Assembly: GCA_001787005.1 (NCBI GenBank)
Contig: MFUV01000005.1
Coordinates: forward strand, 2,764-66,763
DNA: 64,000 bases
DNA from: Candidatus Nomurabacteria bacterium RIFCSPLOWO2_01_FULL_39_18
GTDB taxonomy: Bacteria; Patescibacteriota; Minisyncoccia; Phycocordibacterales; UBA9973
Reading direction: 5' to 3'
Shown: piece after piece, positions 1 to 64,000 of the stretch
Layout: every line of letters starts with the position of its first letter
How positions within the stretch are numbered: the stretch's first letter is position 1
Notes under the pieces: model-generated
The model's database searches: none
Seen by the model: the letters and a program-made list of their open reading frames with translations, nothing else
Told to the model about the DNA's origin: nothing
Made by a program: the position numbers and the translations under genes

Positions 1-374
1 TTGAATTTACCGAGAAAGAAAATATAAATTGGGAAAAAGAATTTGAATCTACCAAAGAACTAACTGGAATAATAGCTAATGTTGGGAAAATCAGAGCAGT
101 ATGCAAAGTAATTAATAATACAAACGAATTTATAAAATTAAATAAAGGAGATATTTTAGTCGCAAGAACTACAAATCCGGCATGGACACCGTTATTTGCT
201 ATAGCAGGCGGAGTTATTACTGAAGTCGGAGGGCTTTTATCTCACGCAGCTATTGTAGCCAGAGAATATGGAATACCTGCCATGGTCAATGTAAAAGCCG
301 CAACAAAAATTTTAAAAGACGGTGGCTTAGTAGAAATGGATGCTAACAAGGGTGTTGTAAAAATTTTAACTTAA
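1..374 (+). CDS. C-terminal fragment of a PEP-utilising-enzyme mobile-domain protein (PEP synthase / pyruvate phosphate dikinase-like); 5' end lies outside the window
   Basis: The frame is open from the window edge to TAA at 372-374. The translation ...GDILVARTTNPAWTPLFAIAGGVITEVGGLLSHAAIVAREYGIPAMVNV... matches the phospho-histidine mobile domain signature of PEP-utilising enzymes. Confidence 0.6.
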   Translation, partial: EFTEKENINWEKEFESTKELTGIIANVGKIRAVCKVINNTNEFIKLNKGDILVARTTNPAWTPLFAIAGGVITEVGGLLSHAAIVAREYGIPAMVNVKAATKILKDGGLVEMDANKGVVKILT

Positions 375-404
375 TATTTTATTAAAATCGTCGCCGAAAA
401 TCCA

Positions 405-715
405 AAAGAAGCCCGCCCGCATTCATTCCCCAGACCCCTTTCTGCGGGCGGGAAATCCGCCGAGGTTTTGCCAAATCCTTTTCCCCAGAAAATAGTTTGG
501 CAAAACCGAGTCCGTTTTGAATTCCGTCAGTTTCTCCCTTAGGAGAAACCCGACCTCGCTCTCGCCACCACCATACCGAAAAATAAAAAAGGAAATCGCG
601 CCAAATCAAAACAGAATGCGTGGTGGCGAGGCGAGGGCGGAACGGAACAGCGGTAGCGGAGAGACACTGCTTCCGCAGTGTCTCGTAGCGGACGATGTAC
701 CGTGACGGAATTCAT
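405..715. other. GC-rich island of at least five strong hairpins plus a long-range 11-bp pairing; either a structured RNA or leader, or a nest of palindromic repeat elements
   Basis: Hairpins: gcccgcccgc/gcgggcggg; ggttttgccaaa/tttggcaaaacc; tttctcc-ctta-ggagaaa; ctcgctctcgccaccacc/ggtggtggcgaggcgagg; gagacactgc-ttcc-gcagtgtctc. In addition, gaattccgtca (519-529) pairs with tgacggaattc (703-713). GC content is far above the flanking DNA. The ORFs the track calls here have no coding character. Confidence 0.4.
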
Positions 716-765
716 TACCTCACTTTGTTTTGAAAATAGGTTCTAACTTGGTACAATAGAGACAC

Positions 766-1515
766 ATGATATCAACATATGTTTATGCCTTTGTGAGTGT
801 TGTGGTAGTCAGCCTTATTTCATTTGTGGGTGTCTTTGCGCTATCTCTTAAAGAAGAAGTCTTGCGAAAATATATTTTCATTTTTATCAGCATCGCCGTG
901 GGTGCACTTTTGGGTGACGCCTTGATCCATTTAATTCCTGAAGCATTGGAAACTTCTACCAACACTGTTTTAACAAGTGTTCTGGTCATTATTGGAATTC
1001 TTTTCTTTTTCGTTTTAGAAAAATTCCTTCATTGGCATCACCATGGTGAAGACAAGGAAAAATCAGGCGTCCATCCCGTGGGGAAGCTCATTTTACTTTC
1101 AGATGGTATCCATAATTTTCTAGACGGAATGATTATTGGGACAAGTTTTATGGTTAGTATTCCTGTGGGACTCGCTACAACCCTAGCTGTGATTTTACAC
1201 GAAATCCCACAGGAAATAGGGGATTTCGCGGTACTTCTGCACTCTGGGTACACAAAGAGACGCGCCTTGTGGTTAAATTTTTTATCGGCATTTACCGCGA
1301 TCTTAGGCGTTATTGTTCTCTTTGTTATTGGTAATATCGCCGAGTTATCTTCAAAATTTTTTCTACCAATCGCCGCCGGGGGGTTTATATATATTGCGGT
1401 GGCAGATTTAATTCCCGAACTTCAAAAAACAAAAGAGGTGAAATATTCCATCCTGCAAATAATGGCAGTTATAGCCGGAGTTTTGGCTATGGTTGCTTTG
1501 ACTTTTGCGGAATGA
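766..1515 (+). CDS. ZIP-family divalent metal (zinc) transporter, ZupT-like
   Basis: 249 aa with multiple TM helices. It has a His-rich cytoplasmic loop (HWHHHGEDKEKSGVH) and the ZIP signature HEIPQEIGDFAVLLHSG. Confidence 0.85.
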   Translation: MISTYVYAFVSVVVVSLISFVGVFALSLKEEVLRKYIFIFISIAVGALLGDALIHLIPEALETSTNTVLTSVLVIIGILFFFVLEKFLHWHHHGEDKEKSGVHPVGKLILLSDGIHNFLDGMIIGTSFMVSIPVGLATTLAVILHEIPQEIGDFAVLLHSGYTKRRALWLNFLSAFTAILGVIVLFVIGNIAELSSKFFLPIAAGGFIYIAVADLIPELQKTKEVKYSILQIMAVIAGVLAMVALTFAE

Positions 1516-1677
1516 TTATAAGGACTCATTGCAGGCGTACTTTTTAGAAAGCCTTGCGCAGGAGCTTAGAAAATAAAAGTGGTAATTCACTTATTATTTT
1601 CTTGAGTGACGAGCAGAGCAATCCGCCAGCTGGCGGATATGTGTGCTTTATAAAAAGTATGTCAAAAAAGAGTCCAG

Positions 1678-2823
1678 TTACTGCTTCCAGGACCAGTCAG
1701 CTCCTGGATTTTTAGCGTTGAAAACTTCGAAGTGTAGGTGTGGCCCAGTAGAGCGGCCAGTAGAACCGATGTATCCGATCAATTCTCCTTGTGCTACTGT
1801 TGCGCCTGTAGAGGTCGCTAATTTAGACATATGGGCGTAGAGCGTCTTTGTGCCATTCGGATGCTGAATGATAACCATGTTGCCATATCCTCCGTTATAT
1901 CCGCCTCGAGCCAGAAGCACCGTTCCAGATGCGGAAGCGTAGATTGGTGTGCCGGTCGGAGCGGCTAAATCTATTCCGCGACGACCTGGACCATGCAATC
2001 CTTGACTTTTTCTTTTCAAATCAGGAACTGGATTAATGAAATACCCAGCGGCATTCTTTAGTGTGCTGGTTGCATAATACCCTCCATTTTGAGAACTAGA
2101 TTTTGAACTTGTAGTAGAACCTTCGTCTAGGAGAATGCCGTCTGGGATCATAAGTCTATCGCCAATCGCGAGTTTGGCGTCTTCCGTAATATCATTATAA
2201 ATAAGGATATCATTCACATCCACTTTATACATTTTAGCTATACTTTGCAGTGTTTGCCCCTTTAGGACAGTATGCTCAATACCAGAAATCGGAAGAATAA
2301 AAAGCACATCGCCCTCCACAAGCTTATCCTCTTTTTTCATGTCATTGGCGGCCAGAATTGTGTCCACAGAAACACCAAACATTGAGGCTATGGCAGATAT
2401 TGAATCCCCCTTTCTCACCACATAAACACTCGCTTCGTCGTCAAACGAAGCGTCAAGGACATCAATACCGCCTACGTCTCTTAAGACATTGATGGGGCCG
2501 GCTGTCGGCAAAAGAGCATTGTCGGAGACAATATTTACATCAGTAGTTGCATCAATTTCACTATCTTTTGTTTTCTGATCTTGAGAAACTGGCATGGGTG
2601 AGACATTGGCCTCTAGAAGCGCCATGGTCTGGGAATTACCGATCGATCCTATATCCGTCCGTGCCTGAGCTTCATTGCCTAAAATAGAGGAGAAAAGGGA
2701 GGCATAAACCAAAAGGGGAGAAAATAAGAAGACAAAAAAGACCCCAAAAAATAGGGAAAATACAGAAATAGAGTTTAATATTTTAAATAGAGATTTTATA
2801 AAAAAACAAACTAAATATCGCAA
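1678..2823 (-). CDS. Membrane-anchored LysM-domain M23 family metallopeptidase (peptidoglycan endopeptidase)
   Basis: N-terminal TM segment. Two LysM-like repeats (YVVRKGDSISAIASMFGVSVDTILAAN; HTVLKGQTLQSIAKMYKVDVNDIL). C-terminal M23 motifs HxxxD (GIDLAAPTGTPIYA) and HLHFEV. Confidence 0.85.
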   Translation of the reverse strand: MRYLVCFFIKSLFKILNSISVFSLFFGVFFVFLFSPLLVYASLFSSILGNEAQARTDIGSIGNSQTMALLEANVSPMPVSQDQKTKDSEIDATTDVNIVSDNALLPTAGPINVLRDVGGIDVLDASFDDEASVYVVRKGDSISAIASMFGVSVDTILAANDMKKEDKLVEGDVLFILPISGIEHTVLKGQTLQSIAKMYKVDVNDILIYNDITEDAKLAIGDRLMIPDGILLDEGSTTSSKSSSQNGGYYATSTLKNAAGYFINPVPDLKRKSQGLHGPGRRGIDLAAPTGTPIYASASGTVLLARGGYNGGYGNMVIIQHPNGTKTLYAHMSKLATSTGATVAQGELIGYIGSTGRSTGPHLHFEVFNAKNPGADWSWKQ

Positions 2824-3175
2824 GATATCCTTTTCTAGCCTTTAAAAATAAGGGTAGAATCACAGAACGACCGAAGGCCTGCCCCGTAGTGAGCTCTGCT
2901 CCACTACTGGGGTGTCTGCAAACAAAGGTTCTCACGATGGTTACTATCAGGTCTCTCATTCTGTCATCTTGTGCCGTGCCTCTCTCCAGTACTATGTTTC
3001 CAGGATAACTCAAAAAGGGGTCAAAGTCAATCGGACAAGAAACCCCTGTGGAAAACTTTTTGTAGATAAAAGCCACCAAAAAATTGACAAGAAGGTTAAA
3101 AATATGCAGAATTATAAGAGTTTTTATCAAAAGTTAGGGATTAAAAGCTAAAAGTTTTATAATGGAAATGCAATT

Positions 3176-5329
3176 ATGGAGACACAAAAAGCAAAACCGG
3201 AGTTGAAATTTCACATTCATTACAATGACACGATCTTTTATGAAGGAAAAACTTACAAGGTGGTAGAACTTCCCAGCTGGGAGAATGACAATAGATATAG
3301 GCTGACAAGCCCAGGCTTGCCGGATTTTAAGCTTAAATATACAAAATTACAAGAGGCGTTGGAAAGTGGGAAAGCTGTTTTCGTTCAAACTATTCCACCC
3401 AAAGTACAAGAAGAGGTAGAAAAATACAAAAATCCTGAAACCTTTAGGGTAAAAACCGACAGAAAGAAAACAAAACCTAAAAACGAAGTTGCAAGGTTTG
3501 TTTCGCCTGAAATAAAAAAATTAGAGGAACGTCTTAGGGTAGACAGAGTTAGGCGCATACACCTTCAAGAAGAAGCAAGAGAGGCTTTTGATAGGGGTGA
3601 CTTGTCCAAAGCAAGAAGATTAAACAGCGAAAGCCTTACTCCAATGGAGAAAGATTTGTTTAATTTCTTTGACGATAGAAAACGAGAAATTCCAGCAGAT
3701 ATACTGTCTTTAAATGAAAAATTTAGCCAGATGAGCTATCGTCTTGAATATGATCTGAAACGAAAAGAAGAAGCTTTGGCCCAAGAGCCTACGTTAGTTA
3801 CACTAGAAACAAAAATTCCATGCGCTGTCGTGGAAGATCAGATTAGGCTTGCTCTTTCGTCTCACCTTGAAAACCATGGGAAAATAGAGGAGTTAAAAGT
3901 TAAGGGTGTAGGAGATAAAATAATAATAGGAGCAACAATAATTACACGTAGCTCGATGATGACCTTTAGTCGTGAAGTAAGGGTGACACTTGAGAACAAA
4001 GATACCGGCATTGAAGTGAAAAATGAGATGGAAAAGGAAGATTTTGTTTTTTTAATTAGATCAGCCATTGAAGGTTTGAGGGAAGAGATAGCAGAGAAAG
4101 TAATGTTGGAGGGTTTAGAAATTAAAAAAATAGAGATTAGGAATGGAGAATTAGTGGTAACTTCCGGCGCGCCAGAAACATCTGCTCCTACTCCAGAAAC
4201 AGCACCTGCTCCCGTAGAGTGGACAGAGGCAGATGAAGAAGAATTGCGGAGAATTGAAAAGAAACTTAAGGAGATAGAAGAGCAAGAGATGTTGGAAACC
4301 GGAATTTTTACACCGGAGTTTGTGGGAGAGAGAGTTAAATTTATCCTAGAGTCTTATGTCTTTGGACAGGGGTCAAAAGCAGTTATAAAAGTGGAGAGTC
4401 TAGCTACTGAAGGCAAAGATAATGCAATAAAATTGACTGGAAAGTTAACAATCTCGGATCATCGGGGCAGCCCAAATCAAAATACTGTTGAAAATATTGA
4501 CACAATTCTTGTGAATAATGTTAAAAAAGGTGAAATCCCTATTGTGGCAAGCGGCGATTTGGTATTTATCCTTGGCGACAGAGGTGAAGTCGTTCCCAAT
4601 GGAATAAAAAAATATATAGAGGAAAAAGGAGGGCGAGAAGTTGAGACAATGAAGATTGAAGATGGAAAGCTGGTGGTGGAGTTTAAGGTACCTACTGGAC
4701 CTGATACTGGAGTGCAAGAGGTAGAAATTCTTACGCCACCAACAGAAACAGGAGAAGGGGTGGGGCTTGATGCCTCGATTTCTCCACCCAGCGTTCCGGC
4801 AGAAACCGCCCCATCTTCCTCGCCTGTTCCACCGCCTGTGCCGGAAGTTAAAAGGGGGCCAGAGGTAGAAATTTTTCCAACGAAGTTTATAGAAGATACA
4901 ATTAAAAAACTTCTCGCCTTTAAAAAAGACAGCAAGCTTGAAGGTGGGGGGGAAGAGGAGAAAATAAAGGTTGGAGAAGTTAAGGGTTTAGAAATTAAAG
5001 GAAAAGGTGGTGAAATAATTCTAAATGCAAAAGTTAATGTGGAGATGAAGGTACCAGGGACAGAAAAAACTGTAACCAGTGATGTTGGAATAAAAGTAGT
5101 TCTTGGAAGTAAAAATAACATTATTGTGGTAAAAAATTGCGAGATTAAAGCAAATGTTAATATGATTATTGATCGGATTCTGAACCCACTTCTGGTCCAC
5201 TTCGTCAAACCACACCTTGAAAAAATTTCAGAGACATTAAAGTCTTACATTGAAGACAACGATCCGAAAAGAAGAAAAGTTGAAAAAATGGAAATTGAGA
5301 ATGGTCAATTGAAAGTTACGTTTAAATAA
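3176..5329 (+). CDS. Hypothetical Lys/Glu-rich protein containing two copies of a ~120-aa module shared with the next gene
   Basis: 717-aa ORF starting after a TATAAT at 3158. Internal repeated module ending ...RKVEKMEIENGQLKVTFK. A Pro/Ser/Thr-rich linker. Confidence 0.6.
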   Translation: METQKAKPELKFHIHYNDTIFYEGKTYKVVELPSWENDNRYRLTSPGLPDFKLKYTKLQEALESGKAVFVQTIPPKVQEEVEKYKNPETFRVKTDRKKTKPKNEVARFVSPEIKKLEERLRVDRVRRIHLQEEAREAFDRGDLSKARRLNSESLTPMEKDLFNFFDDRKREIPADILSLNEKFSQMSYRLEYDLKRKEEALAQEPTLVTLETKIPCAVVEDQIRLALSSHLENHGKIEELKVKGVGDKIIIGATIITRSSMMTFSREVRVTLENKDTGIEVKNEMEKEDFVFLIRSAIEGLREEIAEKVMLEGLEIKKIEIRNGELVVTSGAPETSAPTPETAPAPVEWTEADEEELRRIEKKLKEIEEQEMLETGIFTPEFVGERVKFILESYVFGQGSKAVIKVESLATEGKDNAIKLTGKLTISDHRGSPNQNTVENIDTILVNNVKKGEIPIVASGDLVFILGDRGEVVPNGIKKYIEEKGGREVETMKIEDGKLVVEFKVPTGPDTGVQEVEILTPPTETGEGVGLDASISPPSVPAETAPSSSPVPPPVPEVKRGPEVEIFPTKFIEDTIKKLLAFKKDSKLEGGGEEEKIKVGEVKGLEIKGKGGEIILNAKVNVEMKVPGTEKTVTSDVGIKVVLGSKNNIIVVKNCEIKANVNMIIDRILNPLLVHFVKPHLEKISETLKSYIEDNDPKRRKVEKMEIENGQLKVTFK

Positions 5330-5341
5330 TTTTTAAAATTT

Positions 5342-7102
5342 ATGGAAGAACCACCCTTAACAAAAGAACAAATAAAAGCACTCCGGGATGCACTTCTGGC
5401 AAAAAAATTAGCGGCACAAGCTACATCTGTGCCCCCTGCACCAGATACTGCGTCACCTCCTATGGAAACGCCACCTGCGAAACCTAAAACATTCAGGGAG
5501 GAAAGACTAGCTATGTTCGACAGACAATATGATGAGGGTAATTCTGATTACACAACCCCTGTTTTAGAACCGCCCACATCACCACTAACCCCAACTCAAA
5601 ATGAATCGGGGGCTGAATCAGAACCTGAAGTATCGCCCGCAAGACCTGCAGATACAGATACTCGCAGATATTATCCAAACGGTGAATTGGCGTGGGAAGC
5701 ACTTCCTGGTGGAAGAGAAAGAATGTATAGAGAAGATAAAACATTAAAGAGAGAACGTTTGCCTGATGGCACTCGAGTATATTACCGAGAGGATGGGAAA
5801 ACAAAAGAAGTGGAGTATCGTTCTAATGGAGACACAATATATTACCGATGGGATGGGGGAAGCATAATAAGCATAAGATATAACAGTGGAATTATAGAAG
5901 AATACGACAGAGAAGGAAGAAAAACTGGACGTTTTCGTTATGATGAAGAGGGAAGGAGAGTTGATGAACCCATTGTGCCTACTCCTGCACCGAAGGCCGA
6001 AAAGGCGTCTCAGGTAGAATTTTTTTCAGCTGAATTTATAAGACAACAAATTGGGAATCTTCTTGCTTCCAATGAAAACATTAAAGAAGTTGTAAATATT
6101 AAGATTGATGGTAGGGGCAATGAGATAATGTTAAATATAAGAGTAAAAGCTGGTCCTGTGGATTCAGACATTGGTATACAAGCAGTTCTTGAAAACAAAA
6201 AAAATGCGGTAGCGGTGAAAAGTTACAAAATTGATGCAGGTTGGCTTATAAAAAGTAGCGTGGAAGGTATGATAGCGCCAAAACTCAATGAAGTTTCAGA
6301 GATGCTAAAAGAATTTATAGAAAAAGAGGATAAAAAAGGTAGGAAAGTAGAAAAAATGGAAATTGAAAATGGGCAATTGAAAGTAACTTACGGCACTTCA
6401 GGGTCTACACAAGATGTTTCAAGGACTACTTCAAGAAAAGAAGGAGCAGGAAAAATACTTGTGCCAGAGCTTGGGCCGGTTAGAAAACCAACCTTGGAAA
6501 CAAAAATCGAAAAAGCTGAAGCAGTAGCTAGACTTAGAGAAGCTGTAGCAAGCGCCCAGACCATAATTCAAGAAGAAGGTGAGAGAATGGAAAAGAGAAA
6601 ACAGGTAAGGGAAACTTTGCTTGTGGAGCTTGAATTGGTCAAAGATAAAATAAAAAATCCTTTTAAGTATTTCATAATTGACCATATGAGCCCTAAAGCT
6701 TTTATTTGTTTGTACCAGAGAAGAAAAGAGGAAGTTACCTTGAAAGATATAAATTCTGTATCCGGCAACAATATAACTGGGGAAGATGGTAAGAAGATAT
6801 GTGTTTTCACTCCTGAATTTATTTTACCGGGAAGGAATGATTCAGTGTACTTTTCTTCTAATGGATTTTCTTTACAATTATTAAATAAAGATGAAATAAC
6901 AGTTAAAAAGGAGGGTAGAAAAATTGTAATGGTAGACAGCCCCAACGCAAAATATAGGTTGGTTCATCCGAACTGGACGCATGATCCAGATGATCGTGCG
7001 TCTGATCTGGAGGGGTGGAAGAAACTCTTGGACCAAAGAGCTCAACAATATCAAGCGTGGCAGATTAGTCTTTTTGAAAAACAAAGTAAGCAAGTTAAAT
7101 AA
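5342..7102 (+). CDS. Hypothetical protein with MORN/YwqK-like repeats (YYPNGEL.., YYREDGK.., YYRWDGG..) and one copy of the shared ~120-aa module
   Basis: 586-aa ORF. The block KKGRKVEKMEIENGQLKVTYG is about 90% identical at nucleotide level to the corresponding block in the previous gene (5270-5329 vs 6335-6395). Confidence 0.6.
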   Translation: MEEPPLTKEQIKALRDALLAKKLAAQATSVPPAPDTASPPMETPPAKPKTFREERLAMFDRQYDEGNSDYTTPVLEPPTSPLTPTQNESGAESEPEVSPARPADTDTRRYYPNGELAWEALPGGRERMYREDKTLKRERLPDGTRVYYREDGKTKEVEYRSNGDTIYYRWDGGSIISIRYNSGIIEEYDREGRKTGRFRYDEEGRRVDEPIVPTPAPKAEKASQVEFFSAEFIRQQIGNLLASNENIKEVVNIKIDGRGNEIMLNIRVKAGPVDSDIGIQAVLENKKNAVAVKSYKIDAGWLIKSSVEGMIAPKLNEVSEMLKEFIEKEDKKGRKVEKMEIENGQLKVTYGTSGSTQDVSRTTSRKEGAGKILVPELGPVRKPTLETKIEKAEAVARLREAVASAQTIIQEEGERMEKRKQVRETLLVELELVKDKIKNPFKYFIIDHMSPKAFICLYQRRKEEVTLKDINSVSGNNITGEDGKKICVFTPEFILPGRNDSVYFSSNGFSLQLLNKDEITVKKEGRKIVMVDSPNAKYRLVHPNWTHDPDDRASDLEGWKKLLDQRAQQYQAWQISLFEKQSKQVK

Positions 7103-7113
7103 ATTAAAATTTT

Positions 7114-8721
7114 ATGGAGCAAGATCCACTCATTAGACAAAAGCAAATAGAAGAAGAGCTCAAAAGACTGGCTGAAGAAGACAAGCTAGGGCAGGAGAGA
7201 ATAATAAATGCTGAAAGAGTTGTGAGAGAAGCTACGGAAGCTTTGCGGGCAGCTGGTGCGAGCCCAGAAGAAGAAAGAGATGTTTTTGGTGCGCCCTTGG
7301 GGCCAGAAGAAGAAAAATCAAAAGGTCCGCGGAGAAGATTAATTTCTGGAAGAGGACGAAGATTTTTGAGAACTGCGGCATTGGCGGGTGGACTTGCGGC
7401 ATCAACTAGCTATCTTATACGTACCGGACAAAAGAAGGGTATATGGAAAGATCTTGGTACCCAAGTGGTTGCGTTGAAAAATAGAGTAACTGGAAAGAGA
7501 GAGAGGGCATCAGTTTCTCCGGCCGCAATAAGGATTGCAAAATACATTGGTCTCGATGATGTTACAAAACTTCTTTCTGACGTTGTAAATGATAAAAAAA
7601 TCGGTTTAGATCGTATTGTGAAAGGAATTATTTATAACGAGGGTGGGTCTCCAGAAGGAGTAATAAACAATCGAGGGAATATCAAATATATTGGTGCACC
7701 GGGACAAAAAAATAGTAACGTTGAAGCGGCCGACGGAGGAACATTCGCTTCCTATGACACAGAACAAGATGGGGAAAATGCTATTAGTGCATTAGTTATA
7801 GCGGCAGCTGAAAGGGGAGAGACTTTTGCATACTTTATAGGTAGATATACTGGCACTGGGGGGGGAGAAAATATCGTGAGAACAGCACGAAGCCCCGTGC
7901 CAAAAACAACAATCCCGATCCCTAGCAGGGAAGAACCTGCACAAGAAGAAGAACAAAGACCTTCACCCCTTGTGACAAGAACTCAACCTGAAAAAAGCGA
8001 CACACCAGCTACGCCTACTCCAGAACAACAGCCACCGGCTGCGCCAGACACTCAACCGGTTATAACTGAAGATACTCCACCGCCTGAGCCAGAACAGCCA
8101 TCAGCTCCACCCGAGAAACCAAAAGAAGAACAAAAAAGAAAACCGAGACTAACCACTGCGCCAGTAAGAGTAACAACGGGGACAAGAGTACAAATGGGGA
8201 CGACTGTCCACCTTGGTGGTAGTCCAGATGCTGTCGAAGCATTGAGAAAAAAAATAAAGGAACAAATGGATGCTGGAGAAGAACCGACCGGAGCTGTAGA
8301 GGTCAGTAGAGGACAAGGTGGAAGCAATATTTATTTCGATACTGGCGCAGTGGATCGTGAGATTCTAGAGCGAGCAAACAAAATACTTAAGGAACACCCT
8401 GAATTCAGAGGAAATCCTTTTTTCCTTACACCAGCAGAATTGCTAAAAGTATATGGAATTTATCAAAAAGATATAGAGAAAATGTTTGAAAACCATGATG
8501 ATGGACTGAAGGCATGGGAAGAAATGAGAAAGTTAAAAGCAAATGAATTTATGGGAAGAGAAAAATCTGATCCAAACGATCGTATAATGAGATATTTACA
8601 AAAACTTCAAGAAGTAACCAATTCAAAACCAGACAAAAAAGAAACTGTTGATCAGTATATGGCGCATGCTTTGCAAAAAGCGATGAAAGGAGGAAAAATA
8701 GATGAAGTAATAATAAAATAA
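7114..8721 (+). CDS. Hypothetical protein with a Pro/Glu-rich central linker
   Basis: 535-aa ORF, same strand and tightly spaced with the two preceding genes, so probably one operon. Confidence 0.55.
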   Translation: MEQDPLIRQKQIEEELKRLAEEDKLGQERIINAERVVREATEALRAAGASPEEERDVFGAPLGPEEEKSKGPRRRLISGRGRRFLRTAALAGGLAASTSYLIRTGQKKGIWKDLGTQVVALKNRVTGKRERASVSPAAIRIAKYIGLDDVTKLLSDVVNDKKIGLDRIVKGIIYNEGGSPEGVINNRGNIKYIGAPGQKNSNVEAADGGTFASYDTEQDGENAISALVIAAAERGETFAYFIGRYTGTGGGENIVRTARSPVPKTTIPIPSREEPAQEEEQRPSPLVTRTQPEKSDTPATPTPEQQPPAAPDTQPVITEDTPPPEPEQPSAPPEKPKEEQKRKPRLTTAPVRVTTGTRVQMGTTVHLGGSPDAVEALRKKIKEQMDAGEEPTGAVEVSRGQGGSNIYFDTGAVDREILERANKILKEHPEFRGNPFFLTPAELLKVYGIYQKDIEKMFENHDDGLKAWEEMRKLKANEFMGREKSDPNDRIMRYLQKLQEVTNSKPDKKETVDQYMAHALQKAMKGGKIDEVIIK

Positions 8722-8734
8722 AAAATTCTGTGCT

Positions 8735-8811
8735 ACCCGGCAGTAGAGCTTGGCAATACTTATAAAGTAAATTTTTATTTTAAAAAAACTTTGCCAAGTC
8801 TCACTACCGGG
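8735..8811. repeat. REP-like hairpin element (ACCCGGtAGTAGAGCTTgG...CAAGTCTCACTACCGGGT), copy 1
   Basis: Imperfect long stem with conserved termini shared with copies at 12815-12854 and 37053-37122. Termini resemble the inverted repeats that flank the IS200/RAYT-like gene at 45576/46294. Confidence 0.5.
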
Positions 8812-10845
8812 TGCTATATTTCAGATGTGACAACAGAAGCTCAACATCTAGGAGGATTAAATAACGAACAAAAAGAAGCGGCGCTTCATATGAAGGGTCC
8901 TATGCTCATTATCGCGGGCGCGGGCGCGGGAAAGACTAAAACAATAACACACCGAATTGTGAATTTGATAAAGGAGGGTATCGTCCCAGATAAAATCCTG
9001 GCTGTAACATTCACCAACAAAGCGGCTAAAGAAATGCGAGAGAGGATTATCGCAGAAATTGAGAAAAATGCGGGAGAACAAGACTCCGTACCGTTTGTCA
9101 GCACTTTCCACTCATTGGGAGTTTTTATTATAAAAGAAAATGCCAGGGTTCTGGGACTAACAAAATATTTCACCATTTTGGACGAGTCAGATTCTACGAT
9201 ATTGATCAAAGAATCATTAAAAGAATTGGGGATAGATCCAAAACAGCATGACCCGAAAAAAATAAAAAACATTATCAGCCGAGAGAAGGGGAAGTTCGTG
9301 CATTTGCCTATGTTTACAGAAGAAAGAACGGATTATGTGGGCAAAATTGTGGCGCAAGTTTGGAATTTGTATGAAAAGAAAAAGGAAAAAGAAAATTCGC
9401 TGGACTTTGATGATCTGCTTTTGAAAGCAACGAAATTATTGCAAGAACGGGAAGAAATTAGGCAAATTTATCAAGAAAAATGGGAATATATTCACATCGA
9501 TGAGTATCAGGACACAAATGAAGTGCAATATTTAATGTCAAAATTGCTTTCTGAAAAGCATAAAAACATAGCTGTGGTAGGGGATGCCGATCAGAATATA
9601 TATTCTTGGCGCGGAGCAAATTTAAAAAATATTTTGAGTTTTGAAAAAGATTACCCTGACGCAAAGATAGTCTTGCTGGAGCAGAATTATAGATCAACAA
9701 AAAACATCTTGGAAGCCGCGAACGTAATAATTAAAAAAAATAAATACCGCCCAGATAAAAATTTATTTACGAAAAACGCCATGGGTGAAAAAATTGGTTT
9801 TTATGAAGCGCTTGATGAGACCGATGAAGCGGACTTTGTGGCAACAAAGATTTTGGAAATTTTGGACAGGGCTGGTGTTGCTTTTGAGAATGGTCTGGCT
9901 GGGGGAGGGACCCAGGAATCCGAGGACCTGAGCAAAAGCAACACCAGCCCTGTCCTCTCCAACATAGCAATTCTCTATCGCGCAAATTTTCAATCTAGGG
10001 CGCTGGAAGAAGCAATGCTAAGATACAACATTCCATATCAAGTTTTAGGTGTTAAATTTTTCGAAAGAAAAGAAATCAAAGATACTTTGGCATATCTGCG
10101 CGCGGCATTAAACAGAGACAGTCTTTCGGATATAAAAAGAATTATCAATTTCCCTGCGCGAGGCATAGGGAAAGTAACTTTGGTGAAAATTTTCGCGGAT
10201 GATATAGAGAACCTGCCAGTAAAAATGAAAATAAAAATTATTAATTTTTATGAAATATTGGAGGAGATAAAAGAAAAAATAAAAAGTGAAAAGGCAAGCC
10301 AGGTGATAAAATTCGTAGTGAAAAAGTCTGGCATTGAAAACGAATTATCGAGTGGCACCGAGGAAGACATGGAAAGACTTGAAAACATAAAAGAGCTTGT
10401 AACATTGGCCCTCAAATATGACAATCTGGCGCCAGGGCTAGGCATAGAAAAGCTTTTAGAAGATGCGTCGCTTGCTTCTGATCAGGATTCTTTGATTGAA
10501 AGAGGAGAGAAGAAAGAAGTAAAAAATTCAGTAAAATTAATGACAGTTCATGCATCAAAGGGGCTTGAATTCAAATATGTTTTCATCACTGGGCTAGAAG
10601 ATGGACTCTTCCCACACGAGAAACAAAATGAAGAAACTAGTATTGATAGCGAAGAGGAGCGCAGACTTTTCTATGTAGCGGTTACCCGGGCTCGGAATAA
10701 ATTGTTTTTGTCATTTGCAAATTTTCGCACTATCTTTGGTTCACGCTCCATTAATACTCCATCAGAATTTATTTCCGATATCCCAGCTGATTTATTAGAA
10801 AAAGAAGAAGAGAAAAATTTATTGAAAACAATTTATTTAGACTAG
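8791..10845 (+). CDS. pcrA: ATP-dependent DNA helicase PcrA/UvrD (SF1)
   Basis: Walker A IIAGAGAGKTKTITHRI, DEYQDTN, QNYRST, VKLMTVHASKGLEFKYVF, LFYVAVTRAR. The true start is probably the GTG at 8827 (MTTEAQHLGGLNNEQKEA..), just after the REP-like hairpin. The gene carries an 88-nt palindromic insert at 9866-9953. Confidence 0.9.
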   Translation: MPSLTTGCYISDVTTEAQHLGGLNNEQKEAALHMKGPMLIIAGAGAGKTKTITHRIVNLIKEGIVPDKILAVTFTNKAAKEMRERIIAEIEKNAGEQDSVPFVSTFHSLGVFIIKENARVLGLTKYFTILDESDSTILIKESLKELGIDPKQHDPKKIKNIISREKGKFVHLPMFTEERTDYVGKIVAQVWNLYEKKKEKENSLDFDDLLLKATKLLQEREEIRQIYQEKWEYIHIDEYQDTNEVQYLMSKLLSEKHKNIAVVGDADQNIYSWRGANLKNILSFEKDYPDAKIVLLEQNYRSTKNILEAANVIIKKNKYRPDKNLFTKNAMGEKIGFYEALDETDEADFVATKILEILDRAGVAFENGLAGGGTQESEDLSKSNTSPVLSNIAILYRANFQSRALEEAMLRYNIPYQVLGVKFFERKEIKDTLAYLRAALNRDSLSDIKRIINFPARGIGKVTLVKIFADDIENLPVKMKIKIINFYEILEEIKEKIKSEKASQVIKFVVKKSGIENELSSGTEEDMERLENIKELVTLALKYDNLAPGLGIEKLLEDASLASDQDSLIERGEKKEVKNSVKLMTVHASKGLEFKYVFITGLEDGLFPHEKQNEETSIDSEEERRLFYVAVTRARNKLFLSFANFRTIFGSRSINTPSEFISDIPADLLEKEEEKNLLKTIYLD
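9866..9953. repeat. Intragenic palindromic element inside pcrA, with 23-bp perfect terminal inverted repeats around a 37-nt GC-rich core
   Basis: ggacagggctggtgttgcttttg ... caaaagcaacaccagccctgtcc flank the core ggtctggctgggggagggacccaggaatccgaggacc. That core is the exact reverse complement of 11225-11261 in rsmA. It is translated in frame as ..AGVAFENGLAGGGTQESEDLSKSNTSPVLS.. Confidence 0.65.
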
Positions 10846-10882
10846 TTGAAAGTTATAAAGTTCATAAAGTTATAAAGTAAAA

Positions 10883-11851
10883 ATGCAAAAAGAAAGAAAA
10901 TACAAAGCAAAAAAGTCGTTAGGGCAAAATTTTTTAAAATCAGAACTGGCTTTAAAAAAAATTATTGAAGCAGGGGAGATAAAAAGGGGTGACATAATTT
11001 TAGAAATAGGACCAGGCAGAGGAGCATTGACCGAAAAACTTCTAGAAAAAGTTTACCTTGCTGGGGCGGGGCAGGGGTTGGTCATCGCAGTTGAAAAAGA
11101 CCGCGAGCTTTTTGAATTTTTAAAAACAAAATTTAAAAAAGAAATAGAGCAACGCTCTCTTGTACTAGTATATGGAGACATATTAAAATTTGATGCAAAA
11201 AAAACTGTTTTGAAGTTTTTTTCAGGTCCTCGGATTCCTGGGTCCCTCCCCCAGCCAGACCATTCAAAAAACTCAAAATCGTCTGATTTTAAAATAATTG
11301 CCAACATCCCCTACAACATCACTGGAGCGATTTTGAAAAAATTTTTAGGAGGGTTAAACCAACCGACAGACATGGTATTGATGGTTCAGCAAGAAGTCGC
11401 GAGGAGGATAATGGCCCGAGATAGTAAAGAAAGTATTCTTTCGATTTCTGTGAAGGCTTATGGTGAACCAAAAATTGTTATGAAGGTGCCAGCGCGATAT
11501 TTCAGGCCTGTGCCGAAAGTAGATTCAGCGATAATCATTATAAAAAATATTTCTCGCAAAATTTTTTCAGTATTACCCCCTCCGCCCAGAAAGTCTAATT
11601 GGGCACCTCCCCCTTATCAAGGGGGAGGTAGTAAAGAAGTTCAAGGTAAAACCTTGAACAGCCATGAATTTGAAGAGAAATTCTGGGAAATAGTGAAAGC
11701 GGGCTTTGCCCATAAGAGAAAAAAGCTCTCCAGTAATTTAAAAAATCTAAAAGACGGAAGCAAGGCTTCCGTCTCGAGCCTGGGAGATAGGAGAGCGGAA
11801 GATTTAACACTAGAAGACTGGATTGCGTTGTGTAAAAAGTGTTATAATTAA
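10883..11851 (+). CDS. rsmA: 16S rRNA (adenine1518/1519-N6)-dimethyltransferase RsmA/KsgA
   Basis: SLGQNFL, ILEIGPGRGALTEKLL, ANIPYNITGAIL. At 322 aa it is longer than typical RsmA because of two GC-rich in-frame inserts (11221-11268 and 11598-11634). Confidence 0.9.
   Translation: MQKERKYKAKKSLGQNFLKSELALKKIIEAGEIKRGDIILEIGPGRGALTEKLLEKVYLAGAGQGLVIAVEKDRELFEFLKTKFKKEIEQRSLVLVYGDILKFDAKKTVLKFFSGPRIPGSLPQPDHSKNSKSSDFKIIANIPYNITGAILKKFLGGLNQPTDMVLMVQQEVARRIMARDSKESILSISVKAYGEPKIVMKVPARYFRPVPKVDSAIIIIKNISRKIFSVLPPPPRKSNWAPPPYQGGGSKEVQGKTLNSHEFEEKFWEIVKAGFAHKRKKLSSNLKNLKDGSKASVSSLGDRRAEDLTLEDWIALCKKCYN
11221..11268. repeat. Intragenic GC-rich element in rsmA (tcaggtcctcggattcctgggtccctcccccagccagaccattc), inverted copy of the pcrA element core
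   Basis: 37 nt identical, and about 48 nt near-identical, to the reverse complement of 9891-9927. Flanked by an A/T-rich imperfect inverted repeat. Encodes FFSGPRIPGSLPQPDHSK in RsmA. Confidence 0.65.
11598..11634. repeat. GC-rich hairpin element cctccccc-ttatcaa-gggggagg inside rsmA
   Basis: 8-bp G/C stem with loop TTATCAA. The same loop and a near-identical stem (ccccctcc-ttatcaa-ggaggggg) occur at 19463-19485 inside another gene. Translated as PPPYQGGGS. Confidence 0.55.
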
Positions 11852-12004
11852 ACCATAATTAAATCAGATTGGTTAAAATACAAAAAAAGGATTCTTTTAA
11901 TCGTTTTTGCGGTTGTTTTTATTGTTGTACTTTTTTTTCTGAAAACAACCTCTGTATTCAAAAATGAAGAAAAACAAGAAAATCTAGCAGAACAACAAGA
12001 GGGG

Positions 12005-12799
12005 TTGGTTTATAATACTGAAACGCTCGGAGATATAATAAATAAAGACACCGATGGAGACGGAATACTGGACTGGGAAGAGAGTTTGTGGGGAACCAGC
12101 CCGATGGAGAGGGAAACTACTCCCGGAATATTAGATAGTGTGGCAATAGAAGAACTAAAGGCGCAAAAAGCAGAGGAAGCAGAATTGAACGGGGAATTAG
12201 AAAGTCTAGACACAGAAAATTTGACTCAAACAGACAGATTCTCAAGAGAACTTTTCTCTACAATCAGCGCACTCTCTCAAAATGGGTCTGTGGATCAGGT
12301 GGTTATTGACGAATTGAGCACTTCTCTGGCCGAACAAATAAAGAACTCCCCAGTTCAAAAGATATTTCTATTGTCTGATCTAAAAATCATACAAGATGAT
12401 AATTTCCAGAGTATAAAAAATTACGACGATACTCTAAATATTATTCACCAAAAACACCCCGCGGAACGAACTGTAATGGATGTATTGCAAGATTTCGCAG
12501 CTGATGAAGAAAATGTTGATACTGCTGTCCTGTCGGAACTTGACCCTATAAATGCACAGGTACGAGGGATAATAGGAGACATGGTTGAAATGAATGTCCC
12601 GCAATCCCTGGCAGTTTTGCATTTGGATATCGTGAATGGGCTCCAAAGACTATCCGAAAATATAGATAATATAAAATTTTTCGACACCGATGTCATTGTT
12701 GCGCTTGGCGCCATAAGTCAATATGAAGCAAACACCGATCTATTAGCAGAAGCAACCATAAACCTCACGGACGCCATTAATCAAAAATTGAGTAATTAA
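12005..12799 (+). CDS. Hypothetical membrane-anchored protein with a DTDGDGILDWEE calcium-binding-like motif; the N-terminus probably extends to a TTG at 11868 across a homopolymer frameshift
   Basis: ORF from the track. The reading frame stays open upstream to 11876 and there encodes a classic signal-anchor (KKRILLIVFAVVFIVVLFFL). It joins the TTG at 11868 only if the A7 run at 11882-11888 is really A8. Confidence 0.55.
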   Translation: MVYNTETLGDIINKDTDGDGILDWEESLWGTSPMERETTPGILDSVAIEELKAQKAEEAELNGELESLDTENLTQTDRFSRELFSTISALSQNGSVDQVVIDELSTSLAEQIKNSPVQKIFLLSDLKIIQDDNFQSIKNYDDTLNIIHQKHPAERTVMDVLQDFAADEENVDTAVLSELDPINAQVRGIIGDMVEMNVPQSLAVLHLDIVNGLQRLSENIDNIKFFDTDVIVALGAISQYEANTDLLAEATINLTDAINQKLSN

Positions 12800-12814
12800 A
12801 TAAAAAACGATATA

Positions 12815-12854
12815 ACCCGGTAGTAGATCTTTGGTAAAAGTCTCACTACCGGGT
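12815..12854. repeat. REP-like hairpin element, copy 2 (acccggtagtagatctttggtaaaagtctcactaccgggt)
   Basis: Same termini as copies 1 and 3. It directly abuts a TATAAT and the start of the 12869 gene. Confidence 0.5.
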
Positions 12855-12868
12855 ATAATATAAGGAAA

Positions 12869-15490
12869 ATGACAGAAAAAAATAGTAGAATGGTAAAATT
12901 TATTTCCTCGCTTTTAATTATCGCAACAATAGCACCGAGTATTTTACTGTCCAAACCGAAACAAGCGGAAGCCTTCGGCGCTACATGGTTAACGGATATA
13001 TTTACTGGCGCAAATGTAGTCCCCGCTACGGTAAGCGCAGGGCAAGAAACTACTCAAACCGCATTGAAGCTTAAAGATGTCGCCAAAGAAATTTTGAAGC
13101 AAATTGTCATGACCATTCAGAGAAGACTTCTGGCGGAGATGACTAAAGGCATGGTGAACTGGATAAATAGAGGCTTCCATGGATCACCGCTTTTCCTGGA
13201 AAATCCAAAATCTTTCTTCCAGGATATTGCGAAATATGAAGTTAAAACTTTAATAGACACCTTCGGCTACGATAGCCGGAGATTTCCTTTTGGCAGAGAC
13301 TTTGCTTTAAATACAATCAATAGTTATAAAAGGCAACTGGGAGATAATGCTGAATATACTTTAAGCAGGGTGATTAACGATCCTGCTTTATTAAATAATT
13401 ATAGAAACGACTTCGACTTCGGAGGCTGGAATGGATTTTTAATAAACACACAATACCAGCAAAATAATTATATCGGGTTTCAACTACTAGCGACAGAAGA
13501 ATTAGCTGGGAGATTACAAGGCACAGTTGAAAATAATGCGCAGAAAGTACAGACTACTCTTGATCAAGGGATGGGTTTCTTGTCTCCGCAAACTTGCGCG
13601 GATAATGGCGGGAATAATGAATACAATAAAATTGTCGCAAATCAGTTTAAGCGACCAAGCTTTAAACCTGTAACAAAATTCGACCCGACTCCCATGCTAT
13701 TAGAATGTGTGGATGGTGGTCCAAACCCACCACCATATTGTGAGGCTGCATTTCAAGGATATCAAGCCGAAGTGCAACTGTACCAGGAAAGACTAGCAAA
13801 AGAAAGAGCTGCCTGGGCAACAAAAAACACTTGTAAAAACTTAGTGGCAACTACTCCTGGTTCTGTAGTAGCGAATCAAATAACGAACGCCATGGGGTCA
13901 AATTTCAGGCAGACCGAACTTGGAGCGGCTTTGGGCAACAGCATGTCTGCTATTTTTGACGCTTTACTTAACCAGTTCTTGAGTAAGGGTTTGAATGCCT
14001 TGGCAACCACAAAAAATCCTCCAAAACCACCACCGGACGATTGGTCTTATGGCGGTCTGACCCTAGGCAGTCCGACAGATGAAACTAACGAGGAATGGGA
14101 TTCCGGACCGGATGAAGTTGTCATTTTGGATGATTTCGGGAAACAATTAGTTGGAGAAATAGTTCCAGGTAATTCTGCTAGCTCAATTTGTATTATGCAA
14201 ACTGGATTGGCGCTACCGGGTTTCACGCAAGCGGCTTGTATAGCAGCAGGCGGAATATGGGTACCTGCTAATTCGGTATACGTACCCGGCGATATAGCAA
14301 ATACGCAAAAAGAATTGGCATTGATGGATAATCTGGATCCAAATAATCCTTATGTCAACGCATCTGGCGCATTTCCTCCAGGATGTACATCAAATCTAGG
14401 ATTCAACGCAACGACTGGCCTGCCATGCAATAGCGGAATAACGCAAATAATAAGCGGCACTTGGCCCAAGATCAGAGAACTCGACATGTGTCTGCCAGGT
14501 CCAGACTTTGGTTGGAAAGACAGGTTGCTGGATGAAATGGTGAGAAACAGCAAAAAACTTCAGGAAAGAGCAAGTGACAGTGACGGGCAAAAAGCTGCGG
14601 AGGCCGACCTAGTTCTTAAGGAATTAAAATTTGCCGTAAATTCTTTCAGGGATTGGATAAATAATAAAATGATAACGGAACTCCCAAATTCTATAATTTA
14701 TATGGACGCGGTAGATGAAATTGAAGACTTATATCAGCAATCAGAGGAACTCACCGACAGAAAAAGGGGAAAGACCCAGGCTTTGATACGACTTCAGGTA
14801 ATAAAAACACAATTGCTTGAATTGAAAAATCTCCTAGCTTCGCAAAATCCACCCCTCATCCAACCAGCCGCGGGATCAGCCGAAGAAAAAACTTTAATTG
14901 CGCTAAAAAAACAATACAACGCCATTCGGACTTCAATCTCGAGCCCTGTTAGCGTGGATGAAATAAAAAATGAATTATTTTTCTCGGTAGATAAATTGGC
15001 CAGACTAAATTCATTGATTACACAATGCAAGACTGAAAAATCGGCTAAACCCGCCATCTCAGAACAAAATGTATTTTGTGAGGCACCGATTAAGGGTGGT
15101 TATTCCCATGGAACATTCATTGGTCCTGACACTACAACTCCTAAATTGCCAATGGTAAATGCAAAAAAGGTGTATACGTGGAGAAGCTGGCTGGGACTGA
15201 AGGGTAATCAGGTCAACATAGATCTGAAATGTGACATTATCTACAAAGCCACTTTGGTAGATTACAAAAAGGATTTGCCAGGTTTAAATAGTGGTCTCAC
15301 GGATCCATTACCAAGTACGGGTGGTACCACACAATTTGGTTCTTGCACTTATGAAGAAACAGGTATGACACAGGATGAATGTACCGCTAGCGGAGGATCA
15401 TGGAATATCTCAACCGATATTTGTACTCGCACGGACCAAAATGTAACAGAAGAAAACTGCACCGCAAATGGAGGAACGTGGGAACAATAA
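12869..15490 (+). CDS. Large secreted Cys-rich protein (signal peptide), hypothetical; T4SS-cluster associated
   Basis: 873 aa. N-terminal signal peptide MVKFISSLLIIATIAPSILLSKPKQAEA. Many paired cysteines. C-terminal CTASGGSW / CTANGGTW repeats. Confidence 0.6.
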   Translation: MTEKNSRMVKFISSLLIIATIAPSILLSKPKQAEAFGATWLTDIFTGANVVPATVSAGQETTQTALKLKDVAKEILKQIVMTIQRRLLAEMTKGMVNWINRGFHGSPLFLENPKSFFQDIAKYEVKTLIDTFGYDSRRFPFGRDFALNTINSYKRQLGDNAEYTLSRVINDPALLNNYRNDFDFGGWNGFLINTQYQQNNYIGFQLLATEELAGRLQGTVENNAQKVQTTLDQGMGFLSPQTCADNGGNNEYNKIVANQFKRPSFKPVTKFDPTPMLLECVDGGPNPPPYCEAAFQGYQAEVQLYQERLAKERAAWATKNTCKNLVATTPGSVVANQITNAMGSNFRQTELGAALGNSMSAIFDALLNQFLSKGLNALATTKNPPKPPPDDWSYGGLTLGSPTDETNEEWDSGPDEVVILDDFGKQLVGEIVPGNSASSICIMQTGLALPGFTQAACIAAGGIWVPANSVYVPGDIANTQKELALMDNLDPNNPYVNASGAFPPGCTSNLGFNATTGLPCNSGITQIISGTWPKIRELDMCLPGPDFGWKDRLLDEMVRNSKKLQERASDSDGQKAAEADLVLKELKFAVNSFRDWINNKMITELPNSIIYMDAVDEIEDLYQQSEELTDRKRGKTQALIRLQVIKTQLLELKNLLASQNPPLIQPAAGSAEEKTLIALKKQYNAIRTSISSPVSVDEIKNELFFSVDKLARLNSLITQCKTEKSAKPAISEQNVFCEAPIKGGYSHGTFIGPDTTTPKLPMVNAKKVYTWRSWLGLKGNQVNIDLKCDIIYKATLVDYKKDLPGLNSGLTDPLPSTGGTTQFGSCTYEETGMTQDECTASGGSWNISTDICTRTDQNVTEENCTANGGTWEQ

Positions 15491-15556
15491 GAAAGTTTTA
15501 AAGTGAAAAGTTATAAAGTTTGTAAAGTAAATGAACATAAAGTAGTGAAAAAAATT

Positions 15557-15949
15557 ATGACTAAAAAAGAAATAAAAAATGCTGTAAAATATTGGAAGGA
15601 AACATCTAAAAGAGATTATGGCACCATGCTTGGGCTTTTTAAGATTAAACGCTACCCAGAAAGCCTGTTCTTTGGGCATATTGTTTTGGAAAAAACTCTT
15701 AAAGGTCTAGTTGTTCAAGAAACAGGGGAACAAGCGCCTTATATACATGATTTGCTTCGATTGGCAAAATTAGCAGAAATCAATTTAAATAAAGAGGAGT
15801 TTAACTTATTAAAAATTGTTAGTACTTTCAACATTCGAGCTAGATACCCTGAGCAAAAGTTGAAACTATATAAAATATGCACAGAAAAATATACAAAAGA
15901 TAAATTGGATAAAATTATCACATTATATAAATTATTATGTCAAAATTAG
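15557..15949 (+). CDS. HEPN-like (nucleotidyltransferase substrate-binding-like) protein, partner of the downstream MNT
   Basis: The track ORF begins at 15503, but 15503-15556 matches a leader motif shared with the rsmA upstream region. An in-frame ATG at 15557 (MTKKEIKNAVKYWKE..) is the more likely start. The gene overlaps the next ORF by 13 nt. The canonical HEPN Rx4-6H motif is not obvious. Confidence 0.45.
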   Translation: MTKKEIKNAVKYWKETSKRDYGTMLGLFKIKRYPESLFFGHIVLEKTLKGLVVQETGEQAPYIHDLLRLAKLAEINLNKEEFNLLKIVSTFNIRARYPEQKLKLYKICTEKYTKDKLDKIITLYKLLCQN

Positions 15950-16251
15950 AAGCAAAGAAAATAATTAGAAACTATGTAAGAAAACTAAGATCTGAAAAAT
16001 ACCCTGTTTCGGCGGCTTATTTGTTCGGCTCCTATGCAAAAAATACCCAGCGCAAGTGGAGTGATATTGATGTGGCAATAATTTCTCCAAAATTTAAAAT
16101 TCGTTTTGGGAAAAGTTACATGAGACTTTGGGATTTTCGTGAAGAAGTGGACAGTCGCATTGAACCACATGGCTTCACAAAGACAGATTTTAAAAATTTG
16201 GCTGATCCTTTAGTTTATGAAATTAGAAAGACTGGGATAAGAGTGATTTAA
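15937..16251 (+). CDS. Minimal nucleotidyltransferase (MNT) domain protein
   Basis: LFGSYAKNTQRKWSDIDVAI carries the GS...DxD nucleotidyltransferase signature. 104 aa. Confidence 0.75.
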   Translation: MSKLEAKKIIRNYVRKLRSEKYPVSAAYLFGSYAKNTQRKWSDIDVAIISPKFKIRFGKSYMRLWDFREEVDSRIEPHGFTKTDFKNLADPLVYEIRKTGIRVI

Positions 16252-16260
16252 TGTAAATAA

Positions 16261-18645
16261 ATGAAAACGAAGGTTAAAAAAATAATCCCGTACTGCCTGA
16301 TACTCATCATCCTGATCGGACTTCTAAGCCCGATGATTGGCGTTAGAGATGCACGGGCACAGGAACCAGTAGCCCCGATAGGAAAATGCCTTTATGGTGA
16401 TGATGTTAACGGCTACAAATCAATAAATATAACAGAAAACGCTTGTAAAAAAACCCCTTACTTTGGGACTTGGGACCCCACACCCACACCAAATCCCACT
16501 GAAAAACCAAAAACAGATGACCAAACGCCATTCGACAAAGAATTACAAGAATATCAATGCGGATTCGCCGGGATTGGGGGTACTTTCTGGCCTGGATGTG
16601 TCTTATGGGTTGTTTACGGCCTCTTTTATGCTATCCCCACGTTTTTATTTGCAGTAAGCGCCTATTTTTTCAACGTTCTGGTATCCATAACACTAAGTGG
16701 TGGATTGGTGGGCGATTCTCCTTTTGTTTCTGCGGCCTGGGCAGTAGTTCGAGACCTTTCTAACATCTTCTTCATTCTTATTCTGCTCTACATCGCAATA
16801 AAAACAATCTTGGGGATGGGGGGTTCTGAAGTTAAAAAAATGATAGCCCACGTTGTGCTGACAGCGCTACTTATAAATTTCAGCATGTTCTTTACCAAGA
16901 TTATTATTGATACTACGAACATCTTGGCTCTGGTTTTCTATAATAAAGTAAATGTTGAAACGAGGGTAGATGGACAACCGAGACCCTACAAAAGCGCGAC
17001 GGGGGAAAAAGATATTTCTGGTGGTTTATATAAGGCTTTTGATCCTACAAAATTAGTATCAGCGGATTTCTTTAAGCAGGCTAGAGAAATAGATCCGTCA
17101 ACAGAAGGTAAAGTACCACCAAGTATATTGATCTCAATGCTTATCATAACCGGAGTAATTATGGGTTACGCGGCTTATTGTTTTTTCCAAGTTGGAGTAT
17201 TTTTCTTAAGCAGACTTATTGAACTTTGGGTTTTAATTATTTTTTCACCTTATGCTTTTATGTCTTCGTCTGTGCCAGTCTTAAGCAAGTCTGAGGGCAT
17301 AGGCTGGGACGACTGGTGGCATCGGCTCCTTCAAGTGTCTTTCTTGGCGCCGATTTTCATGTTCTTTTTATACATAATATTCAAACTAATAGAAGCTAAT
17401 CCATTCACGGGCGTTCTAAACTCGAGCGACAGCATGTTTGAAACAATATTATTCATTGTACTCCCTGCGCTGGTGATTTTGATAATCCTGAAAAAGGCAA
17501 CTGAAAAAGCCAAAAAGTTGTCGGGAGAATTGGGTACTGTGGTAATGGGAGCAGTAAAAGCATTGGCTGTGATAGGTGTCGGCGCAGCAGCAGGCGGAAC
17601 AGCTCTTTTGGCAAGAACTGCTTTTGCTAGAACTGCAGCAATAGCTTCGAGGACAGAGGGTGCGAAACATTATGGGAAAGCGAGAATCGAGCACAATAAG
17701 GCTTTAGAAAAGTGGGAAGGAGAGGAAAAAAAGGCACGTGGATCTGGTGGTGTCAAACCTACCTGGGAAAAATCTAAAGCAGATTATGAATCTAAAAGCG
17801 GGAAGAAAATTTACACAAGTAATCCACTTAAGAATCCATTCATTACTTTGGGTGGAAGAATTAATGCCGCTCAATCAAGGTCGGGTGAAATAGAACGCGC
17901 AAGACAAGGAGTAGACGAGATAAAGAAGAAAGCTGGATTAGAAGGAGTGGGAGATGCATTCATCACTGGTGCACAACAGGAGAATATAGAAAAAACATTT
18001 GTTAAAGACAAGGGATCCGATATTGAAAGGGATATTAGAAGAGGTCATGACGCTAAAGGTGAAGAAATAAAAGATGAAAATGGTGCTAGGATATTAAGTC
18101 AAGACGAGTACGAGTCAGCAAATCGTAGCAGGATAGCCGCTGGTATAGAGACAGCAGCAGCACCGGGAGATGTTGATGCAAGTGGAAAATTAACAAAGCA
18201 AGGAGACAACAAAGTCGAAAATGAATTGAGAAAAGAGTTTAATGAAAAATTAAAAGGTTTTGTGCAAGAAGTAGGGAAAATAAGATTTGCAAAACTTCAG
18301 GGAGAAGCTAAGGAAAAAATAGGAATGGCAACAAGGGTAGCATCTAGAACAACAAGCGGAACTTATGACATAAGAAACTTGTCAGGACTAAAAACAGATA
18401 AAAGAGAAGGAATCGGAGCCAAAGCAACGGTTGGTCTTATCGCCGCCGTAGCAATGGGCATGAGAATGGGATTAAAACAAGGAGCTGGAGTTGAAGTTGG
18501 TTCAGGTCAAGGAAATGCCCTTAAAGACATCGGTCAAATAGTTACGGAAGCATTAAAAAATGTAAAGTTAGATGTAAAATTAGAAGATGGGGGGGGGAAT
18601 AAAACAGCACATGGTCCAGCCCCAGGCGCGAATGCTCCAAAGTAG
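16261..18645 (+). CDS. Polytopic membrane protein, VirB6/TrbL-like, with a long hydrophilic Lys/Glu/Gly-rich C-terminal tail
   Basis: Signal peptide, about 100-aa periplasmic region, then at least six TM helices, then a roughly 370-aa low-complexity C-terminal extension. Located in the cluster with VirB4. Confidence 0.5.
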   Translation: MKTKVKKIIPYCLILIILIGLLSPMIGVRDARAQEPVAPIGKCLYGDDVNGYKSINITENACKKTPYFGTWDPTPTPNPTEKPKTDDQTPFDKELQEYQCGFAGIGGTFWPGCVLWVVYGLFYAIPTFLFAVSAYFFNVLVSITLSGGLVGDSPFVSAAWAVVRDLSNIFFILILLYIAIKTILGMGGSEVKKMIAHVVLTALLINFSMFFTKIIIDTTNILALVFYNKVNVETRVDGQPRPYKSATGEKDISGGLYKAFDPTKLVSADFFKQAREIDPSTEGKVPPSILISMLIITGVIMGYAAYCFFQVGVFFLSRLIELWVLIIFSPYAFMSSSVPVLSKSEGIGWDDWWHRLLQVSFLAPIFMFFLYIIFKLIEANPFTGVLNSSDSMFETILFIVLPALVILIILKKATEKAKKLSGELGTVVMGAVKALAVIGVGAAAGGTALLARTAFARTAAIASRTEGAKHYGKARIEHNKALEKWEGEEKKARGSGGVKPTWEKSKADYESKSGKKIYTSNPLKNPFITLGGRINAAQSRSGEIERARQGVDEIKKKAGLEGVGDAFITGAQQENIEKTFVKDKGSDIERDIRRGHDAKGEEIKDENGARILSQDEYESANRSRIAAGIETAAAPGDVDASGKLTKQGDNKVENELRKEFNEKLKGFVQEVGKIRFAKLQGEAKEKIGMATRVASRTTSGTYDIRNLSGLKTDKREGIGAKATVGLIAAVAMGMRMGLKQGAGVEVGSGQGNALKDIGQIVTEALKNVKLDVKLEDGGGNKTAHGPAPGANAPK

Positions 18646-18710
18646 TAGTGAAGTGGGAAGTTGAATAAGAGAGAAAGATAGGACATCATTAGAAAATGAA
18701 TTAAAAAAAA

Positions 18711-19697
18711 ATGGATAAAGAAGAATTACAACAGAAAATAGCATTGTACTACTCAAAGCTTCCACCAAAAGCGCAAGCGGTTTTTTCCAGTATGAAATGG
18801 CTTGAGACTATAAAGAGCATAAGTGAAAAGTACGGCTTAAATGACAAACAGAAAGAGATACTCGGCACGGAAACAACTTTGGTGCTTTTGGGCATAATCG
18901 ATATAATCAAGTATGAAGAAATATTGATAGAAGAACTAGCATTATCGAAAGAGTCTGTAGATAAGATGCTTTCAGAAATAAACGATCTAATTATAAATAA
19001 TATACGACCCGAACTCATTGATGCATTCAACGCAAATAAAAATTCTCTAGAAAAAGAAAACCCAGAAATTGAACCAGTCTTAGACACACGTTTTGGGAAA
19101 TTATCACCGGATTTGGAAAAGATAATTGACGAATCCAATTATCAAGACATTCTCTATGGTATTGGCAAAGAGAAAAATTTCAGCGTTACGAAGATGGGAG
19201 CGCTTGAAAGAGCAACCACTGATCTAATAATGGGTACTATTCATCCAGATGAATTCGAGAATGTGCTAGAGAATAATTTAGAATTACCGCTAGAAAAAGT
19301 CAGAGAACTAGTAAATATTATCAACGAAAGAATTTTCAAAAAAATACGGGAAGAATTGATAAAGAATGTTGAGAGAAAAAAGATATTCGCGAACAAAAAA
19401 GCTGAAGAAAAACAGGATACGCAAGTATTGGGCGCCCACGGCATCGAGATTGTCGAGAATCCCCCCCTCCTTATCAAGGAGGGGGCGGGGGGTGGTAATT
19501 CAGAAGAGAACCACCCCGCCTCTGGCACCCCTCCTCAACAAGGAGGGGAAGAAACGCATCCCATATTAGCGCAAAAGTTATCCGGCCCTTATCAGGCTCC
19601 AGTAGTCAAGACGGACCACTCCTTGCAAAATCTTCAGCCTTCTTCTGAACAACAAAATAAGCCTGTAATTGATCCTTACCGCGAAATTCCGGAGTAG
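18711..19697 (+). CDS. Hypothetical protein (T4SS cluster) carrying a GC-rich palindromic insert near its C-terminus
   Basis: 328-aa ORF. The region 19461-19560 is GC-rich and palindromic (ccccctcc-ttatcaa-ggaggggg ...) and is translated in frame as PPLLIKEGAGGGNSEENHPASGTPPQQGGEE. Confidence 0.55.
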   Translation: MDKEELQQKIALYYSKLPPKAQAVFSSMKWLETIKSISEKYGLNDKQKEILGTETTLVLLGIIDIIKYEEILIEELALSKESVDKMLSEINDLIINNIRPELIDAFNANKNSLEKENPEIEPVLDTRFGKLSPDLEKIIDESNYQDILYGIGKEKNFSVTKMGALERATTDLIMGTIHPDEFENVLENNLELPLEKVRELVNIINERIFKKIREELIKNVERKKIFANKKAEEKQDTQVLGAHGIEIVENPPLLIKEGAGGGNSEENHPASGTPPQQGGEETHPILAQKLSGPYQAPVVKTDHSLQNLQPSSEQQNKPVIDPYREIPE

Positions 19698-19826
19698 AAT
19701 CATGCATCCCGTTAGAGATTAATTAGTTAAAAGTAATAAAAAAGTAAAAATATTATGATAAGTTTAAATAAATTATTAATGGTTATTAAAAGAACGGAAG
19801 TCTAGAGACTTCCTATCTCTAACGGG

Positions 19827-20258
19827 ATGCAATTCAAAGTTCCACAATTTTTAGATATAGAAGACAAAATTTTTGGCCCCTTTACTTTTAAGGAATTTAT
19901 TTACTTAGCAGGTGGAGCCGGTCTTTGTTTTGTGCTTTATAAACTGCTGGGTTTCTTCCTAGGCATTATCCCAATGCTTGCGATAGCTGGGCTCTCCTTA
20001 GCGCTTACTTTCTATCGACCAAACAATAAACCTTTCAGCAACATGATCGAAGCAGGATTCAACTATTTTACACAAGATAAACTTTATATTTGGAAGAGAC
20101 GTAAAAATAAAATCGACAAAAACAAGCCAGAAACGAATGGAGTGGAAGAAAGAGAAAGAGAAATGTTGGAAAATGCGGTGAGGCTGGGTAGAAATAAATT
20201 ACGGGATTTGGCTTGGAGTTTGGATGTGCTTGATTTAAGTAAACATCAAGGAAATTAA
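19827..20258 (+). CDS. Small membrane protein, VirB3/PrgI-like
   Basis: 143 aa with a hydrophobic hairpin (LAGGAGLCFVLYKLLGFFLGIIPMLAIAGLSLALTFY). Sits just upstream of the VirB4 ORFs. Its ATG directly abuts the right arm of an inverted repeat (19814-19829). Confidence 0.45.
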   Translation: MQFKVPQFLDIEDKIFGPFTFKEFIYLAGGAGLCFVLYKLLGFFLGIIPMLAIAGLSLALTFYRPNNKPFSNMIEAGFNYFTQDKLYIWKRRKNKIDKNKPETNGVEEREREMLENAVRLGRNKLRDLAWSLDVLDLSKHQGN

Positions 20259-20392
20259 CAATTAAAAATATGGTCCCGTTAGAAGTCGCGGTCGCAGTTT
20301 AAAAAATATAAATATGTTAATCAAAAAAATGAAAATTAATAGTATAATAAAGCTAAATTGCGATGAATTGACCGCGACCTGCTTCTAACGGG

Positions 20393-21040
20393 ATGGCATT
20401 AAAAGCAAAAGCAACTCAAGAGTTCGTACCGATAAAAGAAGTCCGCGATGGAGTGATCGTGCTCAAAGACGGCGGACTGCGAGCTATCATACTTGCTAAT
20501 TCAGTTAATTTATCCCTGAAGTCTGATGACGAACAGAAAGCAACAATAATTCAATTCCAAAGTTTTTTGAATACCCTCGACTTCGCTATTCAGATATCAG
20601 TGCAGTCCAGAAGGTTGGATATCAGGCCCTATCTTTTGCTTCTAGAAGACAGGATGAAAGTTCAAACTGAATCTTTGCTTAAACTGCAGACAAGAGAATA
20701 TATTGAATTCATTAGAAACTTCACCGAATCAGTAAGTATAATGACCAAAAGTTTCTTCGTGATAATACCCTACACTCACACAGTTTTAAAATCAGACTCC
20801 GGAATTTTCGGCGGAATATCAAAAATATTCAACAGAAAAAACAAAGAAGAGGTGAAAATAGCGAAACAAGAAGACTTTGAGGAAAAGAGGTCCCAGCTAG
20901 AAGAGCGGGTGGGGGTGATTAAACAAGGGCTTAATCGCTGTGGCATAAAGTCTGCCGAGCTCGGCACGGAAGAAATCGTGGAAGTATTTTATAAAGTTTT
21001 TAACCCCGGAGAAGTAGAGGGGAAAATTAAGCTGGAATAA
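20393..21040 (+). CDS. VirB4/TrbE N-terminal domain (CagE_TrbE_VirB-like) encoded as a separate ORF
   Basis: VPIKEVRDGVIVLKDGGLRAIILANSVNLSLKSDDEQKATIIQFQSFLNTL.. resembles the N-terminal domain of VirB4. It ends 7 nt before the ATPase ORF, in a different frame. Confidence 0.55.
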   Translation: MALKAKATQEFVPIKEVRDGVIVLKDGGLRAIILANSVNLSLKSDDEQKATIIQFQSFLNTLDFAIQISVQSRRLDIRPYLLLLEDRMKVQTESLLKLQTREYIEFIRNFTESVSIMTKSFFVIIPYTHTVLKSDSGIFGGISKIFNRKNKEEVKIAKQEDFEEKRSQLEERVGVIKQGLNRCGIKSAELGTEEIVEVFYKVFNPGEVEGKIKLE

Positions 21041-21047
21041 AAATATT

Positions 21048-22901
21048 ATGGGAATTTTTGATAAATTATTAAATAGGAAAAAAGATAGCTCAGCTTTGAG
21101 TAATACAAATGCTTCACTCTTGGCTGTGCTTCCAGAAGAAATATATGAAGCGGCCAATCTGGAGCTTCAGGATATCATCGCGCCATCAGCGTTAAAGATT
21201 GAATCAAAGTCAATAAACTTGGGCGATAAAATCGCTCGTACTTTTTTCATAATATCTTACCCGAGGTTTTTGACCGACAATTGGTTTTCTCCAATAATCA
21301 ACCTAGATAAAGTTTTTGATATTTCAATTTTCATTCATCCGATAGACACATCATTGATGTTACGACAATTCCAGAAAAAGGTCGCTGAAGTGCAAAGCCA
21401 GATAAATGTGCGCGAGTCAAAAGGCATGGTGCGCGACCCAATGCTCGACACCGCCTATCAAGACCTAGAAGGGCTCCGTGATAATCTGATACAAGCGCAG
21501 GAAAAGATGTTTGATGTGGGTATCTACATTACAATTTACGCCGACAATGATCTGGAGCTTTTCAAAATTGAAAATGAGATAAAATCAATCCTCGAATCAA
21601 GATTGATCTATATCAAACCAGCGCTCTTCCAGCAAGAAGAAGGTTTCAAAAGCGTTATCCCGACAAATACTGATCTTTTAAATATTCATCAAAAATTAAA
21701 TTCGGAGCCACTCTCAAGTATTTTTCCTTTTATTTCTTTTGACCTGACTTCCGACAGAGGCATTCTCTACGGCATTAACAGGCACAACTCAAGTTTAGTC
21801 ATTTTTGATCGTTTTTCGCTGGAGAATTACAACTCAGTGACCTTCGCCAAATCCGGTTCAGGAAAATCTTATGCCACAAAGCTGGAAATTCTGAGATCCC
21901 TGATGTTTGACATTGAGGTTATGGTGATAGACCCAGAGCGAGAATACGAATTCCTAGCTGAAGCGGTTGGCGGAAGATATTTTAATATTTCTCTTTCTTC
22001 AGACCACCATATGAACCCTTTTGATCTACCCATGCCACGAGAAGATGAGACAGCCGAAGATGTTTTGCGCAGTAATATTATTAATTTAGTCGGACTTTTC
22101 CGATTAATGTTGGGCGGACTGACGCCAGAAGAAGATTCAATGGTTGATCGAGCTATTTCAGAAACTTACGCGATAAAAGATATCACCCCAGAAGCGGATT
22201 TCTCAAATATCGAGCCCCCGCTTCTTTCGGACTTCGAAATGGTTCTGGGCGGGATGGACGGCAGTGATTCGCTCGTGGCTCGCTTGGCAAAATACACCAA
22301 GGGTTCATGGGCAACATTTTTAAACAGACCTTCGAACGTGGACATTGATAAAAAATTTGTCGTATTTTCTATTCGTGATATGGAAGACGAACTGAAGCCT
22401 GTGGCAATGTATATCGTCATGCATTATATCTGGAACTCAATCCGTAAAAATTTAAAGAAGCGTCTGCTCGTGGTGGATGAAGCCTGGTGGATGATGAAGT
22501 CCGAAGATACCGCGTCATTTCTCTATTCCATCGCCAAACGGGGCAGAAAATATTATCTTGGGCTCGCAACCATTACTCAAGATGCGGCAGATTTCATGAA
22601 ATCTTCCTACGGCGTGCCAATCATTACCAACTCTTCTATCCAGCTTCTCTTGAAACAATCTCCCACTACGATGGATATTTTACAGCAAACATTCAACCTT
22701 ACTGATGAGGAAAAATATTTGCTTCTAGAGTCTGGGGTGGGAGAGGGAATATTTTTCGCGGGGCTGAAGCATGTCGCTATAAAAATTATTTCTTCTTATA
22801 CAGAAGATCAGATTATCACTTCTGATCCTTCACAAATATTATCAAATAGAAAAGCCAAAGAAGAGCATGAGGCCCTGGAGCTGGCGGGAGACAAATTATA
22901 A
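21048..22901 (+). CDS. VirB4-like type IV secretion ATPase (AAA-like domain)
   Basis: Walker A FAKSGSGKSY. Walker B/DE LLVVDEAWWMM. 617 aa. Combined with the preceding ORF it is about 830 aa, the size of a full VirB4. Confidence 0.85.
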   Translation: MGIFDKLLNRKKDSSALSNTNASLLAVLPEEIYEAANLELQDIIAPSALKIESKSINLGDKIARTFFIISYPRFLTDNWFSPIINLDKVFDISIFIHPIDTSLMLRQFQKKVAEVQSQINVRESKGMVRDPMLDTAYQDLEGLRDNLIQAQEKMFDVGIYITIYADNDLELFKIENEIKSILESRLIYIKPALFQQEEGFKSVIPTNTDLLNIHQKLNSEPLSSIFPFISFDLTSDRGILYGINRHNSSLVIFDRFSLENYNSVTFAKSGSGKSYATKLEILRSLMFDIEVMVIDPEREYEFLAEAVGGRYFNISLSSDHHMNPFDLPMPREDETAEDVLRSNIINLVGLFRLMLGGLTPEEDSMVDRAISETYAIKDITPEADFSNIEPPLLSDFEMVLGGMDGSDSLVARLAKYTKGSWATFLNRPSNVDIDKKFVVFSIRDMEDELKPVAMYIVMHYIWNSIRKNLKKRLLVVDEAWWMMKSEDTASFLYSIAKRGRKYYLGLATITQDAADFMKSSYGVPIITNSSIQLLLKQSPTTMDILQQTFNLTDEEKYLLLESGVGEGIFFAGLKHVAIKIISSYTEDQIITSDPSQILSNRKAKEEHEALELAGDKL

Positions 22902-22928
22902 AGCAAGGATAAATGGTATAATCGAATT

Positions 22929-23918
22929 ATGAAATTAAAATTTTTATTACTATCTTTGATCACTATGCTTGTAATATTTATGGTGATTTCTGCGTCGGGG
23001 GTAAATGCCGCCTCATCTAGTAGCATTTCGGTTGATATGATACCTTCTAGCCCGGCTCCAGGCGAGAATGTAAGCATTACTTTGAGCAGTTACGCCAATA
23101 ATCTAGATAGTGTTTTAATAACCTGGTCTCTTGATGGAAGAACCGTTTCATCTGGGATTGGCAAAAAATCATTTTCTCTGACGGCTCCAGGCGCTGGCTC
23201 TGAAGTTGTCGTTACAGCCATTATCTCCCTGCCAGAAGGTAGTGTGGAGAAAAGAATGATAATAAGATCAAGCCTAATGGTGCTACTCTGGCAGGCGAAT
23301 GATTCTTATGTCCCGCCTTTTTATAAAGGCAAGGCAATGCCCTCCGTAGGTAGTGAGATAAAAGTGGTAGCCATGCCAGAAATAAAAGTTGGTTCGGACG
23401 GGACGGTTAACCCCAAAAGCATGACCTATTCTTGGAAAGAAGATGACACCAACAACGTAGAGGGTTCGGGTTATGGCAAAAATTCTTTTGTTTTTATAAA
23501 TGATTATTTAGAGGATTCTAACAATATAGGAGTAACGGCATCGACCATAGACCAGACATATTCATCTGAAGCCAGCATAAATGTGGGAATAGTAGAACCG
23601 AAAATATTATTTTATAAATATGATAATAGCCTCGGGATATTATGGGAGAAAATACTCCCTGACTTCCACAGAATACAAGATACAGAGATAGTGGAAGCGA
23701 CGCCTTACTTTATTTCACCGAAAGATATCCGAAATCCAACATTGATATGGAGTTGGTTTATTAATGACACGCAAATAAATACTCCAATTTTTAGGAAAAA
23801 TGTAATGCCTCTCCGGGTAGAGAGTGGAACTTCCGGGATATCACGACTGCGACTTCGAATTGAGAATCAATACAAAATTTTCCAGACAACAGATGGGGAA
23901 ATAGATTTAGAATTTTGA
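22929..23918 (+). CDS. Secreted hypothetical protein (signal peptide)
   Basis: MKLKFLLLSLITMLVIFMVISASGVNA signal peptide, then a Ser/Thr/Val-rich region suggesting beta-rich structure. Confidence 0.55.
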   Translation: MKLKFLLLSLITMLVIFMVISASGVNAASSSSISVDMIPSSPAPGENVSITLSSYANNLDSVLITWSLDGRTVSSGIGKKSFSLTAPGAGSEVVVTAIISLPEGSVEKRMIIRSSLMVLLWQANDSYVPPFYKGKAMPSVGSEIKVVAMPEIKVGSDGTVNPKSMTYSWKEDDTNNVEGSGYGKNSFVFINDYLEDSNNIGVTASTIDQTYSSEASINVGIVEPKILFYKYDNSLGILWEKILPDFHRIQDTEIVEATPYFISPKDIRNPTLIWSWFINDTQINTPIFRKNVMPLRVESGTSGISRLRLRIENQYKIFQTTDGEIDLEF

Positions 23919-23996
23919 GTGAAATTTAATGAGTGAAATGAATATAAATTTCCTCATCCCGTACTAAATTTTAGATTAAATGATATTAAAATAAAA

Positions 23997-25049
23997 ATGA
24001 TTATAAAAGATGAAAATAAATTAAGATTGAGAACTACAAGTAAAATTTTAGTACTGGGATTTATTTTTATACTCATAGGATTTTTTAGTCCGAGTCTAGA
24101 TGTAAACGCTGTGGAACAATACGGAACTTGTAATTGGGTTGAAGCTGAACAGAAAAGGAAGGAAGAAAATTATCTACAAGCAAATTGTTTAGCAAAGGGC
24201 AATACCGCAACTTGGGTAGGTTACTACTATCCCTTGGCTCCATTGCCTGGCTTGGGGAACAGGGAAGATGGAGGAATTGACACCGCGCAAATAGACAGCA
24301 CCGGAAAAAGCATTGCCTTGGGTGCATACCTAAACACAATGATAAAAATAATCATCGGAATTGCCGCAATTTTGTCTGTGGTTATGATTGTGATAGGGGG
24401 GATAGAATACATGACCTCTGAATTAATATCTAGTAAGGAAGCGGGTAAAGAAACAATAAAGAACGCGCTCTTCGGACTTCTGGTAGCTCTTGGCGCTTAT
24501 GCGCTTTTGAATACAATAAATCCGGACTTGCTGAAATCCGACCTAGACGTCCCAGGTGTGACTGTCACAGTAGATCTTGAAGCTGATGTCCCACAGACTT
24601 ATGACCCAGCAACCAGAAAATATGCCAATGGAGCTCTCTTTAACGCGCCATGGAATGACACAGTTGGGGGAATTACCCCAGCATGTACAACAGAAACTGG
24701 TACAGGATGTTTGCCAAGATCAGTTACTGCAAAACAACCAGAATGTTCTACTATTGGTCAACAAAATTGCACTTCAACAAGAGGTCTAAATACTAGTAAT
24801 TTGAGAACAATACAATATGGTTGTGGATGTAACGTATTAATCACTGGTGGAACAGAATGGTGGCTACACGGCGGGCGAAGTGGAAGTACGACCCATCAGT
24901 CTGGAAGTACGACCGTCGACCTTAGAACAACACCTGAATTGACTAGATATCTAATGGGTGGGACAACAGCTCCGGTCGCAGGACGAAGATACCCAACACC
25001 AGTTGGATCGGCATTGTTTGAAGGAAATCATTGGCACATTGGTCCATAA
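23997..25049 (+). CDS. VirB2/TrbC-pilin-like domain (two adjacent hydrophobic helices) fused to a Cys-rich extracellular C-terminal domain
   Basis: Helices KIIIGIAAILSVVMIVIGGIEYM and ALFGLLVALGAYALLNTINP, separated by a short polar loop, as in T4SS pilins. The C-terminal 150 aa have 8 Cys. Confidence 0.45.
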   Translation: MIIKDENKLRLRTTSKILVLGFIFILIGFFSPSLDVNAVEQYGTCNWVEAEQKRKEENYLQANCLAKGNTATWVGYYYPLAPLPGLGNREDGGIDTAQIDSTGKSIALGAYLNTMIKIIIGIAAILSVVMIVIGGIEYMTSELISSKEAGKETIKNALFGLLVALGAYALLNTINPDLLKSDLDVPGVTVTVDLEADVPQTYDPATRKYANGALFNAPWNDTVGGITPACTTETGTGCLPRSVTAKQPECSTIGQQNCTSTRGLNTSNLRTIQYGCGCNVLITGGTEWWLHGGRSGSTTHQSGSTTVDLRTTPELTRYLMGGTTAPVAGRRYPTPVGSALFEGNHWHIGP

Positions 25050-25130
25050 AATAATTTTACTTGTCCCGTACTAAATTTTTGATTACGGGGTATAATGATA
25101 AAAATTAATAAATAAAATTTTAGTATCGGG

Positions 25131-26495
25131 ATGTCAAAAAGAAACTTCACACTTTTAATAATAATTTTAATTCTAGGAACAGTCGGGTTTTTTGTATTTC
25201 TATATTCTCGTGGAGAGACACCTAGAGGAGAGGGAGGCGAGGGCACTAATTTCATCGCAAGGTTTAATCCATTCAGCAACAAAAAACCAGCGCCGGAAGA
25301 CACAGGGCCCACAGAGGATACCTCTTCACCTATAGAAGATCCTGAAGAAAAAATGCTGGAAGTAGAACTAAAAAAAGTTTCAAGTATGGAAATCGCTGGG
25401 TTTGGAGTATTTACGAAAGAAAGATTGAAAGAGATGAACCCCTCTCCAGCCCTCCCCTTGTCAGGGGAGGAAGAGAATCCTGCCCCCCCTGCTAAGGGGG
25501 GTTCGGGGAGTCTGAAACCCACACCGCCACCGACTGAATTTGCAACAGCAGTAAGATATGTGGCGAGAGCTACTGGGAACATTTATCAGACTTTCGCAGA
25601 CAAAATAATTGAGCGAAAGTTTTCTGGAACATTAATACCTAAAGTATACGAAGCGCATTTCGGCAATCATGGGGGATCTGTGGTGATGCGATACTTAAAG
25701 GGGGATGAAAAGACCATAGAAACTTTTTTCAGTGTCCTCCCGAAAGAATATTTGGGCGGTGATGCAACGGAAAACAATGAGATAAAAGGATCATTCTTAC
25801 CTAATAACATAAAAGATATAAGCCTTTCATCTGATACTTCTAAAATATTCTACCTTTTTGAGAGTGAAAGTAATTTAGGAGAAAGCATCATAGGCACAAC
25901 CTTGAGCTTGTTGGACAATAAAAAGGTTCAGATATTTGATTCTCCTTTTACGGAATGGCTGTCATCCTGGCCAAATAATAAAATTATCACCCTTTCCACT
26001 AAGCCTTCTGCGAACACTCCAGGATACATGTACAGCATTGATGGAGTTGGTAAAAACTTAACTAAAATCTTGGGTGATATAAATGGATTAACTACGCTCA
26101 CAAGTCCGGACGGAAAGTTGGTTCTTTACAGTGATAATAATCTAACTTCATATATTTACCATACGGATACTAAAAGTTCGGATTTATTGGGGATAAAAAC
26201 TCTGCCAGAAAAATGTGTCTGGGGGGGCGGGAGTGATATTTTTTACTGCGCTGTACCGAAATTAATTGGCGCTAGCCAATATCCAGATACTTGGTACCAG
26301 GGAGAAGAGTCATTTTCTGACCAAATTTGGAAAATAGATGTTGAAACAGGAAATGCCACCATGATCGAAGACCCGATCATGGCTCTGGGGGGAGAGGATG
26401 TTGATGGCATTAAGCTTGCTTTAGACGAAGGAGAGAGTTATCTATTTTTTGTAAACAAAAAAGATTCTTTTTTGTGGGAACTAAAGCTGAAATAA
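25131..26495 (+). CDS. Membrane-anchored protein with TolB-like beta-propeller repeats; hypothetical
   Basis: N-terminal TM helix LLIIILILGTVGFFVFLY. A GC-rich in-frame insert at 25452-25510. Repeats such as SPDGKLVLYSDNN. Confidence 0.55.
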   Translation: MSKRNFTLLIIILILGTVGFFVFLYSRGETPRGEGGEGTNFIARFNPFSNKKPAPEDTGPTEDTSSPIEDPEEKMLEVELKKVSSMEIAGFGVFTKERLKEMNPSPALPLSGEEENPAPPAKGGSGSLKPTPPPTEFATAVRYVARATGNIYQTFADKIIERKFSGTLIPKVYEAHFGNHGGSVVMRYLKGDEKTIETFFSVLPKEYLGGDATENNEIKGSFLPNNIKDISLSSDTSKIFYLFESESNLGESIIGTTLSLLDNKKVQIFDSPFTEWLSSWPNNKIITLSTKPSANTPGYMYSIDGVGKNLTKILGDINGLTTLTSPDGKLVLYSDNNLTSYIYHTDTKSSDLLGIKTLPEKCVWGGGSDIFYCAVPKLIGASQYPDTWYQGEESFSDQIWKIDVETGNATMIEDPIMALGGEDVDGIKLALDEGESYLFFVNKKDSFLWELKLK

Positions 26496-26578
26496 ATCAC
26501 CACCCCTGACCCCTCCTCGAAAAGGAGGGGAGGTCCCCTCTCCCCCTGCGAAGGGGGAGAGCTTGAAAGGCGAGGGGG
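26496..26578. terminator. Pair of GC-rich hairpins between convergent genes (cccctcc-tcgaaaa-ggagggg and ctctccccc-tgcgaa-gggggagag)
   Basis: Perfect 7- and 9-bp G/C stems immediately after the stop codons of 25131..26495(+) and jag(-). They belong to the same GC-rich palindrome family found inside genes. Confidence 0.5.
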
Positions 26579-27073
26579 TTAGATAGCGCCAATGTATTTG
26601 ATCACTACTCGGCGAGACGGTCCGAAACCAACTGATTCAGTTTTTAGATCCGTGGCATCGGACAAAAATTCATGTACCACCCGTCGTTCGAAAGCTGACA
26701 TCGGATCCACTTCTATGTTTGATTTGAAATAGCGCGCTCGCTCCGACATCATATGTGCCACGGCACGAACATTATCAACACGTTTCTTTTGGAAACCATT
26801 AATGTCAATTAGAATTTCTGGCCACATGTCGGACTTGTGGGAATCCCACAAGTCCGACATGTGGTCTCTCTTGGCTTCAATCATTCTGCGAGCAAGATGG
26901 TTTAAGGCATTGAGCGCTTCACCATCGCGAGAGATGAAAAGATGCGGTTCATTTACCTCAACTGAAAACCATGTATTAGTACCATTGTCTTCAGTAATGG
27001 TAATTTTGTTGAGCATCGTTCCAGTTTTCTCAATCAATTCTTTTATTAAATTTTGTATTGTTTCCTTGTCCAT
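26579..27073 (-). CDS. jag: Jag/KhpB RNA-binding protein (KH + R3H domains)
   Basis: R3H motif RRVVHEFLSD. Position immediately downstream of yidC in the conserved rnpA-yidC-jag arrangement. Confidence 0.85.
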   Translation of the reverse strand: MDKETIQNLIKELIEKTGTMLNKITITEDNGTNTWFSVEVNEPHLFISRDGEALNALNHLARRMIEAKRDHMSDLWDSHKSDMWPEILIDINGFQKKRVDNVRAVAHMMSERARYFKSNIEVDPMSAFERRVVHEFLSDATDLKTESVGFGPSRRVVIKYIGAI

Positions 27074-27077
27074 AAGA

Positions 27078-27815
27078 TTATTTTACTATCATTGTCGTTT
27101 CCTTTTTCTTTCTACTCACATAAATCTGCTGACCTACTGTAAATATATTATTCGTAATCCAGTATAAAGCGATAGCTCCGGAAATAGTGTAAGAAATAAA
27201 AACCACAACAAATGGAAAAATATATTTCATCTGCATGTTCATGCTTTTACTAAAACTCTCCCCGAAAGAAGGGGTGGAAGAAGTAGTGGGAGGAGGAGAG
27301 GGTGGTTTGGGCATGAAGTGGGCCTGTAAGTATTGAGATACACCGGCTAAAATTGCCAAAACAAAACTCTTTTGACTTATATCAAGAACTCCCAAGAAAA
27401 GCATGTTGATCTTTTCTGGGACATGAACGAAGGAATAAAGCAACCCTCCTTGGAAATCTATCCCTTTCAAAAAAACATAGTACAGCGCGAAAATGATTGG
27501 AATTTGAATCAAAACCAAAAGACACCCGGAAAATGGATTAGTTTTGTGTTGCTTGTAAAGTTCGAAGGTCCTCCGTGCTTGTTCTTCTTTAGAGACCCCG
27601 CTACTTTTTATCTTATTTAATTCTGGGGCAAGCACATTCATGGCGGCCTGGCTTTCGATAGATTTCTGCGAAAGAGGGAAAAGGATAATTTTGACAATAA
27701 TAGTCAGAATAATGACAGCGATACCCACATCTCCTCCGGGGACAATAGAGACTAAAAAAGCCAGAGCATTCAATAATGGCTTATATAAAAGAAAATTCCA
27801 TAAATTTGAGAGCAT
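27078..27815 (-). CDS. yidC: Membrane protein insertase YidC (short, Oxa1-like form)
   Basis: MLSNLWNFLLYKPLLNALAFL...IVKIILFPLSQKSIESQAAM..., 5 TM segments. A GC-rich loop insert at 27235-27310 is translated as PPSPPPTTSSTPSFGE. Confidence 0.9.
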   Translation of the reverse strand: MLSNLWNFLLYKPLLNALAFLVSIVPGGDVGIAVIILTIIVKIILFPLSQKSIESQAAMNVLAPELNKIKSSGVSKEEQARRTFELYKQHKTNPFSGCLLVLIQIPIIFALYYVFLKGIDFQGGLLYSFVHVPEKINMLFLGVLDISQKSFVLAILAGVSQYLQAHFMPKPPSPPPTTSSTPSFGESFSKSMNMQMKYIFPFVVVFISYTISGAIALYWITNNIFTVGQQIYVSRKKKETTMIVK

Positions 27816-27869
27816 TGTTTCATTCTATACGAAAAGAGCTGAAAATCAAAATTTTGCTATAATTAAGAT

Positions 27870-29606
27870 ATGAAACCAATTTGTCAAAATTGCAAAGGTA
27901 AATTTACTATTGAACCAGATGATTTTGGTTTTTACGAAAAAATGAAGGTTCCGACGCCAACATTCTGTCTAGAATGCAGATTTGCTCGACGCATGTCCTG
28001 GAGAAATGAACGTTCATTATATAAAAGGAAATGTGATGCTACGGGAATCGATATAATTTCTATTTTCTCGCCTAATTCGGAGTATAAAGCATATGAAGAA
28101 AAATATTGGTGGAGTGATAATTGGAATCCACTTGATTATGGTATTGAATATGATTTTTCCAAATCATTTTTCGAGCAATATCAAGAATTATTAAAGCGGG
28201 TGCCGCATTTGGCTTTATTTAACATGTTGCATGTCAACAGTGAGTATTGCAACTATGCTTCCCACAACAAAGATTGTTATCTATTTACTGGTGGTGGGTG
28301 GAATGAAAAATTATCATATGTAAATCGCTCCACAAACTCAAGAGACTCAGTTGATTGCTACATCATCGAAAAAGATGAATTTTGCTACGATTGTTTATAT
28401 TGTTATGGATGTTACAAGCTTGCGCATTCCAATAACTGTGAAAATTGTTTGGAAAGTGCCTTCTTGTACAATTGCCGAAATTGCAGTTATTGTTTTGGCT
28501 GTACAAACCTTGTCAGTAAATCATATTGTATATGGAATAAGCAGTATTCTAAAGAGGAATATGAAGTGAAAATATCGGAAATGAACCTTGGAAGTTTTAA
28601 AGCCTTAGAAAAGTTGCGTAAAACTTTTGAAGAAGTTTATCTGAAATCAATACATAAATATGCGGATCTTATTAATTGTAAAAACGTGACAGGAAATCAC
28701 GTTCGTAATGCAAGAAACTGCACTCATTGTTTTGATTTTGGAGGAGACAATACTGAGAATTGTCATTACGCCACTTGGAGTGGATTCGGGGCCAAAGACT
28801 TGTTTGATGTCGGACCAGGTTCTGGATGGGTTTCTGAACTTGTCTATGAGTGTGTGGATACTATCGATGCTTCTAATTTATTGGGTTGTATGACCATACA
28901 TAATTCAAATAATATTTCTTATAGTATAAATTGCCATAGTTCTAGTAATCTTTTTGGTTGTTGCGGAGTAAAGAAAAAATCCTATTGTATTTTAAATAAA
29001 CAATATACCAAAGAACAGTATGAAGAACTGGTCCCCAAAATTATAAAACATATGGGAGATATGCCGTATATAGATAATAATAAAAAAGTATATAAATATG
29101 GAGAATTTTTACCAAGCAATTTATCATTCTTCGCCTACAATGAAACTATTGCTCAAGAATATTTCCCCTTAGCCGAAAAAGAGGCTGAAAAACAAGGCTA
29201 TAAATGGAAAAATCGGGAAGAAAGAAACCATTCTATAGACATTAAAAACGAAAATATTCCAGACAATATAAAAGACATGAGAGAAGATATTGTTGGCAAA
29301 GTCATCGAGTGCGCACATCGGGGAACTTGTAACGAACAATGCACAGAAGCCTTTAAAATTATTTCCTCGGAACTTCAATTTTATAAAAAAATGAACTTGC
29401 CAATACCACATCTATGCCCCAACTGTAGACATTATCAAAGATTAAAGAAAAGAAACCCATTAAAACTTTGGCATAGAATATGTATGTGCGAGAAAAAAAA
29501 TCATACACATAAAGGGAAATGCCCCGTAGAGTTTGAGACTAGTTATGCACCCGAACGCCCTGAAATTATTTATTGCGAGCAGTGTTACCAACAAGAAGTT
29601 TATTGA
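27870..29606 (+). CDS. Cys-rich zinc-ribbon protein, paralog A of a two-member family (unknown function)
   Basis: 578 aa with more than 40 Cys. N-terminal ribbon CQNCKGKFTIEPDDFGFYEKMKVPTPTFCLECRF. Central tandem CxxC arrays. C-terminal block LQFYKKMNLPIPHLCPNCRHYQRLKKRNP...YCEQCYQQEVY, shared nearly verbatim with the 56367..58121 ORF. Confidence 0.6.
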   Translation: MKPICQNCKGKFTIEPDDFGFYEKMKVPTPTFCLECRFARRMSWRNERSLYKRKCDATGIDIISIFSPNSEYKAYEEKYWWSDNWNPLDYGIEYDFSKSFFEQYQELLKRVPHLALFNMLHVNSEYCNYASHNKDCYLFTGGGWNEKLSYVNRSTNSRDSVDCYIIEKDEFCYDCLYCYGCYKLAHSNNCENCLESAFLYNCRNCSYCFGCTNLVSKSYCIWNKQYSKEEYEVKISEMNLGSFKALEKLRKTFEEVYLKSIHKYADLINCKNVTGNHVRNARNCTHCFDFGGDNTENCHYATWSGFGAKDLFDVGPGSGWVSELVYECVDTIDASNLLGCMTIHNSNNISYSINCHSSSNLFGCCGVKKKSYCILNKQYTKEQYEELVPKIIKHMGDMPYIDNNKKVYKYGEFLPSNLSFFAYNETIAQEYFPLAEKEAEKQGYKWKNREERNHSIDIKNENIPDNIKDMREDIVGKVIECAHRGTCNEQCTEAFKIISSELQFYKKMNLPIPHLCPNCRHYQRLKKRNPLKLWHRICMCEKKNHTHKGKCPVEFETSYAPERPEIIYCEQCYQQEVY

Positions 29607-29612
29607 AATAAA

Positions 29613-29822
29613 TTATTTAACGGGATCAATGTGATTTTTCTGCCATGGGTGGCAACGCAAGATCCGAAAAAATCCTAGACGAATTCCGTGAACTACCCCA
29701 TATTTTTCTATAGCTTGTTTTGTATATTCTGAACAAGACGGATAAAAAACACATTTGTTTGGAAGGGACAGAAATTTTTGGTAAAAATTAATTAATTTTA
29801 TTGAGTATGTTTTTAATTTCAT
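29613..29822 (-). CDS. yidD: Membrane protein insertion efficiency factor YidD
   Basis: [33 protein letters not shown]. The start is taken as the MKLKTY Met; the longer track ORF overlaps rnpA. Confidence 0.8.
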
Positions 29823-30114
29823 TTTCAATTGTCGGAACATCCTGCTGGTTCTTTTTAAAAAGAAAAACACCGATTAGGCCACGGGGGAAGCTTCTAATAT
29901 GTTTCCGGAGCGCGTCATAGCCCCGGCGTCTGAGAGAATTTCTTAGAACAGCCAGCTTTGCTATGTTTTTAGGCGCGATGAAAGAGATGCGAGGTAAGGT
30001 CGCATCAGTGGTTAGTATAAACTTAAAGCTTAAGTCGGAAGAATTAATAGAATTCCCTTTTTTGAAAAGAAAATCAATATCTCTTTTATCAACTCTATTC
30101 TCTTTGGGAAGCAT
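29788..30114 (-). CDS. rnpA: RNase P protein component
   Basis: 108 aa, basic, [19 protein letters not shown]... Located between rpmH and yidD. Confidence 0.8.
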
Positions 30115-30126
30115 GTTTAAACAAAG

Positions 30127-30261
30127 TTAAACACTGAGCTTTTTTCTGCCTTTTTGACGTCTTCGTAGCAAAACTTTGGAACCAGTTTTGGTCCTTGATC
30201 TAACCAAGAATCCGTGGGCTCTTGCTCTTTTTCTTTTTTTAGGCTGATATGTGAATGACAT
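30127..30261 (-). CDS. rpmH: 50S ribosomal protein L34
   Basis: [44 protein letters not shown], 44 aa. The track ORF is longer, but its N-terminal extension is upstream non-coding sequence. Confidence 0.9.
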
Positions 30262-30274
30262 GCAGAAAGTATAT

Positions 30275-30300
30275 AACATTATCCACAGATTATCAACATG
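30275..30300. promoter_or_regulatory. DnaA boxes in the rpmH-dnaA intergenic region (oriC / dnaA promoter region)
   Basis: Perfect TTATCCACA at 30279-30287 and a variant TTATCAACA at 30290-30298, immediately upstream of dnaA. Confidence 0.55.
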
Positions 30301-30354
30301 GTTAATAAGTTTTTGCAAGTATTGCAAATTTGATAAATAGTATAATATGAGACC

Positions 30355-31704
30355 ATGAATACAAAACAACTCTGGGAAAATTGCCTAGCAGAAATCGGGG
30401 CGGGTATATCAAAGGCCAATTTCAGCACTTGGTTCAAAAACACTTCTATTATCAAGGAGGACGCAGGTATTATTTATATTGGAGTGCCGAATGAATTTGT
30501 CCGCGACTGGCTGATGAATAAATATCATAAACTAATCACCAAAACCATAGCTGATGCATATGAAAATATGCGCGCTGTAGAATACGCCATTTCTAAAATA
30601 GAAAACAAAAAGCAAGAAATACTAACGGCAAGCGAAACCGAGCTTTATGTAAACAAAGAGCTACCCTTAAAAGATCTTTATATAAATCCAGAAGATAATT
30701 TAAACCCACGTTATCATTTTAATTCTTTTATCGTTGGAACCTTCAATGAGTTAGCATATGCTGCATCTCAGGCAATCATTGATAACCCAGGCACCAAGTA
30801 TAATCCCTTTTTTGTTTATGGGGGCACGGGCTTAGGTAAAACTCATTTAATCCAAGCGGTGGGGAATACAATAAAAGAAAAGTACCCAAATAAAAAGATG
30901 CATTACATGACCCTGGAAAAATTCGCCACTGACTTTGTGAATTCATTGCAGAGTAATAAAGCAAACTCTTTTAAAGAAAAGTATAGAAAGTATGATCTTC
31001 TAATCATCGATGATATTCAGTTCATTGGGAAAATGGAAAAAATTCAAGAAGAGCTCTTCCATACATTCAATACTTTTCATGAAAATAACAAACAAATCAT
31101 ATTTTCTTCGGATAAGCACCCTAACTATATACCAGAATTGGCTGAACGTTTAAAATCCCGTTTTGCCGCCGGTATGATAGTGGATATTTCTGAACCCGAA
31201 TATGAGTCCCGTCTGGCAATCTTGAAAGTAAAATTAAGAGAGCAAAACATTGATTTAGACCAAGAAATTATAGAGTATGTGGCAAGTGCGGTGGAGGGGA
31301 ATATTCGTGAACTAGAAGGGAGTTTAAATATTATTGTTTGCCAATATCGTTTGAAAAATAGGTCTTTAACACTAATGGAAGTTAAAAGTTTGTTAAAGAA
31401 CAGCATGAAGCCCAAGAAAAATATCGCGATAAAAGACGTTGTCAAACTGGTAAGTGAACATTATCAGCTAGAGGAAGCTTCTATTTATGAAAAAACCAGA
31501 AAAAAAGAGATCGTGAAGGCACGACAAATAGTGATGTATCTCTTACGAGAAGATTTCAATGTATCCTACCCACTAATTGGGCAAAAGTTGGGGGGAAAAG
31601 ATCACACAACAGTCATTCATTCTTGTTTAAAGATTAAAACTGACTTGAAAAACGACCCACAACTTCTGCAAGAATTGGAACAAATAAGAATTATGTTCAA
31701 ATAG
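30355..31704 (+). CDS. dnaA: Chromosomal replication initiator DnaA
   Basis: Walker [20 protein letters not shown], and C-terminal DNA-binding helix [13 protein letters not shown]. Confidence 0.95.
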
Positions 31705-31844
31705 TTAAAAGTTATGAATAATTATTAGACCTAAATTAAAAATAAACTAATAGAAACAGTCATATAAAACAATACAAAACCAACTTATCCACTTATTAAC
31801 ACACATATTAGTACTAATAAATTAAATATACAAAATATAAACAT
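31705..31844. promoter_or_regulatory. AT-rich dnaA-dnaN intergenic region with DnaA-box-like TTATCCACT; candidate oriC/DUE
   Basis: 140-nt, almost pure A/T spacer. One-mismatch DnaA box at about 31777-31785. Typical position for a bacterial origin. Confidence 0.45.
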
Positions 31845-32942
31845 ATGAAACTAGAATGCCAGGTTGAAAAGATAAAAAATGGAATTTTACAAGTTGAAAA
31901 AATTACTGGTAAAAATTTAACTTTGCCAATTTTAAATTCAATTCTTTTGGTTGCGTCATCTAAATCTTTAAAACTTAGGTCTACAAACCTTAGTCTTGGG
32001 ATTGAGATAGAAATCCCAGCAAAAGTAGAAAAAGAAGGAATTGTTGCTGTGTCTGGATCGGTATTAGGGGGTATTTTTTCTAATGTTTTTCAAAACGAGA
32101 GTGTTTCTCTTGAGGATTTTGGTGGGAATCTGTTAATAAAAACAAAAAAAAGCCAAATAAAACTAAAATGTCAACCACACGAAGATTTCCCCACAATACC
32201 CAAAGTTGCTGGAACAATTTTTGAGATAGAATCAAAAAAATTAACAGACGGAATAAAATCTGTGTATTACAGCTCCTCTCCATCTGATATAAAACCCGAA
32301 ATTTCAAGCGTTTTTATTTATTCAGTAGAAGATAATTTGATTTTTGTTTCGACCGACTCTTTTAGGCTGGCTGAAAAGAGAGTAAAAATAAAAAGACTTG
32401 AGGAGATAAGTGGCATTCTTATCCCATTTAAAAACGTTTCTGAGATATTGAGAATTTTTGGGGAATTAACTGGTACCGTAGAAGTTTGTTTTAATAAAAA
32501 CTTAATTTCCTTTTCAACAGGAGATATTTATTTGACTTCACGGGTGATTGATGGAATTTTCCCTGATTATCGCCAGATTATTCCTAAAGATTCAGAAACC
32601 AATGCGGTGGTTCTCAAGCAAGATTTATTAAACGCGCTTAAACTTTCAAATATTTTTTCAGACAAACTTAACCAAGTCAACCTTAAAATTTTGCCGAAAG
32701 AGAAAATTTTTGAATTGTCTTCTGCCAATAATGATGTGGGCGAGAATAAAACATATTTAGATGCTGCCCTGGAGGGGGAGAGTGTCTTGCTTGGTTTTAA
32801 TTATAAATATTTTTTAGATTGTTTACAATCAATCAATACTGACAGTGTGTCTATAAAACTCTCTGGAGCGACACGGCCCATAGTTATATCTCCCGTGAGT
32901 GATTCATCATTTACTTATCTTATAATGCCAATGAATAGGTAA
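31845..32942 (+). CDS. dnaN: DNA polymerase III beta subunit (sliding clamp)
   Basis: 365 aa directly downstream of dnaA with a three-domain beta-clamp layout (..RPIVISPVSD..YLIMPM C-terminus). Confidence 0.9.
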   Translation: MKLECQVEKIKNGILQVEKITGKNLTLPILNSILLVASSKSLKLRSTNLSLGIEIEIPAKVEKEGIVAVSGSVLGGIFSNVFQNESVSLEDFGGNLLIKTKKSQIKLKCQPHEDFPTIPKVAGTIFEIESKKLTDGIKSVYYSSSPSDIKPEISSVFIYSVEDNLIFVSTDSFRLAEKRVKIKRLEEISGILIPFKNVSEILRIFGELTGTVEVCFNKNLISFSTGDIYLTSRVIDGIFPDYRQIIPKDSETNAVVLKQDLLNALKLSNIFSDKLNQVNLKILPKEKIFELSSANNDVGENKTYLDAALEGESVLLGFNYKYFLDCLQSINTDSVSIKLSGATRPIVISPVSDSSFTYLIMPMNR

Positions 32943-32952
32943 CTGGGGGGAG

Positions 32953-35472
32953 CTAATAGTCCACTTCAAAGGCCGAAGTCGTTTCTCCGCGGTTAAAGAC
33001 ATTATCATAGAAGATTATCTTCAACTCATTATTTTTTTGTAAGTTTTCCAGCTCTTTAGGGATGAAAGAGAATGAAAAGGGGGCTTCCAAAGTTTCTAGA
33101 AAAACATCATTTACAAAAACATCAACTCTCTCCAACGGGAAACGCCCTGAACTTGAAATCTCCAGCTGTATCTTCTGGTCAGGCAAATAAGTTTTTGTTC
33201 CACTAGGTTCAATAATAAAGACTTCAGGCTTTGATTGATCGGTATGCACATCGTCCACTCTGTTTGGCTTATCATTCCAAGTGGTTATTGGGTACCTTCC
33301 TTTATTTTGTGCCCACCAGTTTTGTACAGGAATTTCCCAATGGCTGAATTGCTGGTTTCCAGATGGATTTTGAGGTGGTGGCCCCAAGATGTCATTCCTA
33401 TCCACCCAAAAAAGGATCGAGTGCACATTTGTTACCACTTTTTCTTCCATGGTTTCTTTTGGGGTAAACTCTCCAGCTAGTTTCCCGGATATTTTATCTT
33501 TAAAGAAATTTTCATTACCTTGCCAGAAACCTCGCAATATTGGCTTTATTGTTTGCGGGTCAGTTTCCAGATTTGGTTCCTCAAATTTTTCATTAGGCAG
33601 AACTTTTAAAGTCTCACTTATATATTTATTCCAGATCGGCCCCGCCAGAGCTACCCCGCCTTTTTTCATTGCTTTATTATCATTATTACCCGCCCAGACA
33701 CCCACCACGATCGAAGGGGTATAACCTATCGTCCAGGCATCCTTATTATTATTTGTTGTTCCGGTTTTTACAGCTACGTCCTTTCCAGGAACAAAAAGAG
33801 CCGAATGCGCCCCAAAAGTTGGAATGCGAGATTTTTCATCCGAAAGAATGTCTGAAATAATCAAAGCAGTGTTTTTCGGCAAAACTTCCCATGAATTTGG
33901 CTTAAATTCTTCTAAAATGTTTCCGTTCAAATCTTCAATTTTTAAAATTCCAGTGTAGGGACTTCTCATCCCATCATTTGCAAAGACTCCATACGAAGAT
34001 GTCATGTCGAGAAGGGATACTTCTCCACCTCCGATAACAAGGGTCAAGCCATACCTGCCGACATCAGTTAAAGTTTTAATACCCATATCTTCTGCTGTTT
34101 TTAAAGAATCAGATAGCCCGGCTAAATAGAAAAGTTTTACAGCAGGGATGTTGATTGATTGCGCTAGGGCGTTTCTTAAGCTGACGGGGCCTCGAAATTT
34201 CCCGTCATAATTGTCAGGCTTGTAACAATCTTTTTGATTGTGACCGGGCAATGCTCTGCCATAAGCGTCACAGGTAGTCTGAAATTCCGTGGACAGATCA
34301 AAGAGCACTGTGTCGGGAGTAAAGCCCTTGTTAAAGGCTGTGGCGTAGATAAAAGGCTTAAAAGAAGATCCTGGTTGTCTCACCGCTGTCGCGATATTGA
34401 AATTGCCATCAATTGTTTTGTCGAAATAATCTCTTGAACCGATCATCGTTAGAATTTGTCCTGTTTTGGGATCGATTGCCACCAATCCAGCATTTGATCC
34501 ACCCCAATCTTTTTCATTTTGCGATGCTCCCTCCTTCACTATTTGTTCTCCCTTTTCTTGTAAATTATAATCAAGCGTTGTTGTAACTTTTAGCCCGCCC
34601 TTTTCCACCATATCACTTCCATATTTTTCTTCAAGATAATCTTTAATGAAAAAAATAAAGTGTGGAGCTTTAATCCCCGTAGTATTCTGTGGAGCAAAGA
34701 CCACGGTCTCTTTTTTGGCTGTGTTATATTCTTCCTCGCTAATAAAATTAAGCTCCAACATTCGAGAGAGCACTAAATTTTTTCTTTCTTCTAATTTATT
34801 TCTATTTTTACCATAAGGCGAGAGGAAAGTTGGGGATTGCGGGATTGATGCTAAATAAGAAGCTTCGGCCAGAGTCAGATCAAGCGCTTTTTTATTGAAA
34901 TAAGTTTTGCTTGCTTCTTCGATTCCATAAACATTCCCGCCGTAGGGGGCTTCATTTAAATAGTATTCCAAGATTTTTTCTTTCGACATGGAATTATCTA
35001 TTTTAATTGCCAAAACCCATTCCTTTATTTTTCTAGTATAAGTCTTCTTTTGTGTTAAGAGCGTGTTTTTTACTAACTGCTGGGTTATAGTCGAACCGCC
35101 TTGAGTACGGCCAGTGCCAAAAAGATTGGACAACACGGCACGAATAATAGAAGTGATTCTTATTCCGCTATGATTGTAAAATTCAGAATCTTCAATGGCA
35201 ACAGTTGCGTTTTTAATGTTTGCGCCCATGTTTCCAAAGGCAATGTCAGTTCTTTTCGTGTCTCTATGCACATCATAGAGCAAGATTTCTCCCGTACGAT
35301 CATAAATTCTGATAGAATTTTCAACCTTCCTATCTTCAAAGGAATGGAAATCCGGTATCTGGAAAGAAGATATCCAGAGCATCCCTGTTCCAGCCATAAG
35401 TATAGAAATACTTATACAAAACAGGATTAAATTCTTCCGAAAACTTTTATTTATTCTAGGCTTCTCTATCAT
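32953..35472 (-). CDS. Bifunctional penicillin-binding protein 1A (GT51 transglycosylase + transpeptidase)
   Basis: N-terminal TM segment. GT51 motifs AIEDSEFYNHSGI and TITQQLVKN. Transpeptidase motifs SSFKP, SIN and KTGTT. 839 aa. Confidence 0.9.
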   Translation of the reverse strand: MIEKPRINKSFRKNLILFCISISILMAGTGMLWISSFQIPDFHSFEDRKVENSIRIYDRTGEILLYDVHRDTKRTDIAFGNMGANIKNATVAIEDSEFYNHSGIRITSIIRAVLSNLFGTGRTQGGSTITQQLVKNTLLTQKKTYTRKIKEWVLAIKIDNSMSKEKILEYYLNEAPYGGNVYGIEEASKTYFNKKALDLTLAEASYLASIPQSPTFLSPYGKNRNKLEERKNLVLSRMLELNFISEEEYNTAKKETVVFAPQNTTGIKAPHFIFFIKDYLEEKYGSDMVEKGGLKVTTTLDYNLQEKGEQIVKEGASQNEKDWGGSNAGLVAIDPKTGQILTMIGSRDYFDKTIDGNFNIATAVRQPGSSFKPFIYATAFNKGFTPDTVLFDLSTEFQTTCDAYGRALPGHNQKDCYKPDNYDGKFRGPVSLRNALAQSINIPAVKLFYLAGLSDSLKTAEDMGIKTLTDVGRYGLTLVIGGGEVSLLDMTSSYGVFANDGMRSPYTGILKIEDLNGNILEEFKPNSWEVLPKNTALIISDILSDEKSRIPTFGAHSALFVPGKDVAVKTGTTNNNKDAWTIGYTPSIVVGVWAGNNDNKAMKKGGVALAGPIWNKYISETLKVLPNEKFEEPNLETDPQTIKPILRGFWQGNENFFKDKISGKLAGEFTPKETMEEKVVTNVHSILFWVDRNDILGPPPQNPSGNQQFSHWEIPVQNWWAQNKGRYPITTWNDKPNRVDDVHTDQSKPEVFIIEPSGTKTYLPDQKIQLEISSSGRFPLERVDVFVNDVFLETLEAPFSFSFIPKELENLQKNNELKIIFYDNVFNRGETTSAFEVDY

Positions 35473-35546
35473 TGATAGATTATAACAGAAAATAGCCTGT
35501 CCCGTAGGAATTTTGAAAATTTCCTTTAAGATGTTATTATTCGAAT

Positions 35547-36731
35547 GTGAAAGTTATAACCAATAAAGAAAAAATAGATGAACTCTTAACTCGAGGGGTT
35601 GAAAGAATTTATCCATCTCGCGAAAAACTAGAAGAAGTTCTGCTTTCCGGCAAGAAGTTGAAACTCTATCAGGGCTTTGACCCGACAGGAGACAAACTGC
35701 ACCTTGGGCATATGGTGGGTCTAAGGAAATTGGCCGAATGGCAATCATTGGGACACCATGTTATTTTTTTAATTGGTGACTACACTGCGATGATCGGAGA
35801 TCCGTCGGGAAAGTTGTCATCCAGAAAAGTACTTACTCACGAAAAGACCATGGCTAACGCGAAAAATTATAAAGAACAAGCGTCTAAAATCCTTAATTTT
35901 AATGGTGATAACCCAGCCGAAGTGCTTTTTAATGGAGACTGGTTGGGTAAGTTAAGTGCAGTGGAGTTTCTAAGAATTGCTGGGAACTTAACTTATAGTC
36001 AGGTCATTGAACGAGACATGTTTCAAGAGAGGTTAAAACAAGGGCAGGATATAAACACAACTGAATTTTTATATCCAGTTATGCAGGCCTATGACAGTGT
36101 TGTTATGGATGTGGATCTGGAGTTGGGGGGAAGAGATCAAATGTTTAATATGATGATGGGACGCAAGCTCATGCGACAAATTCTTAAGAAAGAAAAGTTT
36201 GTTATGACCACGAAACTTTTAGAAGATAGTCAGGGCGTCAAGATAGGCAAAACTGAAGGCAACGCTATCGCTCTCGATGATAAACCAGAAGATCTGTTTG
36301 GTAAAATAATGGCTTTCCCGGATGAAGTAATCGTTCCTTGCTTTGAGGCTTTAACTACAATACCGATGAGAGAGATTCCAAACAAAAATCCATTGGAAGA
36401 CAAGAAGAGACTTGCATTCGAGATTGTAAAGGATCTAAATAATAAAAAAAATGCGCAAGCCGCACAAGAAAATTGGGAAAATACTTTTCAGAAAAGAGAA
36501 ATTCCCAAAGAAATAAAAGAAATAGAGGTTAAAGATGGCGAATCCTTGAGTGGGATTTTAGTAAAAATAAAAATCCTACCCTCAAAAAGCGAGTGGCGCA
36601 GGCTTGTCTTAAGCAATGCCATTCATGACTTAGCTAAAAATAGAAACATTACGGATGTAAATTTAAAAATAAAAGGAAATTTGATTCTTAAAATAGGTAA
36701 GAAAAAGTTTATCAAGATCAGGACTAAATAA
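35547..36731 (+). CDS. tyrS: Tyrosyl-tRNA synthetase
   Basis: YQGFDPTGDKLHLGHMV (HIGH), KIGKTEGNAIAL (KMSKS-type KFGKT motif), and a C-terminal S4-like domain. Confidence 0.9.
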   Translation: MKVITNKEKIDELLTRGVERIYPSREKLEEVLLSGKKLKLYQGFDPTGDKLHLGHMVGLRKLAEWQSLGHHVIFLIGDYTAMIGDPSGKLSSRKVLTHEKTMANAKNYKEQASKILNFNGDNPAEVLFNGDWLGKLSAVEFLRIAGNLTYSQVIERDMFQERLKQGQDINTTEFLYPVMQAYDSVVMDVDLELGGRDQMFNMMMGRKLMRQILKKEKFVMTTKLLEDSQGVKIGKTEGNAIALDDKPEDLFGKIMAFPDEVIVPCFEALTTIPMREIPNKNPLEDKKRLAFEIVKDLNNKKNAQAAQENWENTFQKREIPKEIKEIEVKDGESLSGILVKIKILPSKSEWRRLVLSNAIHDLAKNRNITDVNLKIKGNLILKIGKKKFIKIRTK

Positions 36732-36740
36732 ATACAAACT

Positions 36741-36768
36741 AAAACACCCCGAGCGGGGTGTTTTAGTT
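36741..36768. terminator. Intrinsic terminator hairpin after tyrS (cacccc-gagc-ggggtg + TTTTA)
   Basis: 6-bp G/C stem with a 4-nt loop followed by a T tract. Could work in both directions. Confidence 0.7.
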
Positions 36769-37052
36769 AGGTGTATCTACTTTCTGGATCATCATCTTCT
36801 GGTTCAAAGCCGGGCATTTCTTCGAGTGGGATATTTGGGTCGAATGACTCTTCATCACCGTCCACCTTAAACCCACTACTTATTTCTTCATCTTCATCGT
36901 AACTCATATAAAATTATTTTTTTCCGCCAGGGGCGGATCCGCCTTGGGCGGAAAATTTTTTAAACGACCAAATTATATTTATTTCCCAATTTCATACTTT
37001 GTAACAAAATATAAATCGCTTGGCAATAGCAAAAAGACCAAAAGTGTGGATA

Positions 37053-37122
37053 ACCCGGTAGTAGAGCTTTGCGATATGCGAAGCATGCATCGAAGATGCG
37101 TCGCAAAGTCTCACTACCGGGT
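37053..37122. repeat. REP-like hairpin element, copy 3
   Basis: acccggtagtagagctttgcga ... tcgcaaagtctcactaccgggt with an inner GCATGC-centred hairpin. Same termini as copies 1 and 2. Confidence 0.5.
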
Positions 37123-37128
37123 AACTCC

Positions 37129-37608
37129 CTATCCTCTCATATGTGCAAAGGCAGTCAAAGCGATCGCGATCGCGTCTAGCTCATCATCTGATGTTTTAAA
37201 TTTATCTACATCAACCAAAATTTTAACCATTTTCATCATTTGTATTTTGTCTGCTCGCCCAAAGCCGGTGGTGGCTATTTTTATTTGCAAAGGAGTTGCT
37301 TCAAAAATGCGAAGTCCTGCCTGGATGGCTTCGTAGATTACCACTCCCCGCGCTTCAGCCACGCGCATCACTGTTTTTTGATTGGTGTTTAAAAATAAAG
37401 TCTCGATTGAAAGAACTTCCGGCTTGTATTTTTTTATTATTTTTCTGACTTCTCGGCCGATTAGATGCAATCTCTCCGCAAAGTCTAGCGAACTCGAAGT
37501 CTTAAAACATTCGGAAAAAATCATACATTCTTTCGCTCCATTTTCTTTCTTTTCTAATACCGAGATTCCCAATCGTTCGAACCCCGGGTCTATTCCTAAA
37601 ATTCGCAT
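37129..37608 (-). CDS. ruvC: Holliday junction resolvase RuvC
   Basis: MRILGIDPGFERLGISVLE... and DDELDAIAIALTAFAHM. Confidence 0.9.
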   Translation of the reverse strand: MRILGIDPGFERLGISVLEKKENGAKECMIFSECFKTSSSLDFAERLHLIGREVRKIIKKYKPEVLSIETLFLNTNQKTVMRVAEARGVVIYEAIQAGLRIFEATPLQIKIATTGFGRADKIQMMKMVKILVDVDKFKTSDDELDAIAIALTAFAHMRG

Positions 37609-37680
37609 AAGTTAAGTTTAACACTTTTTAATTCGTAGACACACCACATTCTCTGATAATTATGTTAAAATTAAATCATT

Positions 37681-38313
37681 GTGAAAAAACTTTTTGCTAT
37701 TTTGCCACTCTTTGGGTCTCTCGGGTTCTTTTTTGGAGCTTACGTATCTTTAGAAACAGCGAAGCTCTCCCCTTGGGCGTATATTAGCGTGGTCATGTTT
37801 GGGCTCTGCGGTCTGGCATTTCTACTCTGGGGGTTCTGGGCGCTTCTAGAGACTAAAGATGAAAGTGTATCCTACCAAGACGGACAAGCACTAAAAAATT
37901 CAGGAATAAAGCTTACAGCCAATATCATTCATCTACAGCAAGTTACCAATGTTAAAATTAATGGCCGCTCGCCCTACATCATTCATGCCAGAGGGACGAA
38001 TCCGACAACTAAAGAAGAACAAATTTTCAAGAGCTTCTGGCTTTGGAGTGATCCGTTTGCAGAGGCTACGATGGGGCGTGAGATTGATGTCTATATTGGT
38101 AAGTACAATCCGCTAAAGTATTATCTAGACGTAGAAAGCATCGGCCTGCCTTCCGAGCAAACAAAAGTTAACAAGATTGTAAGCTTGGCAATAATTATCC
38201 CGATTATCATCCTATTTGCTGGCCTCATTATAGCCCTGGTGATGTATCAGAAAAATAAAAAATATATTAACCTTTTGGAACCTGTTCAAACATCTCTTCA
38301 AGTCTTTCCTTGA
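37681..38313 (+). CDS. Hypothetical membrane protein (GTG start)
   Basis: Two N-terminal TM helices, a soluble domain, and a C-terminal TM helix. 210 aa. Confidence 0.5.
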   Translation: MKKLFAILPLFGSLGFFFGAYVSLETAKLSPWAYISVVMFGLCGLAFLLWGFWALLETKDESVSYQDGQALKNSGIKLTANIIHLQQVTNVKINGRSPYIIHARGTNPTTKEEQIFKSFWLWSDPFAEATMGREIDVYIGKYNPLKYYLDVESIGLPSEQTKVNKIVSLAIIIPIIILFAGLIIALVMYQKNKKYINLLEPVQTSLQVFP

Positions 38314-38893
38314 ATTTTTCAATATACTCCAACGAGTCTGGGGTAGAAGCGAGATGAAGTGATTTCAGATCCATCGCAACTCTGCCCAAAATTTCCACTT
38401 CTGCGCAGTTTTCCGCAAGGTGTCTGAATTTTTCAAAAAGCACCCTAAGGTTAGTTTTCTCTTCTTCAAAAACTTGCGTAAATTCTTCCACTGCTTCGTT
38501 TAAGGGTGCTTCGTCTTCATATAGTTGAGCGTAAAGCGCCATACCTCCTAATCTGATTTCGGGTTCTTTTGGCACAAGCTGAGGTCCTTGCTGTTTATTT
38601 TTTATAGCCATACGTCGCTTGTATTCTTTATATTCACTCTCTCTAAACATTTCACGGGGCGTCACTTTTTCTTTTGTTGCAAAATATTTTTTTGCTACAG
38701 ATTGAATATCTCCCAGCGAATCCAAGCATATAGACTTGACAATATCTAAGACAACCAGAATTTCCATTCTAGCTTCTGTTGTCTTCTCTTCTCTCCTTCT
38801 GTCTTCTTTACTGATACTTACAACCTTTTTCCCGCTAATTCCGTTTTCCATAAAATTAATTATAAGTTTACCCGTACACCTAGCATAAGTCAA
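38267..38893 (-). CDS. Hypothetical protein (start probably the internal MENGISGKK Met at about 38852)
   Basis: ORF on the minus strand. A CCCGTAC-type hairpin overlies the first 14 codons of the track ORF, so these are probably 5' leader. Confidence 0.45.
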   Translation of the reverse strand: MTYARCTGKLIINFMENGISGKKVVSISKEDRRREEKTTEARMEILVVLDIVKSICLDSLGDIQSVAKKYFATKEKVTPREMFRESEYKEYKRRMAIKNKQQGPQLVPKEPEIRLGGMALYAQLYEDEAPLNEAVEEFTQVFEEEKTNLRVLFEKFRHLAENCAEVEILGRVAMDLKSLHLASTPDSLEYIEKFKERLEEMFEQVPKG

Positions 38894-39002
38894 AGTTAAG
38901 TGTGCGGGTTTGATGCATTTAACGGCTTTTTCTGTTACCTTGACTTTTGTACTGATTAAACATATACTATAAAAGTATTATAAGTTAATATTATATAATC
39001 AT

Positions 39003-39224
39003 ATGTCTACAATATCTGTGCCTTTAAATCCTAAACTAGAGGCGTCATTGGATAATTTAATAAGATCTGGCTTTAGAGACAATAAAGCCGCAGTTATGCG
39101 AGAAGCTCTGTCTCGTCTTGCTGAGGAGGAGGCAATTCAAGTTGTACTTCGGGCTGAACAGGAAATATCACAAGGTAAAGGATTACGAGGAGATTTAAGA
39201 GATCTGATGAAAAAAATAAAATAA
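39003..39224 (+). CDS. ParD/RHH-like type II antitoxin
   Basis: 73 aa. N-terminal beta-strand followed by helices (..AAVMREALSRLAEEE..). Directly precedes a RelE/ParE-like ORF. Confidence 0.6.
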   Translation: MSTISVPLNPKLEASLDNLIRSGFRDNKAAVMREALSRLAEEEAIQVVLRAEQEISQGKGLRGDLRDLMKKIK

Positions 39225-39225
39225 A

Positions 39226-39486
39226 ATGCTTGAGCTCACTTATGCCCCGATCTTTATTAAAGAATTCAAAAAACCAGAAGCATTTTTACAGGAGGAGGTT
39301 AAAGAAAAAATAGAATTATTTAAAGACTCATCGAACCATAAACAATTAAGAGTTCATAAACTAAAAGGTCCCATGAAAGACAGATACAGTTTTTCTGTAA
39401 GTTACAGTTTCCGAGTTGTTTTTTCCTATGCCTCAAAAACAAGAGTCAATATTTTATCACTTGGTGACCACGACATTTATGATTAA
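39226..39486 (+). CDS. RelE/ParE-family toxin
   Basis: 86 aa with QLRVHKLKG...YSFRV...ILSLGDHDIY, a pattern typical of RelE/ParE. Starts 2 nt after the antitoxin stop. Confidence 0.7.
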   Translation: MLELTYAPIFIKEFKKPEAFLQEEVKEKIELFKDSSNHKQLRVHKLKGPMKDRYSFSVSYSFRVVFSYASKTRVNILSLGDHDIYD

Positions 39487-39507
39487 GTGGCGGAAGTTTC
39501 TGCTTGC

Positions 39508-40581
39508 CTACAAAAGCTTACTTTGTTTTTCTTTCACCTTAACCCCCAGATGTTCGTACGCCTTCTTGGTAGCCACCCGGCCGCGAGCAGTGCGCTCGAG
39601 GAGTCCAAGCTGGATTAAATATGGCTCTATTACTTCTTCCACTGTCGCTTCTTCCTCAGACATCGCTGCTCCGATAGTTTTCAATCCCACCGGTCCGCCA
39701 CCGAATTTCTTAATTAATATTTCCAGAAATTTTCTATCAGAAGGATCTAAGCCGAGTTCATCAATCGCCAGCATGGCAAGGGCACTTTTCGTTGTTTCTT
39801 TACTTATGGTTTTTTTGCCTGCCCCGTAGGAAGCAAGATTCCCTTCGGGGTGAACTTGAGCAAAGTCTCGGACTCGTTTTAAGAAATAGTTAGCCGTGCG
39901 GGGAGTGAACCTGCTTCGTTTAGCTATCTCTTCCAGAGCGCCACTGTCTAATTTTGCCTTAAGTAATTTACTAGATCTTTCTATTATTTTTTCAATCTCT
40001 TTATTTGAGTAAAATTCCAGCCTGAAAACTCCACCAGAGAATCTTGATCGTAGCGGTGAAGAAATCAAAGCTACTCGGGTGGTAGCCGCTATCAAGGTGA
40101 AAGGGGGGAGATCTAATTGAATTGTTCTGGCAGATGGTCCCTTGCCGAGGATGATATCTAGAACTCCAGACTCCATGGCAGGGTAGAGTATTTCTTCAAC
40201 CATTTTATTGAGTCGATGGATTTCATCAATGAAAAGGATATCGCCCGGGGATAAATTTGTAAGAATGGAAGCCAAGTCACCCACTTTCACGATTGCTGGT
40301 CCGGAAGTGATTTTTATTTGTCGGTTGGTTTCCTTGGCAATCAGATGAGCCAAGGTGGTTTTACCTAGACCTGGGGGACCATAGAAAAGAATGTGTTCTG
40401 GTATATGTCCGCGCTCTTTGGCAGCTTGTAAAAGAATTTTGACGTTATCCTTTATGTGTTTTTGGCCTATATACTCATCAAAACGCGTAGGACGCAAGGT
40501 CTGGTCCAAAAAAGAATCTTCAGATTTACTTGCCCCGCCCTGGCTTCTGGCGCTTGTTTCTTTGGTTATTTTGCTTGACAT
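39508..40581 (-). CDS. ruvB: Holliday junction branch-migration helicase RuvB
   Basis: ILFYGPPGLGKTTLAHLIA and DILFIDEIHRL. Carries a 30-nt GC-rich palindromic insert at 39821-39850, translated as PEGNLASYGAGKK. Confidence 0.95.
   Translation of the reverse strand: MSSKITKETSARSQGGASKSEDSFLDQTLRPTRFDEYIGQKHIKDNVKILLQAAKERGHIPEHILFYGPPGLGKTTLAHLIAKETNRQIKITSGPAIVKVGDLASILTNLSPGDILFIDEIHRLNKMVEEILYPAMESGVLDIILGKGPSARTIQLDLPPFTLIAATTRVALISSPLRSRFSGGVFRLEFYSNKEIEKIIERSSKLLKAKLDSGALEEIAKRSRFTPRTANYFLKRVRDFAQVHPEGNLASYGAGKKTISKETTKSALAMLAIDELGLDPSDRKFLEILIKKFGGGPVGLKTIGAAMSEEEATVEEVIEPYLIQLGLLERTARGRVATKKAYEHLGVKVKEKQSKLL
39821..39850. repeat. CCCCGTAGGAAGC...TTCCcTTCGGGG palindromic element inside ruvB
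   Basis: Imperfect palindrome. Same family as 53858-53889 (uvrA), 56331-56360 (intergenic), and the degenerate copies at 2877-2908 and 35497-35527. Confidence 0.6.
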
Positions 40582-40866
40582 TGATTTAATAATATGTTAT
40601 ACTACTTGTATGGTACATTTATCAACAGGGTATCAACAAGGCTATCAACATTATAGCATTTGTCGCTCTTCCCATATAGTAAAATGTATTTAGGAAGTTA
40701 TTTGATGAAAGAAGGCATTAATCTCTAAGCAATCAGCCACCGGTTATACGAGTTTGCATAGGACGTTCTGGTACTTTTATTAGTTCTCTGGCGCTATCCT
40801 ATAATAATTTGTTACTCTTCTAGCACAGCTAGGAAAGGATTGTTTAGAGATTAATGCTTTTTCTTT

Positions 40867-40980
40867 GTGAGGAATAAAATATGAAAGTTTTAGAGCACGG
40901 ATATTTTTTTGCTAAAAAATTCCTCGTGCTCGCACCGTCGTGCTCCCAAGTCTCTAAAACTTTCATATTTTATTCCTCAC
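40867..40980. mobile_element. MITE-like element with 29-bp perfect terminal inverted repeats (GTGAGGAATAAAATATGAAAGTTTTAGAG)
   Basis: Left arm 40867-40895 and right arm 40952-40980 are exact reverse complements. A 56-nt GC-richer core has its own inverted repeats. The right arm encodes the last three codons (SEE) and the stop of pilB. Confidence 0.5.
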
Positions 40981-42691
40981 TTAGATCCACCACACTTCGC
41001 ACTTCTTCGAGTGAAGTAATTCCATTTAATACTTTTACCAAACCATCCTGGCGCATTGAAAGTATCCCTTGATTGCGCGCCACTCTCTTGATTTCATGTT
41101 CACTCGGATTTTCAGGCATTATTTTCTCAACCGCTTCATTGGTTATAATCGCCTCAAAAATTCCTATTCTTCCATTGTAACCAGTTTTATTACATTTCTC
41201 ACAGCCGACTGGAGCGAAAAATTTAACAGGCGCGTCTGGGTTTATATTATAGCTTGTGAGGCTTTTGCCCTCATCTTTGATGCTATCCATCACTAGTTTT
41301 ACAGTTTTCGATTCCTCTTCAGTCGGCGTATATTCTTTCCTACAAAATGTGCAAAGAATACGCACCAAGCGCTGAGCCATGGAAAGGGACAGCGCTGAGA
41401 CCAAAATTTTTGGGTTCACTCCAAGGTCAATAAGACGCGGGATGACACCGGCGGCGTTGTTGGTGTGAAGTGTTGAGAAAACCATGTGGCCGGTCAAAGA
41501 CGACTGCACTGCGATTTCCGCTGTATCCCCGTCACGGATTTCTCCAACCATTATTACGTCTGGATCTTGCCGGAGTGCCGAGCGTAGTCCTTCAGGGAAA
41601 GTATAGCCTCTTTTCAGATTTATTTGGGTTTGAGTTATGCCAACTAAATGATACTCCACCGGATCTTCAATGGTGATTATATTTATTTCCGGTGAATAAA
41701 TTTTTCGCAAAAATGCGTAGAGAGTCGTAGTTTTACCAGAGCCCGTTGGACCCGTGACCAGAATCAAGCCGTTTGGTTTTTTGATTTGATCTTGGACGAT
41801 TTTAAAAAGGTATGGTTCAATTCCTAATTTTTCAAATTCCACCTGGATGGATTTCGGATCCAATATACGCATAACAATTGCTTCACCGTATGCACCGGGG
41901 ATTAAGGAAACACGGATATTTATTTCCTCATCTTTTTCCATAATATTGAAGCGCCCATCTTGGGCTACTTTTGAAGTTAACTTCATTCCCGAGAGGAGTT
42001 TAATGCGAGAATTAAGTAAGCGATACACATCAGATCCAAAAAAGTTTATATCCTGAAGCACCCCATCAAGCCGCAACCGCAGTCTGCTCCTGTCTTTCTC
42101 TGGTTCTATGTGCACGTCAGAAGCGCGAATCGCTATTGCTCCAGCTAAAATTATTTCGAGCAGACGAGAAATTCTATGAGTTTTATTCGCTTCCAAAGTT
42201 TCTACTACTAATTTTTCAATATCTTGGATGTGATGTATGTTCTTCGCCGTATTTGTTAAAATTTCTCCGGAAATATCTAAACCCCCGATTCTAGAACTTT
42301 CAGCCATTGAAAGCTCCTTATATCTTTCCCAGACCTTGTTTAGACTTGCGCTAGATGTCATATAGAAAGTCGGATTCAGATTTTTTCTTTCCATATCTTC
42401 TTTTAGTTTTTTAAAAAGATCCTCTGAAGGCGCGCGGACAGCTATATAGACGTTATCTCCGAACAGTTTAAAAGGTGCGACTTTCATCGCGATGGCGTCA
42501 GCCTCCGGAATCGCTCTCAAGGCTTCATTATCCACACCAATACGATGGAGATCAATATAGGGGAGACCGTATTTTGATTCGGCCAAAGTTGCTACTAGTT
42601 GCTCTTCCTCTTGTTTATGCAATTCTTCTAGTTGCCTATTTTGTTTTTCCTCATTAAAATCCTTTGCCACACATAAAGTATACCCCCACAC
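40970..42691 (-). CDS. pilB: Type IV pilus / type II secretion assembly ATPase (PilB/GspE family)
   Basis: N-terminal GspE-N domain. Walker A LVTGPTGSGKTTTLYA. Asp box. C-terminal tetra-Cys CTFCRKEY...CEKCNKTGYNGRIGIFE. The true start is probably the internal GTG (..AKDFNEE), because the track start lies inside the 23-bp palindrome. Confidence 0.85.
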   Translation of the reverse strand: MWGYTLCVAKDFNEEKQNRQLEELHKQEEEQLVATLAESKYGLPYIDLHRIGVDNEALRAIPEADAIAMKVAPFKLFGDNVYIAVRAPSEDLFKKLKEDMERKNLNPTFYMTSSASLNKVWERYKELSMAESSRIGGLDISGEILTNTAKNIHHIQDIEKLVVETLEANKTHRISRLLEIILAGAIAIRASDVHIEPEKDRSRLRLRLDGVLQDINFFGSDVYRLLNSRIKLLSGMKLTSKVAQDGRFNIMEKDEEINIRVSLIPGAYGEAIVMRILDPKSIQVEFEKLGIEPYLFKIVQDQIKKPNGLILVTGPTGSGKTTTLYAFLRKIYSPEINIITIEDPVEYHLVGITQTQINLKRGYTFPEGLRSALRQDPDVIMVGEIRDGDTAEIAVQSSLTGHMVFSTLHTNNAAGVIPRLIDLGVNPKILVSALSLSMAQRLVRILCTFCRKEYTPTEEESKTVKLVMDSIKDEGKSLTSYNINPDAPVKFFAPVGCEKCNKTGYNGRIGIFEAIITNEAVEKIMPENPSEHEIKRVARNQGILSMRQDGLVKVLNGITSLEEVRSVVDLSEE

Positions 42692-42725
42692 TTATTTTAT
42701 TCAAAATAAGTGTGGGGGTATACTT
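42676..42725. promoter_or_regulatory. Perfect palindrome with 23-bp arms and a 4-nt loop in the divergent pilB/polA promoter region
   Basis: aagtatacccccacacttatttt-attc-aaaataagtgtgggggtatactt. Immediately followed by TATAAT (42732-42737) and the polA ATG at 42745. Confidence 0.5.
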
Positions 42726-42744
42726 AAGTGGTATAATTTTCACA

Positions 42745-45135
42745 ATGAATAAAGACAAGAAAACACTGGTCCTGCTCGATGCTCACGCTATCATACATCG
42801 TGCTTATCATGCCTTGCCAGAGTTCTTGTCGTCGAAGGGCGAGCCCACTGGGGCGCTCTATGGACTCTCTACCATGCTGATGAAGATAATTGCTGATCTA
42901 AAACCCGATTACATCGTGGCTTGCTATGATTTACCGGACAAAACTTTTAGGCATGAAGCATATGATGGCTATAAAGCAGGCAGGGCGAAAACAGATGATG
43001 CGCTCATTTTGCAATTAAAAAACTCTCATCAGATTTTCGAAGCATTTAATATACCCCTCTATAATGCGCCAGGATTTGAAGCGGATGATGTGCTGGGGAC
43101 GATAGTAGAGAGATTCAAGGGGGACAAAGATCTGAACATCATCATTGCTTCTGGCGATATGGACACGATGCAGTTAGTCGATGATAAAAAAGTGCAGGTT
43201 TATACTTTGAAGAAAGGCATCAATGATACAATTTTATATGATGAAGAAAAGGTGGTGGAGAGATTTGGTTTTAAGCCCAAATTTTTGCCGGACTACAAGG
43301 GGCTACGTGGCGACCCATCGGATAACATCAAAGGCATTAAGGGAATCGGAGAAAAAACAGCGCAGACCCTGATAGTAAACTTCGGCACGATTGAAGAGAT
43401 TTATAAAAAAATAAAAAAAGATGAAAAATCTTTCACCATAGCCGGGGTTAGTCCTCGAATGATCGAGTTGGTAAAAAATAACGAAGAAGAAGCTTTATTT
43501 TCGAAAACTCTGGCGACAATCCGGACTAATGTGCCGATAGATTTTAAAATACCGGGAAAAACTTTTTGGGACAACGCTGATCTAAAAAAGATTGAACAAG
43601 TTTTCATATTATTTGAATTTCGTTCTTTATTTGCGCGTTTGAAAAGCTTTTTTAGAAAAAGTGGGAACGAAAACAGCTCTAACCAGCTTCTTTTTGTCGA
43701 AGAAAATAAGACGAACGAGAAAGATGTAGATCCGATTAAACTTCAAGAAGCTTCTATCGCGCTTTGGCTTATCAACTCGGATATCTCAAATCCAAGCTTA
43801 GAAGATATTTTACAATTTGCCAATACGGATGATTTTATTGTGGCATATGAGTATATTTTAAAAGAGCTAAAGGAGAAAAAACTAGATTTAGTATTCTCCG
43901 AAATAGAGAAACCCATTATGCACACAGTAAAAGAGATGGAAGACTACGGGATTCTGATAGATAAAAAATATTTTAAAAAATTATCTGATGAATATCATAG
44001 AGAATTAGATATATTGACGAAAAAAATTTACAAAATGGCTGGCATGGAATTTAATATAAATTCACCGAAACAATTAGGCGAAATTCTTTTCGATAAATTG
44101 GGCATGAAGTCAAGCAAAAAGAAAAACGCAAGTGGATCTTTCTCCACTAAGGTTTCTATTTTGGAAGAATTAGAAGATGAAAATGAGATCATAAAAGAGA
44201 TACTAGCCTATCGCGAACTCCAGAAATTGCTTTCTACTTACATTGATGTAATACCCAAGATGGTGGGGGAGGATGGCCGTCTACATGCGAAATTTCTGCA
44301 AAATGGGGCGACGACGGGTAGATTCTCTTCACAAGATCCAAATTTACAGAATCTGCCGATAAAAACTGAACTAGGCAGAAGGATCAGAAGCGGATTTGTA
44401 GCGACGCCTGGGCACAAACTTTGCGCTTTCGATTACAGTCAGATAGAGCTGCGGGTGGTGGCAATGCTCTCGGGAGATAAAAAGATGACGCAAATATTCC
44501 GTGAGGGGAAGGATATTCACGCGGGCGTAGCGTCTTTTGTATTCGGAGTACCTATTGAGAAGGTTGATAGTGAAATGCGCCGCAAAGCAAAAATAATAAA
44601 TTTTGGCATTATTTATGGCATGGGGATTTCTGCCCTGAAGAAGAACCTCAAAGGCACGCGCGAAGAAGCGCAAAAATTTCATAATAATTATTTTAATCAA
44701 TTCTCCGGCGTACGAGATTATTTAGAAGAGGTGAAAGCTTTCGCCCTTAAAAATCTCCACACTGAAACCCTATTCGGTCGGCGTCGATATTTCCCTAATA
44801 TAAATTCCAGAATCCCATTTTTGAAAAATATAGCAGAACGTACAGCTACCAATGCTCCGATTCAGGGCACAGCCACGGCTGACATCATTAAGCTTGCCAT
44901 TCGATATGCCGATGAAGATTTAGAGGCGGCAGGAATAAAAGATCGAGTTCATCTCATTCTCCAGATACACGATGAACTGGTATATGAAATACATGAAAGC
45001 GCGACAGAAAAAGCTTCCAAGATAATAAAAAAAGCGATGGAAGGGGTGCTGGAACGTTCATATCTTCATTTTAAAACAGACATCCCGCTAGTTGTTCATT
45101 CTAGTTCAGGGAATAATTTCGGAGAGGTGAAATAA
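42745..45135 (+). CDS. polA: DNA polymerase I (5'-3' exonuclease + polymerase domains)
   Basis: 5'-nuclease motifs in the N-terminal 250 aa. Polymerase motifs DYSQIELR, RRKAKIINFGIIYGM and QIHDELVYE. The start is taken as the MNKDKK Met; the track ORF begins upstream inside the palindrome. Confidence 0.9.
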   Translation: MNKDKKTLVLLDAHAIIHRAYHALPEFLSSKGEPTGALYGLSTMLMKIIADLKPDYIVACYDLPDKTFRHEAYDGYKAGRAKTDDALILQLKNSHQIFEAFNIPLYNAPGFEADDVLGTIVERFKGDKDLNIIIASGDMDTMQLVDDKKVQVYTLKKGINDTILYDEEKVVERFGFKPKFLPDYKGLRGDPSDNIKGIKGIGEKTAQTLIVNFGTIEEIYKKIKKDEKSFTIAGVSPRMIELVKNNEEEALFSKTLATIRTNVPIDFKIPGKTFWDNADLKKIEQVFILFEFRSLFARLKSFFRKSGNENSSNQLLFVEENKTNEKDVDPIKLQEASIALWLINSDISNPSLEDILQFANTDDFIVAYEYILKELKEKKLDLVFSEIEKPIMHTVKEMEDYGILIDKKYFKKLSDEYHRELDILTKKIYKMAGMEFNINSPKQLGEILFDKLGMKSSKKKNASGSFSTKVSILEELEDENEIIKEILAYRELQKLLSTYIDVIPKMVGEDGRLHAKFLQNGATTGRFSSQDPNLQNLPIKTELGRRIRSGFVATPGHKLCAFDYSQIELRVVAMLSGDKKMTQIFREGKDIHAGVASFVFGVPIEKVDSEMRRKAKIINFGIIYGMGISALKKNLKGTREEAQKFHNNYFNQFSGVRDYLEEVKAFALKNLHTETLFGRRRYFPNINSRIPFLKNIAERTATNAPIQGTATADIIKLAIRYADEDLEAAGIKDRVHLILQIHDELVYEIHESATEKASKIIKKAMEGVLERSYLHFKTDIPLVVHSSSGNNFGEVK

Positions 45136-45159
45136 ATATTTTTATAATATAATAAAGAA

Positions 45160-45549
45160 ATGGAAAAAGAAAATAAAAAACATGGCGTGTTATTAACAGT
45201 GTGGGTAGTTCTGATAATAATCATTAATGTTATTATCAGCGCAGGTTGGTTGTGGGAATCAATACATCCATATACGCCAGAGTCTACATCACTTTGGCTA
45301 ATATATGTTTATGTAATATCAGGATTCGTCAATGTTGTGTTTATAGTATTTTTATTCAGGTGGAAAAAATGGGCATTTTTTGCTTATTTTGGGAGTGTGG
45401 TTGTTGTTTTTATCTTGAATGTGATTAGTGGAAGGATAGAACTCATTAGTCTTCCATTTAGTCTTCCGTACGCGCTAGTTGGACCAGCCGTTCTTTATTG
45501 GATACTTCATTCCAAGACATTTTATTCTAAGTGGGACTTACTTGAATAA
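45160..45549 (+). CDS. Small integral membrane protein, hypothetical
   Basis: 129 aa with four predicted TM helices. Confidence 0.45.
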   Translation: MEKENKKHGVLLTVWVVLIIIINVIISAGWLWESIHPYTPESTSLWLIYVYVISGFVNVVFIVFLFRWKKWAFFAYFGSVVVVFILNVISGRIELISLPFSLPYALVGPAVLYWILHSKTFYSKWDLLE

Positions 45550-45575
45550 TTTTGGATAGGTAAAGTAACCAATAA

Positions 45576-46318
45576 GAGCTTTAGACTCTCACTGCGAGTT
45601 ATGATATAGTAAGATACATGCGGAAGGAACCACTAATAACGGGAGAGTATTACCATATTTATAATAGAGGCGTAGATAAGCGAGATATTTTTAATAATCT
45701 GAAAGATCTCGAGCGTTTTAAAGAAAGCATAAAACAATTTAATCAAATTGAAGGCATTGGTAGTTTAGAAATGTACAATAAATCAATAAGAGCTTTAGGC
45801 TCTCACCCCGACAGTTATCTGAAATTAAAATCAGAACCACTTGTGGCTATCATTGCTTTTTGTATCAACCCCAATCATTTTCATTTTCTTATTAAACAAC
45901 TTGTCGACGGCGGGATAGCTAAATTTTTTCAAAAACTTCAGGGTGGGTATACTTATTATTTTAATCAAAAAAACCAGAGATCGGGGGCACTACTTCAGGG
46001 GACTTTTAAATCTAAATTAATTAAAAATGATGATTATTTCAGAAAAACATTTGCATATGTAAATCAAAATTATTCTGTTCACAATATTCCTAAAAGCAAA
46101 CTTCCTTTTATTTTTGCAAGTGACACGGAATATGAAAGCGAGCTTTTTAATTTAGTGTCAAAGTCTGAAGGACAAAAGATGCTAGACATTTTTGAAGGTA
46201 AGAATAATCTTAAAAAACATTGTAAAGAAATTATATCAATTATTCGAGAAGAACGGGGGAAAACTTCCCTAGAAGAACCGGATGAATTATTTCAGTGAGA
46301 GTCTAAAGCTCTCACTGG
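45576..46318. mobile_element. IS200/IS605-type (RAYT-like) unit: Y1 HUH transposase gene flanked by 20-bp perfect inverted repeats
   Basis: Left AGAGCTTTAGACTCTCACTG (45576-45595) and right CAGTGAGAGTCTAAAGCTCT (46294-46313) are exact reverse complements. The right flank itself forms a 9-bp-stem hairpin. Confidence 0.6.
45618..46298 (+). CDS. IS200-like / REP-associated tyrosine transposase (HUH Y1 family)
   Basis: YHIYNRGVDKRDIF..ERF, HuH motif NPNHFHFLIK, and YFNQKNQRSGALLQGTFKSKLIKNDDYFRKTFAYVNQN (catalytic Tyr region). These align closely with IS200 TnpA blocks. Confidence 0.8.
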   Translation: MRKEPLITGEYYHIYNRGVDKRDIFNNLKDLERFKESIKQFNQIEGIGSLEMYNKSIRALGSHPDSYLKLKSEPLVAIIAFCINPNHFHFLIKQLVDGGIAKFFQKLQGGYTYYFNQKNQRSGALLQGTFKSKLIKNDDYFRKTFAYVNQNYSVHNIPKSKLPFIFASDTEYESELFNLVSKSEGQKMLDIFEGKNNLKKHCKEIISIIREERGKTSLEEPDELFQ

Positions 46319-46340
46319 GTGATCTTAAAGTTCTTGGGAG

Positions 46341-46835
46341 ATGTTTTTGTGGTACAATACGAAAATGGAAGTAGAAAATAAGAATCTCAATAAACACAAC
46401 ATACACAAGGTTCTGGCACATTCATACACAGCTTATTTCATCTTACTTTTAATAGGTGTTTATTTAGATTTTGTTTTCCAATTTAAAATTTTCCAAGACC
46501 CCGTAATGATACCCGTGGGCTTCCTTTTTTTAGTGTTTGCTACTGTCGTAATAATCTGGGCGCAAAAGACTGGGCGTGATTTAAGAAAAGTTGAGGAAGT
46601 AAAAACAGAGCATTTTTGCCGAGGACCATATTGTTATACCAGAACTCCGACACATTGGGGGCTCTTCTTCTTAGTATTAGGATTTGGGATTATCGCCAAT
46701 GCTCTATTCGTTATTTTATCTACGATTGTTTCTTTTATTATTTCTAAATTCATTTTTATAAAAAAACACGATGAAATTCTTGTAGAAAAATACGGGGATG
46801 CTTATTCAGAATATAAAAAGCTAGTTAAATTCTAA
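46341..46835 (+). CDS. Isoprenylcysteine carboxyl methyltransferase (ICMT/PEMT)-family membrane protein
   Basis: Four TM helices and the motif CRGPYCYTRTPTHWGLFFLVLG, resembling the ICMT signature G.Y..VRHP.Y.G. Confidence 0.55.
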   Translation: MFLWYNTKMEVENKNLNKHNIHKVLAHSYTAYFILLLIGVYLDFVFQFKIFQDPVMIPVGFLFLVFATVVIIWAQKTGRDLRKVEEVKTEHFCRGPYCYTRTPTHWGLFFLVLGFGIIANALFVILSTIVSFIISKFIFIKKHDEILVEKYGDAYSEYKKLVKF

Positions 46836-46911
46836 AATACTTGTCCCGTACTAAATTTTTGATTATGACACATGACCATTATTAATAAAAACTTAAAATT
46901 TTAGTACCGGG

Positions 46912-47607
46912 ATGATTTATCTTTTTTCTGGCGATGATGTGAAGAATAAACACCTCTCTTACGAGAAGTTTATAAAATCCCTGCCTGCGCAGGCAGGTAT
47001 TCCAGCGAATACTGAAACCTTTTTTATAAACAGAAATGATTTTAATAGGAATCAGATAGAAAGTCTTTATTCTGGGTCAGGTCTTTTTTTCGAAGATTGC
47101 GTAGTGGTATTCCAAGATGTTTTCGAGAGAGAAGAAACTCGAGAATTTGTTTTAGAGAAGTTGGATTTAATGGGCAAATCTTCCAGCTCTTTTGTTTTTC
47201 TAGAAGGTAAATTAAATAAACCGATTCTAGATGCTTTCAAGAAAATCGAGCCAAAAAAACTCCAGATTAATATTTTCGAATTACCGAAAGAAAAAAAGGA
47301 GAAATTCAATAATTTTCTTCTAGCCAATGCTTTTGGAGTTAGAGATAAATTAAATCTTTGGATTTATTTCCGGCAAGCTGTCGACCTCGGGGTGGGGATG
47401 GAGGAGTTGATCGGAGTACTTTTCTGGAAAATCAAGGATATGCTAATAAAAAAAGATTTCCGCAAATTCTCCGAAGCAGAACTTAAAAATTCCGCCTCTC
47501 GCCTCTCCTACCTTTTACCAGAAGCCCGCAAGGCTAGTCGTGACGCCGAAGCAGTCTTTGAGCAGTTTTTGCTTGAAGCTTTTTTAAAGAGTACTATAAT
47601 TAAGTAG
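46912..47607 (+). CDS. Hypothetical protein, possibly a short DNA polymerase III delta-subunit-like (HolA-like) protein
   Basis: N-terminus MIYLFSGDDVKNKHL resembles HolA starts. Contains the in-frame 18-nt palindrome CCTGCCTGCGCAGGCAGG (LPAQAG) at 46980-46997. The ATG abuts an inverted-repeat right arm. Confidence 0.35.
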   Translation: MIYLFSGDDVKNKHLSYEKFIKSLPAQAGIPANTETFFINRNDFNRNQIESLYSGSGLFFEDCVVVFQDVFEREETREFVLEKLDLMGKSSSSFVFLEGKLNKPILDAFKKIEPKKLQINIFELPKEKKEKFNNFLLANAFGVRDKLNLWIYFRQAVDLGVGMEELIGVLFWKIKDMLIKKDFRKFSEAELKNSASRLSYLLPEARKASRDAEAVFEQFLLEAFLKSTIIK

Positions 47608-47632
47608 TCGGTATCGGGGGGTGTAAAAATCA

Positions 47633-48239
47633 ATGCCTCAACTATATTTTTTGATTTACTGGGCACTTTCGGTTTTTCTGTTTTGGGTGCTTACGCAGCG
47701 GAGAAAAGGGGCTTCGACATTTTTGGTGTTTTTGTCTGCGCTTTTATTAGCGGTGTTGGGGGTGGTACAGTAAGGGAATTCTTCCTAAATGGTTTACCGG
47801 CCTACTTTATTAATTATGATTATCTGCTTGTAATATCTCTTGCTACGATTTTTACTATAGTATTTTTAGAAAGTTTGAGAAAATAAAATATTGGATATTG
47901 GTGATGGATGCGGTTGGTTTAGCAACTTTTGCTTATGTCGGTGCCGCACGGGCTATGGCAGAAAACCTAGGATTTTTGGGGGTTGTGATGTTTGCCATAA
48001 TAACTCCCGCTGGTGGTGATGCCATACGATCAGTTATATCAAGGGAAGTTCCTGCCATTATGTATCGAGACGTATATGCCACCCTGGCGATGCTGTTTGG
48101 TATCGCCTATTTTCTATTGAGGGATTTTAAAGACAATGTATGGGTAGTTTATATTTTGCTTTTAATTATTTTCATTTTGCGTTTATTGGCAATTAAATTT
48201 AATTGGCAGTTATGGGAGCCAAAGAAAAGTTATAAGTGA
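47633..48239 (+). pseudogene. TRIC/UPF0126 (YadS-like, two Gly_transporter repeats) membrane protein gene interrupted by two 1-nt frameshifts in homopolymer runs
   Basis: Three frames together encode MPQLYF|FDLLGTFGFSVLGAYAAEKRGFDIFGVFVCAFISGVGGGTVREF...ESLRK|IKYWILVMDAVGLATFAYVGAARA..GGDAIRS, which is collinear with YadS-type proteins. The frame shifts fall in the T6 run at 47647-47652 and the A4 run at 47880-47883. Confidence 0.6.
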
Positions 48240-48248
48240 TCAGAACTG

Positions 48249-48321
48249 TGCGCCCGGTTGGGATCGAACCAACGACCTTATCCTTAAAAGGGATCTGCTC
48301 TACCGACTGAGCTACGGGCGC
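48249..48321 (-). tRNA. tRNA-Lys (anticodon UUU)
   Basis: Cloverleaf: acceptor GCGCCCG/CGGGCGC; D-arm GCTC-AGTCGGTA-GAGC; anticodon loop CTTTTAA; T-arm GTTGG-TTCGATC-CCAAC. No encoded CCA. Confidence 0.9.
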
Positions 48322-48578
48322 ATGTGTTTTATTAAATTTTTAACAAATTCTCTACCCCTAAAACTTTTTAATTGTCGCTCCCTTTTTATGGCTTCAGTTC
48401 TCGTGGGGAATGCTTCTTTATGGATCAATGCCCACGGACCCCTATTTTGCAAAGTGAACTTACCTAAATGATCACCCCCGTTACTATTATGCTGTTTTAG
48501 TCTGCTATCTATATCGATAGTTTGACCTATATATATCTTATCAGAGGTCTGACTATAAATTGCATAAACTGTGAACAT
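48312..48578 (-). CDS. Small GIY-YIG nuclease-domain protein (UPF0213/YhbQ-like)
   Basis: VYAIYSQTSDKIYIGQTIDIDSRLKQHNS matches the GIY-YIG motif. 88 aa. Its last 10 nt, including the TAG stop, are nt 1-10 of tRNA-Lys. Confidence 0.75.
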   Translation of the reverse strand: MFTVYAIYSQTSDKIYIGQTIDIDSRLKQHNSNGGDHLGKFTLQNRGPWALIHKEAFPTRTEAIKRERQLKSFRGREFVKNLIKHMRP

Positions 48579-48585
48579 AAATTTT

Positions 48586-48628
48586 TCTGCTCTACCTCTG
48601 CCAGCTGGCGGATGAGCTACGGGCGCAT
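48586..48628 (-). repeat. Partial duplicate of the tRNA-Lys 5' end (nt 1-14 and 18-28), with a 17-nt palindromic insert in the D-loop position
   Basis: gatgagctacgggcgcat and tctgctctacc match the tRNA. They are interrupted by tctgccagctggcggat, which is related to the 18-bp palindrome at 1623-1640. The copy lies 7 nt upstream of the GIY-YIG ATG. Confidence 0.5.
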
Positions 48629-48829
48629 CTTGTGATAGTATAAGAAATAAGGCTAAAAATCAAGAAAAATGGTAATATATTAGTATGTTTAAGATCAGCA
48701 AAACGTTGTTGTGCTTTCTAATTTTAACGATAGTAAGTTCTTTGTTTGCTTACACTATTATAGTAAAAGCATACGAAAATGCATATCCCGACTATTTAAT
48801 CCAATAAATTTTCGTGTTAAGGTGTAACT

Positions 48830-51112
48830 ATGACTCAAGGTATTTTCAAGTTGCATAGCCCATTTAAACCAGCTGGCGATCAGCCTGTGGCTATTTTAAA
48901 GCTCCTTGATGGATTAGAGAAGGGCATGCAAAAACAAACTCTGCTCGGGGCAACTGGCACAGGCAAGACTTTTACCATGGCAAATGTGATAGTAGAATAC
49001 AATAAGCCGACATTGGTAATAGCGCACAACAAAACCCTTGCGGCTCAACTAGCTCAGGAATTCAGAGAATTTTTCCCAGATTCCGCGGTGCACTATTTTG
49101 TTTCCTACTATGATTATTACCAACCAGAAGCTTATATGCCGACAACGGACACTTATATAGAAAAGGATGCGCAGATAAACAAAGAAATAGATCGTCTTCG
49201 TCATGCTTCAACCCAAGCGCTTTTGACTAGACGAGATGTTATCATTGTCGCTTCCGTGTCTTGTATTTATGGTTTAGGTTCTCCAGAAGAATATGAAAAA
49301 GTTAATTTAAAAATTAAACTTGGTATGAAAATGGAGAGGCTGACTCTGATGAAACGTCTGATTGAAATTCATTTCGAACGCACAAATGCTGATCTTACCC
49401 CAGGGACTTTCCGATCTATCGGCTCTTGGGTAGAATTTATGCCAGTGTCAGAGACAATAATGTACCAGATTGAAATAGATGATGGGGCTGTCTCAAAAAT
49501 AACCAAAATTGATCCAATTTCTTCTCAGATAATAAAAGAAGAGAAAGATGTTTTTATTTTTCCGGCCAAGCATTTCATCACAGAAGATACGAAAAAGAAC
49601 AAAGCCCTGATTGAAATTAAGAAAGAACTCGCATTGCAATTAAAAAAGTTTCAGAAAGAAGGCAAGTTGCTTGAGGCAGAGCGGATAAAGCGCCGGACCA
49701 ATTACGATCTCGCCATGATCAAGGAAGTTGGTTATTGCAGTGGCATCGAAAATTATTCGCGACATTTATCAGGTAAACAAAAAGGCGAACCGCCAGAAAC
49801 CTTGCTCTCTTATTTCCCCCATACTGGAGATGGCGAACCTGATTTTCTTACCATCATTGATGAATCCCACGTAACTCTGCCTCAACTAGAAGGTATGTAT
49901 GCGGGCGATGCTTCACGCAAAAAAACCCTTGTAGAATATGGTTTTCGCCTGCCTTCAGCTAAGGATAACCGGCCTCTTAAATATGAGGAATTTCAGAAGC
50001 GCATCGGTCCAGTAGTTTATACCAGTGCGACGCCCGGAAAATACGAAATAGAAGAAAGTAAAAAAGAATGTGAACAAACTTGCCCCGCACGAAGTACTCT
50101 TTCGTGCGGGGTCGTAGAGCAAATAATCCGACCAACCGGGCTTGTCGATCCAGAGACAATAGTTCGACCAGTGAGTGCAAATTCTCCTCTTGAGGAGTAC
50201 CCGAAGGGGGAGGTGGATGAATTTTCCACCCCGTCTCGCAAGCGATCCACTCCTCAAGAGGGGAATAAATACCCCGGCCAGATTCAAGATTTTATAAGTG
50301 AAGCAGAGAAAACAATTAAAAAGGGTTTTCGAGTTCTAGCCACCACACTAACAAAAAAAATGGCCGAAGATCTGTCTCTTTATCTCAAAGACCTGCCTGC
50401 GCAGGCAGGCAAGAAAATAAAATCAGAGTATCTGCATAGTGATATAAAAACTTTGGAAAGAATCCAAATACTTTCAAAGTTTCGCAAAGGTGATTTTGAT
50501 GTTTTGGTGGGAGTAAACTTGCTTCGCGAAGGGCTTGATTTGCCCGAAGTGGCGTTAATTGGGATTCTCGATGCAGACAAAGAGGGATTTTTGCGCTCAG
50601 AAACATCTCTTATCCAAACCATCGGGCGTGCCGCGCGCAACAGTGAAGGGAAGGTAATTCTCTATGCAGATGTTATCACTGGCTCGATGAATAAAGCGCT
50701 AGCCGAAACTGCTCGTCGTCGGGATATTCAGCTCACCTATAATAAAAAGCACGGCATCACCCCCAAGACGATAATAAAAAAGATAAAAGATATTACCGAA
50801 GAATTCGAAAGTGAACATGGAAAAGCTGTAAATGCAGAATTAAAACTTGATGTGGAAATATTCCGTAGAGCTTACAAAAAAGAACTGACTAGACCACTTA
50901 AACCAAAAGGTTTAGGCGAATCGCATCTCTCTGATCAAGAAATAGAGGCATTAACCTATGAGAAAATAATAAAAATAAAAGAAAAAGAAATGAATCGAGC
51001 CGTGAAAGAGCTGGATTTCGAAACAGCGGCCATACTTCGTGATGAAATTAGAGTTTTGTCTCAAAAAACTGTTTACGGTACCGGCAATAAAACAAAAAAT
51101 GTAGTTCCTTGA
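48830..51112 (+). CDS. uvrB: Excinuclease ABC subunit B
   Basis: Walker A GATGTGKTFT, beta-hairpin region, helicase motifs, and a C-terminal UvrB/UvrC interaction domain (EIEALTYEKIIKIKEKEMNRAVKELDFETAAILRDEI). At 760 aa it carries about 90 aa of GC-rich in-frame inserts (50082-50116, 50176-50281, 50392-50409). Confidence 0.95.
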   Translation: MTQGIFKLHSPFKPAGDQPVAILKLLDGLEKGMQKQTLLGATGTGKTFTMANVIVEYNKPTLVIAHNKTLAAQLAQEFREFFPDSAVHYFVSYYDYYQPEAYMPTTDTYIEKDAQINKEIDRLRHASTQALLTRRDVIIVASVSCIYGLGSPEEYEKVNLKIKLGMKMERLTLMKRLIEIHFERTNADLTPGTFRSIGSWVEFMPVSETIMYQIEIDDGAVSKITKIDPISSQIIKEEKDVFIFPAKHFITEDTKKNKALIEIKKELALQLKKFQKEGKLLEAERIKRRTNYDLAMIKEVGYCSGIENYSRHLSGKQKGEPPETLLSYFPHTGDGEPDFLTIIDESHVTLPQLEGMYAGDASRKKTLVEYGFRLPSAKDNRPLKYEEFQKRIGPVVYTSATPGKYEIEESKKECEQTCPARSTLSCGVVEQIIRPTGLVDPETIVRPVSANSPLEEYPKGEVDEFSTPSRKRSTPQEGNKYPGQIQDFISEAEKTIKKGFRVLATTLTKKMAEDLSLYLKDLPAQAGKKIKSEYLHSDIKTLERIQILSKFRKGDFDVLVGVNLLREGLDLPEVALIGILDADKEGFLRSETSLIQTIGRAARNSEGKVILYADVITGSMNKALAETARRRDIQLTYNKKHGITPKTIIKKIKDITEEFESEHGKAVNAELKLDVEIFRRAYKKELTRPLKPKGLGESHLSDQEIEALTYEKIIKIKEKEMNRAVKELDFETAAILRDEIRVLSQKTVYGTGNKTKNVVP
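50082..50116. repeat. Perfect 11-bp-stem GC hairpin (ccccgcacgaa-gtactct-ttcgtgcgggg) inside uvrB
   Basis: Translated as TCPARSTLSCGV, between conserved blocks where other UvrB proteins have no such segment. Confidence 0.55.
50176..50281. repeat. About 105-nt GC-rich element with inverted terminal repeats inside uvrB
   Basis: tcctcttgaggagt (50177-50190) and actcctcaagaggg (50264-50277) are inverted copies of each other. The element encodes NSPLEEYPKGEVDEFSTPSRKRSTPQEGNKYP between the conserved IVRP and GQIQD.. blocks. Confidence 0.55.
50392..50409. repeat. 18-nt self-complementary element CCTGCCTGCGCAGGCAGG inside uvrB (LPAQAG)
   Basis: Identical 18-mer at 46980-46997 in an unrelated gene, where it also reads LPAQAG. 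Degenerate copy at 55495-55512 in uvrC (LPTQAS). Confidence 0.6.
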
Positions 51113-51798
51113 TTTTCCTTTGACTCAAACCATATCTTGCCCTGGTGTTGCTCGATGATATTTTTACTTACGTATAGTCCCAAACCAGTTCCATCAGCAT
51201 GATGATGCAACGCGCGAGACGATCTGAAAAATTTTGTAAATATTTTCCCGAATTCTTCCTTAGGGATGCCAATACCCATATCCTTGATTGAAATAACGAG
51301 CTCATGGTCATTACAAGCGACTTCCAGCTCCACCCTGTCTCCCGAGGAAGAATATTTGATAGCATTATCAAAAATATTATTTATAGCCATCTCCATTTTT
51401 TCTATATCTACATTAAGCGGAGGTAGGTCAGGGGGGATTTCAAACTTAAAAACAACCTTCTTTTCATCTCCAATATTTTTAAATGAATCCTTAAGATTTT
51501 TAAATACTGGCAAAATGGATTGTTTCTTCAAAATAACTCCGAAAGATCCCTCCGCAATCTGGCCTACATTCAGAAGATCATTCACCAAGCTGAGCATGTG
51601 GCTCGTGGCTACAGAGGCTTTAGATATAATTTGCTTCTGATCAGGGTTCAATTTACCCGCTTCTCCGGAAGAAAGAATTTCCAAAGACCATTTCAATCCA
51701 ATTAATGGGGTTCTTAACTGATGGGCGGCAATAGTGACAAATTCGGCATTTGGCAAGATTTTTCTTACTTTTTTATGAGATTTTGCCTGTTTCATCAA
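51073..51798 (-). CDS. Cytoplasmic sensor histidine kinase (HisKA + HATPase_c, no TM region)
   Basis: H-box AAHQLRTPL; N-box IFDNAIKYS; G-boxes DMGIGIPKEEFGKIF and GTGLGLYVSKNII. Overlaps the uvrB 3' end by 40 nt on the opposite strand. Confidence 0.85.
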   Translation of the reverse strand: MMKQAKSHKKVRKILPNAEFVTIAAHQLRTPLIGLKWSLEILSSGEAGKLNPDQKQIISKASVATSHMLSLVNDLLNVGQIAEGSFGVILKKQSILPVFKNLKDSFKNIGDEKKVVFKFEIPPDLPPLNVDIEKMEMAINNIFDNAIKYSSSGDRVELEVACNDHELVISIKDMGIGIPKEEFGKIFTKFFRSSRALHHHADGTGLGLYVSKNIIEQHQGKIWFESKENQGTTFFVLLPVP

Positions 51799-51904
51799 TA
51801 TTTGTAATTTTACTAAAATTTGCCAAATAAGTCCAAAATGTATTCACATTTGTGTTCATTGTATATTTGCGCATTTCCCCCACAAATGATATAATTCTAC
51901 CGTT

Positions 51905-52327
51905 ATGGCATCTGACGACAAACAAAAAACTATTGATGGACTTTCCAAGAAAAGAGTGTTGTTAGTTGAAGATGATGTTTTTCTAAGCGACATTATTGCC
52001 CGCAAACTTGTTGCTCAAGGCTGCGTTTTCCTCTACGCGCAAGATGGTGAGAAAGCGCTGCTCCTAGTGGAGAGAGAAGTACCAGATATTATTTTACTCG
52101 ACATTCTTCTTCCTGGCATTAATGGTTTTGATCTGCTTAAAAAATTCAAAGAAAATCCAAAGACTAAAGATATCCCAGTCATCATTCTTTCCAATTTAAG
52201 CCAGCCTAGTGATATAGAGAAAGGCAAAAGCCTAAAAGCTGCCCGTTTCTTAATAAAAGCTACCACCTCGACCGATGGAATAATGTTGAAACTAAAAGAA
52301 GTCCTGGAAGAGAAGAAAAAATCCTAA
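51905..52327 (+). CDS. Single-domain response regulator (CheY-like receiver)
   Basis: VLLVEDDVFL, phospho-acceptor Asp in IILLDILLPG, and the conserved Lys region. 140 aa. Divergent from the histidine kinase. Confidence 0.85.
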   Translation: MASDDKQKTIDGLSKKRVLLVEDDVFLSDIIARKLVAQGCVFLYAQDGEKALLLVEREVPDIILLDILLPGINGFDLLKKFKENPKTKDIPVIILSNLSQPSDIEKGKSLKAARFLIKATTSTDGIMLKLKEVLEEKKKS

Positions 52328-52406
52328 AAAGAAGACTTTTGTATTTTTTCTGCTATACTAAATTTATATACACCCCCTATGAATAAAGTGGGGTGCGGTT
52401 GTATTT

Positions 52407-54977
52407 ATGGCAAAACAAGAAAAAGAATCAAATAAAATAATAATAAAAGGGGCGCGAACACACAACCTTAAGAATATTACGGTTGAAATACCACGAGATA
52501 AGATGACAGTCATTACCGGAGTTTCTGGAAGTGGCAAATCTTCTCTCGCCTTCGATACAATTTTTGCCGAAGGGCAGAGGCGATACGTAGAGTCGTTGTC
52601 TTCTTATGCCCGGCAATTTCTGAATCAAATGCCCAAGCCGGACGTGGATGAAATCACGGGGCTTTCACCCGCTATTTCCATTGACCAAAAATCCCGATCG
52701 AACAATCCTCGCTCCACCGTAGCGACCATTACAGAAATTTATGATTATCTCCGGGTAATGTACGCGCGTATTGGGCACCCGCACTGCCCGGAATGCGGAG
52801 AAGAGATAAAGAAACTTTCTAATGAAGAAATTTTGAATTTTATTCAAAATAAAATCAAAACTCATTCTTCTGTTTCTATTTTTTCTCCAGTCGTTAGAGG
52901 GAGAAAAGGAGAATATTACCAGTTATTGTACGACTTGCTGGGCAAAGGTTTTTCCGAGATTCGGCTGGATGGAACGATGAAAAAGCTTCGGGAGCAAATC
53001 ACCCTCTCAAAATACAAAGCTCACAACATCGAGGTCTTGGTGGATGGTTTTTCGATTGATGGATTAAAAAAAGAAGAATTGCGCATGCGCTTGTCTGAAG
53101 CGATCGAGCGAGCTCTGATTGAATCTGACGGACTAGTCACAACTAAAATTAATGATGAAGAATTTATTATGTCTGCAAAATTTGCCTGCAAAAATGACGG
53201 CTTTTCTTTTCCAGAGATTGAGCCTCGTTTATTTTCTTTTAATTCTCCCTATGGCGCATGCCCAGCTTGTAATGGCCTTGGTTCGAAGTATTTTATGGGA
53301 GACGAACCCTGTGATGTTTGTCATGGTGCGCGCCTTCGCACCGAAGCCCTAAATGTTTTTTTGGAAACTAAAAATAAAAAAGTTAATATTTTAGATCTCG
53401 CTTCTCTCTCCATTGCCGATGCGCATGATTTTTTCAAGAACCTTAAGCTCTCAAGCCAAGAGAAAGAAATATCCATGCCAGTAGTGAGGGAGATAGAAGC
53501 GCGGCTACAATTCATGCTCGACGTTGGGCTCAACTACCTTCAGCTTTCTCGTAAAGCCAATACTCTCTCCGGCGGAGAGGCTCAGCGCATTCGCCTGGCT
53601 TCACAGCTCGGCTCCAGGCTTGTGGGAGCTCTCTATGTGCTCGATGAGCCGACGATAGGGCTTCATCAACGAGACAATGACCGTTTAATCAGAACATTGC
53701 AGAATCTGCGCGATCTAGGCAATACGATTTTAATTGTTGAACACGATGAAGACACTATTTATGCATCAGATTATATCGTAGATATTGGACCGAAGGCTGG
53801 GGTGCATGGCGGGGAAATTATTGTTTCTGGTTTTCTCGAGGATTTATTGACTGCTAACCCCGAACGAAAGCCTACGGCTTCATACGGGGCAGGGAAAAAC
53901 ACGAAGTCCAGAACACTTGGCTATTTAAGAGGTGAGTTAAAAATAGAAATTCCCAAGAAGCGTCGCGGCGGTAAAGGCGCGCTTCGCATCAGCGGGGGAA
54001 AAATTTTTAATATAAATAATTTGAATGTAGAAATTCCGCTTGGCGTCATGACCTCTATCACCGGTGTGTCCGGGAGCGGTAAAAGTTCCTTAATGTATGA
54101 AATTCTTTACAAGAATTTACAGGCGAGGTATGAACGCAAATATCGTACTGCTAAAGTTTACAATTGCTCTTCTTTTTCTGGTACTGAATACCTATCTCGA
54201 GCGATTTTAATTGACCAATCACCCATTGGTCGAACTCCGCGTTCTAATTTGGCAACTTATACGGGCGCTTTTACTCATATTCGAGACCTTTTTGCCACCA
54301 CCGAAGAGGCTCGTCTGCGTGGCTGGAAGGCAAACCGCTTTTCTTTCAACGTCAAAGGCGGCCGCTGTGAAGCTTGTGAAGGCAACGGCGAGATCGCTGT
54401 GGAAATGCACTTTTTGCCGACAGTTTACGTGACTTGCGATGTATGCAACGGCAAAAGATTTGATAAAGAAACACTTACTGTAAAATATAAGAAAAAAAAT
54501 ATTTATGAAGTGCTCCACATGACGGTCGAAGTTGGACTCTCATTCTTCAAGGACATTCCTGCGATTTCTGATCGACTGGAAACTCTGATGGATGTGGGAC
54601 TAGGGTATCTAGAGCTTGGTCAGTCGGCCACCACACTCTCTGGCGGGGAAGCGCAACGGGTAAAAATATCGAGTGAGCTATATCGTCCGCATGCAGATAT
54701 GACCATCTATCTTCTTGATGAACCTACTGTGGGGTTGCACTATGATGATGTGCATAAACTATTGGAAGTGTTAAATAAACTTGTAAGTAAAGGCAACACC
54801 GTCATTCTAATAGAGCACAATCTGGACATTATAAAGAGTTCAGACTACATAATAGATATTGGGCCAGAAGGGGGAATGAATGGGGGTAATTTAGTGGCGA
54901 AGGGCACACCAGAAGAAGTGGCGAATAATACAAAAAGCTACACTGGGAAATATTTAAAGAGGGCTTTACGCAAATGA
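52407..54977 (+). CDS. uvrA: Excinuclease ABC subunit A
   Basis: Two ABC modules ([15 protein letters not shown] and [15 protein letters not shown]), LSGGEAQR x2, and zinc-finger Cys clusters. Carries a 32-nt palindromic insert at 53858-53889 translated as [13 protein letters not shown]. Confidence 0.95.
53858..53889. repeat. CCCCGAACGAAAGC..GCTTCATACGGGG palindromic element inside uvrA, same family as the ruvB insert
   Basis: Its reverse complement, ccccgtatgaagc...ttcgttcgggg, matches the CCCCGTAGGAAGC/TTCCTTCGGGG termini. Both intragenic copies read ASYGAGK in the host frame. Confidence 0.6.
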
Positions 54978-56260
54978 AAATTGAATTAATAAAAAAAATA
55001 CCTGATAAATCTGGAGTCTACTTTTTCAAAAAAGGTAAAGAAATTCTTTACATTGGCAAAGCAACATCACTGAAAGATAGAATAAAAAGTTATTTTGGCA
55101 AGGACTTGATACAAACTAGGGGGCCACTTCTGGTGGATATGATCGTTCGTGCAAATAAAATAGATTGGCAAGAGACAGACAATGTTCTGGAGGCTATAAT
55201 TCTCGAAGCCAACTTGATTAGAAAGCACCAACCCTATTACAACACCAAAGAAAAAGACGACAAAAGTTTCAACTTCGTTTGTATCACAAGAGAAAAGTTG
55301 CCTAGAGTAATTACTGTGCGGGGGAGTAGTGTTAAACACCGAGTGTTTAACAAAATCTACGGACCATATACGAGTGGCGTACATCTTCGTGAAGCGCTCA
55401 AGATAATCAGGAAGATTTTTCCATTTTTAGATGATAAAAGTAAAAATTATATTGAATTTTATCGACAAATAAATTTAATTCCTGACCTAAATGACCTACC
55501 GACGCAGGCAAGTCGTAAACTATATTTGCAAAATATCAAAAATATCAAATTGTTTTTGGGTGGCAAGAAAAAACAAATTTTCAAAAACTTGAAAAAAGAA
55601 ATGCATGAATACGCGAAGAAGCATGAATTTGAAAAAGCCGGAGAAATTAAAAGACAGCTTTTTGCTCTACAACACATCAATGACATTGCTTTATTAAAGG
55701 CTAATAGCTTCGCAGACAGTAAAATTTTTGATCCTGCGCCCTTCTTTGGGCGCAGGATAGGGAACAAAGCGGAACCCTCGGATACAAAAATTTCATTGTC
55801 TGCTTCGCCGATTCGCATTGAGGCCTACGACATAGCTCACATGGGTGGCAAAAATATGGTAGGAGTGATGATAGTAGTTGAAGAAGGTGAACTGGTGAAA
55901 AGTGAGTATAAAAAATTCAGGATAAAAACTCAAGCTGGAGCAAATGATACTGGTGCGCTTGCGGAGATTCTAGAGAGGCGTTTGGCGCACAGAGAATGGG
56001 CATATCCTGATTTAATCGTAGTTGATGGCGGAATAGCCCAAATAAATATGGCTAAAAAAAATTTATCAAGGATTCACCTTGATATTCCCGCAGTGTCGGT
56101 TGTAAAAGACGAAAGACACAAGCCAAAAAGCATTATGGGTGAGAGAGAAATTGTGGCAAAATATAAAAGGGAGATCTTGCTTGCGAACAGCGAAGCGCAT
56201 AGATTTGCCATCGCATACCACAAAAAAATGCGTAATAAAAATTTCCTTAAAATTTATTGA
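54974..56260 (+). CDS. uvrC: Excinuclease ABC subunit C (short form lacking the C-terminal HhH region)
   Basis: N-terminal GIY-YIG (SGVYFFKKGKEILYIGKATSLKDR), UvrBC-binding region (EKAGEIKRQLFALQHI), and an RNase H-like endonuclease domain. 428 aa. Start overlaps the uvrA stop (ATGA). Confidence 0.9.
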   Translation: MKIELIKKIPDKSGVYFFKKGKEILYIGKATSLKDRIKSYFGKDLIQTRGPLLVDMIVRANKIDWQETDNVLEAIILEANLIRKHQPYYNTKEKDDKSFNFVCITREKLPRVITVRGSSVKHRVFNKIYGPYTSGVHLREALKIIRKIFPFLDDKSKNYIEFYRQINLIPDLNDLPTQASRKLYLQNIKNIKLFLGGKKKQIFKNLKKEMHEYAKKHEFEKAGEIKRQLFALQHINDIALLKANSFADSKIFDPAPFFGRRIGNKAEPSDTKISLSASPIRIEAYDIAHMGGKNMVGVMIVVEEGELVKSEYKKFRIKTQAGANDTGALAEILERRLAHREWAYPDLIVVDGGIAQINMAKKNLSRIHLDIPAVSVVKDERHKPKSIMGEREIVAKYKREILLANSEAHRFAIAYHKKMRNKNFLKIY

Positions 56261-56330
56261 TTTAAACTGCAAAAGGCATACTATATAAAAATGAAGTTCG
56301 AAACAAGAATCTGCCAGAACCCCGAAGGAA

Positions 56331-56360
56331 AGTAAAGCTTCCTACGGGGCAGGTTGCAAA
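56331..56360. repeat. Intergenic copy of the CCCCGTAGGAAGC...TTCCTTCGGGG palindromic element (reverse orientation)
   Basis: ccccgaaggaaagtaaagcttcctacgggg. Sits 7 nt upstream of the ATG of the Cys-rich paralog B. Confidence 0.55.
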
Positions 56361-56366
56361 AAAGTT

Positions 56367-58121
56367 ATGGAATATAAATCAAAAAATGTAGTGTGCCAGA
56401 ACTGTAAAAGTAGCTTCACGATAGAGTCGGAAGATTTTAATTTTTATGAAAAACTCAAAGTTCCTCCGCCAACTTGGTGCCCACATTGTAGATTTATAAG
56501 AAGATTAACATTTATTAATCATCGCTCTCTTTATAAGCGTGTTTGTGAACACTGTAATGCATCTACAATATCTATGTATCATCCCGATACACCTATTCCC
56601 GTTTGGTGTGTAAAATGCCATATTAGTGATGCTTGGGACGCTAGAGATTATGCAAAAGAATATGATTTCTCAAAACCCTTTTTTGAGCAATTCAATGATT
56701 TAAAGATTAACGTACCTCACCGGGCACTTGACCAAAATGAAAAGAATGGCACAGGATGTGAATATTCAAATTATTGCTTTGGGTCTAAGGATACCTACTT
56801 GTCTTTTAGTGTGGGTGGTTCCGAGAATGTTAAGTATTCGGCTCATGTTTTTAAGGGGAATAAAAATTGCTTTGATAGTTTGAGTGTTAAAAACAGCGAC
56901 CGAGTTTATGAACTAGTCCAATCCAGCGGTAGTTACAATTCATCTTTTTTAATAGAGAGTGATCAATGCATTGAATCACATTTCCTTTTTGATTGCTCTA
57001 ATTGCACAAATTGTTGCCTATCTTTAAATCTTAGAAACAAGAGTAATGTTTTTAGAAATAAACAGCTTTCAAAAGAAGAATATCAAAAAGCTTTTTCCAA
57101 ACTTAAGCTTGACACATACTCTGGTCAACTAAAAGCCAAAGAAGAATTTTATAAAATTGCACAAAATGCCATCCACAGAGATGCGCACATAAAAAATTCA
57201 GTGAACACGATAGGAGATTTTATTGAGAATTCAAAAAACGTTTACCATTGTTATGGTCTCATTGGTGCTGAAAATATAAAGCATATATTTTTCGCAATGA
57301 ATATGATTAAAGATTCTCAAAACATCGCGTTTTGCGGTCTCAATGAGGAATGCTATGAATTTACTTACGGCGGACGTGACGCAAATAAAGCAATTTTTGC
57401 TATAAGTTGTGGAGGAGGATGTAAAAATATTTTTTATTGCGATAGCTGTCGTGAATGTTCTGACTGCTTCGGCTGTGTTGGTCTTAGTAAAAAACAATAC
57501 TGTATTTTAAATAAACAATACTCGAAGGAAAAGTATTTTGAAATGATTAAAAAAATACAAGCTCATATGAATAATAATCCATATATAGACAGAATCAACC
57601 GAAAATACTCCTTTGGTGAATTTTTTCCTACTGAAATTTCCCCATTTGCTTACAATGAAACTGTAGCATTTGAAGAACAACCTCTTTCCCAGAAAGAAGC
57701 CATATCTCTGGGATATAAATGGCGAGAACCGGAATTAAAATCTTATAAACCGACAATAAAAGGGGATGATATTCAAGATAGCATTAATGATGTTGCTGAT
57801 TCTATATGTAACGAGATCATTGAATGTCCCAATCAAGGCAAAGTGAAAACACAATGTACTTCTGCATACAGAATATTACCTGATGAATTGTCATTTTATC
57901 GCCAGATGAATTTACCAATCCCGAGATATTGCCCCAATTGCAGATATCATGCCCGCTTGGTCTGGAAAAACCCCTTTCGTTTTTATGAGCGAGAATGTAT
58001 GTGTGAGCTGTCGAATCACGAACATCAACAAAAGTGCTCAAATAAATTTGAAACGATATACGCGCCCGATAGGCCGGAACTAATTTATTGTAAAGAATGT
58101 TATCAAAAAGAAGTGTACTAA
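56367..58121 (+). CDS. Cys-rich zinc-ribbon protein, paralog B
   Basis: 584 aa. N-terminus CQNCKSSFTIESEDFNFYEKLKVPPPTWCPHCRF and C-terminus LSFYRQMNLPIPRYCPNCRYHARL...YCKECYQKEVY are collinear with the 27870..29606 ORF throughout. Confidence 0.6.
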   Translation: MEYKSKNVVCQNCKSSFTIESEDFNFYEKLKVPPPTWCPHCRFIRRLTFINHRSLYKRVCEHCNASTISMYHPDTPIPVWCVKCHISDAWDARDYAKEYDFSKPFFEQFNDLKINVPHRALDQNEKNGTGCEYSNYCFGSKDTYLSFSVGGSENVKYSAHVFKGNKNCFDSLSVKNSDRVYELVQSSGSYNSSFLIESDQCIESHFLFDCSNCTNCCLSLNLRNKSNVFRNKQLSKEEYQKAFSKLKLDTYSGQLKAKEEFYKIAQNAIHRDAHIKNSVNTIGDFIENSKNVYHCYGLIGAENIKHIFFAMNMIKDSQNIAFCGLNEECYEFTYGGRDANKAIFAISCGGGCKNIFYCDSCRECSDCFGCVGLSKKQYCILNKQYSKEKYFEMIKKIQAHMNNNPYIDRINRKYSFGEFFPTEISPFAYNETVAFEEQPLSQKEAISLGYKWREPELKSYKPTIKGDDIQDSINDVADSICNEIIECPNQGKVKTQCTSAYRILPDELSFYRQMNLPIPRYCPNCRYHARLVWKNPFRFYERECMCELSNHEHQQKCSNKFETIYAPDRPELIYCKECYQKEVY

Positions 58122-58163
58122 TACCCATTGTCACATTCGTACGAATAGGTAAATAGATAAAAT

Positions 58164-58649
58164 ATGATTAAATCAAAAAAAGACCAAGAAAATATTTTAA
58201 TATTGCACAATATCAGAAGCGTCGAAAATGTCGGGGCGATGTTTCGCACTGCTGATGCGGCGGGGGTGGATAAAATTTATCTGACAGGCTACACACCTTG
58301 CCCACTCGACCGTTTCGGGCGGATTCGTAAAGATTTAGCAAAGTCGGCGCTCGGCGCGGAGAAGTTTGTTGGGTGGGAACAGAGGAAAAATATTATATCT
58401 TTGATCTCAAATCTAAAAAGTTCAGGGCACCAAATTATCGCCATAGAACAGGATAAAAATTCGATTGATTACAAAAAACTGAAATTAAAATCAAGGAATG
58501 CTTTCATTGTCGGCGCAGAGGTGACAGGAATACCCAAAAATGTACTGAAGAAATGTGATGTGATTGCCGAAATCCCAATGAAGGGCAAAAAAGAATCTCT
58601 AAATGTTTCTGTGGCTCTGGGGATTGCTTTGTTTGGGATATTGCGATAA
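58164..58649 (+). CDS. SpoU/TrmH-family (SPOUT) RNA 2'-O-methyltransferase, TrmL-like
   Basis: VGAMFRTADAAGV, IAIEQDKNS, NAFIVGAEVTGI, and ESLNVSVALGIALFGI (SPOUT motifs I-III). 161 aa. Confidence 0.8.
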   Translation: MIKSKKDQENILILHNIRSVENVGAMFRTADAAGVDKIYLTGYTPCPLDRFGRIRKDLAKSALGAEKFVGWEQRKNIISLISNLKSSGHQIIAIEQDKNSIDYKKLKLKSRNAFIVGAEVTGIPKNVLKKCDVIAEIPMKGKKESLNVSVALGIALFGILR

Positions 58650-58687
58650 TTTTGACAAAAATTTAGTTTTTGTAATAATACATCTAT

Positions 58688-59362
58688 ATGTCAATGGAAA
58701 CGAAAGGAACACCTCCTCTGGATCCAATGCTTGCTGGTCTGGTAGAACTTTATCGTAATAGAAACCGTAATATAAACAACGAAAAATGGTTAGCCATTCC
58801 TGACCGTAATTTGCTTAAATGTGCGATAGAATTGGATTTAGATTATAATGAAATAGAAGGGAAAAAGGTTTTAGATATCGGCTCTAGGTTGTTAAGAGAG
58901 AAATTTTCGATACAAGCTAAAAAACAATTACAAGCGGAGGTTTTTTCTGTTAATCCTGCATTGAAGGGATGGATTTATAGAAAAATACTTAAATTTAAAA
59001 ATCCTGGCTGGCAGAGAAAATCAATTGCCGCCACTGGGGGGAAGCTACCATTTATTGATAATTATTTTGATACAGCGATCTCATCATCGGAAATTACGGT
59101 TTTTTACCCAGAAGGAGAACAGCGCCTTCAAGCAATCAAAGAAATTATTAGAACTCTAAAACCAGGTGGAAGATTACACATGGCTCCGCGAGGGATAGAA
59201 AGTATTTCTGGTAATCCTGTAAGTGTGGAAAAAGTACTGGGCGAAGATTTTGTAGATTGGCTAATTGAAAATAATCACACGCTAGAAAGTGACGGAGATC
59301 CTAAAAGTGGCGGGTACGGTCCAATTATTATTAAAAAAAATCCGAACCAAACAGAGAAATAG
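58688..59362 (+). CDS. Hypothetical protein, possibly a degenerate class I SAM-methyltransferase fold
   Basis: KKVLDIGS (motif I-like) and LKPGGRLHMAP (post-II-like). Weak evidence. Confidence 0.4.
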   Translation: MSMETKGTPPLDPMLAGLVELYRNRNRNINNEKWLAIPDRNLLKCAIELDLDYNEIEGKKVLDIGSRLLREKFSIQAKKQLQAEVFSVNPALKGWIYRKILKFKNPGWQRKSIAATGGKLPFIDNYFDTAISSSEITVFYPEGEQRLQAIKEIIRTLKPGGRLHMAPRGIESISGNPVSVEKVLGEDFVDWLIENNHTLESDGDPKSGGYGPIIIKKNPNQTEK

Positions 59363-59377
59363 GATTTGTTGAAAATT

Positions 59378-60277
59378 TTATCTCTGGCAACGAGAACAAA
59401 AAATAGTTGTGCGACCACCTATAATTATTTTTTGAAGTGGTTTGCCACAGGTAATGCACATTTTGCCTGCCTTACCGTAGACTTTATGCTCTCTTGCATA
59501 ATTACCTCTCGTGTTGTCGAGAAGCCTGTAAGTAGCAACGGAAGAACCACCAACTTTAATTGCGCGTTCCATAATTCTTTTTATTGCTTTATACAGTTTT
59601 TCAATTTCTGATTTAGATAAAGAAGAGGCCCTACGGTCTGGGCGTATTCTTGCTTCAAAGAGACTTTCGTCCACATAAATATTCCCCAGCCCTGTCACTA
59701 TTTTTTGATCCATCAAAACTGATTTGATTTTTCCATTCTTTTCTTTTAGAGAGTCCCAAAAATATTTAGAAGTAAAGTTTTTTGCCAGAGGCTCTAAGCC
59801 ATAAGAAGCAAAATAATTTTCAGCATCTAACGCACCCTCATTTTTATAGTAGAGTAGATAGCCAAACATGCGTGTGTCGTTGTAGTAGAGAGTTCCTCGC
59901 TCAAGCTCGAAAATAATATGGCTGTGTTTGTTAGGTAGTTTGTATTCCGAAACCTCAATAGGGTGCCCGCCCATTACGGTTTTTCTTTTATTCTTGTCTT
60001 TATAAACAAACTGGCCGGACATCTTCAAGTGAGCCAGAATTATTTTTCCATGACTTAATTTAAAAATAAGATTTTTTGCTCTGCGTTCAACGCCGACAAA
60101 GTGCTCACCCCGTATTCCTTTTATGAATTCAACCCTCTTGGGCAGGGATGCGATGCGCTTGGTTCCTTTTCCAGAAATTAGTTTTGGTTTTTGAACTGTA
60201 ACTTTGCGAATTATTTGACCGACAATGGTGCTCATGAGTCCTAGACGCAAATTTTCAACTTCTGGTAATTCCGGCAT
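59378..60277 (-). CDS. mutM: Formamidopyrimidine-DNA glycosylase (Fpg/MutM/Nei family)
   Basis: N-terminal MPELPEVE (catalytic Pro2/Glu3), H2TH region, and a C-terminal zinc finger CITCGKPLQKIIIGGRTTIFCSRCQ. Confidence 0.9.
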   Translation of the reverse strand: MPELPEVENLRLGLMSTIVGQIIRKVTVQKPKLISGKGTKRIASLPKRVEFIKGIRGEHFVGVERRAKNLIFKLSHGKIILAHLKMSGQFVYKDKNKRKTVMGGHPIEVSEYKLPNKHSHIIFELERGTLYYNDTRMFGYLLYYKNEGALDAENYFASYGLEPLAKNFTSKYFWDSLKEKNGKIKSVLMDQKIVTGLGNIYVDESLFEARIRPDRRASSLSKSEIEKLYKAIKRIMERAIKVGGSSVATYRLLDNTRGNYAREHKVYGKAGKMCITCGKPLQKIIIGGRTTIFCSRCQR

Positions 60278-60287
60278 ATATTTAGAT

Positions 60288-60400
60288 AAACATACGAATA
60301 TGCGAATAATGCAAATCTGCGAATGGATGCGAATGAGTCTTGTTTAACATACGAATTAGCGAATAATACTAATCTACGAATGAATACGAATAATTCTAGA
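60288..60400. repeat. Two roughly 50-nt direct repeats built from reiterated (A/G)CGAAT(A/G) heptamers
   Basis: aacatacgaatatgcgaataatgcaaatctgcgaatggatgcgaatga versus aacatacgaattagcgaataatactaatctacgaatgaatacgaataa. Lies upstream of fpg and overlaps the 3' end of the GxxExxY ORF. A related cluster occurs at 60745-60775. Confidence 0.5.
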
Positions 60401-60763
60401 TGGTTTTAGATATTTATTTCGAAAATTTATCAACAAACCTAAATCCAATTTAGTTTGTTGCAAATAGTTTTGTATTTGTCTATAGTGCCCCCTGGTTAAA
60501 ACCCTTACTGCTTTTAGTTCTAATATTATTTTTTTATCTACGACAAAATCTAAAATATTTCCACCATCTCCAATACCTACTTCTCTTTCATAAGGCAAAC
60601 TAGATTCTTTTAATTTTTCTTCTATCAAGTTACCGTATTGTTTTTCCTTTGCATACGGGCCTAGTTCGTTATGAACACTAAACAATAATCCAGTAATTTG
60701 GTAGGATAATTCAGGATACAAAACTTTTTCACCAACTTTATTATTCGTAGACATTCGCATCAT
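60374..60763 (-). CDS. GxxExxY-family protein (PD-(D/E)XK-like)
   Basis: VLYPELSYQITGLLFSVHNELG...ILELKAVRVLTRGHYRQIQNYLQQTKLDLGLLINF. The start is probably the MSTNNK Met. Confidence 0.6.
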   Translation of the reverse strand: MMRMSTNNKVGEKVLYPELSYQITGLLFSVHNELGPYAKEKQYGNLIEEKLKESSLPYEREVGIGDGGNILDFVVDKKIILELKAVRVLTRGHYRQIQNYLQQTKLDLGLLINFRNKYLKPSRIIRIHS

Positions 60764-60785
60764 TCGTTACATTAGTAGTTTCGCA

Positions 60786-61364
60786 TCATTTCATTGCAAG
60801 TATTTTCAGCGCTTCACGAATTTTCGCGTTTGTGTTTCCTTCATGGGAGACCTTCTTCATTGCTTCCCGAGCTTCATTTTGAGAATAGCCCAGAGACTTC
60901 AATGCCTCTAACACATCAAGCTCTCCCTGCAGGGAACCGCCCTCCTTCTCTCCCTTCATTTTCTCCGAGATTTTGTCGCGCAATTCGAGGATAATTTTCT
61001 CTGCTGTTTTTTTGCCGATGCCGGAAATTTTCGTCAGATATGCTGTGTCACCTGTGCCCACAGCCCTCTTCAATGTTTCAATCGTCGTAACTCCCAAAAT
61101 AGCGATTGCCCCTTTTGGCCCAATGCCAGAGACATTAATCAGCATTTCAAAGAATTCCAGTTCTGGATATTCTAGGAATCCATATAAATCTAAGACATCC
61201 TCGCGGACATGGGTATGAATAAACAGAAAAATTTCGGCATCTGTTTTGTGAGTTTTAGAAAGTCCGTCAGGCAGGATACTGATTTTATATCCCACGCCCC
61301 CCGCCTCAACGATCAAGAATTTCTCCTTTTTAAGTATTATTTTCCCTCTGATACTTCCGATCAT
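60786..61364 (-). CDS. ruvA: Holliday junction DNA helicase subunit RuvA
   Basis: MIGSIRGKI..VGYKISI (OB domain), two HhH motifs (GIGPKGAIAILG and GIGKKTAEKIILEL), and a C-terminal domain III. Confidence 0.9.
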   Translation of the reverse strand: MIGSIRGKIILKKEKFLIVEAGGVGYKISILPDGLSKTHKTDAEIFLFIHTHVREDVLDLYGFLEYPELEFFEMLINVSGIGPKGAIAILGVTTIETLKRAVGTGDTAYLTKISGIGKKTAEKIILELRDKISEKMKGEKEGGSLQGELDVLEALKSLGYSQNEAREAMKKVSHEGNTNAKIREALKILAMK

Positions 61365-61437
61365 GAATTAATAATAGCATATCATGCCAAAGAACAGACA
61401 ATTTGCGTTTTATAGTTATTTTTGATATGTTTACACC

Positions 61438-61689
61438 ATGCCAATTACGCAATCAGCTAAAAAAGCAGTCAGAGGGTCTCTCCGCAAGAAGGCTTTTAAT
61501 GATGCTCGCAAGAAGTCGATGAAGGAGATAATGAAGAAAATTGAGAAATTGTCCAAAACAGACAAGGCTAAAGCAGCCGAAATGCTTCCAAGCGCATTCA
61601 AGGCGATAGATAAGGCCGCACAGAAGGGTGTGATCAAAAAGAACAATGCTGCTCGCAAGAAATCCCGCTTGTCACGAATATTGAAATAA
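61438..61689 (+). CDS. rpsT: 30S ribosomal protein S20
   Basis: MPITQSAKKAVRGSLRKKAFNDARKKSMKE...AARKKSRLSRIL. 83 aa. Confidence 0.9.
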   Translation: MPITQSAKKAVRGSLRKKAFNDARKKSMKEIMKKIEKLSKTDKAKAAEMLPSAFKAIDKAAQKGVIKKNNAARKKSRLSRILK

Positions 61690-61808
61690 TTTCCAGAGAA
61701 ATCTTTTCTAAAAGGGTACGGATTTTTTGAAGCTAAAAAAATCCTGAAGTTCTCGGCTCGTCAGCCTCGAAACCCCCTTTTAGTAAAATTTCTCTTTCAA
61801 TTAAAAAC

Positions 61809-62069
61809 ATGAGTCATTTATTAGAATTTTATGGAACCGAATGCCCGCATTGCGAGCGGATGCATGAGCTCGTGGAGAGATTAGAGAAGGAGGAGGGGGT
61901 CAAGGTGGAGAGTTTAGAAGTCTGGCATAATAAAGAAAATGAAAAGCGCCTCTTGGAACTCGACAAGGATTTCTGCGGTGGTGTGCCTTTTTTCTATAAT
62001 ACAAAAACTGACAAGTGGATTTGCGGGGAAGATAGCTACAAGGCGTTGAAGGAGTGGGCCAAGGATTAG
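61809..62069 (+). CDS. Thioredoxin-fold protein (CPHC active site), glutaredoxin/thioredoxin-like
   Basis: 86 aa. FYGTECPHCERM near the N-terminus. A downstream cis-Pro-like GGVPFF motif. Confidence 0.75.
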   Translation: MSHLLEFYGTECPHCERMHELVERLEKEEGVKVESLEVWHNKENEKRLLELDKDFCGGVPFFYNTKTDKWICGEDSYKALKEWAKD

Positions 62070-62077
62070 GCAGAAAA

Positions 62078-62110
62078 ACAAAAACACCCGATAAGGGTGT
62101 TTTTGTTTTA
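62078..62110. terminator. Intrinsic terminator (acaccc-gataa-gggtgt + TTTTGTTTT), possibly bidirectional for the thioredoxin and cspA genes
   Basis: 6-bp stem and 5-nt loop, flanked by an A tract upstream and a T tract downstream. Confidence 0.7.
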
Positions 62111-62161
62111 AGAGAATGTCCCGACTCTAGTGAGTCGTGGATCCTCGATCTTATGTCGGGA

Positions 62162-62371
62162 TTATGCTCGTTGCACGTTTACCGCATTCAATCTTTTTTC
62201 ACCGTTCTTTTCAGTTTCTTCTGTCTCAAAAGAAAGTGTATCACCTTCTTTTAATTCATCGAAGCTTACTCCAACAAGGGAATTGGTGTGAAAGAATACA
62301 TCTTTCACAAGTTCTTCTGCGGTGATGAAGCCGAAACCTTTATCAGTGAGTCTTTTTATTGTACCAGTCAT
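62162..62371 (-). CDS. cspA: Cold-shock protein (CspA family)
   Basis: MTGTIKRLTDKGFGFITAEE carries RNP1 (KGFGFI) and RNP2-like (VFFH) motifs. 69 aa. Confidence 0.9.
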   Translation of the reverse strand: MTGTIKRLTDKGFGFITAEELVKDVFFHTNSLVGVSFDELKEGDTLSFETEETEKNGEKRLNAVNVQRA

Positions 62372-62493
62372 TGATTTTGATTTTTAAATTAGATTTTTAA
62401 ATTACAAATAGATAAAATTAAGAAATCGACTCTTTTCGCACCTACTTTGTCTTTTAAGTATAGCACACTTGATGTCTTTTTGTCAAGCCTTTT

Positions 62494-63525
62494 TTATTTT
62501 TGAGATTTGGAAGAATGATCCCAAATGTATTTGAATAGCATCACAGCCATCAAGACAAGAATAAGAAGCAGAAGCCACCCCAGAAGGCTTCCTGGCAGAA
62601 AGCCAGCTCCATAGACATTTGCTCCGATGGGAGACGTTCTAGTTGTCTCTGGTTGATCCTCCACAGAATTATCTTTTTTTTCATTTTCCTCAACTGCTGT
62701 GGCAGGAGCGGGGATTTCCACTATCACAGGTTCCCGGATAATAATTGTATTTACATTTTGTTCTACAGTGCCTTCATTTGTAACAAAACTCAAAACCGAG
62801 CCATAATTTCTCCAATAAGAATTCTCTGCCACCGCGCGGAAGTAATAAATTCTCCCAGGCGTAAGCCCCAAGAGAGTATGAGCGTGTCTTACAGCTGGAA
62901 GCGATCCGACCGACATCTCCGCAGTTCTATTGCCTAGACTTGGAGTTGTGCCCCATTCAAACCACGCATTAGTAGGACTATCTACCGAACTTATAATGAG
63001 AGAATTAAGCTGTGCGCTAGTGTTCCCCACCTCTGTTGCGCCATCGGTGATAGCTGTTAAATCATCCGAAGTTATTCGCCCATCATTATTTGAATAATAG
63101 TAATCATCTTCATCATAATAAAAATTTGAATACCTGTCCGTTCTAAATGAAAGAATACTTCCGCGATCGATGCCCTCGTCATTTTCGGCAATAGCGCGGA
63201 AATAATAAGTAGTATTTTCACGAAGTCCTGTAATCCGGATGTCGAAGTTTTTTGTTCCCGAGCCAATCACTACGTCAAAGGTGGAATCATCCAGGTCTCT
63301 ATCTCTACCCCATTCAAACCAAGCGTAAGTATAAGCGCCGTTTCCATCTACTCGTCCATTCAAGACGGCGCTCTCATCGGTGACATTAGTTGCACTTCTA
63401 GTCGTTGTGTCTGGCTCATCAGCCGCTTTAGCCACTATAGGGAAAGATAAAACACCCAAAAAGGTCATAAAAAGCATGGCTGAAATAAAAAAGTTTCCGG
63501 CAGATTTAATTAGTTTACTAACCAT
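62494..63525 (-). CDS. Surface protein with an N-terminal signal/TM segment, two fibronectin-III-like repeats and a C-terminal TM anchor
   Basis: Repeats ..AWFEWGRD..TYYFRAIAEN..GSILSF and ..AWFEWGTTPSLG..IYYFRAVAEN..GSVLSF. C-terminal hydrophobic LLGWLLLLILVLMAVMLF. Confidence 0.5.
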   Translation of the reverse strand: MVSKLIKSAGNFFISAMLFMTFLGVLSFPIVAKAADEPDTTTRSATNVTDESAVLNGRVDGNGAYTYAWFEWGRDRDLDDSTFDVVIGSGTKNFDIRITGLRENTTYYFRAIAENDEGIDRGSILSFRTDRYSNFYYDEDDYYYSNNDGRITSDDLTAITDGATEVGNTSAQLNSLIISSVDSPTNAWFEWGTTPSLGNRTAEMSVGSLPAVRHAHTLLGLTPGRIYYFRAVAENSYWRNYGSVLSFVTNEGTVEQNVNTIIIREPVIVEIPAPATAVEENEKKDNSVEDQPETTRTSPIGANVYGAGFLPGSLLGWLLLLILVLMAVMLFKYIWDHSSKSQK

Positions 63526-63564
63526 TCTTGTATTATATCACCTTATGACATAAAAGTCAAATTC

Positions 63565-63640
63565 TGGTGCGCGCTGAGGGGCTCGAACCCCCGACCTTTC
63601 GCGTGTAAAGCGATTGCTCTACCAACTGAGCTAAGCGCGC
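63565..63640 (-). tRNA. tRNA-Val (anticodon UAC) with encoded CCA
   Basis: Acceptor GCGCGCT/AGCGCGC; D-arm GCTC-AGTTGGTA-GAGC; anticodon loop TTTACAC; T-arm GGGGG-TTCGAGC-CCCCT; 3' ACCA. Confidence 0.9.
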
Positions 63641-63662
63641 AGACAAATTCAAATTACCATTT

Positions 63663-63971
63663 TTACAATGATGGGTCAATTATGGGCGAGGGAGAATTTA
63701 AAATACTTTCGGATTTATTTTTTCGATCAGAAAAATATTCCAATGCTTTGTCGATTCTTTCTTTGCTGATTGTTTCAGCTTGCTTATGGGTGTTTTCGGC
63801 TGATGAGATAAACTCTTTGTTTATTTTCCTGAAAAGCAAAAAGCCAAAAACGAAAGATCCAAGGATTAAAAAGAAAGTTATTCCCTGAATGACATTCCAA
63901 TAAATACTCGGATTCGTGTGGAAGCCCCCCTTGGTGAATTTTTTCTTAATTTTAAAAATTTTTATTTCCAT
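63663..63971 (-). CDS. Small hypothetical membrane protein
   Basis: 102-aa ORF with one central TM helix (ITFFLILGSFVFGFLLF). No recognisable motif. Confidence 0.35.
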   Translation of the reverse strand: MEIKIFKIKKKFTKGGFHTNPSIYWNVIQGITFFLILGSFVFGFLLFRKINKEFISSAENTHKQAETISKERIDKALEYFSDRKNKSESILNSPSPIIDPSL

Positions 63972-64000
63972 AATTTAATTTTATTGGATAAAGTTCACAA

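Follow-up and report, generated by a model that had tools for sequence, protein, structure and literature searches.

Quite how a tRNA gene comes to stand directly behind a small nuclease gene, with a broken copy of its own 5' half ahead of that gene, is the question raised by a tRNA-Lys locus of Candidatus Nomurabacteria bacterium RIFCSPLOWO2_01_FULL_39_18, contig MFUV01000005.1 (the window here means the whole stretch of 64,000 nt that was analysed). An earlier note had suggested an insertion into the 5' half of the tRNA gene which regenerated an intact tRNA, with a putative GIY-YIG gene as the cargo of a homing-endonuclease-like element, or else a conserved co-transcription unit with a decayed tRNA duplicate. 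The insertion is supported by the tests which that note had proposed, and the window cassette is probably one copy of a widespread homing-type selfish element residing in tRNA genes. Recurrence of the layout across numerous ultra-small CPR bacteria points to a kind of selfish DNA element for which no description was found in the literature searched, the palindrome as a text string included, and no characterised member turned up there either.

Anatomy of the tRNA-Lys locus

Read along the minus strand, a 16-nt palindrome separates tRNA-Lys nt 1-14 from nt 18-28, an 88-aa GIY-YIG ORF begins after a further 7 nt, and the intact tRNA-Lys(UUU) comes last. Rfam, ARAGORN, Pfam and a direct repeat analysis place these features where they had been noted, minor coordinate errors aside. 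The intact tRNA-Lys, anticodon UUU (48249-48321, minus strand), matches Rfam RF00005 at 70.7 bits (E=6.5e-15), does not encode its CCA and is bounded by ARAGORN at 48248-48321 (-); in an Rfam E-value scan of 47500-49500 the tRNA alone was matched, and no intron. The ORF (48312-48578, minus strand) is a stand-alone GIY-YIG catalytic domain (Pfam PF01541, E=3.9e-18) whose final 10 nt are nt 1-10 of the tRNA, exactly as first described, the TAG stop being tRNA nt 8-10 (48312-48314). The 7 nt that separate its ATG from the tRNA-derived leader read AAAATTT (48579-48585, minus strand), an A/T spacer of the length originally given, and this A-rich spacer recurs ahead of the ATG in the closest cassettes, L081-L087.

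Upstream of the spacer the post-hairpin segment (48586-48596, minus strand) is an exact copy of tRNA-Lys nt 18-28 (GGTAGAGCAGA), recovered as direct repeat D5 and by alignment, and the pre-hairpin segment (48613-48628, minus strand; direct repeat D2, 16/16) is an exact copy of 'AT' plus tRNA-Lys nt 1-14. Both repeats are in register with the intact gene, 48586-48596 repeating 48294-48304 over 11 nt and 48613-48628 repeating 48308-48323 over 16 nt, and the chance expectation of a 16-nt exact repeat within 1.2 kb is estimated at about 1e-4. Nor does the duplicate fit some other tRNA better, which had been raised as a way in which the insertion idea might fail: it matches tRNA-Lys at 25 of 25 nt. 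Between the two repeats, in place of tRNA nt 15-17, lies the cassette hairpin, a 16-nt near-palindrome at 48597-48612 reading TCCGCCAGCTGGCAGA on the minus strand. The interrupting palindrome of the earlier note is therefore present, but as a 16-mer and not as 17 nt, the seventeenth base belonging to the tRNA (A14). The second copy which it reported between convergent genes likewise exists and is a perfect palindrome (ATCCGCCAGCTGGCGGAT), at 1621-1638 rather than 1623-1640, with ZIP transporter and M23 peptidase genes either side; no tRNA-like flanks accompany this solo copy and an Rfam scan of its region gave no match. In this genome an 18-nt palindrome adds 6 aa to the holA-like protein and to UvrB, and a Y1_Tnp/RAYT-like gene lies at 45618-46298, 2.3 kb from the cassette.

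The pre-hairpin segment is best explained as the 5' end which the original tRNA gene left orphaned, with the promoter region still ahead of it, and the 'AT' before tRNA G1 is also found in a relative, L150, which has an empty site. A −10-like hexamer, TATACT (48637-48642, minus strand), 10 nt upstream of the first base of the pseudo-tRNA, is from its sequence a candidate native tRNA promoter that may now drive leader, ORF and tRNA. Promoter and terminator scans returned no canonical promoter directly ahead of the pseudo-tRNA, because the spacer between TATACT and TTGATT is 15 nt, and no terminator. No second GIY-YIG gene was found in the window, and an exact-sequence lookup of the neighbouring Gly_transporter ORF gave no match.

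The locus shares with integrase-type islands and prophages an insert within a tRNA gene, a replacement segment that keeps the tRNA intact and a partial direct repeat left behind. It is, however, very improbable, and largely refuted, that it is the remnant of such a conventional tRNA-targeting element or of a tRNA intron, with the ORF left over from a larger island or an intron-encoded endonuclease, even though integration into tRNA genes, with partial duplications, is a classic pattern and group I introns are common in the tRNA-Asn of Patescibacteria (PMC13011429), and also lie downstream of some cassettes. Elements of that kind encode a tyrosine integrase, run to kilobases and leave the 3' end of the tRNA duplicated, whereas here the 5' part (nt 1-28) and not the 3' part is duplicated, the complete insert is about 305 nt and nearly all ORF, GIY-YIG is the sole protein, a hairpin sits in the spare copy, and no integrase gene occurs among the ORFs from uvrB to the Gly_transporter gene. 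Nor has the window locus any Rfam intron match, RF00028 included; the real tRNA is uninterrupted, and the same compact layout is present at more than 70 loci.

Recurrence, empty sites and junctions

The sample comprised 130 full-length relatives from CPR/Patescibacteria and a few Bacteroidota/Ignavibacteria, the genome matches taken being the best 80 of at least 447. A tRNA lies immediately downstream on the same strand in 86 of the 130 (Asn-GUU 42, Lys-CUU 20, Lys-UUU 13, others 11), and at 44 of these 86 the ORF and tRNA overlap by exactly 10 nt. The family hairpin occurs no more than 110 nt upstream of the ATG in 88 of the 130, and at the 73 loci with both downstream tRNA and hairpin it interrupts a 5' copy of the tRNA of that very locus. 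The general layout is thus a 5' fragment of the host tRNA, a conserved 16-nt GC-rich hairpin, a tRNA-derived stretch of about 10-40 nt, an ORF of 82-90 aa and the same tRNA intact, with 10-43 nt from hairpin to ATG and an ORF that usually lacks its own stop codon and ends at tRNA U8-A9-G10. Four loci first scored as tRNA-less turned out to have an intron-containing tRNA downstream, and RF00028 is found downstream of the cassette at L026, L061, L080 and L051 only. More distant clades adjoin Pro, Glu, Thr, Val, Asp and Met tRNAs, each with an intact tRNA and a copy broken by a different GC-rich hairpin. A mirror layout, in which the real tRNA is followed by the ORF and then by the hairpin-bearing copy, is seen at L088, L119, L059, L063 and L066, and tandem pseudo-tRNA arrays with up to three hairpins at L012 and L074. 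An overlap of ORF and tRNA in relatives that have no duplicate had been named as what would favour an operon; the overlap is almost always accompanied by duplicate and palindrome (73 loci), and so this objection falls away.

The comparison with relatives proposed at the outset is informative. In L150 and L151, the closest relatives examined (UvrB 84% identical), tRNA-Lys(UUU) sits between the same holA-like gene and uvrB, and this locus has no ORF, no duplicate and no hairpin; the cassette is accessory and not core. The absence might also be a precise loss via the direct repeats. Homing endonuclease genes are recognised by presence/absence polymorphism at a conserved target, as L150 and L151 display, and by residence in unrelated contexts or in mosaic tracts, which is found here also. 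Cassettes that are 82-87% identical in DNA between pseudo-tRNA nt 1 and the 3' end of the tRNA lie amid unalignable flanks in the pairs L021/L032, L024/L037, L015/L018 and L007/L018; in the truly syntenic pair L021/L026 the flanks are 72-78% identical. L002/L031 is syntenic over 7 kb, and in some pairs, this one for example, long-term vertical inheritance with the tRNA is visible. The D-arm of the intact tRNA beside the window cassette does not differ from that of the empty-site L150; self-immunity is not accounted for if the tRNA gene is the target.

The pre-hairpin segment copies the tRNA of its own locus without error from nt 1 in 50 of the 73 loci, despite acceptor stems that vary between loci: the duplicate derives from the local tRNA. 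Junctions between tRNA and hairpin fall into four discrete classes (13/14 to 17/18, 22-25 to 31-34, 8 to 12, and 10 to 24/25), and their positions are clade-specific. Some are mosaic, the post-hairpin segment at L020 and L022 fitting tRNA-Asn from other genomes (L038, L077) instead of the neighbouring one, and the acceptor part at L015 and L016 being foreign. The duplicated 5' leader varies from 0 to 52 nt across loci, and because of this a fixed-length target-site duplication is ruled out; where it spans 13-52 nt (L003, L006, L058, L068) the cassettes look like in-situ duplication, not import. That one insertion split a single tRNA and left a hairpin at either end is ruled out by L083, where the upstream and downstream pseudo-copies have hairpins at different tRNA positions. 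A spliceable mini-intron is ruled out for the main junction classes, because removal of a hairpin that replaces 3-14 nt of tRNA would not restore the tRNA.

A part of this evidence suits a rival account, that of a conserved host-beneficial co-transcription unit, in which a small Slx1/UPF0213-like repair nuclease would be expressed from the tRNA promoter, tRNA-like leader and hairpin would form an RNA-level regulatory or processing element (for instance a site for an RNase or for autoregulatory protein binding, or a stabiliser at the 5' end), inheritance would be vertical and gene conversion would keep the leader matched. The ORF-tRNA overlap and the hairpin-ATG spacing are indeed conserved, protein clades keep to their tRNA type across some 50% protein divergence, the syntenic pairs L002/L031 and L021/L026 are apparently vertical, the protein is strongly conserved with 16 invariant alignment columns across its homologues, and the 13-52 nt leader duplications fit in-situ duplication or conversion. 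Such a unit is nevertheless missing from the same locus in the two closest relatives and present in only a fraction of CPR genomes, and it occurs amid unrelated flanks with some mosaic junctions. At the level of RNA, the predicted fold of the leader is unremarkable against shuffles (z = −0.41) and hairpin loop variants exist in both orientations. Further, in the mirror layout the ORF precedes the hairpin, and additional tRNA copies with hairpins lie beyond the real tRNA, and therefore the hairpin is not tied to a 5' UTR. Overall this account seems unlikely.

The hairpin and the GIY-YIG protein

The family hairpin has the consensus TCCGCCAGCTGGCGGA with compensatory stem variants, and the exact consensus 16-mer is upstream of the ATG at 53 of 85 loci whose proteins share only about 50% identity. 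Distinct variants, picked with no requirement for complementarity, show nine compensatory double changes, no non-complementary doubles and six single-sided changes. The hairpin is co-inherited with the ORF, its stem pairing kept, and one stem variant is restricted to a single protein clade. The description of the duplicate as merely decayed has thus to be amended, the palindrome being a cassette part that is conserved and covaries. Its loop variants are found either way round (AGCC/GGCT, AACT/AGTT), which is what a symmetric DNA element should show. Imperfect hairpins, compared for G.U against C.A asymmetry as a sign of RNA-level or DNA-level function, number only 13, five of them with G.T and three with C.A; the window's own has one C.A stem mismatch that takes the predicted DNA hairpin from −5.9 to −1.4 kcal/mol, and this destabilisation counts against the selfish-cassette reading. 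Judged from these sequence patterns, the hairpin would most likely be a structured DNA site for the nuclease, or an insertion turning the spare tRNA copy into a non-target.

Short GC-rich palindromes, a single small nuclease gene and scattered solo palindromes are also what is seen with REP/RAYT and IS200/IS605 systems. The hairpin might instead be an independent REP/MITE-like palindrome, possibly moved by the RAYT-like Y1 transposase, which chanced on spare tRNA copies arising from nuclease-provoked segmental duplication, there being no integrated cassette of hairpin and ORF. Consistent with this are the proximity of the Y1_Tnp/RAYT-like gene, the solo hairpin copies at 1621-1638 and in several relative loci, the tandem pseudo-tRNA arrays of L012 and L074, published amplification of tRNA loci driven by SegB (PMC13096335), and the ability of other small GC-rich palindromes of this genome to insert even into coding genes, as with the 18 nt (6 aa) in the holA-like and UvrB genes. 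In those systems, in contrast, the partner of the palindrome is an HUH Y1 transposase and there is no tRNA scaffold. No RAYT homologue was found in any of 149 GIY-YIG loci, the window's RAYT-like gene notwithstanding, and RAYT is therefore rejected as the partner of the hairpin. From one CPR lineage to another, and in Bacteroidota and Ignavibacteria, the ORF comes with one and the same 16-mer, variants of which follow the protein clades; distant protein clades own different hairpins and the junctions are discrete and clade-specific, all of which makes an unlinked palindrome quite unlikely.

The protein matches PF01541 over residues 2-72 at 65.9 bits against a cut-off of 22.6. The catalytic residues about which the earlier note had asked are retained, Y5 and Y16 (the tyrosines of the GIY and YIG motifs), R26, H30 and the metal-binding E67 being invariant in 49 homologues. 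Its AlphaFold model (pLDDT 92) is one compact alpha/beta domain whose best fold matches are UPF0213 BH0048 and Slx1. Foldseek gave 1zg2 at 7.7e-4, Slx1 6seh at 8.7e-4 and I-TevI at 0.22, and a profile comparison with the PDB gave 1ywl at 1.3e-6, 1zg2 at 2.1e-5, 4xlg at 1e-3 and I-TevI at 1.2e-3. By sequence profile and modelled fold it is a catalytic-domain-only putative nuclease, nearest Slx1/UPF0213 rather than intron-type endonucleases. Slx1, which needs Slx4, cleaves branched and stem-loop DNA in a structure-specific manner. The present protein has the size and fold of the Slx1/UPF0213 group (YhbQ, EF2693, BH0048), which supplies its best sequence and structure matches, but the similarity is modest (profile E about 1e-6) and no tRNA linkage or cognate hairpin is described for that group. 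The 88 aa have no DNA-binding module of the I-TevI/SegB type, so classical long-site homing specificity is not accounted for, and this counts against a homing reading. IMG/VR held no full-length relatives, INPHARED and PLSDB only distant matches of about 33-38% identity, two of them spanning at least 86% of the query, and PADLOC and PHROGs motif-level matches only; by comparison with these viral, phage and plasmid collections the family is chromosomal.

A proposed route of spread, its parallels and its meaning

If the cassette is a homing-type element, the two tRNA-derived segments could serve as portable homology arms, with which it would be copied by break- or nick-stimulated, homing-like recombination into a cognate tRNA gene amid unrelated flanks, one intact tRNA being left at all times. 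The orphaned 5' fragment would retain the tRNA promoter, and in this proposal leader, ORF and tRNA would therefore be co-transcribed as one RNA. Cutting by RNase P at the tRNA 5' end would then remove the stop codon from the mRNA and may keep nuclease output low, and the overlap of ORF and tRNA would render imprecise deletion lethal. A left homology arm of 8-25 nt is short for RecA-type recombination, which speaks against homing.

How a protein of this kind might find its site is addressed by a more doubtful proposal, a long shot at present, in which the hairpin-bearing tRNA fragment would be the specificity module of the nuclease: the protein would bind the hairpin, as extruded DNA or as a co-transcribed tRNA-like RNA handle, and the tRNA-derived flanks would pair with the target and so direct cutting of cognate tRNA genes. 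This would be a nucleic-acid- or structure-guided mini homing system, by analogy a conceptual parallel to TnpB/IscB and their omega-RNA with a different nuclease fold, and it would account for hairpin flanks that track the local tRNA, for hairpin variants that co-evolve with protein clades and for a protein that needs no DNA-binding domain.

Among known systems, collaborative homing in cyanophages, with F-CphI and the psbA intron, has a free-standing endonuclease gene beside its target and a separate insertion that protects the target. The cassette resembles this in having a nuclease gene beside the target gene with a separate insertion, but the insertion here is a 16-nt hairpin in a non-functional spare copy and not a splicing intron in a working gene; a few cassettes do precede an intron-containing tRNA-Asn. 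T4 SegB, much larger than the 88-aa protein, possesses a DNA-binding domain. It is a free-standing GIY-YIG homing endonuclease of phage tRNA clusters; it cleaves the tRNA region in relatives without the endonuclease and propagates through co-conversion (PMC2330249, PMC13096335), and it provokes segmental amplification of tRNA loci (PMC13096335). SegB too is encoded by a GIY-YIG gene among or adjoining tRNA genes, but it belongs to a phage, whereas this family is chromosomal; SegB also lacks a partial tRNA copy broken by a hairpin, and its ORF ends outside any tRNA. Within CPR bacteria themselves GIY-YIG ORFs are embedded in another kind of structural-RNA gene, in rRNA insertions that are neither group I nor group II introns and that the authors placed outside homing; target duplication and a conserved hairpin are not reported there (PMC11270868). 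PstI palindromes flank mitochondrial tRNA genes in Neurospora according to Yin et al. (1981), as cited in PMC4478555, and yeast mitochondrial GC clusters are GC-rich palindromes (PMC4478555). Like the cassette hairpins these fungal elements are conserved, GC-rich, mobile and beside tRNA genes, in AT-rich genomes with GIY-YIG genes, but they are organellar and longer, lie outside tRNA copies and have no demonstrated fixed link to one nuclease ORF.

If the homing-type reading is correct, this would be a mobile unit complete in itself yet very compact at about 0.3 kb, with one catalytic domain of 88 aa, a hairpin of 16 nt and homology arms taken from its target, and it would invade an essential single-copy gene by rebuilding that gene. 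It raises testable issues of how a nuclease without a DNA-binding domain finds its site, whether small GC-rich palindromes are substrates of Slx1-like bacterial nucleases, and whether a stop codon shared with a tRNA couples translation to RNase P processing; were the nuclease hairpin- or RNA-directed, its 88 aa would be of interest to tool builders. The finding is relevant to the recent conclusion that the tRNA introns of Patescibacteria have no homing endonucleases, free-standing putative endonuclease genes lying directly upstream of some intron-containing tRNA-Asn. For the CPR/Patescibacteria it would account for a recurrent yet unremarked genome feature, the fusion to tRNA-Asn and tRNA-Lys of small ORFs labelled 'hypothetical' or 'GIY-YIG family', and also for the pseudo-tRNA debris and contig breaks at these loci.

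Anatomy and recurrence of the cassette

At the tRNA-Lys locus of Candidatus Nomurabacteria bacterium RIFCSPLOWO2_01_FULL_39_18 (CPR/Patescibacteria; GC of the window 38.7%) the tRNA, the overlapping ORF, the repeats and the palindrome named by the earlier note were all found. The tRNA-Lys(UUU) occupies 48249-48321 on the minus strand (Rfam 70.7 bits; ARAGORN), and the 88-residue GIY-YIG ORF (48312-48578, minus strand), whose product is protein A3A95_00395 of the source genome at 100% identity, runs into it such that its final 10 nt, TAG stop included, are nt 1-10 of the tRNA. Before the ORF lie two exact, in-register direct repeats of the tRNA, one of 16 nt ('AT' plus nt 1-14; 48613-48628) and one of 11 nt (nt 18-28; 48586-48596), held apart by a 16-nt near-palindrome (48597-48612); by our estimate such tRNA repeats would be expected by chance in the locus stretch at about 1e-4. 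The defining features of integrase islands and of introns are both absent from the locus, and a remnant of either seems extremely improbable.

The arrangement recurs. Loci were taken for the best 80 of at least 447 relatives in species-representative genomes (L001-L080) and for 69 from metagenomes, and layout was counted over the 130 full-length relatives. A same-strand tRNA stands immediately 3' of the ORF in 86 of the 130 (Asn-GUU 42, Lys-CUU 20, Lys-UUU 13 and a few others), and in our overlap table the ORF terminates within the tRNA in 64 loci, by exactly 10 nt in 44 (the stop being U8-A9-G10), 21 nt in 8 and 38 nt in 4. The cassette hairpin is found no more than 110 nt upstream of the ATG in 88 of the 130, and together with the downstream tRNA in 73. 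Several loci where no tRNA was called carry a group I intron (RF00028) directly behind the ORF (L026, 4266-4498; L061, 4264-4514; L080, 4284-4525; L051, 4635-4879) and are intron-containing tRNA-Asn genes missed by ARAGORN. Such genes were recently described for Patescibacteria, with no mention there of an upstream ORF, duplicate or hairpin (PMC13011429). Intron presence differs between the syntenic loci L021 and L026. Of the 80 loci L001-L080, 17 have a contig end no more than 600 nt downstream of the ORF and 3 have one on the upstream side (binomial p=0.003); repetition or polymorphism at the site would produce this pattern, which suggests repeats or strain-level polymorphism on the tRNA side of the cassette.

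In 50 of the 73 loci the pre-hairpin sequence is a perfect copy, from nt 1, of the locus's own downstream tRNA, acceptor stems varying between loci; the copy resumes after the hairpin for 10-28 nt and is followed by a short A/T spacer and the ATG. The hairpin enters after nt 13/14, with the copy resuming at 17/18, in about 34 loci including that of the window, after nt 22-25 (resuming 31-34) in about 20, after nt 8 (resuming 12) in 4 and after nt 10 (resuming 24/25) in 5, and protein clade, tRNA type and junction class covary. A mirror layout of real tRNA, ORF and hairpin-interrupted copy occurs in Bacteroidota, Ignavibacteria and some CPR (L059, L063, L066, L088, L119), and additional hairpin-bearing pseudo-tRNAs lie past the real tRNA in L001 and L083. 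Downstream of the real tRNA-Lys, L012 has one pseudo-tRNA-Lys copy with two cassette hairpins (4340-4420) and L074 has tandem copies of 99-nt period with up to three hairpins each (4330-4520), these sitting at nt 8/12, at nt 23/32 and in the T-loop. More distant GIY-YIG clades adjoin Pro, Glu, Thr, Val, Asp and Met tRNAs, with a different GC-rich hairpin in the spare copy: CCCCGCC-TGT-GGCGGGG in place of the D-arm, a double hairpin cleanly inserted at 35/36, TCCCGA-TATTA-TCGGGA in place of the anticodon arm, or a 49-nt insert at 10/11. The general rule is an intact tRNA copy and a copy interrupted by a clade-specific hairpin, with the ORF in between.

The hairpin and the GIY-YIG protein

The hairpin consensus, TCCGCC-AGCT-GGCGGA, is a perfect 16-nt palindrome, present exactly in 53 of 85 upstream regions whose proteins are only about 50% identical. 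Among distinct variants, chosen solely by similarity to the consensus, stem changes comprise 9 compensatory doubles, 0 non-complementary doubles and 6 single-sided changes (TTCGCC/GGCGAA, TCCGGC/GCCGGA, TCCGCT/AGCGGA, TCCGTC/GACGGA and CCCGCC/GGCGGG being stem variants), and therefore pairing, beyond sequence alone, is selected. The variant TCCGCTG..CAGCGGA is limited to one protein clade, which indicates that hairpin and ORF are co-inherited. Loop variants are seen in both orientations (AGCC and GGCT; AACT and AGTT), and this fits better with a symmetric DNA element than with protein recognition of an RNA loop; the sample for comparing G.T with C.A pairs, as a discriminator of RNA- from DNA-level function, was too small to decide. 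In the window a G-to-A change reduces the predicted stability of the DNA hairpin from -5.9 to -1.4 kcal/mol, and decay of this copy may therefore be under way, although its ORF is intact.

The ORF encodes a GIY-YIG domain alone (Pfam E=3.9e-18, residues 2-72), with Y5, Y16, R26, H30 and E67 invariant in an alignment of 49 homologues. A PDB profile search puts EF2693 and BH0048, both bacterial UPF0213 proteins, ahead of SLX1, and the AlphaFold model (pLDDT 92) matches BH0048 and the Slx1-Slx4 branched-DNA nuclease structures at E~1e-3, versus E=0.22 for the I-TevI catalytic domain; the predicted fold is Slx1-like. The family numbers 1,586 clusters (50% identity, E<=1e-10), nearly all of 80-125 residues. 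A search of IMG/VR viral contigs gave no full-length relative, and phage and plasmid collections gave distant matches only (about 33-38% identity), two of them near full-length.

Mobility and other palindromes

In two relatives with UvrB 84% identical, L150 and L151, the order PEMT-like gene, holA-like gene, tRNA-Lys(UUU), uvrB is that of the window, with the tRNA in the same orientation in L150 and inverted in L151, and neither has ORF, duplicate or hairpin at this locus. Over the stretch that opens with nt 1 of the pseudo-tRNA and closes with the 3' end of the real tRNA, related cassettes (L021/L032, L024/L037, L015/L018, L007/L018) share 82-87% nucleotide identity, with flanks that do not align at all; in the truly syntenic comparison pair L021/L026 the flanks are 72-78% identical. 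Some cassettes are mosaic. The segment after the hairpin in L020 and L022 agrees with tRNA-Asn of the L038 and L077 genomes and not with the adjacent tRNA, and the pseudo-copy of L015 and L016 combines a foreign acceptor part with a post-hairpin part that matches. Empty sites, context changes and mosaicism show, at the level of genome comparison, a cassette that is accessory and mobile. A vertically inherited operon of benefit to the host, its leader acting at the RNA level, would account for the conserved spacing and some syntenic pairs, but is unlikely given those same empty sites, changed contexts and mosaic junctions, and the hairpins 3' of the ORF.

A second difference at the locus is a Gly_transporter (PF03458) gene, split in two ORFs (47683-47886 and 47898-48239, plus strand) between the holA-like gene and tRNA-Lys, and missing at that position in L150 and L151. 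The window UvrB (48830-51112, plus strand; 760 aa) has extra low-complexity stretches, such as EYPKGEVDEFSTPSRKRSTPQEGNKYPG; uvrB is called as two or three ORFs in L150 and L151, and many CPR UvrB entries are 'partial', oddities that may be further small insertions or frameshifts.

The second palindrome that the earlier note placed at 1623-1640 exists and is perfect, but lies at 1621-1638, between convergent ZIP transporter (766-1515) and M23 peptidase (1678-2823) genes; its flanking sequence is not tRNA-like and the Rfam scan gave no match there. Solo copies like it are also present at several related loci, in some cases apparently within genes. Tandem hairpins at 36923-36952 (TCCGCC-AGG-GGCGGA and TCCGCC-TTG-GGCGGA), between T/A runs that precede a small ORF on the minus strand, share the cassette stem with 3-nt loops, and hairpins of that form (TCCGCC-GCA-GGCGGA, TCCGCC-ACA-GGCGGA) interrupt the pseudo-tRNA-Lys in L083 and L086. 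A different 18-nt perfect palindrome, CCTGCCTGCGCAGGCAGG, is identical at 46980-46997 and 50392-50409 in the two genes flanking the locus, and each time it adds 6 aa in frame that close homologues lack (AQAGIP in the holA-like protein, LPAQAG in UvrB); from such comparisons, tiny GC-rich palindromes appear mobile and tolerated in coding genes of this genome. A 226-aa Y1 transposase/RAYT-like protein (45618-46298, plus strand; Pfam Y1_Tnp 30.8 bits against a cut-off of 23; NCBIfam REP_Tyr_transpos below cut-off), with an HFH (HUH-type) motif, could be the partner of other palindromes in this genome.

That the cassette hairpin is an independent REP-like palindrome, combined with SegB-like amplification, draws on the solo copies, the coding-region palindromes and the RAYT-like gene 2.3 kb off; set against an absence of RAYT homologues from the 149 cassette loci and hairpin variants that follow protein clades, this seems quite improbable.

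A proposed homing-type route and its known relations

The cassette is probably a homing-type selfish nuclease element. Both tRNA-derived segments would serve as portable homology arms through which a copy of it could enter the cognate tRNA gene in any genome, with one working tRNA remaining, and cutting or nicking by the nuclease would stimulate the copying. Against the tRNA gene as target speaks that the intact tRNA next to the cassette has the same D-arm as the empty-site L150 and would itself be open to cutting; against the recombination route, that the left arm is of 8-25 nt only. The hairpin may be the structured recognition site of the nuclease, or may disarm the spare tRNA copy. The orphaned 5' fragment would retain the tRNA promoter, placing ORF and essential tRNA on a shared transcript; a TATACT lies 10 nt upstream of the pseudo-tRNA, and a consensus promoter scan called none before it. 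RNase P acts at tRNA 5' ends, and because the stop codon is inside the mature tRNA, processing would yield a non-stop mRNA and so limit nuclease synthesis. The overlap would also penalise imprecise deletion.

Near concepts are the free-standing GIY-YIG endonucleases of phage tRNA clusters, SegB among them (PMC2330249, PMC13096335), integrative elements that regenerate tRNA genes, collaborative homing, which the free-standing endonuclease gene beside an endonuclease-less intron in L026, L061, L080 and L051 resembles, GIY-YIG-bearing non-intron inserts in CPR rRNA genes (PMC11270868), and GC-rich palindromes adjoining mitochondrial tRNA genes (Yin et al. 1981, as cited in PMC4478555). None of these, the last as represented in the citing paper, unites a catalytic-domain-only nuclease, a conserved hairpin in a partial target copy and an ORF ending on tRNA nucleotides, and no published description of the arrangement was found in the open-access literature, searched also with the palindrome as a text string. 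Should the hairpin-tRNA fragment guide the nuclease, for which we see a small chance, the cassette would be something categorically new in kind.

Follow-up and report, generated by a model that had tools for sequence, protein, structure and literature searches.

The DNA analysed here, referred to as the window, is a stretch of 64,000 nucleotides from a member of the Nomurabacteria, an ultra-small groundwater bacterium of the candidate phyla radiation (CPR). It contains a uvrB gene that is host to three short repeat elements, termed A, B and C, all lying within one unbroken frame of 760 aa (Table 1), so that the frame is intact as an earlier, preliminary description of this DNA had stated. The ORF is similar over its full length to the solved UvrB of B. 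caldotenax (2fdc_A; 739 bits, E = 4.5e-221, residues 3–741, in three blocks), with helicase, UvrB-interaction, UvrB and UVR domains (PF04851, PF17757, PF27431, PF00271, PF12344 and PF02151 among its homologues) and intact helicase motifs, and its nearest homologues are UvrB proteins of Nomurabacteria/Paceibacterota (73–84% identity). The preliminary description called uvrB essential, which overstates the case, as the gene is normally non-essential. A gene for an IS200-like Y1 transposase with hairpins of its own on either side is located 2.5 kb upstream of uvrB, and further repeat copies are found in an ORF at 46912–47607, which has no Pfam or NCBIfam match, in an ORF at 18711–19697 and in uvrA. 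At gathering thresholds the only Rfam matches in the whole window were two tRNAs, and a permissive Rfam search of 49900–50500 gave sub-threshold matches only, which we took as noise.

Table 1. Positions in the window of the uvrB gene, the repeat elements and the Y1 transposase gene
Feature	Position	Strand	Basis
uvrB ORF, 760 aa, host of three inserts	48830-51112	+	ORF call and match to solved UvrB
Element A, 36-nt hairpin element, read CPARSTLSCGV	50079-50114	+	stem and family comparison
Element B, 87 nt (29 codons), NSPLEEYPKGEVDEFSTPSRKRSTPQEGN	50180-50266	+	ends set by other copies
Element C, 18-nt perfect palindrome CCTGCCTGCGCAGGCAGG, read LPAQAG	50392-50409	+	exact repeat
Second identical palindrome C, in ORF 46912-47607, read LPAQAG	46980-46997	+	exact repeat
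B-superfamily element in ORF 18711-19697, read PPLLIKEGAGGGNSEENHPASGTPPQQGG	19460-19550	+	repeat comparison
Diverged family-A copy in uvrA	53856-53894	-	relatives with consensus copy at same UvrA site
IS200-like Y1 (HUH) transposase gene, RAYT-like	45618-46298	+	Pfam and fold match
Left hairpin-type inverted repeat flanking Y1 gene	45572-45594	.	repeat search
Right hairpin CAGTGAGAGTCTAAAGCTCTCACTG flanking Y1 gene	46293-46317	.	repeat search

The hairpin with a perfect 11-bp stem that had been noticed in uvrB is real: in element A the stems 50083–50093 and 50101–50111 enclose the 7-nt loop GTACTCT, no match to this structure (50083–50111) occurred in 100 shuffles, and the RNA fold has a predicted energy of −23.4 kcal/mol (z = −6.4). 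Element B had been described as a TIR-flanked element of about 105 nt. Its inverted ends are confirmed (50181–50198 and 50249–50266; 18 nt, 94% complementary), but comparison with other copies reduces its length to 87 nt, the ends being defined by intergenic copies in two related loci (L163 and L091) which belong to the same four-copy subfamily. Each terminus of B is itself a palindrome, an inner hairpin (GGTGGA/TCCACC) is formed by 50212–50217 and 50225–50230, and the whole element gives a predicted RNA fold of −46.1 kcal/mol (z = −5.8). The LPAQAG 18-mer, element C, was found as reported and has a second, identical copy in the window. The elements of 36, 87 and 18 nt add 15, 27 and 6 net codons, respectively, in each case whole and stop-free. 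Together these come to about 48 codons relative to an empty relative, whose UvrB of 703 aa is 57 aa shorter than that of the window, and the ~90 aa of inserts first proposed was therefore too high; among sequences of ~77% identity, UvrB length ranges from 697 to 792 aa. The inserts had also been called GC-rich, and GC does rise over them, although only to 0.50–0.53 against 0.39 for the window.

When the ORF was aligned with UvrB structures and orthologues, as the preliminary description had recommended, all three inserts occupied gaps separating conserved blocks. That description had placed the hairpin and the longer element between the IIRPTGL/IVRP and GQIQD/TTLTKKMAEDL blocks and had proposed testing for solvent-exposed linkers between domains 3 and 4. 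The placement holds for B, which lies in the linker of the two RecA-like domains (between B. caldotenax residues 427 and 429), but not for A, which is upstream of IIRPTGL and after helicase motif III (between residues 404 and 405); C follows TTLTKKMAEDL, where domain 3, the second RecA-like domain, has a loop. An AF2 model gives the inserts as coil at pLDDT values under 50, which is weak evidence on its own because several native UvrB regions are also below 50 in this only moderate model (mean pLDDT 61).

The three segments are insertions that arose in uvrB by separate events, each in a loop or linker. Non-CPR UvrB proteins from Firmicutes, Actinobacteria and other phyla, supplied mainly by a scan of genome contigs with two or three close relatives among the matches listed, invariably have 10 aa at site A and a single residue at site B and lack all three inserts; the preliminary description had named conservation in orthologues from repeat-free genomes as the observation that would count against it, and its claim therefore stands. 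Of the 121 closest UvrB sequences of the Nomurabacteria type, 14 have an insert at site A, 18 at site C and about half at site B (61–64, depending on the length cut-off). B and a C variant but no A are present in one relative (L001), A and a C variant but no B in a second (L002), and none of the three in a third (L004). Close relatives occur in every filled/empty combination, and the three insertions are therefore independent, as originally proposed. The occupants of site B comprise at least 10 unrelated hairpin elements.

Each segment also belongs to a dispersed family present in unrelated genes, in agreement with the earlier proposal that element families colonise coding sequence. Element A is a diverged member of a family with the consensus CCTGCCCCGTAGGAAGTACTCTTTCCTTCGGGGT, of which we found 85 copies (89 matching stretches) in 80 retrieved metagenome loci on groundwater contigs, in 65 distinct contexts and in hosts from 32 unrelated protein clusters. 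Depending on frame and orientation its members read CPVRSTLSCGV, DPEGKSTSYGAG, TPNERVLRTGQ or PRRKEYFLRGR. Although five of the six frames are open, the hydrophilic, glycine-rich one, DPEGKSTSYGAG, accounts for 41 of 49 distinct insertions (p ~1e-21). The relative carrying A and a C variant has further family-A copies in uvrA and uvrC. ORFs of at least 100 aa contain 75 of the 85 copies (88%), compared with 89% for random positions in the same contigs; this intragenic share is above that predicted by a simple model of random insertion followed by a strong filter. In uvrB itself, the A copies of the eight distinct loci examined all have derived substitutions in common and are 90–93% identical to one another, as against 74% for the gene. 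This pattern accords less well with transposition that is still going on than with ancient inheritance under constraint or with an exchange of alleles.

Families B and C likewise have copies elsewhere, both within other genes and between genes. A search for further copies of the terminal repeat of B, suggested at the outset, yielded not only the two intergenic copies but a superfamily with more than 15 matches in 0.7 Mb, in uvrA, uvrC, topA and other genes. In its various frames and in both orientations the element reads NSPLEEYP..., PPLLIKEG... or NSPHPSPLLGKERG; in its homologues the peptides NSPLEEYP and TPQEGN are kept, the loop is variable and the TIRs (18–19 nt; consensus AATTCCCCTCTTGAGGGGT) are the best conserved part. 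The superfamily member at 19460 ends in the palindromes CCCCTCCTT..AAGGAGGGG and encloses a hairpin, GGGGTGGT/ACCACCCC. A 20-nt variant of C is found in uvrB and uvrC of relatives. A viral sequence collection held no copy of hairpin A and gave 30 single matches to the B arm, none of them paired, a number judged compatible with chance. We rejected an assembly artefact because numerous independent assemblies contain these inserts.

We consider it likely that the GC-rich uvrB segments are copies of three small non-coding hairpin-repeat families which populate Nomurabacteria-type CPR genomes: A would be a REP-like 36-nt stem–loop, B a REPIN- or MITE-type 87-nt element with inverted ends and C an 18-nt palindrome. 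Judging by the intact frames, the inserts would be translated as extra surface loops of a UvrB that would still be functional. Selection would purge copies that disrupt the frame, encode an ill-suited peptide or land in a structured part of the protein, leaving a biased sample of survivors. Intragenic copies would also tend to persist, since any deletion other than a precise in-frame one does harm, and may thus pile up in housekeeping genes.

Our tentative hypothesis for their movement, to which we give somewhat less than an even chance, is that the elements are moved by RAYT-like Y1 transposases in the form of single-stranded DNA hairpins. The Y1 ORF of the window scores 30.8 bits against PF01797 (cut-off 23) and 29.5 bits, under the cut-off, against the NCBIfam model REP_Tyr_transpos. 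A sequence search of the PDB gave no match and fold search alone succeeded: the best match of its AF2 model (pLDDT 83) is 4er8_A (E = 1.4e-4, probability 1.00), the E. coli REP-associated tyrosine transposase (RAYT) bound to a REP hairpin. Its 2276 homologues are mostly from Patescibacteria, some of them named RayT. The gene is missing at the corresponding position in relatives. In three loci (the window, L175 and L136) Y1 genes are flanked by hairpins with 7-nt loops; these (GTGAGAG.., CTTGGTA..) are local only and unrelated to A, B and C, and in 0.77 Mb of related DNA, which holds three Y1 genes, none is flanked by A, B or C and none lies beside A. A RAYT-like gene is present, as in a REPtron, but is not flanked by the dispersed repeats, and we regard it as an unproven candidate mobiliser of the hairpin elements. 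One locus (L109) has two A copies 1.5 kb apart, between which we recognised by inspection no transposase-like ORF and found no tRNA.

No target-site duplication was found at any junction examined. The family-A junctions share no target motif, only T-rich flanks, and no consistent direct repeat was seen in four aligned B copies or at 15 different site-B junctions, where old duplications could have decayed. The site-B boundary is marked by TAYCCNGG, read Y-P-G. It is conceivable, although rather doubtful, that site B is a true landing pad at which many hairpin families have been recaptured at one codon boundary, either because the motif or a resident hairpin would be the target of Y1-type single-strand transposition or because old inserts would be replaced in place via nested insertion and then deletion.

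An alternative to new transposition is that filled uvrB alleles have been transferred between lineages by homologous recombination or a homing-like nuclease process. Between the window and L001, insert B and ~9 nt on either side are near-identical and similarity falls off just outside, sequences with and without inserts are scattered among one another in the UvrB distance tree, and small nuclease genes (GIY-YIG, DUF559, PDDEXK_3) are present in these loci. Nevertheless, the site is linked to no nuclease, the scatter is weak evidence in a tree that is poorly resolved at ~77% identity, and the copies in 32 unrelated host families would be left unexplained, so that we regard this as unlikely to account for the inserts.

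It is also quite unlikely that the hairpins are kept for a folded mRNA or DNA structure that serves the host, for example by slowing the ribosome at a UvrB domain boundary, by setting the stability of the mRNA or as a DNA mark for a binding protein. Several observations would be congruent with such a role. At third codon positions the insert DNA is 79–90% identical, compared with 47–50% in the rest of uvrB, and the identity of insert B is unmatched by any other 29-codon window of the gene. Stems stay paired by compensatory changes: of 84 family-A copies, 72 have G-C at pair 8–22, 8 have C-G, 3 have T-A or T-G and only 1 breaks the pair, and the window B arms have A-T where the family has G-C. 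Furthermore, G-T pairs are so placed that the sense RNA retains G-U, and B lies exactly at an interdomain linker. Against this, site B is empty in about half of the close relatives and A and C are missing in most, at least 10 unrelated sequences share one site, the same elements occur in unrelated genes and intergenic DNA in both orientations, and both strands fold about equally well; repair between palindrome arms could also maintain the stems.

We attach little probability to B being a classical MITE whose TIRs are recognized by a DDE transposase for cut-and-paste movement. B does possess the basic MITE characters (TIRs, <300 bp, no transposase ORF of its own, multiple copies), and its TIRs are the part best conserved among copies. 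However, B junctions lack target-site duplications, neither the window nor the annotated related loci showed a DDE transposase, and its palindromic termini suit REP dimers better. That the peptides themselves are selected as loops for a lineage-specific UvrB function is very unlikely. Frames are intact, family A shows its strong one-frame preference and the A insert of uvrB is conserved as CEQTCPVRSTLSCG, with three cysteines, yet the inserts vary in presence among close relatives, unrelated peptides occupy one site, identical DNA is found in unrelated proteins and the model shows low-confidence coil. Finally, a mini-intein, intron or translational bypass element, suggested by the likeness of GC-rich hairpins within genes of an AT-rich genome to the mitochondrial bypass elements of Magnusiomyces, was rejected as hardly credible, since inserts of 12–29 codons are far under intein size, no intron or other RNA family was matched in Rfam and every genic copy is frame-keeping and stop-free, a needless constraint on a segment that is removed.

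If the uvrB segments are indeed copies of dispersed hairpin families, in-frame selfish DNA inside genes, best known from Rickettsia, extends to an independent reduced-genome lineage, and part of the variation in CPR protein length, as in UvrB, is repeat-element DNA, with consequences for protein alignment, phylogeny, structure prediction and gene calling in CPR genomes. No account of such elements in CPR/Patescibacteria was found in the limited literature collection searched, although absence is not proof. One linker that is occupied in about half of the alleles, by no fewer than 10 element families, and a 12-codon element tolerated by 32 protein families, are natural experiments that can inform the tolerance of loops to insertion and the mobility of hairpins, with a RAYT-like enzyme at hand. 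A landing pad, if true, would, together with elements in UvrABCD, PolA, DnaE and TopA across CPR and Rickettsia, suggest a mechanistic link of mobility to repair and replication genes.

Several known systems resemble these elements in part. Like the GTAG-tagged REPs of the REP/REPIN/RAYT system, family A is an imperfect palindrome, 36 nt in length, in which one stem mismatch is conserved (a single T-T in the consensus), within the REP range of size and shape (20–40 nt, stem 5–13 bp, loop 2–20 nt) and with many dispersed copies in metagenome contigs; B resembles a REPIN in having two inverted palindromes and a spacer, and the nearby hairpin-flanked Y1 gene has a predicted fold closest to RAYT. 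In contrast to REPs, which are mainly extragenic, family A is largely intragenic, and neither GTAG nor CGTC is found at its ends: in the consensus (CCTGCCCC-GTAG-GAAG...) GTAG is internal to the stem, at a distance of 8 nt from the end, and the copy in the window has GCAC in its place and no CGTC. The Y1 gene differs from RAYT genes in its sub-threshold NCBIfam score and its lack of flanking A, B or C. GC clusters are found in yeast mitochondria, and those of Magnusiomyces contain elements that are skipped by the ribosome. Coding palindromes in Nematomorpha mitochondria have both arms encoding conserved protein (PMC6649704). In such organelles, as here, GC-rich or perfect inverted repeats are tolerated in the coding sequence of AT-rich genomes, whereas the CPR elements are dispersed families and apparently translated. 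Bacterial MITEs with open reading frames include enterobacterial RU/ERIC and Correia-type elements (PMC2759123, PMC10969869). B shares with them its TIRs, small size, multiple copies and the extension of proteins by some genic copies, and differs in that neither a target-site duplication nor, in the DNA covered, a matching insertion sequence was found; moreover, a related family (D) has a conserved core and variable outer stems, the MITE pattern reversed.

The closest likeness is to the palindromic elements of Rickettsia, RPE-1 to RPE-8, reportedly described by Ogata et al. in 2000. RPE-4 and RPE-6 have been treated as CGTC REPs, and intragenic REP/RPE copies are known in uvrB, uvrC, dnaE, murB and ksgA of R. 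conorii (PMC3733652); intragenic REPs have been reported in UvrABCD, PolA and DnaE, and CGTC elements are reported to lack a dedicated transposase. In both lineages the genome is reduced and AT-rich, and small palindromic repeats lie in frame within numerous housekeeping genes of unrelated function, where they are read as additional loops of the protein; the hosts overlap strikingly (uvrB, uvrC, dnaE, murB and ksgA). The likeness is functional rather than one of membership; no sequence relationship is apparent, and terminal CGTC is absent here. The Rickettsia elements belong to the Alphaproteobacteria and those described here to the CPR, where, in addition, a RAYT-like gene is present and one site is reused by many families.

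The uvrB product of the window (Table) aligns over its whole length with Bacillus caldotenax UvrB (2fdc_A) among solved structures (739 bits, E = 4.5e-221), and its nearest relatives, at 73–84% identity, belong to Candidatus Nomurabacteria/Paceibacterota (Patescibacteria, the candidate phyla radiation, CPR). Within this gene, in a window of 38.7% G+C, three palindromic elements can be delimited. Hairpin A (50083–50111) has the perfect 11-bp stem previously reported, with a 7-nt loop; it was matched in none of 100 shuffles, and its predicted folding energy is −23.4 kcal/mol for RNA (z = −6.4) and −14.4 kcal/mol for DNA. Element B does have inverted ends, in the form of 18-nt arms (50181–50198 and 50249–50266) that are 94% complementary, and folds at −46.1 kcal/mol (z = −5.8). 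Element C, CCTGCCTGCGCAGGCAGG, is a perfect 18-nt palindrome (50392–50409), likewise without a match among shuffles. The insertions described in the preliminary account are therefore real, but their sizes and boundaries need correction. Against the empty relative P0005 (703 aa), than which the window UvrB is 57 aa longer, the inserts amount to 15 + 27 + 6 = 48 codons and not to about 90 aa; the element given as about 105 nt is bounded by a four-copy alignment at 50180–50266, i.e. 87 nt or exactly 29 codons; and hairpin A precedes the IIRPTGL block that it had been placed downstream of.

Table. Coordinates of the uvrB gene, the candidate transposase gene, palindromic elements and other features (in the window unless a locus of a relative, L, is named)
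Feature	Position	Strand	Remarks
uvrB ORF	48830–51112	+	760-aa UvrB
Y1 transposase ORF	45618–46298		226 aa; Pfam Y1_Tnp (IS200-like), above curated cut-off
Second identical copy of C	46980–46997		inside ORF 46912–47607; read LPAQAG, as in uvrB
Diverged family A copy	53856–53894		in uvrA
Intergenic copies of the window B subfamily	L163 3024–3105; L091 1060–1150		TIR consensus AATTCCCCTCTTGAGGGGT
B superfamily	19460–19550; L088 11341–11431; L002 15511–15600		ends CCTCCTT...AAGGAGG
Family D	9864–9955		in uvrD-like ORF 8791–10845
Family D	11216–11271	−	in ksgA-like ORF 10883–11851
Family D	L086, L122, L128		at uvrB site B
Further palindromic elements	549–661; 8735–8812; 25438–25514; 26509–26565; 26822–26864; 36920–36955; 37053–37122		in or between genes
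tRNA-Lys(ttt)	48248–48321	−	in region 48248–48630
GIY-YIG ORF	48312–48578	−	88 aa; directly upstream of tRNA-Lys(ttt)
tRNA-Lys(ttt) 5' fragment	~48590–48630	−	beyond GIY-YIG ORF
28-nt motif TACTTGTCCCGTACTAAATTTTTGATTA	25058–25085; 46838–46865; 23944–23978 (variant)		intergenic; shortly before ORF starts 25131, 46912 and 23997, respectively

Comparison with orthologues supports the view that the three segments are insertions, and independent ones, as had been proposed. In UvrB of about 40 non-CPR genomes, which carry no inserts, site A is constant at 10 residues and site B at one, and other CPR lineages show a 7-residue baseline at site B. Of the 121 sequences made up of the window protein and its 120 closest homologues, 14 have an insert at site A, 61 at site B and 18 at site C. 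Codon alignments with the contigs of three relatives gave clean filled and empty states in every combination: A is missing from L001, which carries B and a variant of C; B is missing from L002, which carries A and a variant of C; and L004 lacks all three. The variant of C shared by L001 and L002 holds the 18-nt palindrome CTGCCTGCCGGCAGGCAG, which with one matching base on each side becomes the perfect 20-nt palindrome CCTGCCTGCCGGCAGGCAGG, with the same half-site as C. The helicase motifs are all preserved, without variation among homologues, and the inserts coincide with gaps between conserved blocks in the alignment with 2fdc_A: A at B. caldotenax residues 404/405, past motif III; B between residues 427 and 429, in the segment joining the two RecA-like domains; and C at about residues 467–470, in the loop that connects the first helix of the second RecA-like domain (UvrB domain 3) to the strand after it. 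In an AlphaFold2 (AF2) model pLDDT falls below 50 at residues 418–424 (A) and 450–478 (B), and the stretch 448–483 and the C region are modelled as coil; with a mean pLDDT of only 61, and some native regions as uncertain as the inserts, the model supports a loop position without being decisive.

The DNA of the inserts is better conserved than the gene that carries them. Insert B of the window shares 92% identity with that of L001 (third codon positions 90%), a level that no other 29-codon window of uvrB reaches; outside the insert the two genes are 74% identical (third positions 49%). Hairpin A shares 90–93% identity with its counterparts in L002 and L086, compared with 74% over the gene. Derived, compensated substitutions are common to all copies of A in uvrB (GTACGAA/TTCGTGC versus GTAGGAA/TTCCTTC in the family), which argues for a single old insertion kept intact. 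Across family A, stem pair 8–22 is G–C in 72 copies, C–G in eight and T–A or T–G in three, and is broken in only one, so that the stems are kept paired, whether through selection acting on the structure or through repair of the arms against each other. Filled alleles may, instead or in addition, have spread by recombination.

All three inserts are members of dispersed families. A metagenome scan with the hairpin-A pattern gave 89 stretches, from which 80 loci (L090–L169) were retrieved, mostly from groundwater samples; they hold 85 copies of a 36-nt (12-codon) insert with consensus CCTGCCCCGTAGGAAGTACTCTTTCCTTCGGGGT. Seventy-five of these are found within ORFs of 100 aa or more, which form 32 unrelated clusters, 29 of 30 scanned representatives being named by Pfam (the UvrB cluster was assigned by sequence and the last one by eye). 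The hosts include Fpg, UvrA, UvrB, UvrC, UvrD, RuvB, TopA, DnaE, an Xth-like nuclease and an HhH-GPD glycosylase, as well as GatB, PNPase, transketolase, enolase, TGT, MiaA, TrmD, MnmA, MurB, MurD, GrpE, ribonucleotide reductase and ATP synthase gamma. The window subfamily of B is represented by two intergenic copies, from which its TIR consensus derives (Table), and a wider B superfamily, which ends in the palindromes CCCCTCCTT..AAGGAGGGG and has GGGGxGGTGG/CCACCCC as its inner hairpin, occurs in the window and in uvrA, uvrC, topA and other genes of relatives. Since an identical DNA unit differs in frame and orientation from host to host, what is inherited must be a DNA element and not a peptide. 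The ends of three B-superfamily copies pair an anti-Shine–Dalgarno-like run with a Shine–Dalgarno-like run inside coding sequence, which may be coincidence or may have a role in translation.

Element A can be read without a stop in five of its six frames, yet one of them is used in 41 of 49 distinct insertions (binomial p ~1e-21 versus one in five), giving a hydrophilic Gly/Ser-rich loop, [DN]PEGKSTSYGAG, a pattern that hints at filtering by selection; the uvrB copy is among the few in the CPV.STLS.GV frame. Copies of A lie inside ORFs in 88% of cases, against 89% for random positions on the same contigs, a share higher than random insertion with strong filtering predicts. Intergenic copies are probably lost faster in these compact genomes, and genic copies would be trapped, since any deletion other than an exact in-frame one does harm; biased insertion may also lie behind the genic share.

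Further GC-rich palindromes or inverted repeats, genic and intergenic, occur about once per 5 kb of the window, among them a two-copy family ACCCGGTAGTAGAGC...GTCTCACTACCGGGT. In L109, two intergenic family A copies 1.5 kb apart (5560–5640 and 7060–7130) are each followed by GGTTCGAA and a terminator-like hairpin; ARAGORN found no tRNA at either. In the tRNA-Lys(ttt) fragment the D-loop is replaced by a GC-rich palindrome, CCGCCAGCTGGCAGAGG, and the arrangement looks like a GIY-YIG cassette integrated in a tRNA gene that was thereby regenerated. The motif TACTTGTCCCGTACTAAATTTTTGATTA probably serves as a common promoter.

Site B is an insertion hotspot, filled at exactly the same position in about half of the 121 UvrB proteins (61 if at least 12 residues are required, 64 if 11), with inserts in 17 peptide clusters. 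All 15 distinct filled alleles readable as DNA are long hairpin or TIR elements of about 60–110 nt, from at least 10 unrelated sequence families, folding at −22 to −56 kcal/mol; decayed remnants are seen in P0038, P0108 and P0058. Several of these families have copies elsewhere in genes, family D also in polA of relatives and family E in polA of L088. In family D it is a core of about 45 nt (GAATGGTCTGGCNGGGGNAGGG.ACCC.G.GAA.CGAGGACCTGA) that is conserved, within outer stems of unrelated sequence, each self-complementary (perfect over 23 bp at 9864–9886/9933–9955), the reverse of a MITE, whose ends are conserved; it could have arisen by nesting in other hairpins or by a palindrome growing outward. 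At site A, a second hairpin (GGTCTTC-GGA-GAAGACC) in the loop of hairpin A in L089 is a nested insertion, and the more distant CPR UvrB of L022 carries an unrelated insert, which makes the site 44 aa long, against the usual 10. The residues [YF]P stand directly before GQI in 58 of 64 filled versus 8 of 57 empty site-B alleles (Fisher p = 2e-18, phylogeny ignored), across unrelated insert families, and DNA from L006, L007, L086–L089, L096, L102, L122, L124 and L174 shows that in three families the inverted repeat reaches into these codons. TAYCCNGG may be a target sequence; alternatively, the signature may descend from one ancestral filled allele in which the insert was replaced repeatedly, or stems may have grown into flanking sequence.

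Screening about 970 ORFs of 100–330 aa for motifs, in 0.77 Mb of related DNA, picked out a candidate enzyme in the window, the Y1 ORF (Table). It has an HUH motif (NHFHF) and a conserved tyrosine, and its score against the NCBIfam RAYT model falls short of the cut-off. The best PDB match of its AF2 model (pLDDT 83, pTM 0.80) is 4er8, the E. coli REP-associated tyrosine transposase with bound REP hairpin, followed by the IS608 and ISDra2 transposases. There are 2276 homologues (E-value up to 1e-5), those with names among the best 120 being from Nomurabacteria, Paceibacterota, other Patescibacteria or unclassified bacteria, with some RayT annotations (JGI). The gene lies between polA and a PEMT-like gene, where relatives lack it, and hairpins with 7–9-bp stems and 7-nt loops flank it in the window as well as in L175 and L136, a layout matching that of a REPtron/TIRtron. 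These hairpins differ from families A, B and C, none of which flanks a Y1 gene in the 0.77 Mb. That the Y1 enzyme mobilises the elements is a tentative proposal, which we rate slightly below even; the lack of target-site duplications at A, B or site-B junctions fits it. The multi-family hotspot with its Y-P signature merits follow-up, as do the preferred frame of A and the nearby RAYT-like gene.

The first description of palindromic elements inserted in frame came from Rickettsia, where they are called Rickettsia palindromic elements (RPEs). The elements described here match no Rfam family, and we found no description of such elements from CPR in the literature. They fall outside the classical MITEs, as target-site duplications are absent, and outside the GTAG- and CGTC-tagged REPs, as the tag is internal or absent and copies are mostly intragenic. 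The catalogue of intragenic REPs with these tags lists many in UvrABC, UvrD, PolA, RecBCD and DnaE genes and, in R. conorii, two in uvrB (RC0550) and one each in uvrC, dnaE, murB and ksgA (Di Nocera et al., 2013; PMC3733652). Here, in an unrelated lineage, the same genes again serve as hosts, and 10 of the 32 host clusters of family A act on DNA, as a raw count regardless of protein length or insertion tolerance. In their mode of working the elements resemble RPEs and intragenic REPs, and our data support the original interpretation; they are RPE/REP-like colonisers of coding sequence in Nomurabacteria.
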